A stretch of 64,000 bases of DNA, taken from contig NC_086108.1 of assembly GCF_963921235.1 (NCBI RefSeq), positions 4,650,001 to 4,714,000 of the forward strand, read 5' to 3'. Position numbers and translations under genes: made by a program. Below the pieces are notes generated by a model, which was given only the letters and a program-made list of their open reading frames with translations, had not been told where the DNA came from and searched no databases. Shown here piece by piece: positions 1 through 64,000 of this stretch. Every line of letters starts with the position of its first letter. Position 1 is the stretch's first letter. This DNA comes from Mobula hypostoma (taxonomy: Eukaryota).

Positions 1-1935
1 CCACACCCCTCCTGACCCACACCCCACCTGTCCCACACCCCTCCTGACCCACACCCCACCTGTCCCACACCCCACCTGTCCCACACCCCTCCTGACCCAC
101 ATCCCACCTGTCCCACACCCCTCCAGACCCACACCCCACCTGTCCCACACCCCCTCCGGTCCCACACCCCTCCTGACCCACACCCCACCTGTCCCACACC
201 CCACCTGTCCCACACCCCCTCCGGTCCCACACCCCTCCTGTCCCACACCCCTCCTGACCCACACCCCACCTGTCCCACACCCCTCCTGTCCCACACCCCT
301 CCGGTCCCACACCCCTCCTGTCCCACACCCCTCCTGACCCACACCCCACCTGTCCCACACCCCACCTGTCCCACACCCCTCCTGTCCCACACCCCTCCTG
401 ACCCACACCCCACCTGTCCCACACCCCTCCTGTCCCACACCCCACCTGTCCCACACCCCTCCTGACCCACATCCCACCTGTCCCACATCCCACCTGACCC
501 ACACCCCACCTGTCCCACACCCCACCTGTCCCACACCCCTCCTGTCCCACACCCCTCCTGACCCACACCCCACCTGTCCCACACCCCTCCTGACCCACAC
601 CCCACCTGTCCCACACCCCACCTGTCCCACACCCCTCCTGACCCACACCCCACCTGTCCTACACCCCACCTGTCCTACACCCCTCCTGTCCCACACCCCA
701 CCTGTCCCACACCCCTCCTGACCCACACCCCACCTGTCCCACACCCCACCTGTCCCACACCCCTCCTGACCCACACCCCACCTGTCCTACACCCCTCCTG
801 ACCCACACCCCACCTGTCCTACACCCCACCTGTCCCACACCCCTCCTGACCCACACCCCACCTGTCCCACACCCCACCTGTCCCACACCCCCTCCGGTCC
901 CACACCCCTCCTGTCCCACACCCCTCCTGACCCACACCCCACCTGTCCCACACCCCTCCTGTCCCACACCCCCTCCGGTCCCACACCCCTCCTGTCCCAC
1001 AGCCCTCCTGACCCACACCCCACCTGTCCCACATCCCACCTGTCCCACACCCCTCCTGACCCACACCCCACCTGTCCCACACCCCTCCTGTCCCACACCC
1101 CACCTGTCCCACACCCCTCCTGACCCACACCCCACCTGTCCCACACCCCACCTGTCCCACACCCCTCCTGACCCACACCCCACCTGTCCCACACCCCTCC
1201 TGACCCACACCCCACCTGTCCTACACCCCTCCTGTCCCACACCCCACCTGTCCCACACCGCTCCTGACCCACACCCCACCTGTCCCACACCCCACCTGTC
1301 CCACACCCCACCTGTCCCACACCCCTCCTGACCCACACCCCACCTGTCCTACACCCCTCCTGACCCACACCCCACCTGTCCTACACCCCACCTGTCCCAC
1401 ACCCCACCTGTCCTACACCCCTCCTGTCCCACACCCCACCTGTCCCACACCCCACCTGTCCTACACCCCTCCTGTCCCACACCCCACCTGTCCCACACCC
1501 CTCCTGTCCCACACCCCCCGTCCCACACCCCACCTGTCCCACACCCCTCCTGTCCCACAGCCCCTCCGGTCCCACACCCCTCCTTTCCCACACCCCACCT
1601 GTCCCACACCACTCCTGTCCCACACCCCTCCTTTCCCACACCCCACCTGTCCTACACCCCTCCTGTCCCACACCCCCCGTCCCACACCCCACCTGTCCCA
1701 CACCCCACCTGTCCCACACCCCTCCTGACCCACACCCCAGCTGTCCTACACCCCTCCTGACCCACACCCCACCTGTCCTACACCCCACCTGTCCTACACC
1801 CTTCCTGTCCTACACCCCTCCTTTCCCACACCGCGCGTCCCACACCCCCTCCTGTCCCACACCCCTCCTGTCCCACACCCCTCCTGTCCCACACCACACC
1901 TGTCCCACACCCCCTCCTGTCCCACACCCCACCTG
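1..1935. repeat. 16-bp minisatellite, unit CCACACCCC(T/A)CCTG(T/A)C, about 120 units, open at the window start
   Basis: Period read directly (units at 1-16, 17-32 and onward), with occasional 17-bp CCACACCCCCTCCGGTC variants. Explains the repetitive ORFs at 659-1788. Confidence 0.97.
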
Positions 1936-2017
1936 TAGCTCTCCACTTTCACCATTCCCAACATCACTTGCTTCCACCAGATTTACAAATTTGCTCCCTG
2001 CTCTGTGTTGACTAATA

Positions 2018-2089
2018 CAGTACTGTGCAAAAGTCTTAGGTACCCTAGCTATATATATTGTATGTGCCTAAGACTTTTGCACTGTACTG
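2018..2089. mobile_element. Tc1/mariner-type MITE (72 bp) with a duplicated right arm to about 2120
   Basis: TA-CAGTACTGTGCAAAAGTCTTAGG ... CCTAAGACTTTTGCACTGTACTG-TA. A related remnant lies near 33010-33100. Confidence 0.8.
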
Positions 2090-3029
2090 TATATGTGTCT
2101 AAGGCTTTTGCACAGTACAGTCATGGGCAGAACACTTTTGCACCCCAAATTGCCACCTGAGACCTCTGATCGTACCACCAGTTATATTAGGGACAATTTA
2201 CAATGCCCAATTAACGCATAACCTGCACGTCTTTGGGAGGTTTGAGGAAAGATCTGCATGGTCACAGAAGCAAACTCCACCCAGACCTCACCCAGGTTCA
2301 GGATCGAACCCAGGCCACCGAAGCTGAGAGTGGCCTCACCACCTGCACCACTGCATCGCCTATGATGGTTTCACAAAGGCCATGTGTCACACCTTCTGCT
2401 AAGAGGGAGAATGCAGCACCCTGCTAAGTCAAGAAAGAGTGACTTCACCATTTCCTTTAGGAAAGTTCTACCAACACACTTGCTTTCAGGGAATCTGAAT
2501 ATCTGCATAATATTCCAATGACTCATTTTGGGAAAGTCCATGAATATACTATACACCAAGGAATGCAATTGCCTGAAGAATTTTAGGTCACTGCAGTGTC
2601 CCACTATCTACATTCTGCAGATGCTGGGAATGAATTTGAGGTAGCGAGATTCTGTTCTACAGGGGAAGTGAGACAGGGAAGCGGAGTTGAGTCAAATAGC
2701 AGATCATATTGAATGGTGAAACAGGACAGTGGAAACATCCTGCTGACTGTGGTGCCCACCTTTCACATATTTGTGTTCAAAGAAAATGGAAGGCCGTGCA
2801 GGAGGGAAGGATTAGATTGATCTTAAGTAGGTTAAAGGTCAGCACATCGTGGGCTGAAGGACCTGTACTGTGCTGTAAAGTTCTATATTTTATTGATACA
2901 TATCCTGCAGAATTCCTTTGACCTGTGTTACGCATCTATCTTTTGCCAATACCTCATTCACTGGTTTGTTTCTTCCTCCTGCCGATATGGACATTTACAG
3001 AAATACAGTTCTTCTGGAATTATTCATCC

Positions 3030-3575
3030 TTGGGCCCTCTATTTAAGAAAGGACGTGCTGTCATTGCAGAGGGTTCAAAGGAGCATTGCGAAAATGACTA
3101 TGGGATTGAAAAGCTTGTCATATGAGGAGCGTTTAATGGCTCTGGGCCTGTACTTGCTGGAATTTTTAGGAGAATCGGGGGGGGGGGGAATTGCATTGAA
3201 ATCTATCGAAAGTTGAAAGTCCTCGATAGAGTGGATGTGGAGAGGATGTTTCTTATAGTGCGGGGGTTGAAGACCAGGGGACACCACCTCAGAATAGAGG
3301 GATATCCATTCAGAATGGAGATGAGAAGGAATTTCTTCAGCCAACGAGTGGTGAATCTGTGGAATTTGTTGCCACAGGCAGCCATGGAGGCCAAGTCATT
3401 GGGTATATTTAAGGCAGATGATGATAGTTTCTTGATTAGCCAGGGTATGAAGGGATATGGGAAGAAGGCAGGAGATTGGGGCTGAGAGTGAAAATGAATC
3501 AGCTATGATGAAATGGCGGAGCAGACTTGATGGGTCAAATGCCCCAATTCTGTTCCTATATCTTATGGTCTTATA
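3030..3575 (+). mobile_element. CR1-clade (HER1-like) LINE 3' fragment
   Basis: Encodes the RNFFSQRVVNLWNLLP-type CR1 C-terminus and ends in a TCTTATGG-like tail. Confidence 0.88.
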
Positions 3576-3886
3576 TACTCTGCTAATTCTGCTTTGAAAT
3601 GCGCAGTGATGGAAGAGGTGAGATCCCCTTGTCTGCTTTCCTGGATATATTGGGTAACTTGAGCCTTTGTTTCCTCTCTCCCTCCTTACAAATGTCCAAC
3701 TCTGCCTTAAACAGTGGAAAAATTCCCCAATATTTAATGCCAAGAAGTGCGAGGCACATTCAAGCCCCTCATCCCTTTCTCAGCCAAGTTTCTCTTGCTC
3801 AAGAGTCTGCAAATGCCCTGCTCACGGTTTACTAGTCCACTGGCATCAGGCACACCCCCAACCACCCAACCAACACCAGGACGTAC

Positions 3887-4052
3887 AAGCATTTCCCGAT
3901 CTGGTTCCGGCAACGGGCTGTCCAGCAGTATAAGCTTCTTCAAATCCTCTTCAAGGGTGGATTTCTGAGCTCTGCGTGGCGATCGGAGGTCACGGAGAGA
4001 CGCCCGCAGTCTGGGCTGCCCAAAGACATTTGTAGAGGCAACAGTGGTTGTC
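3887..4052 (-). CDS. SIPA1L3: SIPA1L3 coding exon E (166 nt, phase 2 to 0): TTTVASTNVFGQPRLRASLRDLRSPRRAQKSTLEEDLKKLILLDSPLPEPDREML
   Basis: Long polypyrimidine tract plus cacag| acceptor; donor |gtacgt (3' boundary slightly less certain). NVFGQPRLRASLRDLRSPR and EDLKKLI are characteristic of SIPA1L3. Confidence 0.94.
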
Positions 4053-4254
4053 CTGTGAGAGAGAGAGAAAAAAAAAGAGAATGCAGACTTTTATTACTTT
4101 AACGATAAAGGAGCATCCTTTCAAGTAATTGGATTATGAACCATTTGTCATTTAATTCTGATAATTATGGGTCAAAGATACCTTGAGATGTGTTAAGAGC
4201 ATTCTGTTTACTCCCTCTCCTACTGAAAGGTACAAGTATTTTAATAAATATTAA

Positions 4255-4555
4255 TTCCACACCCCCCGCACCCTGACCTTTAGCTCTTCTCACCTGCCTA
4301 TTACTTCCCCCCGAGCCCCTTCTCCTTCTCTTCCTCCAGCTTTTGACCTTTCCCAGCCACCTGGCTTCACCTATCACCTTCCAGCTTGCCTCCTCCCTTC
4401 CCCTCCCCTCACTCCCCCACCTTCCATTCTGGCATCTTCCCACCTCCTTCCTTCTCAGTCCTGAAGAACGGTCTCGGCCCGAAACATCAACAATTGATTC
4501 ATTTCCGCTGATGCTGCCTGACCTGCTGGGCTGCTCCAGCACCGTGTGTGTGTTG
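4255..4555 (+). mobile_element. Penelope-like element terminal fragment with a degenerate hammerhead motif
   Basis: Pyrimidine-rich UTR, then AGTC-CTGAAGA-ACGGTCTCGGCCC-GAAAC at 4457-4485, then GATGCTGCCTGACCTGCTG...TGTGTGT. Confidence 0.75.
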
Positions 4556-6309
4556 ATGTACTGGTTCTGTATTTACCAGTTTCCTTGTTATGTCTTAGAA
4601 CACAGAACATTACAACCTTACGGCACGGGGACAGGCCAGTGCAAGTGGTGCATGCAAGCTCGATTTCAACATTTAAGAGAAGTTTGGATAGGCACATGGA
4701 GGGCTATGGTCCCAGTGCAGGTCGATGACAGTAGGCAGTTTAAATGGTTCAGAACAGACTAGATGGGCCGAAGGGCCTGTTTCTTTGCTGTATGTTTCTA
4801 TGACTTATTCGGCCCACAATGCTGTGCTGAAGCAGCTGAAAAGCAAATTAAAAACACCCAACACTAATCCCTCCTACCAACACCATGTCCATATCCCTCC
4901 ATCTTCCTCACATCCATGTGCCTATCCAAGTACAAGGCAGGCATCCACTACTCTCTGAGTTAAAAACTTACCCCTCACATGCCCCTTGAACCTACCGCCA
5001 CCTCCCTCACCTTCAATGGATGCCTTCTTTGTCTTTGGGACACAACAGCATGAACAGCTCACTCCAGTAGTCTGCGTGTGTGGGAAGATGTGAGAGCTCA
5101 CAGCAAATCTGAAAACTGCAGCCTCAGATGACCAATGCACTGCACTTCACTAGACAAACCATTCCCACCAACGTAGAGGCAATCAGCTTTTGAACTCACT
5201 TTTTCTTGTGAACTCCATCTTACCTAATTGTCCAGACAAAATTTCTACCAGCTTCCAAATGGCTGAGAAGTGAAGCTGCGGTTACACCAACTAGTTTGGG
5301 TAAGTACATGGATGGTGGGCTATGGTCCAGGCGCAAGTCAACGGGACTAGGCAGAATACCCATCGTGGCCACTAGTCTCCGTAGTATCCAAGATATCTCC
5401 AAGGAGCAGTGCCTCAGAAAGGCGGCATCCATCATTAAAGATCCTCACCATCCAGGTCATTCCCTCTTCTCATTGCTACCGTCAAGAAGGAGGTACAGGA
5501 GCCTGAAGGCACACACTCAACGATTCAGGAACAGCTTCTTCCCCTCTGTTATCTGATATCTGAATGGGCAGTGAACCTCACTACTTTTTTATTTCTGTTT
5601 TTGTACTACTTTTTAATTTAACTATTTAATATACATATTTATTTGCTGTAATTCAGTTTTTTCCCTATATTTATCAAGTATTGCATTATACTGCTGCCAC
5701 AAAGTTAACAAATTTCACGACATATGCTGGTGATATTAAACCTGATTCTGATAACAATTCAGTACAGACTAGATGGGCCAAAGAACCTATTTCTGTGCTG
5801 TATGCTCTATGACTCTCTGTGACTATTGACTTGCTGGCCAGTTTTTAATATGACATCTTTCTGTTTCAAATCAATTGTCTAATATCCACTTTCCCATTCT
5901 TGGATATATGTGCACACAGCAAGTGGCACACTTCCAGCACTAACATAGCATGATAGCATGCCCACAACTTACTAACCATAACCTTTTCGTCTTTGTACTG
6001 TTGGAGGAAACGAGCACCCAGAGAAAACTGATGTGGTCATGTGGAGAACGTACAAACTCCTTATAAAATTGAACACTGGTTACTGTCACTGTAAAGCTTT
6101 GTCTAGCCACTGTGCCACTGTGTCTCCCAATTTCCACCCACATTAGGGGAGATTAGAGGTAGTGAGCTGTGGGTGTACGATGTCAGCAGTTGTGGGCTGA
6201 ACCCAGTGCATTCTCAAACTGTGTTGGTCATTGACGCCAAATACGCATTTCTCCGTATGTTTTTGATATATACATGAAAACATGCTAATCTAATCTCCTC
6301 TTTATTCTA

Positions 6310-7005
6310 ACCAAGTCAAGTTTATTGTTATTTATCAATGTATATGTATACCATCAAATGAGATGTTTCTCTGAACCCGTGTAAAGCACAATAGTATACA
6401 TAACACACAATAACTTAAGAAAGTAAGAATTACATCTACAAATGGATTACGCATTGATAAAGGAAAGTGCATAAACTAAATATTGTAGGGTAGAAAACAA
6501 GTTATCTGTGACACTTCGAATACAATGCAGCAGGGAGTTCAGAAGCCTAATAGCCTGAGGGAAGAAACTGTTTCCCATCCCGACCGTTCTTGTTTTTATC
6601 ATCAGAGTCTCCTGCCTGATGGGAGAAAGTCAAAGAGGATGCTGGATGGATGGGTGGGTTCCTTGATAACACTGAGGGCCCTGCGTATGCAGTGCTCCTG
6701 ATAAGTGTCCCTGATGGATGGTAGGGAGACCCCTGTGATCCTCTGGGCCGTTCTCACAGTCCTTTGTCGGGACTGCCAGTCCGATGCTCGGCTGCTCCCA
6801 GACCAGACGGAGATGCAGCTTGTCAGAACCCTCCCAGTGGTGCTCCTGTAACATTCAGTTAAGATGTGGGGGTGGGTGGAGGGAGCCTCGATCGCCTCAG
6901 TCTCCTCAGAATGTGGAGGCACTGCTGTGCCTTCTTGTTCAGCGAGGCGATACTGAGAGACCAGGTGAGGTCGTCCGTGATGTGAACTCCCAGGAATTCA
7001 ATTCC
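6310..7005 (-). mobile_element. Rex1/Babar-like LINE 3' fragment
   Basis: FLGVHITDDLTWS...LRRLRR and HPSSILFDFLPSGRRL in broken frames. Related copies lie at about 35910-36450 (+) and 42495-43220 (-). Confidence 0.8.
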
Positions 7006-9559
7006 TTTGGGGCAGTAATCAAATTTGGAGTGATTACACTCCAGTGACATGTCCTTCGGAGTTTACACAATATCAATAGGCAGCAAAGAAGGTCACAGAC
7101 AGAAGCCACATCCCTTCAGGATAGAAGGAACAGAAGGGAAATAAAAAGATCACACTGCATGAGGCTTTTATACAGGAAGAAAGCAAGCCCTTTGATTGTA
7201 CTTACAAGCTTCTAATACATATTATTGACAACAGAAACATTCGCCCAGACAACACTGTTGTGCACTCTGACAACTGGAGCTGTGTGTGAGTACTCTTGCC
7301 AAATCCCACATCTCCCCCCAACACCCTACCCTTGTCTCAAGGCAGAAATATTTAAAAGTCTTCAGATCTTGAGTGCCAGCACTAATTGGCTTTGAATTCT
7401 GCAGCTAGCACATTCTAATCCGTGAGGGGGAAAGCACTAGAAGATTCAGAATGGAAATGCTGCTGATTCCCTGCCTGTATCTCGCCACATGCTGGTAAAT
7501 AGGCTTTGCTCCCTGGCGTGACATCAAACTACAGAAAATGGCAGAGAGACATCTCCAGATATCTTCATTCTCAGTGTGTGAGAACAATCACATTCCTTCT
7601 CCAGAGCTGTGCTTAAAGTATAATTCATAATTTGTATGCTATTACATGTTGCCTTAGCAGAAGGTCTAAGGAATAATTTTGAACAAAGGTATTGTACATT
7701 TATTATCAAAAACTGTATAAATTAAACAACCTTTTGAGAAACGTCTGCTCACAAGCAGCTCCAAAGCAAGAAACCTGAACGAACCCAATTAAAAAAAGAC
7801 CCACACCCAAAGTGCAGAGAAAGAGGAAAAAAACTCAAATCATGCAAACAATAGAAGCAAGTATCAGCATTCCAAGCCAACCTGAGTCCATAGACCTGAC
7901 TCCCGGAGCAGCCAGAGTAGGCTTATAGCCTCGGTCTTAGTTCATCGTATAGCAGGGCAAATCGGCGTAAAGCTCGTAGATACTAAGCTCAGAGCAGCAG
8001 GAGCTCAGCCTCAGTGCCAAGGAGAGCGGAGTAAAACATCGTGGGGCAGAACCAGCTCGACCCTTGCCTCATCCTGCCGTTTCAATCCATCTGGCCCAGC
8101 ATTTTAACTTGTCCAAGCACCAGGTCCTCCCCCACACTCGGACTGGGGCCATGCCACAGCAATACGCTCTGGGCCACTTCCGGCCCAAACTCGACCTTTC
8201 CAAATTGGCAAAGGCACTTAGATAGATCAAATCTCACACTCAGTTTTACTGAATGAGATCCAAAACAATTCCCATTCAACACTTGTCCTCTCCGAAGTTT
8301 CAACTTCTCTTCTCTGCAACTTCTCCTGGAATGTGTCGTGACTTTGCCCCAACTCTGTCTCGCACCCCCGCGCACCGACTCTGTCTCGCACCGACCCTGT
8401 CTCACGCCCCCGCGCACCGACCCTGTCTCGCGCCCCCGCGCCCCGACCCTGTCTCGCGCCCCCGTGCCCCAACCCTCGGATCAGCCTCGTCTTTGCTCAT
8501 CTCTTCACTGTTTGCAGTGGTCGTTTTCCAGAATTTTCCATATAAAGTGTTATGAATCGAGTATCTAGTCAAATTTCTTGCTTTGAAAACTACGCTGTTA
8601 TCCACCTTCAGTAGCACCATCTTAAACCAAAAGTATCTATTTATTGAATGTTTGTCTTATTTTTTTCACATTGGTTGCTTGTCAGTCTTTCAGAGATCCT
8701 ATTCTATTCCTGTAAATGTCTGCTAGAAAATGAATCCCAAGGTAGTATATCAGGGGTTCCCAACCTTTTTTATGCCATGGACCCCTACCATTAACTGAGG
8801 GGTAACTTACGGTAACATATACACACTTCGATCATAAATTTACTTTGAACATTGGGAGGATTGAAACCTTTGAGTTCAGTTCTTATCACTTCCAGTACTT
8901 AATGTCCTTGCTATGAAGTTCACACTTTCTCTCCAAATGTTTTCAACTTCAACATCCTATTAGACCCAGACCTCATTTTGGGAATTGTCTCCTTCCACCC
9001 CTTGGCACTCATCTCTGTGCACCCACAAATTTTCCAATACAGTACCTGAGCCATCTCCCCCCATTCACCCTGTGCCCTTACCCAGCTCTTTAGCGTACAA
9101 AACCAGGGAAACTGGTTCAATACCCACTGCTGTCTGCAAGGAGTTTGTACATTCTCCCTGTGACTTCATGATATTCCTCTCAGTGCTCCAGCTTCCTCCC
9201 ACTTTCCAAAGATGTACAGGTTAGTAAGGACTGGTGAGTAGTGGGCATGCTATGTTGGCATCAGGAGTGTGGTGACACTTGTGGGCCACCCCAAGCACAT
9301 GTTTGGATTGTGTTGGTCATTAGCAACAGTCAGTGTAGACCAGAGGTAACATCTCCTCCTCGCTAACAATCAACACCGGTGCACTTCAAGAATGCATGCT
9401 TAGACCACTGACTGTGTGGCTAGGCACAGCACAAACACCATCTATAAATTCGCCAAAGACACAGCTATGGTTGGCAGAATATCAGATGGGAGTGAGATAG
9501 ATCAGTTGGTTGAGTGGTGTTGTAACAACAACCTTGCACTCAACGTCAGCATGACCAAG

Positions 9560-10120
9560 GATAGGCAGGTGAAGGTGTTGCGAGATAAGTGGATCGACAG
9601 GTGTAGGTGTTGAAGATAGGTGGATTGACAGGTGAAGGTGTTGGAGATAGGTAGGTGGACAGGTGTAGGCGTTGGAGATAGCTAGTTGGACAGGTGATAT
9701 TGGAGATAGGTATATGGGCAGGTGTAGGTGTTGGAGATAGGTTGATCGACAGGTGAAGGTGTTGGAGATAGGTTAATTGAAGGTCAAGGTGTTGGAGACA
9801 GGTAGATGGACAGGTGATATTGGAGATAGGTATATGGGCAGGTGTAGCTGTTGGAGATAGGTTGATTGACAGGTGAAGGTTTTGGAGATAGGTAGATGGA
9901 CAGGTGAAGGTGGTGGAGGTAGGTTGATTGACAGGTGAAGGTTTTGGAGATAGGTAGATGGACAGGTGAAGGTGGTGGAGGTAGGTTGATCGACGGGTGA
10001 AGGTTTTGGAGATAGGTAGATGGACACGTGTAGGTGTTGGAGATAGGTTTACGGACAGGTGTAGGTGTTGGAGATAGGTTTACGGACAGGTGAAGGTGTT
10101 GGAGATAGGTAGATGGATAG
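9560..10120. repeat. About 31-bp minisatellite (CAGGTGAAGGTGTTGGAGATAGGTAGATGGA-like, some 28-bp units)
   Basis: Units start at 9901, 9932 and 9963. The array begins directly after an RT fragment (KFAKDTAMVGRIS, about 9330-9560). Confidence 0.9.
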
Positions 10121-10660
10121 GAACGTCCTTCTGTACTTTGTCTAGCACTCTTCCATTAACCTCCACTGAGAGACAGATAGTGACTGGTCACTCCCTGACA
10201 CAATCACATGCTTGCCACATTTCCCAACTTGACAATAATCTGCTTTTGGGCTTTCCAGAAAAGAGACCTCCATACTACCCTAGTGGATTCTGGGGCAGAG
10301 GATGAAGTGGCTGGATTATACAGGCAGTGGAGTCACAGAGACTGCAAATGCTGGAATCTGGAGCAACAATCTACTCGAAGAACTCAGTGGGTTGATCAGC
10401 ATCTGTGGGAGGGAAGGAATTGTCAATGTTTCTGGTCAAAACTCTACATAAAAGAGGCGAGGCTGTGTGGGATTGCTGCCTAAGTGGTTCCTCCCAAACT
10501 CCCCAGTTCTGTTCAGCTGATTGTCATCCCGATTATGAGGAAAGGTTGAGTGAGCTCAGACTTTTCTCTTTGGAGAGGAAGAGGATGAGAGGTGACTTGA
10601 TAGAGGTGTACAATATGATAAGAACTAGTACCTTTTTCCCCAGGAGGAAAATGGCCAATA

Positions 10661-11235
10661 CAAGCAACATACATCAAAGTTGCTGGTGAACGCAGCAGGC
10701 CAAGCAGCATCTATAGGAAGAGGCGCAGTCGACGTTTCAGGCCAAGACCCTTCGTCAGGACTAACTGAAGGAAGAGTGAGTAAGGGATTTGAAAGCTGGA
10801 GGGGGAGGGGGAGATGCAAAATGATAGGAGAAGACAGGAGGGGGAGGGATAGAGCCGAGAGCTGGACAGGTGATAGGCAAAAGGGGATACGAGAGGATCA
10901 TGGGACAGGAGGCCTAGGGAGAAAGACGGGGGGGGGGTGACCCAGAGGATGGGCAAGAGGTATATTCAGAGGGACAGAGGGAGAAAAAGGAGAGTGAGAG
11001 AAAGAATGTGTGCATAAAAAGGAGTAACAGCTGGGGTACGAGGGGGAGGTGGGGCCTAGCGGAAGTTAGAGAAGTCAATGTTCATGCCATCAGGTTGGAG
11101 GCTACCCAGACGGAATATAAGGTGTTGTTCCTCCAACCTGAGTGTGGCTTCATCTTTACAGTAGAGGAGGCCGTGGATAGACATGTCAGAATGGGAATGG
11201 GATGTGGAATTAAAATGTGTGGCCACTGGGAGATG
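10661..11235 (-). mobile_element. Young Penelope/Neptune 3' fragment inserted in a CR1 remnant
   Basis: Reverse complement of the endonuclease C-terminus/UTR seen at 49200-49790. CR1 sequence flanks both sides. Confidence 0.85.
10727..10762 (-). ncRNA. Minimal type I hammerhead ribozyme motif (best-preserved copy; sense to the host pre-mRNA)
   Basis: Minus strand reads AGTC CTGACGA A GGGTCTTGGCCT GAAAC GTC GACT. It has stem I AGTC/GACT, CUGANGA and GAAA boxes, palindromic ACGT stem III and a GUC cleavage triplet. Confidence 0.8.
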
Positions 11236-13949
11236 TTTGGTGTTTGGAGGAAAGTATAGGGGAAGTGTCAGAGCAACACACCGAAAATGTCAATTGTACT
11301 CTTTTCCATAGATGCTGCCTGGCCTGCTGAGTTCCTCCAGCATTTTGTGTGTGTTGATTGGATTTGCAGCATCTGTATATCTTGTCTTGTTTGTGGTGGG
11401 GATGTCAGAGGTTGATTTTTTGGTGGGTGAGTGGAACGCGCTGCTGGTGTTGTAGTAGGGGTAGATATATTAGGGAAATTTAAGAGACTCTTAGGTAGAA
11501 AATGGAGGACTAAGTAGGAGGGATTGCTCTTGGAGTAGGTTAAAAGGTTGGCATAACATTGGGGGCTGAAAGGCCTGTACTATGCTGTAGTGTTCTGTGT
11601 TCTGCGAATTAAATCAATTTGATTTTCCTGGAAGATCTATATCCTTCTGCAAAATGTTTATTGAATCCTCAATTATCTCTGAGTTTACTGTTTCACTGGT
11701 ATCTGCTCATTTAACAAATTGCTTCACTGTCAGTGTTACTTATCTGGAACTGGAAAATCCAGGTGCTGAGCACTTGGGTAATAGCTATTATTGCTCTTAA
11801 AGTCAAAAGCTGTTTATTTTCCAGTAGGTTAAAATATGCCTACAATCAACCAAACATCAAGAGCAACATCTTCCTTGCCTCCTCACAGAGCAATGGCTTT
11901 CTGTAATTTACAGCACTGTATGTATTGCACTGTACTGCTGCCACAAAACAACAAACTTCATGACAAACGTCAGTGATATTAAATCTGATTCTGATAAGTT
12001 CTAACAAACTACTGCACTGGTATAGTGTCTGGTACCCGTTGCTGTGGGCCCACAAGAACATCCGATTCGGGAAGTGTGAAAAGTGTACAGGTAATACTTT
12101 CTTAGAAGGTTAAGGAAGTTCGGCTTGTCACCGAACACTAACAAACATCTACGGATGTACTGTCAAAAGTATCTTGACTGGTTGCAAGATGGTCTGGTAT
12201 GTATGGTACTTAGAATGCATAGATGCTGTAGACCAGCAGATTCAAAGTGGGCTTTTCATACCATCTGGGTAATACTTGTACTTGTGCAGCTGACAATAAA
12301 TTTGACTTTGATTGGGTATAGTCTCCAAGGTTGAGGGAGGGCATGGGGAGTTCAAAGTTCAAAGTAAAACTTATTATTAGAGTACATACATGTAACTGCA
12401 TTCAATCCTGAGATTCAATTTCTGCAGGCATACTCAGCAAATCTACAGAATAGTAACTGCAACAGGATCAATGAAAGAGCGAGAGCACAGAAGACAACAA
12501 ACTGTGCAAATGCAAATATAAGTGGCAATAAATAACGAGAAAATGAAATAACAAGATAAAGAGTCTTTAAGTGTGGTCATTGGTTGTGCGAAGATCTCAA
12601 TGGATTGGCAAGTGAATGTAGTTAACCTCTTTTGTTCAAGAGCCTGATGGTTGAGGGGTTGTAACTGTTCTTGAACCTGGTGGTGTGAGTCCTGAGGCTC
12701 TTGTACCTTCTACCTGATGGCAGCAGCAAGAAGAGAGAATGGCTCTTGAATGAAGAGATCCTGTGGCCTCCCACTCTGGGCCACAGCACCTACACCCTGT
12801 ATGAATAACCTCTTTCTCAACTTGGAGGCCACCCACGTTTTCACCTACTCTAAAACTGAAGTGTTGACACCATTAATCTCGGTGAAATGCAGAAAGGCTG
12901 TGGAACTGGGGTCCCTGCATGGGCTACCGCTGTTTGGTAAGCAGACAATGCTCCCACGTCACAAGGAAGCAATTATATCCCATCAAACGTGAACTGCGAC
13001 TTCCTTTAGCTTTCCTGCAACTAACGGATAATATAAACACTATGGGAAGTTGAACCTCTACATTCATTCAGGGCTAATGTCATTCTCAATATTTTATACC
13101 AGAGAAATTAATCCCAGGGTAAACTGTTTTTTTCAATTTAAATCAAACTAATATGCTGTTGGGACTTTTGCCTGAAGTCTTGGCCAAGCAGGCCAGGAGA
13201 GTGTGGCTGTTGGGAAAACCGTTGGGACTTGACGAAAGTATTTCTACCAAATCATCTTCAGCTTAAAATTCAGTTAATTCTGCTTGTTTCATAATTTGAC
13301 TGATATTGGGAAAAAAAACTTTTCAGCTTGCAGATCAGATACGGCAGTTGAAGGCTTCCCAAGTTTAATAGGGCAGAGAGGAGGCTGCAGGCGGCTGCAA
13401 ATAAGCAGCAATTTCCCTTCTATAATCTACATCCGGGTGTTGGCTCTGGGCCAGGAACCTCAGCTTTTCACTAAATCAATAGACACCACACATCTGTATG
13501 TGCAGAAAAGTACAAATATCTCAGCTCAGAATTCTGTGAAGGGGTTTGTGTTAATCCCACGGTATCGGCGGATGCTGGTAGGATGCAGATTGTATTTGAT
13601 TAGAATAAAAACAATATTTTATCTTTCACACACAGACGTGGCATTAAATTCTTTTATAAATGATAGAGTTGGTGCTTTAGAGATTGCCGGGAATTTAATT
13701 TATTCACAGACTCGCTGTGAGCTGACAAGATACCCAGGCCCATTGAAATCCAGTTGTTTGACAGATGCTGACTGTCAGCAAAATCTCATTTGCAAGGGAA
13801 CTCGAGGATGAATTATAACCAGCGCAGAATCAGCACTTGGAAAATGAAGTGTCTAAAATTGATGGGGGGGGGGGCGCGGGCAGCACAGTTCATTTGAACA
13901 CTTAAGAAGCAAAAGATGGTATTTCTTGTTCTCAGAGGCTGAAGGTTTT

Positions 13950-14315
13950 TGACCAAACAGAGGTGTATAAGATGATGAGAGGCATTGATCATGTGGATAG
14001 TCAGAGGCTTTTTCCTGGGGCTGAAATGGTTGCCACAAGAGGGCACAGGTTTAAGGTGCCGGGGAGTAGGTACAGAGGAGATGTCAGGGGTAAGTTTTTT
14101 ACGCAGAGAGTGGTGAGTGTGTGGAATGGGCTGCCGGCGATGGTGGTGGAGGCGGATACGTAGGGTCTTTGAAGAGACTTTTGGATAGGTACATGGAGCT
14201 TAGAAAAATAGAGGGCTATAGGTAAGCCTAGTAATTTCTAAGGTAGGGACGTGTTCGGCACAACTTTGTGGGCCGAAGGGCCTGTATTGTGCTGTAGGTT
14301 TTCTATGTTTCTATG
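13950..14315 (+). mobile_element. CR1-clade LINE 3' fragment
   Basis: YKMMRGIDHVD...KFFTQRVVSVWNGLP, followed by a TTCTATG tail. Confidence 0.88.
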
Positions 14316-14514
14316 ATTTTGCTTTTCTTTACTTCAGTGAGGTGCAAGATACCAAGACATTATGGGAATTAGAGGATGATTCGGCTCGGGTGGGAAACTG
14401 AACTTCAGTAACAGGATAATCTTATTGAATGGTGAAGTAGGGTCAATAGTATTCTCCTAATATTCTTTATATTAAAATTTCCCCACCGAATTTAATGATT
14501 CTTCATTTAGTCAT

Positions 14515-16725
14515 AGTCATAGAAAAATACAGCACCAAAACAGGCCCTTTAGCCCATCTAGTCCATGCTGAACCATTTAAACTCTACTCCCATTGACCTG
14601 CACTGGGACCATAGTTTTCCATATCCCTAACATCCATGCATCTAACTAAAATTCTCTAAAACATTAAACCAAAATTGCATCCACCACTTCCGCTAGCAGC
14701 TCATTACCACCCTCCGAGTGAAGTTTCCCCTCATGCTCCTTTTAAACTTTACACCTTTCACCCTTAACCCATGACCTCTATTTGTAGTCCCCACCCAACC
14801 TCAGTGTAAAAAGCCTGCTTGCATTTACCCTATCTATACCCCTCATAATTTTGTATACCGCTAACAAATCTCCTCTCGATCTTCTATGCTCCAGGGAATG
14901 AAGTCCTAACCTACTCAGTCTTTCCTTACAACTCAGACCTGGCAACATCCTTGTAAATTTTCTCTGTATTCTTTCAACCTTATTTACATCTTTCCTGTAG
15001 GTAGGTGATCAAAACCGCACACAATACTCCCAGGACGGATTCTCCGGGCCTGTGCAAGCGAGCTAGCTGGAGTGTTTGCTGACATCTTCAACTGCTCCTT
15101 GCTTCAGTCTAAGATCCCCTCATATTTTAAGAAGGCAACGATAATCCCAGTGCCGAAGAAGAGGAAGGTGACATGCCTGAATGACTATCGACCTGTGGCT
15201 CTGACATCAAATACTGTGAAGTGCTTCAAGAGATTGGTTATGGCACACGTCAACCACAGCCTACCGGTCAACCTCGACGCTTTGCAATTCGCCTACCGGA
15301 GCACCAGGTCAACGGCAGATGCCATCTCTCTGGCCCTACATTCCTCCTTAGAACACCTGGAGAATAAAGACGCATACGTAAGGCTCCTTTTCATTGACTA
15401 CAGCTCTGCCTTTAATACCATCATTCCAAATAAACTGATTACTAAGCTCCAGAAATTGGGCCTTAGCACTCAGATCTGCAGCTGGATCTTCAGCTTCCTC
15501 ATGGACAGGACCCAGGCTGTAAAGACAGGGGACAAGCTCTCCTCTACAATCACTCTGAGCACCGGTGCCCCACAAAGTTGTGTGCTCAGTCCCCTGCTGT
15601 ACTCACTGTTCACCCATGATTGTGTAGCCAAGTTTCCATCAAACTCAATATATAAGTTTGCTGATAACACAATTGTAGGCCGTATCTCGGGTAATGATGA
15701 GTTTGAGTACAGAGAGGAAATTAAGAACCTGGTGGCATGGTGTGAAGACAATAACCTATCCCTCAACGTCAGCAAGACAAAGGAATTGGTTGGTGACTTC
15801 AGGAGGAGTAACGGACTGCACGACCCAATTTACATTGGTGGTACGCAAGAGGAACAGGTCAAAAGCTTTAAGTTCCTTGGGGTCAATATCACAAATGACC
15901 TGACTTGGTCCAACCAAGCAGAGTCCACTGCCAAGAAGGCCCACCAGTGCCTTTATTTCCTGAGAAAACTAAAGAAATTTGGCCTGTCCCCTAAAACCCT
16001 CACTTATTTTCATAGATGCACCATAGAAAGCATTCTTCTAGGGTGCATCACGACCTGGTATGGAAGTTGTCCTGTCCAAGACCGAAAGAAGCTGCAGAAG
16101 ATCGTGAACACGGCGCAGCACATCACACAAACCAATCTTCCGTCCGTGGACTCACTTTACACTGCACACTGTCGGAGCAGTGCTGCCAGGATAATCAAGG
16201 ACACGACCCACCCAGCCAACACACTTTTCGTCCCTCTTCCCTCCGGGAGAAGGCTCAGGAGCTTGAAGACTCGTATGGCCAGATTTGGGAACAGCTTCTT
16301 TCCAACTGTGATAAGACTGCTGAATGGATCCTGACCCGGATCTGGGACGTACCCTCCAAATATCCAGACCTGCTTCTCAGTTTTTTTGCACTACCTTACT
16401 TTCCATTTTTCTATTTTCTATTTATGATTTATAATTTAAATTTTTAATATTTACTAATTTTTATTATTTTTAATATTTAATATTTGTAATCCAGGGAATG
16501 GGAAGCGCAGAATCAAATTTCGCTGTGATGATTGTACGTTCTAGTATCAATTGTTTGGCAATAATAGAGTATAAAGTATACTGGGCCTCTCCAATGTCTT
16601 ATGCAATTTCAACATAACATCCCATCTCCTGTACTCAATACTTTGATTTATGAAGGCCAATGTGCCAAAAACTTTCTTTATGACCCTATCTACCTGTGAC
16701 ACCACTTTCAATCAATTAGGACCTG
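14515..16725 (-). mobile_element. CR1 fragment interrupted by the Rex1/Babar-like insertion at 15031-16580
   Basis: CR1 sequence stops at ...CACAATACTCC (15030) and resumes at CTGGGCCTCTCCAATGTC (16581). Confidence 0.75.
15031..16580 (+). mobile_element. 5'-truncated Rex1/Babar-like LINE with an uninterrupted 420-aa reverse transcriptase ORF (15072-16334)
   Basis: RT motifs [41 protein letters not shown] and KFLGV. The catalytic motif reads FADNT instead of FADDT. The 3' UTR recurs in reverse at about 63890-64000. Confidence 0.92.
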
Positions 16726-17274
16726 TATTTTTTAAGGTATTCCATTAACAAAAATTGTTTTTCTTCCGCAATAGAAAATTGCAATATTTGTGTTGTAGAT
16801 CGGGTCTAGAGCTCAGACCATGCCTCAGAGACTTGAGCTGAAGGGATTAACTCCTGCACAGTACTAAGCCACACACACAAACACACCACAATTTGCTAGA
16901 GGAACTCAGCAGGTCAAACAGTATCTATGGCAGGGAATAAGCAGTCAACGTTTCAGGCTGAGACCCTTCATCAGGAATATTGTTCTATGTTCTATCCACT
17001 TCCCTCCATAGGTTCTCATCAAAGACCCAAGAGATTCTGCAGATGCTGGAAATCCAGAGTAACACACACAGAATGCCGGAGGAACTCAGCAGGTCAGGCA
17101 GCATCTATGGAGGGGAATGAATTCTCAATGTTTCAGGCAGGGATCCTTCATCAGAAGGTGGCTTCTGCGCTCCCCCATTTCTCTCCAGTCCCGATGATTG
17201 GTCTTGGCCAGAAATGCCGAATGTTTATTCCATCCGTAGATGCTGTCTGACTTGCTGAGACCTCCAGAGTTTTA

Positions 17275-17905
17275 ACATAGAAACATAGAAAATAGGTGCA
17301 GTAGGCCATTCGGCCCTTCGAGCCTGCACCGCCATTCAGTATGATCATGGCTGATCATCCAACTCAGAACCCTGTACCAGCCTTCCCTCCATACTCCCGA
17401 TCCCTTTAGCCACAAGGGCCATATCTAACTCCCTCTTAAATATAGATAATGAACTGGCCTCAACTGTTTCCTGTGGCAGAGAATTCCACAGATTCACCAC
17501 TCTCTGTGTGGAGAAGTTTTTCCTAATCTCAGTCCTAAAAGGTTTCCCCTTTATCCTCAAACTGTGACCCCCTGTTCTGGACTTCCCCAACATCAGGAAC
17601 AATCTTCCTGCATCTAGCCTGTCCAATCCCTTTAGGATTTTATACGTTTCAATCAGATCCCCCCTCAATCTTCTAAATTCCAACAAGTATCAGCCTAGTC
17701 GATCCAGTCTTTCATCATATGAAAGTCCTGCCATCCCAGGAATCAATCTGGTGAACCTTCTTTGTACTCCCTCTAAGGCAAGAATGTCTCTCCTCAGATT
17801 AGGGGACCAAAACTGCACACAATACTCCAGGTGTGGTCTCACCAAGGCCTTGTACAACTGCAGTAGTACCTCCCTGCTCCTGTACTCAAATCCTCTTACT
17901 ATGAA
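17275..17905 (-). mobile_element. Young CR1-clade LINE 3' fragment
   Basis: LYKALVRPHLEYCVQFWSP and RLRGDLIETYKIL, with a TTTCTATG tail. Near-identical 3' ends lie at 62135-62430 (-) and 35590-35750 (+). Confidence 0.92.
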
Positions 17906-19589
17906 TGATTTGTGTGTGTGCTGCTCTGGATTTCCAGCATCTGCAGAATCTGATGTGTTCAGTGAAATTAAACGTTGATAGAGCACTGTTGAACTGTGTT
18001 AACATAGTAAAGGCAGCAGTCAATTAGATTTCACAAATTGTAAAGGAAAATGCTCAGATAATTGTGTTTAATTGATGTTGATATTGATAAAACATGATGA
18101 AGTTACTTCTTTCCTTGAAATAGTCATCATGGGATTTTGTTTATCCACCAGAGAAGGGAGACAGTCTGATGTGATACCCGATTGACAGTGTCTTCAAGAA
18201 TGTCACACTCCCTCGGTGCTGCACTGGATATTTGTCTTCTAGTCTTCCAATCACAGTGAGAAACTGACCCACACATGCTTTTGGGGTTAGGTTCTACTTC
18301 CAAGTACATGTGCTAACCCATCTGTAACTCCCTATCAGGTCAGGCTGAATCTATAGACAGGAATAAACTGCTGACGTTTTGGGTCCAGACTGATGAAGGA
18401 TCACGGCCTAAAATATTGACCGTTTACTCCCCACCATAGATGCTGCCTGACCTGCTGAGGTCCACCAGCATTTTGTGTGTGACACTCCAGATTTCCAGCA
18501 TCAGCAGAATCCTTTTGTGTTTGTGTACAGTACTGAGGTTTACTGCAGTGGCATCTGTTTCAGCAGGATTCTCAACCAAGATCCCGACACCTCTCCTACA
18601 CGTGCAAGCGTCTTCCTGGTTCTACTTAGGGCAGGAGAGAAGTACTGTCCCAGCTAGTAACGCTCCCCCAAACTACACTAAAAAAAATCTGGTGTGTTAT
18701 TGTATCATTTGTTAGATTCACGGAGACATAGAAAAGTACAGTACAGACAGAAACAGGCACTTTGGCTTATCCAGTCTGTGCTGAACCACTGAAACTGCCG
18801 ACTCCCATCGACCTGCACCGACCGGGACCATCTCTGTACCCCTGCCATCCATGTGCCTATCCAAACTTCTCTTAAACATTGAAATCAAGGTCACATGCAC
18901 CACTTGCACAGCAGTTCAACACTCTGAGTGAAGAAGTTTCCCCTCGTGTTCCCCTTAAAATTTTCACCTAACACTTTGTTGTAGGTAAACAGGCTGTTAC
19001 AACAATGCTCCTACTTCAAGCCATAAGGTGTCAGAGCAGAATTAAACCATTCAGCCCATCAAGTTTGCTCTGCTGTTGAAAAATTGGTTGATTTATTTTT
19101 CTTCTGCCTTCTCCTGTTAACTCATTTACTAATCAAGAACCAAACAATCTCTGCCTTAAATACACTCAATGTCTTGGTGTCTGTGGCAATGCGTTTCATA
19201 GATTCGCCAACCCCTGGCTCAAGAAATACCTCCTCATCTAAGTTCCAATGGGCACCCTTTTATTCTGTGCCTTGGATGTGGGACTCTCCCACCAAAGGAA
19301 AGATCCTCCCCAAGTCCACTCTATCCAGGCCTTTCAGTACCTGGTAGATTTCAATGAGATCTCCTGTCTCATCCTTCTGAATTGAGTGCAGGTCCAGAGA
19401 CACCAAATGCTTTCATTCCTGGGGTCATTCTTATGAGCCTTCTCTGGACCCTCTCACGGGCCCAAAGTGCTTTGAAATGCTCCAGATCATAAAGGTACGG
19501 TATGTCAAATAAATTCTTCTTTCCTTCCAGGTTTCAGTCTCCAAAATCTCATCATTTGTGACGTACACCCAGGTTCTCTTGCCCCTCCT

Positions 19590-20497
19590 CCATGCCTTCA
19601 ACTACTGCACAGAGTCTTGTCATCTTCAGAAGTTTTCTGATGACTCTGCCATAGTTGGATGCATCAGCAAGGAAGATGAGGCTGAGTACAGGGCTACGGT
19701 AGGAAACTTTGTCACATGGTGTGAGCAGATTTATCTGCAGCTTAATGTGAAAAAGACTAAGGAGCTGGTGGTAGACCTGAGGACAGCTAAGGTACCGGTG
19801 ACCCCTGTTTCCATCCAGGGGGTCAGTGTGGACATGGTGAAGGATTACAAATACCTGGGAATACGAATTGACAATAAACTTGACTGGTCAAAGAACACTG
19901 AAGCTGTCTACAAGAAGGGTCAGAGCTGTCTCTATTTCCTGAGGAGACTGAGGTCCTTTAACATCTGCCGGATGATGCTGAGGATGTTCCGCAAGTCTGT
20001 GGTGGCCAGTGCTATCATGTTTGTTGTTGTGTGCTGGGGCAGCAGGCTGAGGGTAGCAGACACCAACAGAATCAACAAACTCATTTGTAAGGCCAGTGAT
20101 GTTGTGAGGATGGAACTGGACTCTCTGACGGTGGTGTCTGAAAAGAGGATGCTGTCCAAGTTGCATGCCATCTTGGACAATGTCTCCCATCCGCTACATA
20201 ATGTACTGGGTGGGCACAGGAGTACATTCAGCCAGAGACTCATTCCACCGAGATGCAACACGGAGCGTCATAGGAAGTCATTCCTGCCTGTGGCCATCAA
20301 ACTTTACAACTCCTCCCTTGGAGGGTCAGACACCCTAGGCCAATAGGCTGGTCCTGGACTTATTTCCTGGCATAATTTACATATTACTATTTAACTATTT
20401 ATGGTTCTATTACCATTTATTATTTATGGTGCAACTGTAACGAAAACCACTTCCCCCCCCGGGATCAATAAAGTATGACTATGACTATGACTACTAT
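19590..20497 (+). mobile_element. Rex1/Babar-like LINE 3' fragment with (ATGACT)n tail
   Basis: ORF 19558-20346 contains KFSDDSAIVG, KYLG and LYFLRRLRSF. The same family is at about 45610-45965 (-). Confidence 0.9.
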
Positions 20498-21081
20498 GCC
20501 TTTCTCCTACAGTTCACTTTCCTTTCCTATCGGATTCCTTCTTCAGCGCTTTACGTCTTCCGCCTATCCTGTCCCAGCTTCTCATTTCACACCTCTCCCC
20601 TTTCTCCACCCACCTACCTTCCCCCTCACCTGGCTTCACCTGTCACTCTATAGCTATCCTCCTCCCCTTCCACCCACCTTTTTATTCAGACACCTTCCCC
20701 TTTCCTTCCCAGTCCTGATGAAGGGACTCAGCCTGAAACGTCAACTGTTCATTTCTCTCTCTGTGTGGTCTGACCAACGCCGTATGAAGCCTCAACATTA
20801 CATCCATGCTTTTATATTCTACGTCAATAGAAACTAGGTTGTGTTTTCCCTCTCTAAGCAATATTAATAGACCAAATAGTTTTTTTTTAACGACATGAAA
20901 TTCTTGATTCCAGCAGTCGCAGTGGGTACAGAGCAGTTTGTGAGCAGTTTTGGGCCCCTTATCTAAGAAAGGATTGGCTGACATTGGAGATGGTTCGGAG
21001 GAGGTTCACAAAATGATTCTGGGATTGAAAGGCTTGTCACATGAAGAGCGTTTGATGGCTCTGGGTCTCTACTCACTGGAA

Positions 21082-21294
21082 CACACATCAAAGTTGCTGG
21101 TGAACGCAGCAGGCCAAGCAGCATCTATAGGAAGAGGCGCAGTCGACGTTTCAGGCCGAGACCCTGACGAAGGGTCTCGGCCTGAAACGTCGACTGCGCC
21201 TCTTCCTATAGATGCTGCTTGGCCTGCTGCGTTCACCAGCAACTTTGATGTGTGTTGCTTGAATTTCCAGCATCTGCAGAATTCCTGTTGTTTA
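21082..21294 (+). mobile_element. Fold-back Penelope-end mini-element with an 86-bp perfect inverted repeat
   Basis: Arms 21080-21165 and 21171-21256, loop GACGA. TSD CTCTACTCACTGGAA at 21067-21081 and 21295-21309. Confidence 0.9.
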
Positions 21295-21317
21295 CTCTAC
21301 TCACTGGAATTCAGTTC

Positions 21318-22747
21318 TAAGCCTACACTGGTGTCACTCCTTAATTTTTCTTATGCCACATCAACGACTACATTGGTGCTGCTTCCTGCACTCGACTTGT
21401 CGACTTCATCAACTTTGCCTCCAACTTTCACCCTACTCTCAAATTTATCTGATCCATTTCTGACACCTCCCCTTTCTCGATCTCTCTGTCTCAATCTCTG
21501 GACACAGCTTATCTACTGATGTCTATTGTAAACCCACTGACTCTCAAAGCTACCTGGACTATACCTCTCCCACCTTGTTACTTGCACAAATGTGATCCCC
21601 TTCTCTCAATTCCACCGTCTCCACCGTATCTGCTTTCAGGATGAGGCTTTTCATTCCAGAACGAAGGAGATGTTCTCCTTCTTCAAAGAAAGGGGCTTCC
21701 CTTCTTCCTTTTGAATGCATCTCTTCCTTTGCACGCACGTTGGTTCTTACCCCATCCTCCTGCCAGTCCTTCAGGGATAGGGTTCCTCTTGTCCTCACCT
21801 ACCACCCAACCAGCCTCTGTGTCCAGCACATAATTCTCAGGAACTTCCAACATCTCCAACAGGATTCCATCACCAAGCACATCTTCCCACATCCCCTCCC
21901 CCGCCTCACTTTCTGCTTTCTGCAGGAATCACTCCATACGCAACTCCCTTGTCCATTTATCCCTCCCCACTGATCTCCCTCCTTGCACTTAACCTTGCAA
22001 GCGGAACAAGTGCTACACCTGCCGTACACCTCCTCCCTCACTACCATTCAGGGCCCCAAACAGTCCTTCCAGGTGAGGCGACACTTCACCTGTGAGCTTG
22101 TTGGGGTCATCTACCGTATCCTATGCTCCCGGTGTAGCCTCCTGCATATATGTGAGACCCGATGTAGATTGGGAGACTGCTTCGCTGAGCACCTACACTC
22201 CATCCACCAGAAAATGTGGGATCCCCCAGTGGCCACCCATTTTAATTCCACTTCCCATTCCTATTTCGACATGTCAGTCCATGGTCTCCTCTACTGTCGC
22301 GATGAGGCCACACTCAGGTTTGAGGAGCAACACCTTATATTCTGTCAGGGTAGCCTCCAACTGATGGCATGAACATCAATTTCTCGAACTTCCAGTGATG
22401 CCCTCCCCTCCCCATTCCCACTTCTTTCTATCACCTTATCTCCTTACCTGCCATCACCTCCCTCTGGTACTCCCCCTTTTCTTTCTTCATGGCCTCTCCT
22501 ATAGATCCCCCTTCTCCAGTCCTGTATCTCTTTCACTAATCAACTTCCCAGCTCTTTACTTCATCACCACCACCCCAGTTTCACCTATCACTTTGTGTTC
22601 CTTCCTCTGCTCCCCCCACCTTGTAACTCTGAGTTCTCATCTTTTTCCCTCCAGTTCTGATGAAGGGTCTCAGCCCAGAACGTTGAGTGTACTCTTTTCC
22701 ATAGATGCTGCCTGGCCTGCTGAGTTCCTCCAGCATTTTGTGTGTTG
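21318..22747 (+). mobile_element. Degenerate Penelope-like (Neptune-type) element, 3' half
   Basis: RT C-terminus, RVPLVLTYHP, the PCKRNKCYTC linker, and a GVIY...C..C...ICET GIY-YIG remnant. Decayed hammerhead near 22655-22690. Confidence 0.88.
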
Positions 22748-23394
22748 AATGACGGGGGGATCTCATTGAAATCTATCAGATGTTGAAAGGCCTTGATAGA
22801 GTGGATGTGGAGAGGATGTTTCCTATGGTGGAGGTGTCTAAGAGCAGAACACAGCCTCAGAATAGAGGGATATTCATTTCGAATGGAGATGAGGAGTAAT
22901 TTCTTTCGACAGAGAGTGATGAATCTGCGGAATGTGTTGCCACGAGAAGCTGTGGAGGCCAAGTCACTGGGTGTATTTAAGGCAGAGGTTGATAGTTTCT
23001 TGATTAGTCAGGGCACGAAGGGATATGGGGAGAAGATAGGAGATTGGGGCTGACGGGGAAAATGGATCAGCCATGACGAAATGCTGGAGCAGACTTGATG
23101 GGCCAAATGGCCCAATTCTACTATATATCTTATGTAGTAGTCTCTTTTCCCAGTAATTTAACTATTATGTTACCATTCCTATCTTTATGATTAAAAAAGG
23201 ATTCAACTGTAAAGGACATTTCAAACCTGTAGAAGAAAGCTATATAGATGTATGCATTAAATTACATCACCAACTTATCAGAAGACAGCAGACACACCTT
23301 CCTCTCAACAGTAAATTCAAGGGTAAGTGGTGGTGGGGGGGGGAGGAGGAAGAGGATACTGTAAAGGAGTTCCATTCGTAGCAAATAACCATCA

Positions 23395-23930
23395 AACAAA
23401 TATGCAAAAATCTGCAGATGTTGGAAATCGAAAGTAACACACACACACAGACACAATGCTGGAGGAGCTCAGCAGGCCAGGCAGCATCTACAGAAAAGAG
23501 TAAACAGGCGATGTTTCGGGCTGAGACCCTTCATCAGGACTGGAGAGGAAGATGAGAAGTCACAGCAAGAAGGTGGGGGGAGGGGAGGAAGAAGTAAAAG
23601 TGACAGGTGATAGGTGAAATGGAGGGGGAGGGGTGAAGTTGACTGCTGATTGGTGAAAGAGATAAAAGGCTGGAGGACGGGGAATCTGATAGGAGAGGGT
23701 AGAAGACCATGGAAGAAAAGTAAGGGAGGGGGGTAGCAACAGAAGGAAGTGATGGACAGGTAAGGAGATAAGGTGAGAGAGGGAAATGGAAATGGGGGGA
23801 TGGTGAAGGAGGTGGGGGGGGGGCAATTACCGGAAGTTGGAGAAATTGACGTTCATTTTCATCAGGTTGGAGGCTATCCAAATAAAATATAATGTGTTGT
23901 TTTCCTCCAATCTTAGTGTGGCCTCATCAT
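23395..23930 (-). mobile_element. Penelope-like terminal fragment with hammerhead motif (about 23506-23541)
   Basis: Minus strand reads AGTC CTGATGA A GGGTCTCAGCCC GAAAC ATC, with the family UTR and tail. Confidence 0.8.
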
Positions 23931-25402
23931 GGCCTCTTAATTACAAAGATTCAGGAGCCAGACTTAGCAGCAGCACATGTCAATAGAGAATATACATTCT
24001 ACGGTAGACCAGCTTCTACATATGGCCAAGTACAATTACTGGTGGTCACAGCATGCCAGTGTTGGGTTTTAAGAACCTCAAGATGAAGAAAAAGTCCGTG
24101 AGAGGCCAGGTATCTCAGATCTGGCTGGTGGGGAGAGAATGGATGAAGCAGGAGATTGCAACGAGCCTTAGGGTGGAGAGAACATTCAAGACATTGCCCA
24201 AGTTGGGCAAAACAGAAATCTGTCGATTAGCAGTGCAGCAAAGAAGAAGCTTCCAAAGAGTGTGATAGATGGTTAGAAGGGATTTCCTCATCAGACGTTC
24301 TTGTGTCTTGCTTTAGAAGGTCTTGAAGATCTTGCTTGTGTTGAAGTCTTAGGAACTGAACTGAAATATGACTTTTGATTTTGTATTTTATATTCTGTGA
24401 TTTTGCTCGGTTCTTTTTGTAGCCATTTGCCCATGGGGGTGGGAGGGGGGTTTAATGTTTGAATTTTTCCTTTGAACTAGCTGGTTGCATGTTTTTTCTT
24501 TGTTTCGTGACTGTCTGTGGGGAAGACAAATCTCAGGGTTGTATACTGCAAACATACTTCCATAATATATCCATTTTGAATCTTGGGTAATGAAGAAAGT
24601 CAAAGTTATGCATGGGTATGGAGAACTGAAGCAAAAGACTTCAGTGAATGATGATTGAGGTCAAAGCTGAACATATTGCATTAAGATGGATGTTCAAGGC
24701 ATAAAGTGGTCCATGCAGTGATTTTAAGTCACCAGCATTCATTTGCCCCTAGTAATTAATGGCATACAATAATGAGCAACATGTGTAATAGAACTGGCAA
24801 AATAGAACAGTACATGTATTGTTACCTGCGAAGGGATGGGTCAAAGAAAAGTAATTTTTCAGCATTATAAATGTAACCGTTTTTAAAAAATGCATTTACA
24901 ATTCCTTTCCATTAATTAAAAACAGATGTGTTAATAAATGTAACAGTAGGGCCAAATTGAGCTACAGCGATGAAGCAATACCTTCTGTTCCTCTTCTTGA
25001 CAGTGGGAAATACTGTTCCACTGCTCTGTGTGTTCGGGGGTTTGCCCTCGCTATGTGGTGATACCCGCAGGGAATCTGCAGAAAGCCCAAAGCCAATCAG
25101 TGTCATGACCGTGTGCTGAGACACAGCTTCCACTTGTGGGTTTAGAAGATAATCTCATTACCAACTCTTTCATGTTAAACCCAACAGGGAATTCAGAAGA
25201 GACATCGTTTACTCAGAGATGTGGGAATGTGCAAAGTGCTCCCACAGGAAGTGGCTGAGACAAAAAGAAGATTCATTTAATAGCAGGTTGGATAAATGGG
25301 CACGAATGAAAGGAATAGAATGGAAAGGCATGCTTAAATAAACACTGGCATGGATCAGTAGGGCTGAATAACCTGTTCCTGACCTCTATAATCCTTGACA
25401 TA

Positions 25403-26018
25403 CACTCAATGGCCACTTTATTAGGTACTCGTGAATACAAATATCTAATCAGCCAATCATGTGGTAACAACTCAATGCGTAAAAGCATGCAGAGATGGTC
25501 AAGAGGTTCAGTTGTTGTTCAGAACAAAAATCAGAATGGGGAACAAATGTGAACTAAGTGACTTTGACAGTGGAATGATCGTTGGTGCCAGACAAGGTGG
25601 CTTGAGTATCTCAGAAACTGCTGGTCTCCTGGGGTTTCACAAACAACAGTCCCTAGAGCAGGTGTTCCCAACCTTTTTTATGCCATGGACTGATACCGTT
25701 AAGCGAGGGGTCCATGGAACCTAGGTTGGGAACTCCTGTTTACAGAGAATGGTACGAAAAATAACAAAAAAACATCCAGTGAGTGGCAGTTCTGTGGGTG
25801 AAAATGCCTTGTTAATGAGAGGTGAGAGGAGAATGGCCAGACTGGTTCAAGCTGACAAGAAGGTGACAGTAACTCAAATAACCACACGTTACAACAGCGG
25901 TGTGCAGAAGAGTATGACTGAACACTCAACACGTTGAACCCCTTGAAGTGGATGAGCTACAGCAGCAGGAGACCACACTGGGTTTCTCTCCTGTACTTAA
26001 TAAAGTGGCCACTAAATG
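25403..26018 (+). mobile_element. Non-autonomous Tc1-like DNA transposon containing a hAT-type MITE (about 25659-25738)
   Basis: TIRs CACTCAATGGCCACTTTATTAGGTAC / GTACTTAATAAAGTGGCCACTAAATG with a left TA. Transposase N-terminal HTH remnant LSDFDSGMIVGARQGGLSISETA. Confidence 0.85.
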
Positions 26019-26086
26019 TGAAACCTAATCCCCCATTCATTTCTCGATCGCAAAAGATTGAGCTTCAGAAAGCTTGCAACTCCTAC

Positions 26087-26281
26087 GTTTTTGTTTCGGT
26101 GTATCCAGAAGATCGCGCCTGGGTGCTGGATGTTTTTCTCCACCCTGCTGGGCACACGTTCTTCACATTCTGATAGGAGTAGAAAGATTTGGGGGCAGAA
26201 GCAGAGAGCTGAGAACATGACACCGGTGGCTTGGACACGTCTGGTGGCGGGGTCTTGTGGGTGTGAGAGGGATAGCTTGAC
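26087..26281 (-). CDS. SIPA1L3: SIPA1L3 coding exon D (195 nt, phase 2 to 2): SSYPSHTHKTPPPDVSKPPVSCSQLSASAPKSFYSYQNVKNVCPAGWRKTSSTQARSSGYTETK
   Basis: Acceptor aaattgcag| and donor |gtagga. Lies within ORF 26083..26340. QLSASxPKSF and PxGWxx match SIPA1L3; phases agree on both sides. Confidence 0.9.
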
Positions 26282-26428
26282 CTGCAATTTAAGAGTGTTG
26301 GAAAAATAAAATTAAAAATAAACAAAAATAAATCAAGCAACAGTGTGCTGTTATTCTAAGCAATTCTCATCTCTTTCAAAATCAGAATCAGGTTTAATAT
26401 CACAGACAAACTGTATGCCATGAATGTT

Positions 26429-26655
26429 AACTACAGGAATTCTGCAGATGCTGGAAATTCAGGCAACACACATCAAAGTTGCTGGTGAACGCAGCAGGCC
26501 AGGCAGCATCTCTAGGAAGAGGTACAGTTGACGTTTCAGGCCGAGACCCTTCGTCAGGACTAACTGACGAAGGGTCTCGGCCTGAAACGTTGACTGTACC
26601 TCTTCCTAGAGATGCTGCCTGGCCTGCTGCGTTCACCAGCAGATTTGATGTGTGT
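26429..26655 (-). mobile_element. Fold-back Penelope-end mini-element with a 96-bp inverted repeat and hammerhead cores on both strands
   Basis: Arms 26462-26557 and 26564-26659 (about 4 mismatches), loop GACTAA. TSD TGCCATGAA(T/C)GTT at 26416-26428 and 26656-26668. Confidence 0.9.
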
Positions 26656-26814
26656 TGCCATGAACGTTGTTGTTTTGCAGTAGAAGCACAGTACAATACA
26701 TAAAAATACTATAAATTACAATAAGAAATTAAAAAAAAAAAATTGCATAAGGGCAGAAAGAGAACAAAATTAGTGAGGTAGTGTTCACGGATTGGTTCAC
26801 TGTTCAGAAATCTG

Positions 26815-27515
26815 AACCTGCACTCAACATCAGTAAGACTGAAAAACTGACTGTGGACTTTAGGAAGGGTAAGACAAGGGGACACACACCAGTCCTCACA
26901 GAGGGATCAGAAGTGGAGAGAGTGAGCAATTTCAAGTTCCTGGCTGTCAAGATCTCCGAGGATCTAACCCGGTCCTAACTTATCGATGCAGCAATGGAGA
27001 AGACACCACAGCGGCTATATTTCATTAGGAGTTTAAGGAGAATTGGTATGTCACCAAAGACACTCGCAAATTTCTACAGAGAGCATTCTAACCGGCTGCA
27101 TCACCATCTGATATGGGAGCAGGAGCTACTGCACAGGATCGAAATAAGCTGCACTAGCCTCCACGTGCACTAGCCTCCACGACATCTTCAAGGAGCGATG
27201 CCTCAAAAAGGCTGTGTCCATCATTAAGGACCCCCATCACCCAGGACATGCCCCCTTCTCATTGCTACCGTCAGGAAGGAGGTACAGGAGCCTGAAGTAA
27301 CACAATCAACAATTCAGGAACAGCTTCTTCACCTCTGCCATCTGATTTCTGAATGAACTTTGAACCCATGGACACTATCTCATTACATTTTTATTTCTAT
27401 TTTTGCACTACTTATTTAATTTAACTAATATATATATTAGTTGCTTTGCACTGTTGCTGCAAAGTCAACAAATTTCACAATATACACCAGGGATATAAAA
27501 CCTGGTTCTTATTCC
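26815..27515 (+). mobile_element. Rex1/Babar-like LINE 3' fragment (abundant family)
   Basis: FKFLAVKISEDL and the IIKDPHHPGH/LPSGRRYRSL-type end. Related copies lie at about 5365-5755, 33530-33980, 35045-35375, 40530-41150, 52107-52670, 53090-53620 and 59455-60285. Confidence 0.85.
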
Positions 27516-28991
27516 GATGGCAGTGGGGAAGGAACTGCTCCTAAAACACTGAGTGTGTGTCACAGGCTGCTGTACCTCCTCCTCGATGGGGTAATAAGAA
27601 GAGTCCTAGCTGATGGCTCCTCTCTCAGTCTTCTCATTTTTGAGGAGAAAGCTACAGCGTATGACAAAAACATCTTCTCAGAAAAAGTTGACACTTATCT
27701 CAGTGAACTTGGATGAAGATCGGAGGGTAGGTAGGTGCTAGCAAGACTTTGCCTGAATGATTGAAAGGTCCCCACCCCATGCTCCCACCCTTTCTGTTGT
27801 TGATCTTGCTCAGTCAACAGCTGCCTTGGCAAGTCAGAATGTCATGTGTTAAGACCTCACTCTGACACCCAAGCACGTGAGCTGCTCTGACAAAATGGTG
27901 TACAACTCGGAGCTGTGTTTGCCCCAGGGACTGGATCGTTTGCTCGGCAGAAGACTACATCTACAGAGTTCAACTGCATGATTTGTCAGTATTCATCGAC
28001 TCAGGGTGTTGGACTACATTCTTTTTGTGTGACTGCATTTCACTGAATATACCTGCTTTGTGCCATGTGTGACTGACGGTATTATGTATTGCACCTTGGC
28101 CTCGGAGTTCATTTGTCTATATTCATGGGTATTCAGGTATGGTTGAAGGACAATTGAACTTCAACTTAATGAACTTACAGGTGAGATCTAACAGCTAATT
28201 TCCTTCAATATGTGGTTCCTCAACCAACTGGCAAAACTCTAAATATTGCAGTTTAGCAAAACTGGCCACTTTGATCACCTTACACAAAATTGAATTTCAT
28301 CATCAAACCCCCACCACCCAGGTCGTCCTCTCTTCTCACTGCTGCCATCAGGTAGAAGATACAAGAGTCTCAGGACTCACACCTCCAGGTTCAAGAACAG
28401 TTACTACCCCTCAACCTTCAGGCTCTTGAACAAAAGGGGATAACTACACTCACTTGCCCCATCAATGCAATGAAATGTTCCCACAACCAATGATTTCACT
28501 TTAAGGACTCTCTATCTCATTATCTCATGTTCTATTTATTTATTTATATCTGCATCTTCACAGTTTGTTGTCTTCGGCACTCTGGTTGATCTTTCATTGA
28601 TCCTGTTATAGTTACTATTCTATAGATATGCTGAGATTGCCCGCAGGAAAATGAATCTCAGAATTGTATACGGTGACACATACTGTATGTACTTGGACTT
28701 ACTTTGCTTTTTTTTTGTTTTAATTCTGTTCATTCTTGTATAAAAAGTGGGCTGGAAGTCATGAGCCTTTGGGGTGCGGCCCTGTGAATAACCTGATTCC
28801 TCACCAATGTTGCCAACTGAAGCGCTGAAATATTGAGACAGCAGGCGCAGCTGTCAGAGGCCTCTGCACTCGAGCGGTCTCTCTCTTTCGATGGTGTGTT
28901 GGCTCAGAGTTGGGGGAACTCGAATAAGTGACACTGCAGACTGTAACATCAGAACAGAGAGCTGTTGGCCTCCCTCCCCAATGTGGCAGGA

Positions 28992-29074
28992 GGGTCCTGA
29001 CGAAGGGTCTCGGCCTGAAACCTCTTCCTATAGATGCTGCCTGGCCTGCTGCGTTCACCAGCAACTTTGATGTG
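28992..29074 (+). mobile_element. 83-bp Penelope-end insertion starting at the hammerhead, with the cleavage triplet deleted
   Basis: GTC CTGACGA AGGGTCTCGGCCT GAAAC joined directly to CTCTTCCTATAG. TSD TGTGGCAGGA at 28982-28991 and 29075-29084. Confidence 0.8.
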
Positions 29075-29449
29075 TGTGGCAGGAAGGATATCTCCCTCTC
29101 CCTCGCTAGTGAGAGAGAGCCTGGAATATCAGTGTTGGGATGGACAGTAGCTTTCTATGGACTCTAGATCACGGTCTCTATGGGCTTTGCTATTGCTTGC
29201 GTTGTGGGTGGTGGTGATGGGGTGAATGCTTTTGCTGGAGCTAGGGGAGAGTGAGGGGGAGGGGAGGGTGAGGGGAGGAGAGGGGAGGGGGAGGGGGAGG
29301 GTTGCTGATTTTGCTGCTGCTTGTGTGTGTAAGAGGACTTCGGTATTCTAACAATTTTCTGTCATTTATTCTTTGTTTTTTCCTCTCTGTTTTGTGAATA
29401 TCTGTGAAGAGTAAGACTTTCTGGTTGGATACTGTATACATTCTCCAAT

Positions 29450-30560
29450 ATTAATGATCTGGATGATGGGGTGGTAAATTGGATTAGTAAGTATGCAGAT
29501 GAAACTAAGATAGGTGGCGTTGTGGATAATGAAGTAGGTTTTCAAAGCTTGCACAGAGATTTAGGCCAGTCAGAAGAGTGGGCTGAAAGATGGCAGATGG
29601 AGTTTAATGCTGATAAATGTGAGGTGCTACATTTTGGTAGGACTAATCAAAATTAGGACATACATGGTAAATGGTAGGGCATTGAAGAATGCATTAGAAC
29701 AGAGGGATCTAGGAATAATGGTGCATAGTTCCCTGAAGGTGGAATCTCACGTGGTTAGGGTAGTGAAGAAAGCTTTTGGTATGCTGGCCTTTATTAATCA
29801 GAACATTGAGTATAGGAGTTGGGATGTAATGTTGAATTTGTACAAGGCATTGGTAAGGCCAAATTTGGAGTATTGTGTACAGTTCTGGTCACCGAATTAT
29901 AGGAAAGATGTCAACAAAATTGAGAGAGTACAGAGCAGATTTACTAGAATGTTAAGTAACATACATCAAAGTTGCTGGTGAACGCAGCAGGCCAAGCAGC
30001 ATCTATAGGAAGAGGCGCAGTCGACGTTTCAGGCCGAGACCCTTCGTCAGGACGAAGGGTCTCGGCCTGAAACGTCGACTGTGCCTCTTCCTATAGATGC
30101 TGCTTGGCCTGCTGCGTTCACCAGCAACTTTGATGTATGTTGCTTGAATTTCCAGCATCTGCAGAATTCCTGTTGTTTACTAGAATGTTACCTGGGTTTC
30201 ATCTCTTAAGTTACAGAGAAAGGTTGAACAAGTTGGGTCTTCATTCTTTGGAACGTAGAAGGTTGAGGGTGGACTTGATAGAGGTGTTTAAAATTATGAG
30301 GGGAATAGATAGAGTTGACGTGGATAGGCTTTTTCCATTGAGAGTGGGGGAGATTCAAACAAGAGGACATGAGTTGAGAGTTAAAGGGCAAAAGTTTAGG
30401 GGTAACATGAGGGGGAACTTCTTTACTCAGAGAGTGGTAGCTGTGTGGAACGAGCTTCCAGCAGAAGTGGTTGAGGCAGGTTCGATGTTGTCATTTAAAG
30501 TTAAATTGGATAGCTATATGGATGAGGAAAGGAATGGAGGTTTATGGGCTGAGTGCAGGT
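29450..30560 (+). mobile_element. CR1-clade LINE RT/3' fragment split by a Penelope-end insertion
   Basis: ISKYADETKIGG, WQMEFNADKC, LVRPNLEYCVQFWSP and NFFTQRVVAVWNELP. Confidence 0.92.
29955..30175 (+). mobile_element. Fold-back Penelope-end mini-element with a 95-bp inverted repeat
   Basis: Arms 29954-30048 and 30051-30145 (2 mismatches). TSD TTTACTAGAATGTTA at 29940-29954 and 30176-30190. Hammerhead core on the minus strand at 30019-30053. Confidence 0.9.
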
Positions 30561-31959
30561 TGGCCAGAAAGAACTACAGTCTACAATCACTAAATTTGAA
30601 TGAATCAAGGACAGTGGAAGTAGACAAACCAATTGTCTTTGTTCTTGTTGTGTGCTTGACGGAGCTGGAGGCTGCCATTTTGTGAAGCCGCTCTGCATCC
30701 ATTTTTGACCAGGAGTTGCTTGGCTGGACTAGTGTTTTAAAGTAGGCACGATGAAGCTCTGGGTAAGGGGCTGTAATAGAGATCATTACCAAATGTTTTT
30801 GGTTAGATATAACATGCAGGGGTTTTTAAATGGTGGGGTCTGCGTCTGCCCTGAGTGATTCATATTGGTTATTGATTTGATGACTAATTTAGAACAAAGA
30901 GCCAAAAATTACTAGTTGTCACTTGCAGAGGAAGGACAATAAGTGGATGCTGGTTTGGATCAGAGCCAATAAGAAGGTGTTATAGGTCAGTCAGGTAGCC
31001 AATAACACTGAAATGCAACATTTGAACTGGTAAGGACTGTATACAGAGGCAGATGCTTCAATTGCAAAAGTAGTCATAACTAGAGACCCACTATCGTGGA
31101 TGTGGAGTACTCCACAGACATGGGGAGATCGAAGCAGGACCACGAGGAATGCATGGCCCACATAGACTCCTTTTACTGGTATTAACTTTTCTATTATTTG
31201 ACTGTTCATGGAGGGTCAGGAAAACTTCGTAGGCATGCACACAGGTATTTGGCTGTGTAAATTTACGAGTTCTTCCGTTGAGACAATAAAGGTATTTGGT
31301 AATTGCAGATTCTCATATTACTAAGGGTTAGATCCTTGTAGCAACTTGCTGGCTCAAGAAGGTATCATCCATCATCAAAGATCTCCACACTCTGGGCCAC
31401 ACCATCTTCTCTCTACACAGAAGGTACAGAAGCCTAAAGTCTCACACCACTAGATTCAGGAAGGGCTACTTCCTTTCAATTATTGAACCAACTAGCAAAA
31501 CTTGAATCACCAGAGTTTAGCAGAACTGTGACCGCTTTACACAAAAATGTATTGTTCTGAGTTGGTTCTAATTATGTTCTAGCTTGTAAAAATTGTGTAG
31601 AATTTATATTTTTCTTGTGAATGCTGCTCACAATACTCCAAGTGAGACCACACTTCTTGGAATATTAGGAGCAGTTTTAAAAAATTTTATTGAGACACAA
31701 TGCAGAATAGGCCCTTCGAGCTGCACCACCCAGCAATCCCCGATTTAACCCTCGCCTAATCACAGGACAATTTACAATGACCAATTAAGCCACCAACTGA
31801 TACATCTTTGGACTGAGGGAGGAAACCAGAGCAGCTGGAGGAAATGTACGCAGTGGCGAAACGTAAAAACTTCTAATGGACAGTGGTGGAAATTAAACCC
31901 AAGTCACTGGTAGTGTAAAGCGTAGCACGACCGTGCCATCCCAAGAGTGGGGGCCAAGT

Positions 31960-32500
31960 CATTTGGGCCCCGTACCTAAGAAAGAGTATACTGACATTGG
32001 AGAGGGTCCAGAGGAGGTTCATGAAGATGATCCAGGAATGAAAGGGTTTTGATATAAGGAGAGTTTGTTGGCTCTGAGCCTGGACTCACTGGAATTCAGA
32101 AGAACGAGGGGAAATCTCATTGAAAGCTATTGAACGTTGAAAGGCCTTGATAGAGTGGATATGGAGAGGATGATTCCTATGATGAGGGAGTCTAAGATCA
32201 GAGGACGCAGCCTCAGAACAGGAGGACGTCCATTTGGAACAGAGATAAGGAGAAATTTCTTTAGCTAGGAGTGGTGAATCTGTGGAATTCATTGCCACAG
32301 GTGGCTGTGGAAGCCAAGTCACTGGGTATGTTTAAGGAAGAGGTTGAAAGATTCTTAAATGGTCAGCACATGAAGGGATACGGGGAGAAGGCAGGAGGTT
32401 AGGGCTGAGAGGGAAAATGGATCAGCCATGATGAAATGGTGGAGCTGACTCGCTGGGCCAGATGGCCTAATTCTGCTCCTATATCTTATGGTCTTATATG
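31960..32500 (+). mobile_element. CR1-clade LINE 3' fragment
   Basis: Same family and TCTTATGG tail as 3030-3575 and 22750-23135. Confidence 0.85.
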
Positions 32501-34239
32501 GTGCTATGTGACTGTGATGCTGCTGCAAGCAAGTTTTTCATATGAAAATAAACTCAACTTTGATCTGAGGAGGGGTAAAGTTTATCACTCTTAAACATTA
32601 CTGCAAATTCTGTCACTCTCTGATCAGCACCTTCCCTCACCCAGCATTAAAGGCAGACCCACAGGTCATTCATCCACCGGACACTGTTGGTATTTATGGC
32701 ATTAGAACTTAAGAACATCAAATAATTCATAGTTCTAAATTCAAAGTACATTTATTATCAAAATATTTATCAATTATACAACCTTGAGATTTGGCTCCTT
32801 AAAGGCAGCCACAAAGCAAGAGACCTGAAAGAATCCATTAAAAAAGACTAACAAAGGTTCAAAGGTACAAATACCCAATGCACAGAGAGAGAGAAAAAAC
32901 ACATACACGTCGTGCAAATGGTAAAAGCAAGCAACAACATTCAGAATGAGAGTGAGTCCACAGACACGAAGCCCAGAGCAGGCCACAACCTCAGACTCAT
33001 TTGTGCATCAGTCTTAGGCCCCCGAACTGTATACTGAGTTATATAATTAGGCCCCCTAACTATATACTGTATGCATGTCTAAGACTTTTGTACAATACTG
33101 TACGTTTTCCTTAAAATCTTTTCCCACTTCTTGAAAGATTTAATTCTGAATTTGCTCACTAACATGAGCAACAAAAATAATACTAAGTAACACAAACACA
33201 CAAAATACTGTAGGAACTCAGCCGGTCAGGCAGTACCTGTGAAAGTGAATAAACAGTCATCTTTCAGGCTGAGACTCTTCAATGAGACTGGTGAGGAAGG
33301 GGGAAGGAGCTGGAAATGAGAAGGGGGGTGAGGGGGTGGAGTACAAGCTGGCAGGTGATAGCTGCAATGAGCCAGGGAACAGCAGAGATCACAGAGGGGT
33401 TTCGGCGAGAGAGGGCCACCACCTCACTGAACTCCTGAAGGAAAGGTTTAAACTGAGGGGAGAGCTGATGGATGTTATTAAAATTTTGAGGAGTTAGAAC
33501 TACTCAACTGCAGGTATCTTTTACCCTGGCAATCAGAATCAGGTTTAACATCACTGGCATATATCATGGAATTTGTTAACTTATAGAGGCAGCAGAACAA
33601 TGCAATACATGATAAATGTAAAAAAATAAATTACACTAAGTATATATATGCATGTTAAACAGTTAAATTAAAAATAGTGCAAAACCAGAAATTTTAAAAA
33701 GTAGTGAGGTAGTGTTCGTGGGTTTAATGTCCATTCAGAAATCGGGTGGCAGAGGGGAAGAAGCTGTTCCTGAATCGTTGAGTGTGTGTCTTTAGGCTCC
33801 TGTATCTCCTCCCTGATGGTAACAGTGAGAAAAGGGCATGACCTGGGTGATGGGGGTCCTTAATGATGGATGCCACCTTTCTGAGGCATTGCTCCTTGAA
33901 GATGTCCTGGATATTACGGAGGCTAGTACGCACGATGGAGCTGACTAATTTTACAACTTTCTGTAGCTTCTTTGGATCTTTGGTTGAAATGATGAACAGT
34001 TGGGGTGATGGGGGGGGCGTGGAAGTTTCAAAGTGGATGTATAGTGCAGGTTTTTTGTTACACAGAGTGGTTGGCGCCTGGAATATACTGCTGGGTTGTA
34101 GTAGAGAGAGATACAATAGAGGTGCTTAAACAGCTCTTAGATTGGCACGTGGATCTGCAGAGAAGGAAGGGATTTTGACATTGTGCAAACTATCTTGCTC
34201 TCTTTTTGCACTATTTATATAATAAATAAAAAATGAAAA

Positions 34240-34520
34240 AGGGGGCAGCACGGAAGCGTAATGGTTATCACAAGACGCAACCTGGGTTCAATCCCCACCG
34301 CTACCTGTAACGAGTTTGTACGTTCTCCAGTGACTGCGTGGGTTTCCTCCAGGTGCTCCAGTTTCCTCCCACAGTCCAGACCTCCCGGTGGTAGGTTAAC
34401 TGGGCATTGTATATTGTCTCATGATTAGGCTAGGATTAAATTAGGGGGTGGGGGGAGGTTTCTGGGTGGTGTAGCTCAAAGGGCTGGAAGGGCCTGGTCT
34501 GCATTGTATCGCAATAAATA
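34240..34520 (+). mobile_element. tRNA-derived V-SINE (HE1-like)
   Basis: A/B-box-like head (GGGTTCAATCCC) plus the V-SINE core GTTTGTACGTTCTCC..GCGTGGGTTTCCTCC.GGTGCTCC.GTTTCCTCCCACAGTCCA. Other copies lie at about 2180-2360, 5960-6130, 9090-9320, 31690-31940, 34810-35040, 38797-38925, 43575-43740 and 55290-55470. Confidence 0.8.
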
Positions 34521-36664
34521 AATCATAGAAATAATAATAATTCAATTTAACTCGGTTTCTTTATCTCTTTCCTTTGGGGAGGTAGATAGCCAGTCAATTA
34601 GGAATGGGCGTACTATTTCACTGCGAAGAAATAGATAAATTGGGGCTGTGGGACGATGCAGCTGAAACACTACAACTGAATAATCGACTGACACATGCAG
34701 CAAAAGCAGCCAGTCTGTCGGAAGCTCCTTTGTTTGTGTCTAAGCATTAACTGGTCTGACGCAAACAAGTTCATGTCTCAAAAGTTAACCACTGCAGTTT
34801 TTAAACATCTTTCCAGAGATACAACATGGTAACAGGCCCTTCTGACTCAAAGAGCCCACGCCACCCTATATAACCAATTAACGTACTAACTCTGGTGTGG
34901 GAGGAAACCAGAGCACCTGGAGGAAACCCCCATGGTCACAGGTAGAATGTACAAACTCATTAGAAGCAGCGGTGGGAATTGTACCCAAGTTGCTGGTACT
35001 GTAAAGTGAGGAGCTAACCACTACCCTACCATGCCACCCCATTTCAGAATCAGGTTTAATATCGCCCGCATATGTCGTGAAATTCGTTAACTTTGCAGCA
35101 GCAGTTCAATGCAATACATAATAATAGTGAGAAACTGTGAATTACAGAAAGTATATACATATCAAATAGTTAAATTAAATAATTTACATAAAATATAGAA
35201 ATAAAAAAGGTAGAGTTTAGAAATTGGATGGCAGAGGGGAAGAAGCTGTTCCTGAATCACTGAATGTGTGTCTTCAGGTTCCTGTACCTCCTCCCTGATG
35301 GTAGCAATGAGAAGAGGGCATGTCCTGGGTGATGGGGGTCCTTAATGATGGACGCTGCCTTTCTGAGGCATCGCTGCATTAATGATGATTCCCAGTTTTA
35401 CAGTAACTAGAAGTGATGTTCAGCGAAATAATTATTAAACTCACAGGACGAGCAACCTGGAGCCCCTAAATATATTCTGAAGGAGCTGCCATGGTTGAAG
35501 GTTTCCACATCCTCCAACCCTGCCCGGCTGCTTTTGAACTGAGTTGCTCACTGGTCATTGTGAGGACAGGGAAGAGTTAATTGCATTCTGATTAGATATG
35601 GCCCTTGTGGCTACGGGGATCAGGGGTATGGAGGGAAGGCTGGGGCGGGGTTCTGAGTTGGATGATCAGCCATGATCATAATAAATGGCAGTGCAAGCTC
35701 GAAGGGCCGAATGGCCTACTCCTGCACCTATTTTCTATATTTCTATGTTTCTGGTTCTCTCTTGCCTCTTCTCTTCTCCTCACCTGCCCATTACCTACCT
35801 CCAGTCCTCCCCCTCGCCTTTCTCCCATGGTCCACTCTCCTCTCCTATCAGATTCCTTCTTCTTCAGTCCTTTAACTCTTCCACCTATCATCTCTTAGCT
35901 TCTTACTTATAAGGCTACCATTGACAGCATCCTGACCGGTTGCATCTGGTATGGGAGCAACAGAGCATCGGACTGGAAGTCCCTTCAAGGGACTGTGAGA
36001 ATGGCCGAGAGGATCACCCTACTATCTGTTGGGGGCATTTATCAGGGGTGCTGCATACACAGGACTATTAGCATTATCAAGGGCCCTAACCCCCATCCAT
36101 CCAGCATCCTCTTTGACATGCTACCATCAGGCAGGAGACTCCGATGCATAAAGACAAGAGCGGTCACGATGGGAAACAGTTTCTTCCCCCAGGCCATTAG
36201 GCTTCTGAACTCCCTGCCGCATTGCATTCGAAGTGTCACTGGTTGATCTGTTCTGTACCTGACAATATTTAATTTATGCACTTTACTTTTTTACTTATGT
36301 GTAATTCATCTGTTGGTTTTATCCTTACTTTCCTAAGTTCTTGTATGTTATACGTGTGTTATGTGTACTACGGTGCTTTGCACCCTGATCCTGAGAAACG
36401 TTGTCTCATCTGACGGTATACATGTATATAGTTAAATGGCAATAAACTTGACATGATTTGACTTCATCCACCTTCCTCCTCACCTGGTCTCACCCGCCAG
36501 TCTGTACTCCTCATCTCACCTCACCTTTTATATCCTGGCTCCTGTATCCCTCCTTTCCAGTGCCGATGAAAGGTTCCGACCCAAAGTCAACTGCTTCTTG
36601 CCCTTCATGGAAGGTGCCTGATCTGCTGAGTTCCTCCCGCAGTTTGTGCGTCACTCTTTCTTTG

Positions 36665-37050
36665 TCTATTTGTTCATTATGTGCTGTGTCGTTGACGTGG
36701 GCAATCATGGTCTTTCCATGACCAAGATAATTCTTGACAAATTTTTCTACAGAAGTGGTTTGCCATTGCCTTCTTCTGGGCTGTATCTTTACAAGACGGG
36801 TGACCTCAGCCATTATCCATACTTTCCAAAGGTTGTCTGCCTGGCGACAGTGGTCACATAATCAGGACTTGTGATATGCACCGACTACTCATACGACCAC
36901 CCCCCACCTGCTCCCATGGCTTCACGTGACCCTGATCGGCGGGGGGGGGGGCTAAGCAGGTGCCACACCTTGCCCAAGGGTGTCCTGTAGGCTAGTGGAG
37001 GGAAGGAGCAACCTACACCTGCTTTGGTAGAGAAACATCTCCACCCTGCT
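36665..37050 (-). mobile_element. Non-autonomous RTE-related element
   Basis: Contains GAAGGCAATGGCAAACCACTTC, typical of RTE/Bov-B-related termini. A second copy at about 58860-59290 has an internal duplication. Confidence 0.6.
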
Positions 37051-39591
37051 ACTTCTCCCTTATGATAAGGGAAAGGGTTTGAAACCAGATGCGGATGAAA
37101 TGGGAATGGATAATCCTGCACTTTGCAATCATTCAGTGCAAAGTTGATAGAAACTTGGCAACTGTTTCGATACTACACAAAAGACAAGAGTCACCTGACT
37201 GTGAGCATAGAAGCTGCATTGAGATTTGAGGATCTGTATGGAAGATATTGCAAGATGATCATAGTGTTGACAGCAGTTACAATGCCAATTGCCAATTCCT
37301 AGCAAATGCCTCACTAGGTTCTCAATGGAACTTCAATGGCATTAAACAGAAAGTAGAATTAATTAACCAGTTGCAACAAATAAGATGCTGGAGGAAACCC
37401 GGAGGCTCAGGCAGCATCTGTGGAAGGAGAGGTGCAGTCGACATTTCAGGTCCAGATCCTTCTTCAGAACTGAAAAGGAAGAGGGGAGATAGCCAGCATA
37501 AAAAGGTGAGTGGAGTGGGCTGGTAGGCGATGGTCATCAAGCACTACACCACAGAAACAGACCCTTCGGCCCATCTAGTCTGTTCTAAATCATTACTCTG
37601 CCTAGTCCCATCGACCTGCACCTGGACTATAGCCCTCTGTATCTCTCCCATCCATGTACCTATCCAAACTTCTCTTAAATGTTGAAATCGAACCTGTGTC
37701 CACTATTCCGCTGGCAGCTTGTTCCACAATCTCATCACCCTCTGAGTGAACAAGACTCCCTCCCCCATGTCCTTCTTGAATATTTCACCTTTCACCCTTA
37801 ATCCATGACCTCTAGTTGTAATCTCACCCAACCTCAGTGGGAAAAAGCCTGCTTGCACTCACCCTATCTATACACTCATAATTTTGTACACCTCTATCGA
37901 ATCTACGCTCAATCTTCTGTGCTCCATCGACAGGCGGACACACATGAGGGAGGCTATGATGAGCAGTTGAGAAGGAGAGTGGGAATGATACAAGAAGCTG
38001 GGAGGAGATACAGTGGGCAGAAGAAGCAAAGCCCTGAAGAAGGAATCTGATAGGAGAGCACGGTAGACCAGGGAACAAAGAGCTGTAGAAATGTGTGGTG
38101 GATCAAGAGGGTGTGCTGGGAGGGGTGTGGGAAGATGACACCAGGGAGGCTTAATGTGAAAATAAAACCATGTCAGGGAAGGTGGTTAATTTAAGGACAT
38201 GGCTCAGACATCTTGAATGTTACATTTGTAGTACAGACAGAGACTAAGGCTCACAAGTGTGAGGGAAAATCCAGCTCTCACAGGAGGTGTCTAGTGACTG
38301 AAATGTAAAGCAAAATTCAATTAAAACTACAGCAATGCAAAACAGATGACAGAAGTGAATTACAGGCCGTAATCTGATTTTACTATTAATTTAGATTAGG
38401 CCCACGTAATCAAGCATTCACCACAGAACGTGCACGGGGCAATCCCCTTCACTGCAATTTCATGAGCTTTCTTCCGTATCCAAGGTCCCCCTAGTTTCAA
38501 GGGCGTGATGTGTTCAGACAGCTGCAGCTGCCAGACGGGAAAGTGTGTTTTTGGAACAGTTTGATTTGCAATGCTCGAAGTGCACGAAGTTGCCTCAGAA
38601 AGGCAGCTCTGCTATGTCGATCGCTACATGGCATGTGAGGAACTTGGACAACTGCAAATTGCAGAACCACAAACTTCACAGTGGGTTACAGTGAGTAACC
38701 AGACCTTCACTACATGGAGACAGATTAGGGTGCATCAACTAGCACCTATAAGAAGCAGGAGAAAGCTAGCAGAAAAAGGCATACTCCACGCCATGTGGGG
38801 CAGTATGGTCGCGTGGTTAGCGTAACGCTTTACAGCACTGGCGATCAGGTCTCAATTCCCGCTGCTGTCTGTAAGGAGTTGGTACGTGGGTTTCTTCTGG
38901 GTGCTCTGGTTTCCTCACACATTCCAACAATTCAGAGATTCAAAGTACATTTATCATCAAAAATATGCATGCAGTATACAACCCTGGCATTCATCTTTCC
39001 CACAGAGCAATGAAACACCATGGAACCCACTCAAAGAAAAGCATCAAATCACCCACCCTAAGGCGCAAAAAAAACTGCACAAATGGCTAAAGAAAAACAA
39101 AAAACACAGAATATAAAATTACAAAGTCACAACCCAGGCATATTCTGCTTAGTTCAATCTAGCACTGTGCCATTCGTTATCTGCAGGGCCCGATCAAAAT
39201 TGCCCAAAATAGCAACAAAAAAAGGAGCAACCAGCAAGCACAAACACATCACAACGTGAGCTAGAGAGTCCAATCTACGAACCGCATTGATCACACCTTG
39301 CTCGAGACCCATGAACTGTGGACATTCTATGCTGGCGCCAGAAGTGTGAGGCACTTGCGGCTCACCCTGCACAACCCTCGGACGGTGTTGGTCGTTGACA
39401 CAATTGACACACTTCAATGCAAATGTGACAGATCAAGCTAATCTTTAAATTATGTTTGGTGTCTGATCTACAGTACCATTAATCAGAATCAGGTTTAATA
39501 TCACCAGCAAATGTTGTGTAATGTGTTGTTATATGGCAGCAGTACATTGCAATACATAATAATATAAACTGTTAATTACTGTAAGTATATA

Positions 39592-39843
39592 TCTTCTTGT
39601 GTGCCATACTCTGCCAGAGCCTCGGCGACCACTTTTCAAGTGGTTGTCTTGGAGGAAAGATTCTGTGAGCGGTCCCCCACGTCCTTCTCACAGCGCAGTT
39701 GTTTTTTTACCAGGCCGAGCTGTGAGCTCGACACTCAACCCGGCACGGATGGAAAGCGTGCCCGGGAGCGGCCTGACTGGATTCGAACTCGGGAACCTTC
39801 GCTCCGGAGTCCAGCGCTGATGTCACTGCGCCAGCAGCAGGGT
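39592..39843 (-). mobile_element. Young tRNA-derived SINE with AAG tail
   Basis: Minus-strand head TGGCGCAGTGA...GAGTTCGAATCC; CpG-rich. 12-bp TSD TGTAAGTATATA at 39580-39591 and 39844-39855. Confidence 0.85.
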
Positions 39844-41337
39844 TGTAAGTATATACATATTAAAAAAAGTTAAATTCCATGGCTGTAGTTGAGGATTTCA
39901 GCCATGGAAGTCTAAAATGGAAATATTTGAAGATTTCCGCCAGAGATGCTCACACGAGCTGTAATGTCCAGATGTCACAGTGTATGAAAAATATTCAGAT
40001 AGATTTCATGCTGCTTATTTTCTGCGTTTCCTTCGCTTATAGACGACTGTATTTTCTCCACAAGTGCAGATCAACAGCCTAATATTTGTGCTGAGGTGAT
40101 GTCACGTAGTTCACTGTCATTCCAAAGACGTATGGGTTAGGGTTAGTGAGGAGTGGGCATGCTGTGTTGCTGCAGGAGCTTGATGTAAGCAGCGGATTTC
40201 ACTTCATGTTTCAATGTATGTGTTACAATAAAACTACTCCAAGTGAGGTTTATGAATGCTCTTCCTGGTTGCACATGAAAGCTGGTTTAATATCACTGGC
40301 ATCTGTTATGCAATTTGTTGTTTTGTGGCAGCAGTACATTGTAATATGTAACAATAAAAACCGTAAATTACAGCAAGTATATACAAATTAAAAAGTTAAA
40401 AAAGCAGTGAGATTCAGAGTCTATTCAGAAATCTGATGCAGAGGGGAAGAACTCTTCTTATTACCACCATCACAGCGGAGGTACAGGAGTCTGAAGACAG
40501 ACACTCAACAGCTCACTCCCCTCCGCCATCAGAATCAGGTCTAACATCACTGGCATGTATCGTGAAATTCATTGTCTTTACTGCAGCAGTACAGTGCAAT
40601 ACATAATAATAGAGAAAAAATGTGAATTACCGTAAGAATATATACATGTATATACAGTATATATTAAATAATTAAATCAAATAAGTAGTGCAAAAATATA
40701 AATTAATAAAAAAGTAGTGAGATAACGGGTTCAATGTCCATTCAGAAATCTGATGGCAGAGGGGAAGAAGCTGTTCCTGAATCGTTGAGTGTGTGTCTTC
40801 AGGCTCCTGTACCTCCTCCCTGATGGTGACAATGAGAACAAGGCATGACCTGGGTGGTGGTGGTCCTCAATGATGGATGCTGCCTTTCTGACGCATCGCT
40901 CCTTGAAGATGTCCTGGATGTTATGGAGGCTAGTGCACACAACTGTGCTGACTGAGTTCACAACTTTCTGCAGCTTATTTTGATCCTGTGCAGTGCCCTC
41001 CCCCCACCCCCTCGCCATACCAGACAGTGACGCAGTGAGGACAGTACATCTGTTTTAATTTGCAAGTGCCTTTGGTGACATACCAAAACTCCTAATGAAT
41101 ATAGCCAGTGTCGTGCCTTGCTTGTCACTGCATCGATATGTTGGGCCCAGGAAAGACATGGCTAAGATTGATTTTTCCACCCTGAACATCTACGTAGGCA
41201 TCTTCCTTACCTCATGCCAAACTAGGGTGCAGAGAGGCCCCTTCACTGAGACAACTGAGTCCGTGACACACTCACCCTCTAGCATTTCATACCTACAGCC
41301 TTCAAGAGGAATGAGTGACACAGAAGGTTGTTCTTAC

Positions 41338-41798
41338 CTGGGATGTGCCCTCTCGTTGCCGGTATTCACGCTGAAGCTTGCGTTGCTGCTGCTGGAAGCA
41401 GTGTAGTTTCTCACCCTGTGACCCTTGCTATGGCTGCCGGCGCTCACTGCTGGTGATGAGTCCCTCTTCTTCTCCACGTAAGGCGGTGTACAGTCCAGCA
41501 TGCGCCTGTTGCAGTCCGTCAGCTCACTGTAGGTGACTGAGGCCTGCATTGGCTTCTGTGGCTTATCCCGCCGAGGGACCGTTCTGGCAGGCTTGGCGAC
41601 CGCCGTGGCCGCAGCGAAGGGACTGGGTGTGTAAAGTGTGGTGTCGATACCACTGTCACTGGACGCGCCTTTCACTGAGGCCTCGAGGTCAACCTCCATG
41701 TGTTCCACGTTGTCAAACCATCTCTCGTCACTGTGGCTGCTGGAGGCATTACTGGACAGCGTGTTACTGCTCGACTGGCTCGAGTAGTGGGCATCACT
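41338..41798 (-). CDS. SIPA1L3: SIPA1L3 coding exon C (461 nt, phase 0 to 2): SDAHYSSQSSSNTLSSNASSSHSDERWFD...SSDSGIDTTLYT...RAHPR
   Basis: Acceptor ttctttaacag| and donor AG|gtaaga. In frame with ORF 41334..41708. Carries the SIPA1L-family motifs SSSNTLSSN and SSDSGIDT. Confidence 0.95.
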
Positions 41799-43959
41799 CT
41801 GTTAAAGAACAGGCACAAAATTAGCAGCGGAACCGCAAACTGGGCATGCCCTCGACACAGACAGCCCGGTGGGGGTGGGGGAGGGAACTATTTAAGTCAC
41901 AGACAAAGACCTGAGCCTTCAATTCCTGAGCTCACCAGCTGTGATTTTCCGCCTATTAAAGTGAGCAGGAGGAACGTCACAGGCTGCCGAGGTTGGGTGA
42001 CAAATCTCATCCACACCCCCCTCCCCAACCTCCACCGGCCAGCCGCGGAGCAACTGAACCTTGTGTTAAAAATCACTTAGTTCTTCAGAGTAACACACAC
42101 AGAATGCTGGAACTCAGCAGGTCTTGCTGCATCTATGAAAAGTAGCTAAAACATAGTTGTTCATCACTGTGACTACAGTTTGGGGAAGTGTAGAATTACA
42201 AAATCTAAATTATGTTGCTCAGACTTATTCACCGGAGGTTGGTCGTCCTGTGGAATAACATTCCCATCAAACAAGGAGCTGAGAGCGAATTAGAGATTGT
42301 AAAATAAAAAGGGATTACCTTCAGCACTCATACTATAATTATTATTAGAGGCAACTAAGTGAATGACTTTTACAAAACTAGGGCAGCACAGTTAGTGTAA
42401 TGTTATTAGAGCACCAGCAATCCTGGTTCAATTCCTACCATTACCTATACGGAGCCTGTACACTCTCCCCGTGACCGCGTGGGTTTCGACTCAAGATTAT
42501 TGTCATTTAACTACAAACATGTATACGGTCAAACAAGACAATGTTTCTCCAGAACAGGGTGTAAAGCACAGTAGTACACATAGCACACAATAACTTAGAA
42601 AGTAAGGGTAAAATCTACAACGTATTATACATGGATAAACAAAGTAAAGTGCATAAATTAAATATTGTCAGGTCCAGAGCAGATTATCAGGTGACACTTT
42701 GTGTGTATCATTCAGTTAGTTGCATCCAATAATAATCCTGGCATGCGTGATTTCAGAAGCCTAATGGTCTGAGGGAAGAAGCTGTTTCCCATCCTGGCTG
42801 TTCTTGTCTTTATACATCGGAGTCTCCTGCCTGATGGTAGAAAGTCAGAAAAGCTGTTGGATGGATGGGTGGGATCCTTGATCATACTAAGGGCCCTGTG
42901 TATTCAGCGCTCCAGATAAATGTCCCCGATGGATGGTAGAGAGACCCCTATGATCCTCTCAGCCATTCTTACACTCCTTTGTAGGGACCTCTGGTCTGAT
43001 GCGCAGCTGCTTCCAAAGCAGCTGGAGATGCAACTTGTCAGGATGCTCTTAATGGTGCTCCGTCAGTTAAGATGGGGGGGGGGTGGCAGGGATTGGAGGT
43101 TGGACAGCCTCACTTGCTTCAATCTCCTCAGGAAGTGGAGATGCTGCTGTGCTTTCTTATTCAGGAAGGGACTAGGTGAGGTCATCCGGTCATCCGTGAT
43201 GTGAGCTTTCCAGGAACTTGGTGTATTTAATTCTCTCACATTTCCAAGCCAAACGGGTTAGAAGGTTAGTTGGTCACGTGGGTGTAACTGGGCAGCACGG
43301 GTTCGATGGGCCGGAAGGACCTGTTACCATGATGTATCCCCAAATAAATCAAAATACAGAAATGTTTCATAGTATTTACTTTGCTTTGTTTTTCTTTACA
43401 CAATAAACAGCTTTTTAAAAAAGTCTATCAGATCCCATTTGACATAAAGTGAATCACTCAGGAACACATCACCCTCAGAATCTCACCGGCCCAGTAAAAT
43501 CTCCCATCACCATCCTTTCAATTACCCTCCTCCGCAGATAGTGAAGCAGCTGAGGCCTTAGTGGAATCTAAATGGGTGATACGGTAGCGTAGTGGTTAGC
43601 ACAACGCTTCACAGCGCTAGCAACCCGGGTTCAATTCCCACTGCTGCCTGTAAGGAGTTTCTACATTCTCCCCGGGACACGTGGTTTCCTCCGGGTGCTC
43701 TGGTTTCCTCCCACAGTCCAAAGACGTACGGGTTAGTCTGGCAAGCTGCTGTGGGTGGCCTACGCTCCAGTAGGGATGGTGGGAGTAAGCAAGTAAGTCA
43801 AAGCTGGGGTAACAGAGCAACTCAACAAAACACAGCGTGATTATTATCTGGATCAAACCAGAGTCGTCTCTCAATAGACTTGGTAATGGAAACGTCTTTT
43901 GTTTCAAAATGACAAACCATTCTTTATCTGAGAAGACACACAGAAACAGCAAGACTTAC

Positions 43960-44078
43960 TTTGGCATGCCTGTTAGGTGAATCCTTGCCTGCTAGTTCTT
44001 GCCTTGGGAGCCGCTTAAAGGCATTGTTTCCAGAGTTTGAGTAAACCATGGACATTGTTGGGAGGTGCCACAAAGCCT
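43960..44078 (-). CDS. SIPA1L3: SIPA1L3 coding exon B (119 nt, phase 1 to 0): EALWHLPTMSMVYSNSGNNAFKRLPRQELAGKDSPNRHAK
   Basis: Acceptor tttaatttcag| and donor |gtaagt. Translated by hand (absent from the ORF track). LWH and AGKDSPNRH match SIPA1L3. Confidence 0.93.
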
Positions 44079-44435
44079 CTGAAATTAAAGATTTGCAAAG
44101 TTTTAATTTATAGATATAAAAAACACGCAGGAAAACAGGTTATTCCTACTCTAGAAAGCAATGGGTTCTTTTGCTCTTCATAATGTAAGTGAAACAGGAA
44201 GAGGTACATAAATATTAGAGAGATGTCTAATCTTTTGTTTTTGCCATTTCTGTTTACATTTTCCTAACATTCGTAAAGCACAGGAGCAGGATTAGAGCTT
44301 TCGGCCTACCTAGTCTGCTCTGCCATTCCAGCACGGCTGATTTATTATCCTTTACAACCCCATTCTTCTGCCTTCACACATAACCTTTGACACCTTTACT
44401 AATCAAGGACCTATCACTCTCTGCTTTAAATATAG

Positions 44436-46940
44436 ACCATAAGACCATAAGATACAGGAGCAGACATAGGCCATTTGGCTCATCGAGTCTGCTCCGCCAT
44501 TCAGTCATGGGCTGATCCAATTCTTCCAGTCATCCCCACTCCCCGGCCTTCTCCTCATACCCTTTGATGCTCTGGCTAATCAAGAACCTATCTACCTCTG
44601 CCTTAAATACACCCAATGACTTGGCCTCTAGAGCCGCTCATGGCAACAAATTCCACAGATTTACCACCCACTGACTAAGATAATTTCTCCGAATCTCAGA
44701 TCTAAAAGGATGTCCTTCAATCCTGAAGTCATGCCCTCTTGTCCTAGAAACCCCTACCATGGGAAATAACTTTGCCATATCTAATCTGTTCAGGCCTTTT
44801 AACATTTGGAATGTTTCTGTGAGATCCCCCCTATTCTCCTGAACTCCAGGGAATACAGCCCAGGAACTGCCAGATGTTCCTCATGCAGAAACCCTTTCAC
44901 TCCTGGAATCATTCTCATGAATTTTCTCTGAACCCTCTCCAATGTCAGTATATCCTTTCTACAATAAGGAGCCCAAAACTGCACACAATACTCCAAGTGT
45001 GGTTTCACCAGTACCTTATAGAACCTCAACATCACATCCCTGCTCTTATATTCTGTAATGAATGCCAACATTGCATTCACCTTCTTTACTACCGACTCAA
45101 CCTGGAGGTTAACCTTTAGGGTATCCTGCACAAGGACTCCCAAGTCCCTTTGCATATCAGCATTTTGAATTCTCTCCCCATCTAAATAATAGTCTGCCTG
45201 TTTATTTCTCCCACCAAAGTGCATGAGCATACACTTTCCAACATTGTATTTCATTTGCCACTTCTTTGCCCATTCCCCTAATCTATTGAAGTCTCTCTGT
45301 TTCCTCAATACTACCCGCTCCTCCACCTATCTTAGTATGATCGGCAAATTTAGCCACAAATCCATTAATCCCATAGTCCAAATCATTGACATACATCGTA
45401 AAAAGCAGCGGTCCCAACACCGACCCCAGTGGAGCTCCACTGATAAGCGGCAGCCAGAATGGGATCCCTTTATTCCCAGTCTCTGTTTTCTGCCGATCAG
45501 CCAATGCTCCACCCACGCTAGTAACTTCCTTGTAATTCCATGGGCTCTTATCTTGCTAAGCAGACTCATGTGTGGCACCTTGTCAAAGGCCTTCTGAAAA
45601 TCCAAGTAGCCATAGTCATAGTCATACTTTATTGATCCCGGGGGAAAATGGTTTTTGTTACAGTTGCACCATAAATAATAAATAGTAATAGAACCATAAA
45701 TAGTTAAATAGTAATATGTAAATTATGCCAGTAAATTATGAAATAAGTCCAGGACCAGCCTATTGGCTCAGGGTGTCTGACCCTCCAAGGGAGAAGTTGT
45801 AAAGTTTGATGGCCACAGGCAGGAATGACTTCCTATGACGCTCTGTGCTGCATCTCGGTGGAATGAGTCTCTGGCTGAATGTACTCCTGTGTCCACCCAG
45901 TACATTATGTAGTGGATGGGAGACATTGACCAAGATGGCATGCAACTTAGACAGCATCCTCTTTTCTTTTGGAAGTACACCATGTCTACTGCATCTCCTT
46001 TGTCTTCCCTGCTTGTAATTTCCTCAAACAATTGCAGTAGGTTTGTCAGGCACTCTGAAATCTCATCCCTAACAAGTGATTCCAACAACTTCCCAACCAC
46101 AGATGTCAGGCTAACAGGTCTACAGTTTCCTTTCTGCTACCTCTCACCCTTCTTAAATAGTGGAGTAACATTTGCAATTTTCCAGTCATCCGGTACAATG
46201 CCAGAATCTATCGATTCTTGAAAGATCATTGTTAATGCTTCCGCAATCTCTCCAGCTACTTCCTTCAGAACCCAAGGGTGCATTCCATCAGGTCCAGGAG
46301 ATTTATCCACCCTCAGATTGGCCTCCACAGCTCTCTGTGGCAATGAATTCCACAGATTTGCCACCCTCTGGGAAAAGAAATTCCTTCTCATCCCTGTTCT
46401 AAAAGTACAGGTACATCCTCCAATTTTCAGGCTGATCCTAGAGTCCCCCAGTATTGGAAACATCTTCTCCACATCAGCTCTATCTTTGCCTTTTAATATA
46501 CAATAGGTTTCAATGAGATCCTCTCTCATTCTTCTAAACCCCCGCATGTACAAGCCCAGAACTATCAAATGCCCCTGAAAGATTAACCCTTTCATTCCCG
46601 GAATCATCTTCATGGACCTCTCCCGGATTCTCTCCAACATCAGCACGTCCTTTCTTAGATATCGATCCAAAATTGCTCACGGTACTCCACAGCGGTCTGA
46701 CCATTGCCTTATAAAGCCTCAGCATTACACCCTTGCCTTTGTATTCTAGTCCTCTCGAAATGAATGTGCCTTCCTTATCACTGACTCAACCTGCAAATTA
46801 ACCTTTAGAGAATTCTGAACGGGTCCCCTTGTACCTCTGATTTCTTCCCGTTTGGAAAATAGTCTATGCCCTACCCTGCCACTTCTTTGCCCAGTCTCCT
46901 AAGCTGTCAACATCCTTCTGCAGCCTCCCTGCTCCTCAGT
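44436..46940 (-). mobile_element. Nested CR1 LINE cluster (RT region to 3' tail) with an inserted Rex-like fragment and a second CR1
   Basis: KSPGPDGMHP, DFQKAFDKVPH, GSVLGPLLF, KFADHTKIGG and LEYCVQFWAP in broken frames. Confidence 0.9.
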
Positions 46941-47254
46941 GCTACCAGGTGCCCCAGATTTGAGCTTCCAGTGAGCCGTGGCTCCATGGGAGCCGGAGAC
47001 AGATGGATGTTTTCAAGATTCAAGATTGTTTAATGTCATTTCCAGTACATAAGTATAAAGGAGAACGAAATAATTGTTACCCCAGATCCGATGCAGCTAA
47101 AAACGCACAATAAGATAAAGAATACAGCAATAACCAAAAACACAATAAATATAAATACATAAGATAGTTTATAGATATATAGATTGATTTACGTCCATAA
47201 AGAGACACTAGACACAGGAGAGTCTGTACATAAGATGACCCTGACAAGAAATGA

Positions 47255-50200
47255 TAAAGTGCCTGCTCTGGCCTTTTTCATAGCCAATTGCTGATGGGAC
47301 ATCAACCTTCTCGACTTCACCACTCCTCTCTCCAATTCCAACCTCACTCCCTCCAAACGCTCTGCTCTACGCTCCCTCCGCATCAATCCTAACCCCATCA
47401 TCAAACCCGCCGATAAAGGGGGTGATGTAGTAGTCTGGCGGACTGACCTCTGCCTTGCTGAGGCCCAGCGACAACTCTCAGACACCTCCTCTTACTTACT
47501 CCTTGAACAGGATCCCACTAAGCAGTACCAGGCCATTGTCTCCCACACCAACACTGACCTTATTAGCTCTGAGGATCTCCTATCCACTGCCACCAACCTC
47601 ATAGTTCCTGCACCCCGCACCTCCCGTTTCTACCTCCTACCCAAGATCCACAAACCTGCTTGTCCAGGTAGACCCATTGTTTCAGCTTGTTCCTGCCCCA
47701 CTAAGCTCATATCTGCATACCTCGACTCCATCTTATCCTTCACCACCGCCACCCCGCCACCCAGTTCAGTCCCTTCCTACCTACATCCATGACATTTCAC
47801 ACACTCTGGATCTTTTCTATGATTTTAGATTCCCTGGCCCCCATCATCTTATTTTCACTATGGATCTCCAAACCCTCTACACCTCCATCCCTCACCAGGA
47901 AGGCCTCAAAGCTCTCCGTTTCTTTCTGAACACCAGACCCATCTAGTTCCCCTCCACTATCACTCTCCTCCGTCTAGCAGGACTTGTCCTCACTCTTAAT
48001 CATTTCTCCTTTGGCTCCTCCCACTTCCTTCAAACAAAAGATGTAGCCATGGGCACTCACATGCATCCCAGCTATGTCTGCCTTTCTAACCAGTTCCCCT
48101 CTACCACCACTCTCCTCCGTCTAGCGGAATTAGTCCTTACCATTAATAATTTCTCCTTTGGCTCCTCCCACTTCCTTCAAACTAAAGGTGTAGCCATGGG
48201 CGACCGTATGGGTCCCAGCTATGCCTGCCTTTTTGTTGGCTTTGTGGAACAATCTACATTCCAAGCCTATACTGGTATCCATCCCCCACTTTTCCTTCGC
48301 TACATCGACGACTGCATTGGCGCTGCTTCCTGCACGCATGCTGAGCTCGTTGACTTCATTAATTTTGCCTCCAACTTTCACCCTGCCCTCAAATTTACCT
48401 GGTCCACTTCCGACACCTCCCTCCCCTTTCTTGATCTTTCTCTCTCTATCTCGGGAGACAGCTTATCTATTGATGTCTACTATAAGCCTACGGACTCTCA
48501 GAGCTATCTGGAATATTCCTCTTCTCACCCTGTCTCTTGCAAAAACGCCATCCCCTTCTCGTAATTCCTCCGTCTCCGCCACATCTGCTCTCAGGATGAG
48601 GCCTTTCATTCCAGGATGAAGGAGATGTCTTCCTTTTTTAAAGAAAGGGGTTTCCCTTCCTCCACCATCAACTCTGTTCTCAAACGCATCTCCCCCATTT
48701 CACGCACATCTGCTCTCACCCCATCCTCCCGCCACCCCACTAGGGATAGGATTCCCCTTGTCCTCACCTACCACCCCACCAGCCTCCGGATCCAACATAT
48801 AATTCTCCATAACTTCCACCACCTCCAACAGGATCTCACCGCCAAGCACATCTTTCCCTCCCCTACCCTTCTGCTTTCCGTAGGGATCGCTCCCTACGCA
48901 ACTCCCTTGTCCATTCGTATCCCCCATCCCTTCCCACCGATCTCCCTCCGGGCACTTATCCTTGTAAGCAGAACAAGTACTACACATGCCCTTACACTTC
49001 CTCCCTCACTACCATTCAGGGCCCCAGACAGTCCTTCCAGGTGAGGTGACACTTCACCTGTGAGTCGGCTGGGGTGATATACTGTGTCCGATGCTCCCGA
49101 TGCGGCCTTCTATATATTGGCGAGACCTGACGCAGACTGGGAGATCGTTTCGCTGAACACCTACGCTCTGTCCACCAGAGAAAGCAGGATCTCCCAGAGG
49201 CCACACATTTTAATTCCAAGTCCCATTCCCATTCTGATATGTCTATCCACGGCCTCCTCTACTGTCAAGATGAAGCCACACTCAGGTTGGAGGAACAACA
49301 CCTTATATTCTGTCTCGGTAGCCTCCAACCTGATGGCATGAACATTGACTTCTCTAACTTCCATTAATGCCCCTCCTCCCCTTCTTACCCCATCCCTTAT
49401 TTATTTATTATTTTTCCCCCCGTTCTTTCTCTCTCTCTTTTTCCTCCCTCTGTCCCTCTCACCATAACTCCTTGCCTGCTCTCTATCTTCCTCTGGTGCT
49501 CCTCTCCCCCCTTCCTTTCTCCCTAGGCCTCCCGTCCCATGATCCTCTTCCTTCTCCAGCCTTGTATCCCTTTTGCCAATCACCTGTCCAGCTTTTGGCT
49601 CCATCCCTCCTGTCTTCTCCTATCATTTCGGATCTCCCCTTCCTCCTCCCACTTTCAAATCTCTTACTATCTCTTCTTTCAGTTAGTCCTGACAAAGGGT
49701 CTCGGCCTGAAATGTGGACCGTACCTCTTCCTAGAGATGCTGCCTGGCCTGCTGCCTTCCACCAGCATTTTGTGTGTGTTGCTTGAATCTCCAGCATCTG
49801 CAGATTTCCTCGTGCACGCCTGCCTTTCTGTCAGCTACATGGAACAGTCTATGTTCCAACCCTACACTGGTGTCCATCCCACACATTTCCTACGCTACAT
49901 TGACGACTGCGTTGGTGCTGCTTCCTGCACCCATACTGAGCTCGTCGACTTCATCAACTTTGCCCCCAAACTTCCACCCTGCCCTCAAATTTACCTGGTC
50001 CATTTCCAACACCTCCCTCCCCTTTCTCGATCTCACTGTCTCTGTCTCTGGAGACAGCATATCTACTGATGTCTATTATAAACCACAGACTCTCACAGTT
50101 ATCCAGACTATACCTTTTCCCACTGTTACTTGTAAAAACATCATCCCCTTCTCTCAATTTCTCTGTAACGGCCATATCTGCTCTCAGGACGAGGTTTTTC

Positions 50201-51210
50201 ATTCTAGAACGAAGGAGGTGTCCTCCTTTTTTAAAGAAAGAAGATTCCCTTTTCCCACCATCAACGCTATCCTCAACCACGTCTTTCATTTTACACACGT
50301 CTGCACTTACCTACATCTTCCCCCCGCCCCACCTCCCCACTTACTGCTTTCCGCAGAGATTGCTCCCTACGTGACTCCCTTGTCCATTCGTCCCTCCCCA
50401 TTGATCTCCCTCCTGGCACCTACCCTTGCAAACGGAACAAGTGCTACACCTGCCTCTACACCTCCTTCACTACCATTCAGGGCCCCAAACAGTCCTTCCA
50501 AGTGAAGTGACACTTCACCTGTGATTCTCTTGCCGTCCAGTGCTCCCAGTGTGGGCTTTTGTATGCCGGTGAGACCTGAAGTAGATTAGGAGACTGCTTC
50601 ACTGAGCACCTATACTATGTCTGTCAGAAATACTGATATCTCGCAGTAGCCACCCATTTTAATTCTACTTCCCATTCCTATTCTGATACGCCTATCCACG
50701 GCCTCCTCCACTGTTGTGATGTGGCCACACTTAGGTTGGAGGAATAATACATTATATTCCAACCTGATGGTATGAACATAGATTTCTTGAACTTCCAATA
50801 ATGTCCCCCCCGCCCTCTCCTTCACCATTCCCCATCCCCTTTTCCCTCTCTCACCTTATCTCTTTGCCTGCCCATCGCCTCCCTCTGGTGCTCCTCCCCC
50901 CTTTTCTTTCTTCCATGGCCTTCTGTCCTCACTTATCATACTCCCCCTTCTCCAGCCCTGTATGTCTTTCACCAATCAACTTCCCAGCTATTTCCTTCAT
51001 CCCTCCCCCTTCAGGTTTCACCTATCACCTTGTGCTTCTCCCTCCCTTCTCACACCTTTTAAATCTACTCCTCATCTTTTTTCTCCAGTCCTGCCGAAGG
51101 GTCTTGGTCTGAAACATCAACTGTACTTTTTTTCCATAGATGCTGCTGAGTTCCTCCAGCATTTTGCGCATCTTGCTTGGATTGCCAGAATCTGCAGATT
51201 TTCTCTTGTT
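47255..51210 (+). mobile_element. Penelope-like (Neptune-type) retroelement pair: a younger copy (48088-49815) nested in an older copy
   Basis: IIKPADKGG, FYLLPKIHK, FTMDLQTLYTSIP, KGVAMG and RYIDD (48298-48312). GIY-YIG GVIYCVRCSRCGLLYIGET at 49071-49127. CxxxxCxxC linker. Frameshifts and stops present. Confidence 0.93.
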
Positions 51211-54200
51211 AATGATAAAGCAGTGGTGGTTGGGGGTACAGAGGGGTGAATTAGTGGGTGGAGGTGTCGAACAGCCTTACTGCTTAGGGAACATAACTGT
51301 TTTTGAGACTGGTGGTCCTGGTGTGGATGCTACGTAGCCTCCTCCCTGATGGGATTGGGACAAAAAGGTCATGAGCAGGGTAGGTGAGCTACTTCATGAT
51401 GTTACTGGCCCTTTACCAGCACCATTCTCTATCTATGTCCTTGATGGCAGGTAGGCTAATGCCATCGATGTGATGGGCAGTTGTGACGGCCCATGGTAGA
51501 GACTTCCTGCCTGCCACAGTTCAGTTTCCATCCCGTCCAGTGATGCAGCTTGCTGGGATGCTCTCTACTGTAGAATGATGTGAGTATGGATGTGCATTGT
51601 TCTGTTCTGGTCACCATGTTCTCAGAAAGATGTTATTAAACTAGAAAGAGTGCAGATAAGATTTACCAAAATATTGCCTGGAGAGATTGTGTGGACTAGC
51701 AACATACACAAAGTGCTGGAGGAACTCAGCAGTCAGGCAGCATCTATGAAACAGAGTTTTGGGCTGAGACCCCTCATCAGGACTGGAAAGGGAGGGCCTT
51801 TTTTCTGATTCTGCAAATGGAGCTGAAATAAAATACTGAATGGTCATACAGACCCGGGGAGGGTGGAGGTTCAACAACTCCAAGTGTTCATGGTCAGACA
51901 CCACACGCACATTTTTCAAACAGAGTTCAAGGTCCTTAACCCTTCATTTCTCATGGTTTTCCTAGCAGACGGAGGTCATTGTCAGGTACAGTCTTTCCAG
52001 CTAAACAGCTTGGGAGTTGAAGAGAACCAAGAAGATAATAGGTGCTGTGCTACATCACTGATATCCACATGATATGGAAGTTCTCCTGGTTGTCATGGGC
52101 AACCAGAATCACAATCAGGCTTAATATTACTGGCATATGTCGTGAAATTTGTTAACTTAGTGGCAGCAGTACAACGCAATACATAATAATATAGGGAAAA
52201 AAAGCTGAGAATTACAGAATAAAATATATATTAAATAGCTGAATTAAATAAGTAGTGCAAGAATAGAAATAAAAAACTAGTGAGGTAGTGTTCAAGGGTT
52301 CAATGTCCATTCAGAAATCTGATGGCAGAGGGGAAGAAGCTGTTTATGAATCACTGAGTGTGTGTCTTCAGGCTTCTGTACCTCCTCCCTGATGGTAACA
52401 GTGAGAAGAGAGCATGTCCTGGGTGATGGGGATCCTTAATGATGGTTGCTGCCTTTTTGAGGCATCGCTCCTTGAAGACGTCCTGGATACCATGGAAACT
52501 AGTGTCCATCCATGATGGAGCTGACTAAATTTACAAATCTGTAGATTATTTCAATTCAGTGAAGTAGGCACCCAACCCCTCCCTCCATACCAGACAGCAA
52601 TGCAGCCAGTTAAAATGCTCTCTATGGTAGATCTGTAGAAATCTTCTACAGAACTCCTAATGAAATATAGCTCAGTTTATCAATTAACAGTTCTGTGACT
52701 GATTTAATTTTATCAACTAAGTTCTGTGAGTCTGAGTGCCTGGGGCCAAGGACTGGAGGTGTGTGTGTGTCTGTAAATAAAAAATGGGGTGGGAGAGAGG
52801 GAAAGGGGCTTGCATTGTTGTTGTTTTGGTTTTTTATGTTGTTGTTACTGTTTAGACCTTAAGACCATAAAATATAGGAGCAGAATTATGCCATTTCCGC
52901 CATCATCCTGATCCATTTTCCCTCTCAGCTCCAGTCTCCTGCCTTCTCCCTGTATCCCCTCATGCTCTGACTGATCAAGAGTCTGTCAACCTCTGCCTTA
53001 GATCTACACTTGTTTTGTCCTTCTGAATACTGTAGCGCTGGAATCTGTAGCAACACCCATGGGCAGCCCCTCCAGCACCAGAAGTGTGCTGGCCAACTGC
53101 ATTACAGCCTGGTATGGGATCACCAATTTCTGTGAAAATCCTACAAAAGGTAGTGGGTTTAGCCCACTACACCCTCCCTATCATTGAGCACATCTACACA
53201 AAATGTTGCCGTAGGAAAGGAGCATCCATCATCAAAGATCCTCACCACCCAGGCCATGCTCTTTTCTCACTGCTGCTATCAAGTAAAAGGTACAGGGAGC
53301 CTCGGGACTCACACCACCAGGTTTGGGAACAGCTACTACCCCTCAACCATCAGGCTCTTGAACAAAAGGGGATAACTACACTCATAGTACTTCTGGTGTT
53401 CACACAACCAATGTTCTCATGTCATAGACTCTTTACCTTGTTCCTTCATGCTTGTCATTTATTGCTATTGATCTATATTAGGATTTGCAGTTTGTTGTCC
53501 ATTGATCCTGTTTACAGTTACTGCTCTATAAGTATGCTCACAGATAAAGAATCTCAGGGTTGTATGAAGTGACATGTAAGTACTCTGTCAATAAATTTTA
53601 CTTCGAACTTTGAACTTTTTTAGGTGTCAGATGTGAACGCAAAACACTGTATGTTTTGACTGTACTTACAACAAACGAATCTCAATATCACACACCAAAA
53701 ACAACATGGCAAGAGCCTAGGGCTGCTGAAACTATGGAACGTTAACCCAGGATGAATCAGTGCTTTCAGTTGATGCTTTGCTGCTGCTTATGCGTGGGAG
53801 GGGAGAGGGGGGCTCTGGCGTTCTAACGTTTCCTGTTATTCATTCTTTGGGTTTTTTCCTATTTCATGTATGTCTGCAAACAGTGAGATTTCAGGTTGTA
53901 TGGTGTATATATTCTCTGATATTAAACTGAAAAATTGAAGCAAAGTTGGGTGGACGGGGAGTTGACGAGAACGAAGGCAGAGCAAATCTGAAAGCCAAGG
54001 GACAGCTGTAATATACAGAAAATCAAATTTCAGAGGAAATATAAATCAAGGGATTAAGGCTACTTTACAAAAGGATTTCTGCAGCTGGCTCAGGGTTGAG
54101 AGCGTTTCACCTACCCCAGCATAAGCAAATCGCCCAGATGTTTATGTACACACAGGCCACACACAGAGTTCCAGCAGATTCATGTGAAAACTTAAATCTC

Positions 54201-56885
54201 TCGATTTTAGGTAAAGGAAAAGGAGAAAAAAAGTTACAAATCCTAACCATCAGCAGCACAGACACACAGAGTCACACACAGAGTCTGATTTAGCCCCTGC
54301 CAATAACATCAGCCTGCTGAGAGCCCTGATGTGCTGCAGTCACTAACAGTTTAAACACAGCTGTCCTAGTCAGATGTTACTGTTTTATTAAAGCTTGGAA
54401 AAAAGCCGCGATCGAGTACAAAACAGATCCTTCCTTTCATCAAACTGGCTTATATTGTTTATTAAAGGAAAAACTGTGCAGAGTTGTGGGGAGCAGCAGT
54501 GGTTAATACTATAAACGGAACAATTAGACATGATCAAACATACAAAAGTCTGTAGATGCAGGAAATCCAAAGCAACACACACATGCAAAATGCTGGAGGA
54601 TCTCAGCAGGTCAGGCAGCATCTACGGAAAAGAGTGAACAGTCGATATTTTGGGCCAAGACCCTTTTCCAGGACTAGGACAGAAGGGGAGAAGACGCTGG
54701 AATAAGAAGGTCGGAGGAGGGAAAGGAGCATAGCTATAAGTGATAGTGAAGCCAGGTGGGTGGGAAAGGTCACGGGCTGGAGAAGATAGAATCTGATAGG
54801 AGAGGAGAGTGGACCATAGGAAAAAGGGAAGGAGGAGGGGACCCAGGAGAAAGTAATAGGCAGGTGAGAAGAAGTGAAAGGTCAGATTAGACATGATCTT
54901 GCCTTGCGGTTGCTAACTTGGAAAGAACATTGAAAAAAATTGAGGCAGAGTGTGTCATCATCTCTGTCTTTTAGGGTAGCTTCGCTCTGCAGGCTCTCAA
55001 CAGTTGTCACTGTATTTCAAATTGGTACCGATACATTTTTTTCCTAAATTCTTGGATCACTGCAATTTGAACTTGCACTGTCCTGTTCACCCAGCTTCAC
55101 ATATTTTCCCTGTGGGTTGAGACCACTCCAGATGGTGTCTGGAGTAGAGAATGTGTTTCATGACAATGGGTTAGATAATCTTCGAGGTAAAGATGGGCCA
55201 AAGAGCCTGTACTCTGCTGTACTGATTGATGTTCTATCATATTTGTCAAAGTAGAATTTATCTATTTACCTATTTATATATAAGTAGAGTGTAGAATGGG
55301 CCTTCAAGCCACACTGCCAGAAACCTCGGATTTAACCCCTGCCTAACCACAGGACAATTTACAATGACCAATCAACCTACAAACCAGTATGTCTTTGGAC
55401 TGTGGGAGGAAACTGGAGCATCCGGCGGAAACCCACACATTCTAAGGGGGAATGTACGAACTTCTGATAGAGGACACTGGAACTGAACTCCGAACTGTGT
55501 GATCTGAAATCTCCAGAGGGGAAGGCCTCGAATCCTCAGCTTTGCCCGTTGCTTGGCGGCCGGGGCAGGGTTGAAGCGCTCAGCAGAGATGATGTTTGGT
55601 GCTCGATGTCGGAGGCTCGAAGTTTTCAGATGGACTCAGAGTCGGACTGTGGTCGGGTGCTTCCAGGATGCTGCATCGGCAAGTTTGTGGCGCTGGAAGC
55701 TCATGGCAGGGAGAGTTTCTCCCTTCTACTGTCTGCGTGAGATGATGGGGCTATCGGGACTTTGAGACTTTTTTTTACCGTGCCCATGGTCTGCTCTTAT
55801 CAAATTACGGTATTGCTTTGCACTGTTGTAACTATATGTTATAATTATGTGATTTTTGTCAGTTTTAGTCTTGGTCTGTCTGGTGTTTCTGTGATATCAT
55901 ACTGGAGGAACATTGTATCATTTTTTAATGCAAGCATTTCTAAATGACAATAAACGAGGACCGAGGATCCCCATAATCTAATCTAAACTCCCACGCCGAC
56001 TCACGTCGGTTGCTACGTGACTGCAGCACTCATTAAAAATCATAACCTAACAGTAGGATCGTAGCTCCTTAAACCAGTCTCACTACCACTGACAAAACAC
56101 ACACACAACACTGGAGGATATGAGCAGGTCAGGCAGCATCTATTGAGAGGAATAAACAGTCAACTTTTTGGGCTGAGATCCTTTATCTGGACTCTGATGA
56201 AGGGTCCCAAAGAAAGGTCTCATCCTGAAACACTAAATGTTTATTCCTCTCCATAGATGAGTTCCTCCAGCAATTTGTGTGTGTGTGTTACTCTCGATCT
56301 CCAGCATCTGCAGAATATCTTGAGTAAATCAAGACTTCTTTTGTCTCACTAACGTATCAGAAGATTCCCTTATGTGTCCAGATTGAAACACAAGGAGGAT
56401 CCCATAGAAAGATCTCATCTTGAGACTGTTTATTCCTCTCCATAGATGCTGTCTGACCTGCTGGGTTCCTCCAGCATTTTATGTATGGATTCCCAGCATC
56501 TGCAGAATCTCTCGTCACGCTGACAAAACATCTAAGTATCACTACTCCAGACTTGCATAGCTCAAAGCATCCCCACAATGCATCATGTGCTCTTCAGAGG
56601 TCAGAATCTACGGTGGGAAGTGGACAATTGGTGTTTCAAGTCGAGATCGTCCACCTGAACTGGACGGAAAGGGGGAGAGGGCTCATATAAAGATGGGGAG
56701 GGATGGGTGAAGAAAGAGCTGAGATTTACCAGGATACTGCCTGCATTAGAGAGGACAGGCTGGGACATTCCTCTGTCGATCGAGGGACGATGAAAGGTGT
56801 ACAAGAGGTATCAATAAAGCGGATAGCCAGAGACTTTTTCCCCAGGGAAGAAAAGGCCAACAGAGGAGTATAATTTTGTTTAAAG

Positions 56886-56966
56886 CAGGGGTTCCGAACG
56901 TGGGGTCCACAGACCCCTCGGTTAATGTTAGGGGTCCATGGCATAAAAAAAAGTTGGAAATTCCTG
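56886..56966. mobile_element. hAT-type MITE (81 bp)
   Basis: CAGGGGTTCC...AATTCCTG ends with an 8-bp TSD GTTTA(A/G)AG at 56878-56885 and 56967-56974. Relatives lie at 8751-8800 and 25659-25738. Confidence 0.8.
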
Positions 56967-57238
56967 GTTTAGAGGAAGGTATGGGGGTAGGGTGCCAGAA
57001 GTATGTTTTTATTTACACAGAGAGTGGTGGGGGCGTGCAATATTCAGCCAAAGGGTGGTGGTAGAGGCAGATACATTCCAGACACTGTAGAGAAATAAGG
57101 GACATAGACTCAGGTATCAGGGGAATAGGGGAATAGAATTTGGTTGGAGATGAGGAGGAATTTCCTTTCCCGGAAAATACTGCATTTGTTAAATTCCCCT
57201 CCAAAGGAAGCAGTAGAGATGACCTCAACTAATATACT

Positions 57239-58114
57239 TGTAACTGGGTGACCGTCGGATCTTATTCATTATTGTTAAAAGTGTACTTGGGCATCCATCC
57301 AGGTAATGCTAGAATAGTTGTCTGTGCCTTTAAGGGAGATGGTCATGTTATTACACACGCGCGGGATAGTGGGGAGACCATTTTGTTTTCTGCTGAAGAC
57401 GTGTTGGGGCGTTGGAATTGAGTTCCTCCCGAGGCTGGGCATGGTGAGGAAAGGTGAGCATTAATTGACGATATCCATGTGAATTCGTTTATGCTTGTTG
57501 GCGGATCGAGAATATTGGTAATTTGACATGTTTTACATGTGGATGCTTTAGATTTTCACGAGTAAAGGTGTCGACGCTGGATTGCGTGGCTTATACAAAG
57601 TTCCTTGCCATCCAAGTAGATCAGTCTTCCTGTAATTTAACTACCAGGTAATACCTTGTAAAAGTTATGCCAAAGTACCTTTTGTCTAACTTTATTGCCT
57701 CGGGACTGATTGTGCATGTAACCGCGTAGCGTGAATGTTTAGTCTCTGTTCAGAAGTACAGCACGTGTGTACGTCTTAGATGAGATGTATTCGCTTACAT
57801 TTTTCACTGTTATGTATAAGATGCAGCATGGGTGGGATTCTAATGTCGTTTGTATTGTGTCCCTTCAGAATTGCCACTACCGTATTAGTACCATATTACT
57901 TCTATTATTTTTTAATACTGCATACGCAATTCTGTCCATACATGAGGACGTGGATCGAAAGTTAAACTGAGATTGTAACGGCAAGAACTGGTTGTAAATT
58001 CGTTCGTTTTGCTTCGTGACCCTCTTCTGGCACTTAAACATCTAAAACAGATGAAGGAATTAAAACCCGAAAAAGCATTTGCTGTCCTGAGTGTGTACTT
58101 TTCCCCAGGCTACA
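57239..58114 (+). mobile_element. Probable solo LTR (about 876 bp) inserted in a CR1 remnant
   Basis: TGTAACTGGG...CCAGGCTACA termini, ATACT repeated at both flanks (slightly offset on the right), CpG-rich interior and ATTAAA near the right end. Strand is tentative. Confidence 0.65.
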
Positions 58115-58638
58115 AAATACTTAAGAAAGGTTTTTGCAAAGCAGGGAATTAAGGGGAAAAAGCAGGTAGATGGCATCTGTCTGAGATACTGAAGTGTGGG
58201 TTTGTGGACTATAGTTTGATGGATCCTGGATCAATGGACTCTTTGTGAGTTGGGGGGGGGGTGTCGATGCTTTTGCTGGTGTGAGTTAGGGGAGGGGTTT
58301 GATGCTTTTGCTGGTGTGAGTTGGAGGGCGTCGATGTTGCTGCTGGTGCGAAGTGTGGTGGGCTTCAGGCCTCCGATGTTTCTCGTTCTGTGGGCTTTCT
58401 TTGTTTTGTGGATGTCTGTGAGGTGGATGAATTTCAGGTTGTACACTGTATATACTGTCTACTCTGATATTCAATGTACTTTGAAACCTTTGAAACCAGC
58501 CATGATTTTAGTAAATGGCCAAGCAGGCTTGATGGAGCACATGTCCAACTCCTGCTCCTAACATTCCTTGAAGCAATTAGCCTGGCTGAATACCGAATGT
58601 TGAGAATACCGAATCTTGTCAGGCTCAAAAACCATTAC

Positions 58639-58766
58639 CGTTCTTATTTCTCTCGATGGTGCTCTCCTGGCTGGTTAACCCTCCAGATGAAGATTCACCA
58701 CTTGATGTCATGTCATCCCGGCTGTGATGCTCGTAGAGTGGTAAAGGGCGTTGGCCTCCTCCACAC
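58639..58766 (-). CDS. SIPA1L3: SIPA1L3 coding exon A (128 nt, phase 2 to 1): [R]CGGGQRPLPLYEHHSRDDMTSSGESSSGGLTSQESTIERNKN
   Basis: Acceptor ttccccagcag| and donor |gtaatg. TSSGESSSGGLTSQEST matches the SIPA1L3 TSSGDSSSGGLTSQEST segment as I recall it. Phase fits the next exon. Confidence 0.92.
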
Positions 58767-60876
58767 CTGCTGGGGAAATAAGGAAACTTACTCCAGGAAC
58801 CAAAGAAATTTTGCACCCCAAGTTTTAACTTATAACCTATTCTAGAGGTTATGGTTCCAGGATTGTTCTTGGCAATTTTTTCTACAGAAGTGGTTTGTTA
58901 TTGCATTTTTCTTGGCATTACAAGATGGGTGTCACGCCCCCCCCCCCCCAAACCACCCTCCCTGGCCATTATCAATATTCTTCAGAGATCATCTGCTTGG
59001 GTTCAGTAGTCACATAATCAGGACTTGTGATATGCACCACTGCATATCACATTATCAATATTCTTCAGAGATTGTCTGCCTGGTGTCAGTGGTCACATAA
59101 CCAGGACTTGTGACCTGCACCGGCTGCTCATATGACATCCACCGCCTGTTCCCGTGGCTTCATGTGGCCCTGGTCATGGGGGAGGAACACTGAGCAGGTG
59201 CTGCACCATGCCCAAGGGTGACCTGCAGGCTAGCGGAGGGAAGGAGCGCCTTACACCTCCATTGGTAGAGACGTATCTCCACTTGTCACCCATGATCTCT
59301 GACAACATACGACACAATAATGATGATGGTACCACAATATGACTGAAACAGTAATCCACTAATATCCAACAACACAAGTTGCTACGACAATGAGAGAACT
59401 TAAATTCAGCTAACTGAACAACTTCAGTAATGGTGATTGAGGACTGCCTTTACAAACTCATCTTCGGGAGAGGGAAACCAGAGGTCCATGAGCCGTTCTT
59501 CATCAGTGGATCCGAGGTGGAGAGAATGAGCAACTTTAAATTCCTCAGTGTTATTAGTTCAGAGGACCTGTCCTGGACCCAGCACACAAGTGCAATTGTG
59601 AAGAAAGTATAGCAGAACCTCTGCTTCCTCAGAGATCTGCGGAAAATGGTGTGACATCTAAAATTTTGACAAATTTCTATAGATGTGTGGTGGAGAGTAT
59701 ATTGACAGGCTGCATCATGGCCTGGTATGGAAACACGAATGCCTTTGAACAGAAAATCTTACAAAAAGTAATGGATACTGCCCAGTACATCACGAATAAA
59801 GCCCTCCCAACCATTGAGCACATCTACATAAAATGCTGTCATAATAAAGCAGATTCCATCATCAGAGATCCCCCACCACCCAGGCCATGCTCTTTCCTCA
59901 CTGCTGCCATCAGGAAGAAGGTACAGGAGCCTCAGGACTCTCACCACCAGGTTCAAGAACAGTTACTACCCCTCAACAACCAGGTTGTTGAATAAAAGAG
60001 GATAACTACACTCACCTGCCCATCCATTGAGATGTTCCCACGACCAATGATCTCACTTTAAGGACTCTTTATCTCATTATCTCATGTTCTCGTTATTTAT
60101 TGCTATTTACTTATATTTGCGTTTACAAAGTTTGTTATCTTCTGCACTGTGGTTGATCTTTCATTGATCCTGTGATAGTTACTATTCTATAGATTTGCTG
60201 AGTATGCCCACAGGAAAATGAATCTCAGGGTTGTATATGATGATGTATATGTACTCTGAAAATAAATGCACTTTGAACTTTGATGCACTAATGAACTAAG
60301 ACCTCCATCATTACCCAGTCTGACACGTCTCCAACTATAGACCACAGTAATATGGTTGATTTTTAACCTCCATCCTGGCAAACCACTCAACACGACTGAG
60401 CCAGAGTGAAAGCTCTCCAACTTGGGGCACAGTGCAAGACCACGGTGGTTAAAGACCACTTTCCTCAGGAGTATCTAAGGGTGCTCGGTGATTACTGCAA
60501 GAATAATTTAGAATAGATTGAACATTTACAAGTCCCACTGCTCCGTTGAAGCTAATAGGGTATTATTGATTGCAGCTGGTTTAAGCCTCTGAGTGCAAAT
60601 TCCGCCTGAGGAATCAGGTCAGGTTTTTGGGGAGGAAGGAATGTGAAGAAAGCACAGGACAGTGAAAACAGACCAAAATATCAGGGGTTCTCCGGCACTG
60701 GTAAAACATTCAATGTACTGTATACAGAAGATAATCCCAGTCTCTGATTTTGTCTGTACAAACAACATTAATGCTGCTCAGCTGCAGAACTGGGAACAAT
60801 AAATATAGAAACAAAAAAGCACAGATAAATTAAACTTCAAAAAGTAGGAAATACTGGAAATACTCAGCCGGCTCAG

Positions 60877-61330
60877 GGAGGGAGAGGGAGGGGGAGAGAG
60901 AGGGGGAGAAGGAGGGGGAGAGGAGGGAGAGAGGAAGGGGAGAGGGAGGGGGAGAGAGGGGGTGAGGGGAGACAGGGCAGAGAGGGAGGGGGAGAGGAAG
61001 GGGAGAGAGGGAGGGGGAGAGGAAGGGGAGAGAGGGAGGGGGAGAGGAAGGGGAGAGAGGGAGGAAAAGGGGTGAGAGGGGTGAGAGGGGGGAGAGAGGG
61101 TAGAGGGGGAGGGGAGGAGGGGAGATAGAGGGCAGGGAAAATGGGGGAGAGAGGGGAGACAGGGGACAGGGAAAGGGGAGGGGAGAGAGAATGGAGAGGG
61201 GGATTAGGAGGAGATGAAGGAAGTGAGATAGAAAGAAAAGAAGTGGGGGAATGGGGGAGGGGAGAGGGAGCAGACGGGGTAAGAGAGGGAGGGTTGAGAG
61301 AGGAACAGAGACGGGAGGGAGAGAGGCAGA
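60877..61330. repeat. Polypurine (G/A) low-complexity tract
   Basis: About 450 bp of almost pure G/A on the plus strand. Explains the Pro/Ser/Leu ORF 60873..61430. Confidence 0.95.
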
Positions 61331-62879
61331 GGTCAGAGTTAACCAGAGCAGGTCTATTCATATGAAACATTAACTGCCTTCCTCTTCGTAGGTGCTGCCT
61401 AACTGGTATTTCCAGAATTTTCTGTACCATGTTTGTAGTAAATTATAACTCCTAAAAGGGACAGTCATCTTCAAACTCTCCTTCATAACCATCTGAGATT
61501 GACATCTGTCTAAAGACAGCAGAGCTTAAGAATGTGGGTCTAAAGAAGGGAAGCTACCAATGAGGTGTTACGGCATGTCAACTATTCTTTGATGCTCAGC
61601 ACATGTTTTCTGTGAAGAGTAACATATCAAATTCTTTTCTTTCCCTTTCTCCAATCAACAGCTCCCCGTCCTGTCCCACTCTCCCTCCACTGAGACACAA
61701 CTTCACTGAGCTCCGCTCTGTGCCCCACCAGCCCGTCCTGTTCACTCTCATTCCACGGTGACAGTGTTGCTGAACTTTCCTCTATTCCCCACCAACCGGC
61801 CTTGTTCCAGTTGACTGAATCGGCATTAAACAACAGTCTTTTTCCTGCCACATTAGCCCAGTGATAACGAATGGGAGAGTGTGTGATTATACCTTTGTGC
61901 CCTTTTCCTCAGAAGAATGCATGACTCCCAGTACATCAAAAAATTTGTCTTTATTGTGGGGATATCATAAAATATATCGTACAATACATTCCTGTTTACC
62001 CATAAGTTGAGGGTTGAAGAGTCCCATTAGAAGTTGAACTTACGACAACGCTGTAGTGTTTCTGGAGCCATTTACATTTCAAAACGTAGATCAAGTTCAA
62101 AATAGCCTTACCCAAAGAATAAGCTTGTATAGAGAAACATAGAAACATAGAAAATAGGTGCAGGAGTAGGCCATTCGGCCCTTCGAGCCTGCACCGCCAT
62201 TTATTATGATCATGGCTGATCATCCAACTCAGAACCCCGCCCCAGCCTTCCCTCCATACCCCCTGATCCCCGTAGCCACAAGGGCCATATCTAACTCCCT
62301 CTTAAATATAGCCAATGAACCGGCCTCAACTGTTTCCTGTGGCAGAGAATTCCACAGATTCACCACTCTCTGTGTGAAGAAGTTTTTCCTAATCTCGGTC
62401 CTAAAAGGCTTCGCTTTTATCCTCAAACTGTTGGAAATCTAGTGTAACACACACCAAATGTTGGAGGAACTCAGCAGATCAGACAGCATCTGTGGAAGGG
62501 AAGAAGCAGCTGATGTTTCGGGTGGAGATCCTTCATATAGCTTGATTAAGGTTCTTGGCTAGAAATGTCAGCCGGATATTCTCCTCCATGGATGCTGCCT
62601 GATCTGCTGAGATCTCCCAGCATTTTGTGTGTGCCAGTCTGGATTTCCAGCATCTGCAGAATCTCTTGTGCTTACGATATTTGTGACGTGCTTATAATGC
62701 GGAAAAATTTAATGGAATGCAGAATGATTGGAATGCAAGCAATCTGGTTATAAAATGCAACTGGAAGGAGTGCATTCTGCTGACGGACATTTTATCTCAC
62801 CTATTATTTAGAGAAGGTGACATAGATGTTACAGTATTGATTGTCACACAGCACCACCTCGTCTTTAAAGATGACAAAG

Positions 62880-63600
62880 ACCTTGAGGAGCTGAATTACA
62901 AGGAAAGGTACTTCATTGCCTGAGTGTAGGAGTTTGAGGGCTGACTTGATAGAGGTCTACAAAATTATGAGGGGGGTATAGGCAAGGTGTATGCATGCGG
63001 GACTTTTCCCCTCAGGTTAGGTGAGGCTAAAACTAGAGGTCATAGGTTAGGGATGAAAAGTGAAATATTTAAGGGGAACATGAAGAATATCTTCATTTAG
63101 AGGGTGGTGTGAGTGTGGATCGAGCAAATATGAGGAATATAGATAGGGTAAATCCAAACAGGACTTTTCCACTGAGGTTTGGAAAGACCAGAACTAGAGG
63201 ACAGAATCAGAATCAGCAGCATATGTCATTGAAAATTTTCAAAGTCCATTCAGAAATTGGATGTTAGAGGGGTTAAGGGTGAAAGTTGAGGGGAACCTCA
63301 GGGGAACTCACTCAGAGGGTGGTGCAAGTGTGGAATATAGATAGGGTAAATGCAGGCAGGCTTATTCCACTGAGATTTGGTGAGACCACAGTTATAGATT
63401 AAGAGTGAAAGATGAACTATTTAAGGGGAACTTCTTCACTCAGAGGGTGGTGAGAGTGTGGAACGGGCTGCCAGTGGAAGTGTTGGATGTGGGTTTGATT
63501 TCAACATTTAAGAGAAGTTTGAAGAGTACATGGATGGGAGGGGCTTGGAGGGCTATGTTCCAAGTGTACATTGAAGTTTGGAACAGACTAGATGGGCTCT
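62880..63600 (+). mobile_element. Stacked CR1 3' fragments
   Basis: The NFFTQRVVRVWN-type segment recurs three times (about 63070, 63300 and 63420). Confidence 0.75.
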
Positions 63601-64000
63601 AGATTATTTGTAACAAGAGAGCAATAATCCTTGTCTGGAGCCCGTTCTGAGTTATGCTGGATGGTGGCTTATGTGAAGAGCTTATGAAGCAGGAACAGGT
63701 CAGTCACCTTAATGGAGCTGTAGACGCTGGAATCTGGAGTAATGCACCTGTAGTCTCCAGTGTTAACTTCACAGAAAGTTGGTGTGGTTTATTATTGTCG
63801 CATTTGCTGAGGTAGAGTGAGAAACTGTTTTGCATGCCATCTGCACAAATTATTTCACCACATTAGTGCACTGGGGTAGTATGTTATTATTTACTTTACT
63901 TTACTTTATTGTCGCCAAACAATTGATACTAGAGTGTACAATCATCACAGCGATATTTAATTCTGCGCTTTGCGCTCCCTGGAGTACAAATCGATAGTAA

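What the first reader, a model, noticed from the sequence alone, without database searches (positions are those of the whole stretch)
21067..30190. Three young fold-back mini-retroelements whose inversion junction sits at a hammerhead ribozyme core
Seen: insertions at 21082-21294, 26429-26655 and 29955-30175 each consist only of a Penelope terminal sequence plus its inverted copy (86, 96 and 95 bp arms), with 13-15 bp TSDs. One arm carries an extra tail of about 30-40 bp. The apex differs in each (loops GACGA, GACTAA, AG) but always lies within or beside CTGACGA. Diagnostic bases are shared by the two arms of one element but differ between elements. The 26.5 kb arms (CTCTAGG, GGTAC) match the long copy at about 49.7 kb; the 30 kb arms (ATACATC, CTATAGG) match the copy at 10.7 kb. 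Known: Penelope-like elements carry minimal hammerheads and often have inverted terminal segments. Inference: these are not copies of one MITE. Each hairpin was generated de novo during integration, with the ribozyme region fixing where copying stops or switches strand. This amounts to a ribozyme-delimited route that seeds long hairpins in introns.
Basis: partly seen in the sequence, partly recalled or inferred. Interest (0 to 1): 0.8.

Follow-up and report, generated by a model that had tools for sequence, protein, structure and literature searches.

The report
Mini fold-back Penelope retroelement insertions
The three hairpin-shaped insertions are real, young, minimal copies of a Penelope-like jumping gene, each folded anew when it landed, and the fold sits beside the element's small hammerhead ribozyme motif rather than at its cutting site.

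Summary
All three insertions are inverted repeats of 86-105 bp with 2-6 bp loops and 13-15 bp target-site duplications, and each has a ~35-bp tail on one arm only. The arm is the 3' end of a Penelope-like element (PLE): endonuclease C-terminus, CT-rich UTR, minimal hammerhead motif, then two reverse-transcription start zones.

They are not copies of one hairpin master. In 50 genomic fold-backs sampled without regard to apex there are 43 different apex strings. Both arms carry the same subfamily haplotype in 34 of 45, against 6.3 expected by chance.

The turn point is strongly localised. Of 32 short endpoints, 25 lie between -32 and +8 relative to CUGACGA. That is 20-60 nt upstream of the predicted scissile bond. 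A smaller class turns at the cleavage site or its palindrome.

The architecture (inverted 5'-truncated copy, tail at one end, both strands primed at two adjacent sites) is already described for PLEs (PMC8557442, PMC11167929). "Ribozyme-delimited" is not shown. Short template RNAs beginning just 5' of the hammerhead fit better.

The parts
21082..21294 (+). Fold-back element 1. Tail-less inverted arm about 21082-21165, loop 21166-21170, sense arm 21171-21256, tail 21257-21294. Junction class: tail arm from -1, short arm from +7.
21067..21081 (.). Left copy of the 15-bp target-site duplication of element 1; the right copy is at 21295-21309.
21160..21196 (+). Minimal hammerhead motif in the tail arm of element 1: helix I 5' strand AGUC, CUGACGA from 21164, one unpaired A, helix II GGGU/GCCU, GAAAC, GUC, predicted cut after 21191, helix I 3' strand GACUG.
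   Evidence: Read directly. Motif features compared with PMC4209133. No Rfam hit.
26429..26655 (-). Fold-back element 2, with its tail on the left in window orientation (26429-26461). Arms 26462-26557 and 26564-26655. Junction class: tail arm from about -10, short arm from 0, 4-nt overlap TCAG.
26416..26428 (.). Left copy of the 13-bp target-site duplication of element 2; the right copy is at 26656-26668, with one mismatch.
29955..30175 (+). Fold-back element 3. Tail-less arm 29955-30048, loop AG, sense arm from 30051, tail to 30175. Junction class (-3,+2), the commonest in the genome sample.
29940..29954 (.). Left copy of the 15-bp target-site duplication of element 3; the right copy is at 30176-30190.
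48512..49810 (+). 5'-truncated PLE copy (post-RT/endonuclease region, CT-rich UTR, hammerhead, tail). It carries the same haplotype as element 2.
10657..11234 (-). 5'-truncated PLE copy with the haplotype of element 3. It lacks most of the tail.
28996..29080 (+). Linear mini copy running from -3 to about +92, with no tail and no inverted arm, flanked by a GGCAGGA(G)GG repeat. It shows that the tail-less start zone and the -3 endpoint also occur on their own.
62448..62662 (+). Older, diverged fold-back of a related PLE subfamily, with its apex again beside the CUGA-type box.
17034..17154 (-). Sense arm of an older fold-back of a related subfamily. The inverted arm lies upstream of it across an approximately 30-nt filler at the apex. 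A further old fold-back lies at 18373-18518 (+).

Best explanation
Each element is a minimal insertion of an endonuclease-bearing Penelope-like element, made de novo at integration. Coordinates below count from the C of CUGACGA as 0.

Shown:
- Both target strands are cut 12-16 bp apart, which gives the TSD.
- One arm always starts in a distal zone (+125..+138, the tail arm) and the other always in a proximal zone (about +88..+96, the tail-less arm).
- Both arms normally carry the same template haplotype.
- Their inner ends cluster at the 5' edge of the hammerhead motif.
- Junctions show 0-4 nt microhomology or short fillers.
- Either arm can be the one that reaches further 5'.

Inferred:
- Two reverse-transcriptase protomers prime on the two DNA strands at two adjacent sites of one short RNA.
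- Both cDNAs run to the 5' end of that RNA.
- Each cDNA then uses the other as second-strand template after annealing at a short, partly palindromic microhomology (GTC/GAC, CCT/AGG, TCAG/CTGA).
- The turn point therefore marks the 5' end of short template RNAs that start just upstream of the hammerhead, most simply pLTR-initiated transcripts. It does not mark ribozyme cleavage.
- A minority of events use an RNA end at or near the cleavage site.
For: 1. PLE identity. Long copies run from the endonuclease C-terminus through a CT-rich UTR into the arm. Pfam finds GIY-YIG at 35.4 bits and RVT_1 at 29.3 bits (cut-off 29.6) in one related unit. The same HHR-tail block also precedes the ORF leader in 5 of 6 sampled copies.

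2. De novo origin. There are 43 distinct apex strings in 50. Haplotypes are identical in both arms in 34 of 45, against 6.3 expected, across at least 13 haplotypes. Arm-to-arm differences concentrate at CpG sites. TSDs are all different: 38 of the 48 found (from 49 elements analysed, one without a detectable TSD, one dropped by the script) are 12-16 bp.

3. One arm of each kind. All 50 anchored fold-backs and all 23 measurable fold-backs of the tail-selected sample pair a tail arm with a tail-less arm. None is tail/tail or bare/bare.

4. No polarity. The tail arm reaches further in 21, the short arm in 26, and they are equal in 3. The same junction classes occur in both orientations. A single snap-back cDNA cannot give this, because a tail cannot be copied from a tail-less cDNA.

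5. Localisation. Among 49 independent tail-bearing insertions, 25 have their 5' endpoint in -32..+8. Only 4 lie between +9 and +49, and 3 between -33 and -297. Genome pattern counts are 3,297 and 1,293 around the CUGACGA box, against 524 for the next anchor downstream.

6. Not a general RT block. At 5' pLTRs, 293 of 356 copies continue to -37, against 21 of 37 at insertion termini (Fisher p 0.0008).

7. Literature. The anole PLE protein cleaves and extends both strands, starts at two adjacent internal sites with the tail between them, and is predicted to be a dimer (PMC11167929, main text). The D. virilis Penelope transcript starts in the pLTR 46 nt before a 75-nt intron (PMC2377424, passages). 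The 3' end of that intron abuts helix I of the hammerhead (PMC4209133).

8. Not an assembly artefact. Contigs of four runs from three studies show opposite-strand joints at -3..+7 and many loose ends at -3.
Against: - No RNA evidence was obtained. No listed run is on record as RNA, and contigs cannot show starts. The RNA 5' end is therefore inferred only.
- Endpoints are spread over about 40 nt (modes at -3/-4, -7 and -16..-18), not at a single start.
- The contrast between 5' pLTRs and termini is 82% against 57%, not all-or-none. It rests on exact-anchor counts and on 37 sampled termini.
- One element (L087) has arms of two different subfamilies at all 5 diagnostic sites, so two templates are sometimes used.
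- Recurrent classes exactly at the cleavage site or its GTCGAC/ACGT palindromes exist.
- The samples come from the first 34 Mb (anchored set) and the first 3 Mb (tail set) of one contig, and only from copies with exact anchors.
- The RVT_1 score is just below Pfam's cut-off, and I did not see a full-length copy end to end.
Confidence: 0.62

Rival explanations
1. Ribozyme-delimited turn: hammerhead self-cleavage, or the folded or protein-assisted ribozyme, sets where cDNA synthesis stops or switches strand.
For: - The hot zone abuts the motif: the CUGACGA box and the helix I 5' strand.
- The same placement is seen in older, diverged subfamilies in the window.
- A secondary set of 524 fold-backs turns between about +7 and +37. 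It includes recurrent classes with one arm starting exactly at +28, the predicted 5' end after cleavage, and perfect palindromes centred on GTC|GAC.
- Cleavage of the anole PLE hammerhead needed the protein (PMC11167929), so a ribozyme-protein complex on the template is plausible.
Against: - The main cluster is 20-60 nt upstream of the scissile bond, so both arms contain the whole ribozyme.
- The same motif is read through in 293 of 356 5' pLTR copies.
- In vitro, hammerhead mutants did not change insertion or product size, and no RNA-seq reads ended at the cleavage site in the anole (PMC11167929).
- The young family has a G-U pair in place of the conserved G10.1-C11.1 pair (against PMC4209133).
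- No Rfam hammerhead model matches at E up to 10.
- The classes at +25/+28 can equally be explained by the GTCGAC and ACGT palindromes.
Confidence: 0.17
2. Single-cDNA snap-back: one target-primed cDNA folds back on itself at the self-complementary stretch around CUGACGA and copies itself. The second arm ends where protein or RNA still covers the tail.
For: - Both arms nearly always share one haplotype.
- The zone holds short inverted repeats (TCAG/CTGA, GTC/GAC, CCT/AGG, CCTTC/GAAGG) that match the observed overlaps: 26 of 50 junctions have 1-4 nt of overlap.
Against: - In 26 of 50 the tail-less arm reaches further 5' than the tail arm. A tail-less first cDNA cannot template a tail.
- Loops of 0-2 nt (for example class -3,+2, 8 of 50) are sterically poor for intramolecular priming.
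- Tail-less linear copies ending at about +92 exist, so that zone is an independent start site (window 28996-29080; loose ends at +91..+100).
- L087 has arms from two templates.
Confidence: 0.1
3. An ordinary non-autonomous hairpin family (MITE-like or SINE-like) amplified from a few fold-back masters.
For: With element 1 as query, all 40 places scored in the genome were full-length at 90-100% identity. Of the 30 non-window fold-backs retrieved, 24 share element 1's apex.
Against: - That uniformity is query bias. In the apex-blind sample, element 1's apex occurs once in 50 and there are 43 distinct apex strings.
- The copies sharing element 1's apex carry different haplotypes, symmetric in both arms, and different TSDs.
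- Haplotypes match those of long PLE copies.
- TSDs are 12-16 bp and variable.
Confidence: 0.03

Closest known systems
Canonical EN+ Penelope-like element insertion units (pLTR, adjacent inverted 5'-truncated copy, 30-40 bp tail at one end), as described in PMC8557442 (passages read) and in Schostak 2008, PMC2377424 (passages read)
   Same: Inverted copy abutting the sense copy. Tail of about 35 bp on one side only. Hammerhead in the terminal repeat. RT plus GIY-YIG coding upstream. High 5' truncation.
   Different: Here both copies are truncated to about 90-135 nt, so nothing but the two termini is left. This form makes up about half of sampled tail-bearing insertions (25 of 49, of which 20 turn within -32..+8). 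The truncation point is not random.
In vitro behaviour of the anole Poseidon element PAc (Frangieh et al. 2024, PMC11167929, main text read)
   Same: Both DNA strands are cut and extended. Reverse transcription starts at two adjacent internal RNA sites, and the sequence between them is the tail. The hammerhead lies a short way upstream of those sites.
   Different: In vitro, no difference in start-site use between strands was seen. In this genome the two strands of one event always use different sites (73 of 73). Here the start sites lie just upstream of the ORF's ATG (about +166), not inside the ORF.
Twin priming of LINE-1 (recalled from memory: Ostertag and Kazazian 2001; not read here)
   Same: The second target strand also primes reverse transcription, giving an inverted 5' segment and microhomology at the inversion junction.
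   Different: L1 twin priming inverts a different, upstream part of the RNA, which gives an inversion and not a palindrome. Here both arms are the same segment, and the second priming site is a fixed element-encoded site.
Paired minimal hammerheads on opposite strands in Schistosoma (Cervera and de la Pena 2014, PMC4209133, text read)
   Same: Two PLE-type minimal hammerhead motifs lie close together in opposite orientation.
   Different: Those were reported 100-700 bp apart and not analysed further. Here the motifs are 0-60 nt apart, and the junction and arm genealogy have been analysed.
MITEs and fold-back DNA transposons
   Same: Short, palindromic, flanked by TSDs, high copy number.
   Different: No fixed consensus hairpin. 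The apex is hypervariable. The arms covary with retroelement subfamilies. There is a one-sided tail. TSDs are 12-16 bp.

Membership tests
Penelope-like element (EN+) | [quoted passage not shown] | tested here: met
   The endonuclease C-terminal frame runs into the CT-rich UTR and the arm. GIY-YIG scores 35.4 bits (cut-off 22.6) and RVT_1 29.3 bits (cut-off 29.6, just below) in a related unit. Open frames of up to 964 aa end at this C-terminus. Pieces of the copy inside the window gave no Pfam hit.
Penelope-like element (EN+) | Pseudo-LTR: the same terminal block lies both before the ORF and after it | tested here: met
   The HHR-tail block is followed by the ORF leader in 5 of 6 sampled copies and at 356 places genome-wide. 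The same block follows the ORF stop.
Penelope-like element (EN+) | 30-40 bp tail at one end, and an adjacent inverted 5'-truncated copy | tested here: met
   The tail is about 35 nt: short-arm ends have their mode at +92..+94 and tail ends at +128. One tail arm is paired with one tail-less arm in 73 of 73 fold-backs.
Minimal PLE hammerhead (min-HHR, PMC4209133) | CUGANGA, GAAA and UH boxes in type I order, with helix I of 4-5 bp and helix II | tested here: met
   The sequence reads AGUC-CUGACGA-A-GGGU(CUCG)GCCU-GAAAC-GUC|GACUG. This is by inspection, with no energy or covariation test.
Minimal PLE hammerhead (min-HHR, PMC4209133) | [quoted passage not shown] | tested here: met
   An unpaired A follows CUGACGA. 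ACGU is a 4-nt palindrome (criteria).
Minimal PLE hammerhead (min-HHR, PMC4209133) | Conserved G10.1-C11.1 pair | tested here: not met
   The young family has GGGU/GCCU, a G-U pair at that position. Some older copies have GCCC.
Minimal PLE hammerhead (min-HHR, PMC4209133) | Self-cleavage | not testable with these tools
Rfam hammerhead models give no hit at gathering score or at E up to 10. That is expected for a motif without helix III, but it is no support.
MITE / fold-back DNA transposon | Copies descend from a hairpin master: fixed apex, with left and right arms evolving as separate lineages | tested here: not met
   43 apex strings in 50. Arm haplotypes are identical within elements in 34 of 45, against 6.3 by chance.
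L1-type twin priming | The inverted part is a different, adjoining segment of the template | tested here: not met
   Both arms cover the same coordinates, about 0 to +92.

The most novel reading that the evidence does not exclude
The thousands of mini fold-backs may be a genomic record of an obligatorily paired integration reaction. A dimeric PLE ribonucleoprotein would sit on one short RNA at two adjacent start sites about 35 nt apart and prime one cDNA on each target strand. The two cDNAs would then template each other after running off an RNA whose 5' end is set by a promoter or processing signal immediately 5' of the hammerhead. That signal would be the conserved pyrimidine tract plus YAG-TYC, which reads both as an initiator-like motif and as a 3' splice site. 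If so, any copy retaining -35..+140 could be a self-sufficient template, and the hammerhead region would double as the core of a minimal mobile unit. That unit seeds at least 5,000 near-perfect 90-bp hairpins, which are potential dsRNA sources, in this genome.
Probability: 0.3. Interest if true: 0.6.

Novelty: new member of a known kind. Interest (0 to 1): 0.42.

Why it matters
How PLEs integrate is still poorly understood. Their "complex tandem/inverted" insertions and one-sided tails have only recently been linked to double-strand priming at two internal RNA sites in a test tube. This genome supplies thousands of natural end-products of the simplest possible event. They give three constraints that any model must meet:
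- one tail arm is always paired with one tail-less arm;
- both arms almost always derive from one template;
- the junction has no polarity.

The sharp pile-up of endpoints at the 5' edge of the hammerhead, but not at its scissile bond, bears on what the ribozyme is for. The evidence argues against simple end-definition by cleavage. It points to a short RNA species whose origin could be tested directly.

Practically, such near-perfect 200-bp palindromes are a known hazard for assembly and repeat annotation, and may be mistaken for MITEs or miRNA precursors. Rfam gave sub-threshold miRNA-family hits here.

Tried and rejected
- Rfam at gathering score over the whole window gave 0 hits. At E up to 10 over 20.5-30.5 kb it gave only sub-threshold miRNA-hairpin families and no hammerhead family.
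- RNA evidence: no RNA holder is listed for the family. The four runs laid are contigs of unknown kind, so starts, strands and expression cannot be read.
- Looking for a full-length parent:
  - 10 kb upstream of the long copy in L011 holds no long ORF, and that copy is preceded by its own inverted 188-nt arm.
  - The copy in L034/L042 is truncated inside a CT-rich satellite.
  - The approximately 4.9-kb array on contig C130 is a duplicated block of PLE fragments plus flank, not a head-to-tail PLE tandem.
- Pfam on nine ORF pieces of window 45.9-49.4 kb gave no family at E up to 0.01.
I used pattern counts instead.
- A branch-point/lariat reading of the -16..-18 and -23 endpoints, and a cap-derived extra G at -3, were considered. 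Neither can be told apart from the templated sequence.
- Covariation analysis of the hammerhead helices on the window's diverged copies was dropped, because those are dead copies evolving neutrally.
- Literature: two full-text searches found no paper describing PLE mini fold-backs with an analysed apex. The searches were 'Penelope-like, hammerhead, pLTR' and 'Penelope, retrotransposon, inverted, hairpin, template switching'. The 2026 retrozyme preprint has no occurrence of 'hairpin' or 'palindrom', and its only occurrence of 'inverted' is in its reference list. Supplements of these papers were not opened and may bear on this.

Full report
WHAT IS THERE

The three insertions are as described.
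- Element 1 (21082-21294) has two 86-nt arms that are 100% complementary, a 5-nt loop and a perfect 15-bp target-site duplication (TSD).
- Element 2 (26429-26655) has 96-nt arms at 96%, a 6-nt loop and a 13-bp duplication with one mismatch.
- Element 3 (29955-30175) has arms of about 95 nt, a 2-nt loop and a perfect 15-bp duplication.
- In each, one arm alone carries a further 33-38 nt.
- A 22-nt probe from the arm matches 12 times in the window and never in 100 shuffles.

WHAT THE ARM IS

Single-arm copies in the window and elsewhere continue upstream through a CT-rich stretch into the last 78 codons of an open frame. That frame ends in a typical GIY-YIG endonuclease C-terminus. A related genomic unit gives Pfam GIY-YIG at 35.4 bits and RVT_1 at 29.3 bits, just under the 29.6 cut-off. 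The endonuclease tail occurs at more than 150 scored places out of 164,542 first-look candidates, with open frames of up to 964 aa ending there. The long copy "at 49.7 kb" spans 48512-49810.

In 5 of 6 sampled ORF-linked copies the same block also precedes the ORF. There the tail runs on into a leader with an ATG at about +166. This is a pseudo-LTR arrangement, so the arm is the terminal block of a Penelope-like element (PLE).

I count positions from the C of CUGACGA as 0. The arm reads: helix I 5' strand AGUC (-4..-1), CUGACGA, one unpaired A, helix II GGGU/GCCU, GAAAC, GUC with the predicted cut after +27, then GACUG. This fits the minimal PLE hammerhead of Cervera and de la Pena: an extra base after position 9, no helix III, and a palindromic ACGU. 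One exception is that the conserved G10.1-C11.1 pair is G-U in the young family. No Rfam hammerhead model matches, and activity is untested.

MASTER COPY OR DE NOVO

With element 1 as query, all 40 scored genomic places were full-length. Of the 30 fold-backs retrieved, 24 had element 1's apex. That turned out to be query bias.

A pattern asking only for the two inverted 15-mers at +10, with 0-30 nt between them, finds 3,297 places. The reversed control finds 0. The first 50 places on contig C1 were fetched, with these results.
- There are 43 different apex strings. The largest classes have three members, and element 1's apex occurs once.
- TSDs are all different. Of the 48 found (from 49 elements analysed), 38 are 12-16 bp, with the mode at 14.
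- At five subfamily-diagnostic sites, both arms of an element carry the same haplotype in 34 of 45 readable elements. Five elements with a truncated or deleted arm were left out.
- Random pairing gives a mean of 6.3 and a maximum of 16 in 10,000 permutations. At least 13 haplotypes are present.
- Ten of the 11 discordant elements differ at one site.
- Differences between arms concentrate at CpG positions, as expected for decay after insertion.
- The same haplotypes occur in long copies and in 5' pLTRs.

The hairpins therefore did not descend from a hairpin master. Each was built from one single-arm template.

ANATOMY OF THE EVENT

All 50 anchored fold-backs pair one arm ending at +122..+141 with one ending at or below +101. 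The same holds for all 23 measurable fold-backs in a second, tail-selected sample. That is 73 of 73, with no tail/tail or bare/bare case.

The outer ends define two start zones: mode +92..+94 and mode +128. A linear, tail-less mini copy in the window (28996-29080) shows that the proximal zone is a start site in its own right.

At the apex, 26 of 50 junctions share 1-4 nt, 5 are blunt and 19 hold 1-11 nt of filler. The arm that reaches further 5' is the tail arm in 21, the tail-less arm in 26, and neither in 3. The commonest junction classes, (-3,+2) with 8 and (-7,+3) with 5, occur in both orientations relative to the tail.

A single cDNA snapping back cannot produce this, because a tail cannot be copied from a tail-less first strand. 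The pattern fits two cDNAs, one primed on each target strand at different sites. Each then copies the other after annealing at short, partly palindromic homologies.

This matches what was found for the anole element PAc in vitro. Both strands were cleaved and extended, synthesis started at two adjacent internal RNA sites with the tail between them, and the protein was predicted to be a dimer (PMC11167929). It also matches the published PLE hallmarks of an adjacent inverted 5'-truncated copy and a one-sided 30-40 bp tail (PMC8557442; the 34-bp repeat in PMC2377424).

The near-constant identity of arm haplotypes suggests that both cDNAs come from one RNA molecule. One element (L087) has arms of two subfamilies at all five sites, so two templates are occasionally used.

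WHERE THE TURN LIES

The exact 33-nt tail occurs 43,216 times. I classified the first 50 places, which give 49 independent insertions because two are duplicates.
- 25 have an adjacent inverted arm.
- 10 are short linear copies with TSDs directly at their 5' ends.
- 14 run on for at least 298 nt.

The furthest 5' point lies between -32 and +8 in 25 of 49. Of the 32 insertions that end between +120 and -297, 25 end in those 41 nt (binomial p about 1e-19 against a uniform spread). Only 4 end between +9 and +49, so this is not simple early fall-off.

In the anchored sample the modes are -3 (12), -4 (9) and -7 (5). Fold-backs with 31-61 nt between the anchors number 1,293 and mostly have one arm reaching -10 to -30. 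Inverted anchors at +37 give 524. These include recurrent classes with an arm starting exactly at +28, and palindromes centred on GTC|GAC or ACGT.

But its main peak is at the 5' edge of the hammerhead, 20-60 nt upstream of the scissile bond. Only a minor class sits at the cleavage site, where palindromic microhomology is an equally good explanation.

Contigs from four runs of three studies show the same picture: a roughly ten-fold rise in depth from about -11..+4, many loose ends at -3, and opposite-strand joints at -3..+7. The structures are therefore not an artefact of this assembly.

WHY THERE

If the motif were a general block to the reverse transcriptase, it should also stop synthesis at 5' pLTRs. 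Among copies where the block is followed by the ORF leader:
- 356 contain -4..+12;
- 328 contain -10..+6;
- 293 contain -37..-21.

At least 82% read through the zone, against 21 of 37 at insertion termini (Fisher p 0.0008). The excess of endpoints at termini therefore points to a separate population of short templates whose 5' ends lie in the zone, or to a stop specific to the first approximately 130 nt of synthesis.

The sequence just 5' of helix I is a pyrimidine tract followed by YAG-TYC. It is conserved across diverged subfamilies in the window. By my own reading, not a tool result, it resembles both an initiator element and a 3' splice site.

In D. virilis Penelope the transcript starts in the pLTR from an internal TATA-less promoter, 46 nt before a 75-nt intron (PMC2377424). 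That intron ends at the 5' end of hammerhead helix I (PMC4209133). A transcript start close upstream of the hammerhead is thus in line with known PLE organisation.

I could not test it. No RNA run is on record for this family, and contigs cannot show starts. In the anole system, hammerhead mutants did not alter insertion and no reads ended at the cleavage site, which also speaks against ribozyme-defined ends.

VERDICT

The "ribozyme-delimited new route" is not supported.

What goes beyond the literature I could search is the quantitative picture:
- the strict pairing of the two start sites;
- one template for both arms;
- a junction without polarity;
- a 40-nt endpoint hot zone abutting, but not at, the ribozyme's cut site.

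The claim about introns was not examined.

Noticed in passing
window 1-1936: A 16-bp tandem array (unit CCACACCCCACCTGTC), about 121 copies at 88% matches, fills the start of the window. A similar C-rich satellite surrounds a truncated PLE copy on another contig (L042).
   Followed up: no
L087 (G000:C1:31892555-31893042): A fold-back whose two arms belong to different subfamilies at all five diagnostic sites, with an otherwise ordinary (-3,+2) junction and a 13-bp TSD. It is the one clear two-template event among 45.
   Followed up: partly
L031 9185-9372 with 9374-10000 (G000:C9, about 139.15 Mb): An unequal fold-back: a 188-nt inverted arm abuts an approximately 760-nt sense copy that reaches into the endonuclease frame. 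Further examples with apices at -128 to -505 are L109, L117, L130, L138 and L142.
   Followed up: partly
L123/L124 (G000:C130:559000-578000): A block of about 4.9 kb repeated at least three times. It holds PLE fragments (GIY-YIG, RVT_1, an embedded inverted arm) plus shared non-PLE flank. This is a segmental or satellite-like duplication rather than a PLE tandem.
   Followed up: partly
window 21000-21081 and 29880-29954: Elements 1 and 3 both sit inside copies of another interspersed repeat whose frame reads like the end of a LINE-type ORF. The TSDs fall in that repeat.
   Followed up: no
window 21114-21222, 26491-26630, 29992-30107: The hairpins give sub-threshold Rfam hits to miRNA precursor families (mir-3926, mir-2131, mir-H2; 38-54 bits against cut-offs of 82-92). 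This is a likely source of false miRNA calls.
   Followed up: no
L145 about 1150-1228 (G000:C12): A copy with a long open frame is 5'-truncated and directly preceded by an old, diverged inverted arm of a related subfamily.
   Followed up: no
L097 and L143 (G000:C1, about 0.17 Mb and 2.96 Mb): Two linear copies start at +36 and share about 70 nt of upstream flank. They are one insertion carried along by a later duplication or by a host repeat.
   Followed up: no
window 9566-10121: A 31-bp tandem array of about 18 copies lies next to the truncated PLE copy at 10657-11234.
   Followed up: no
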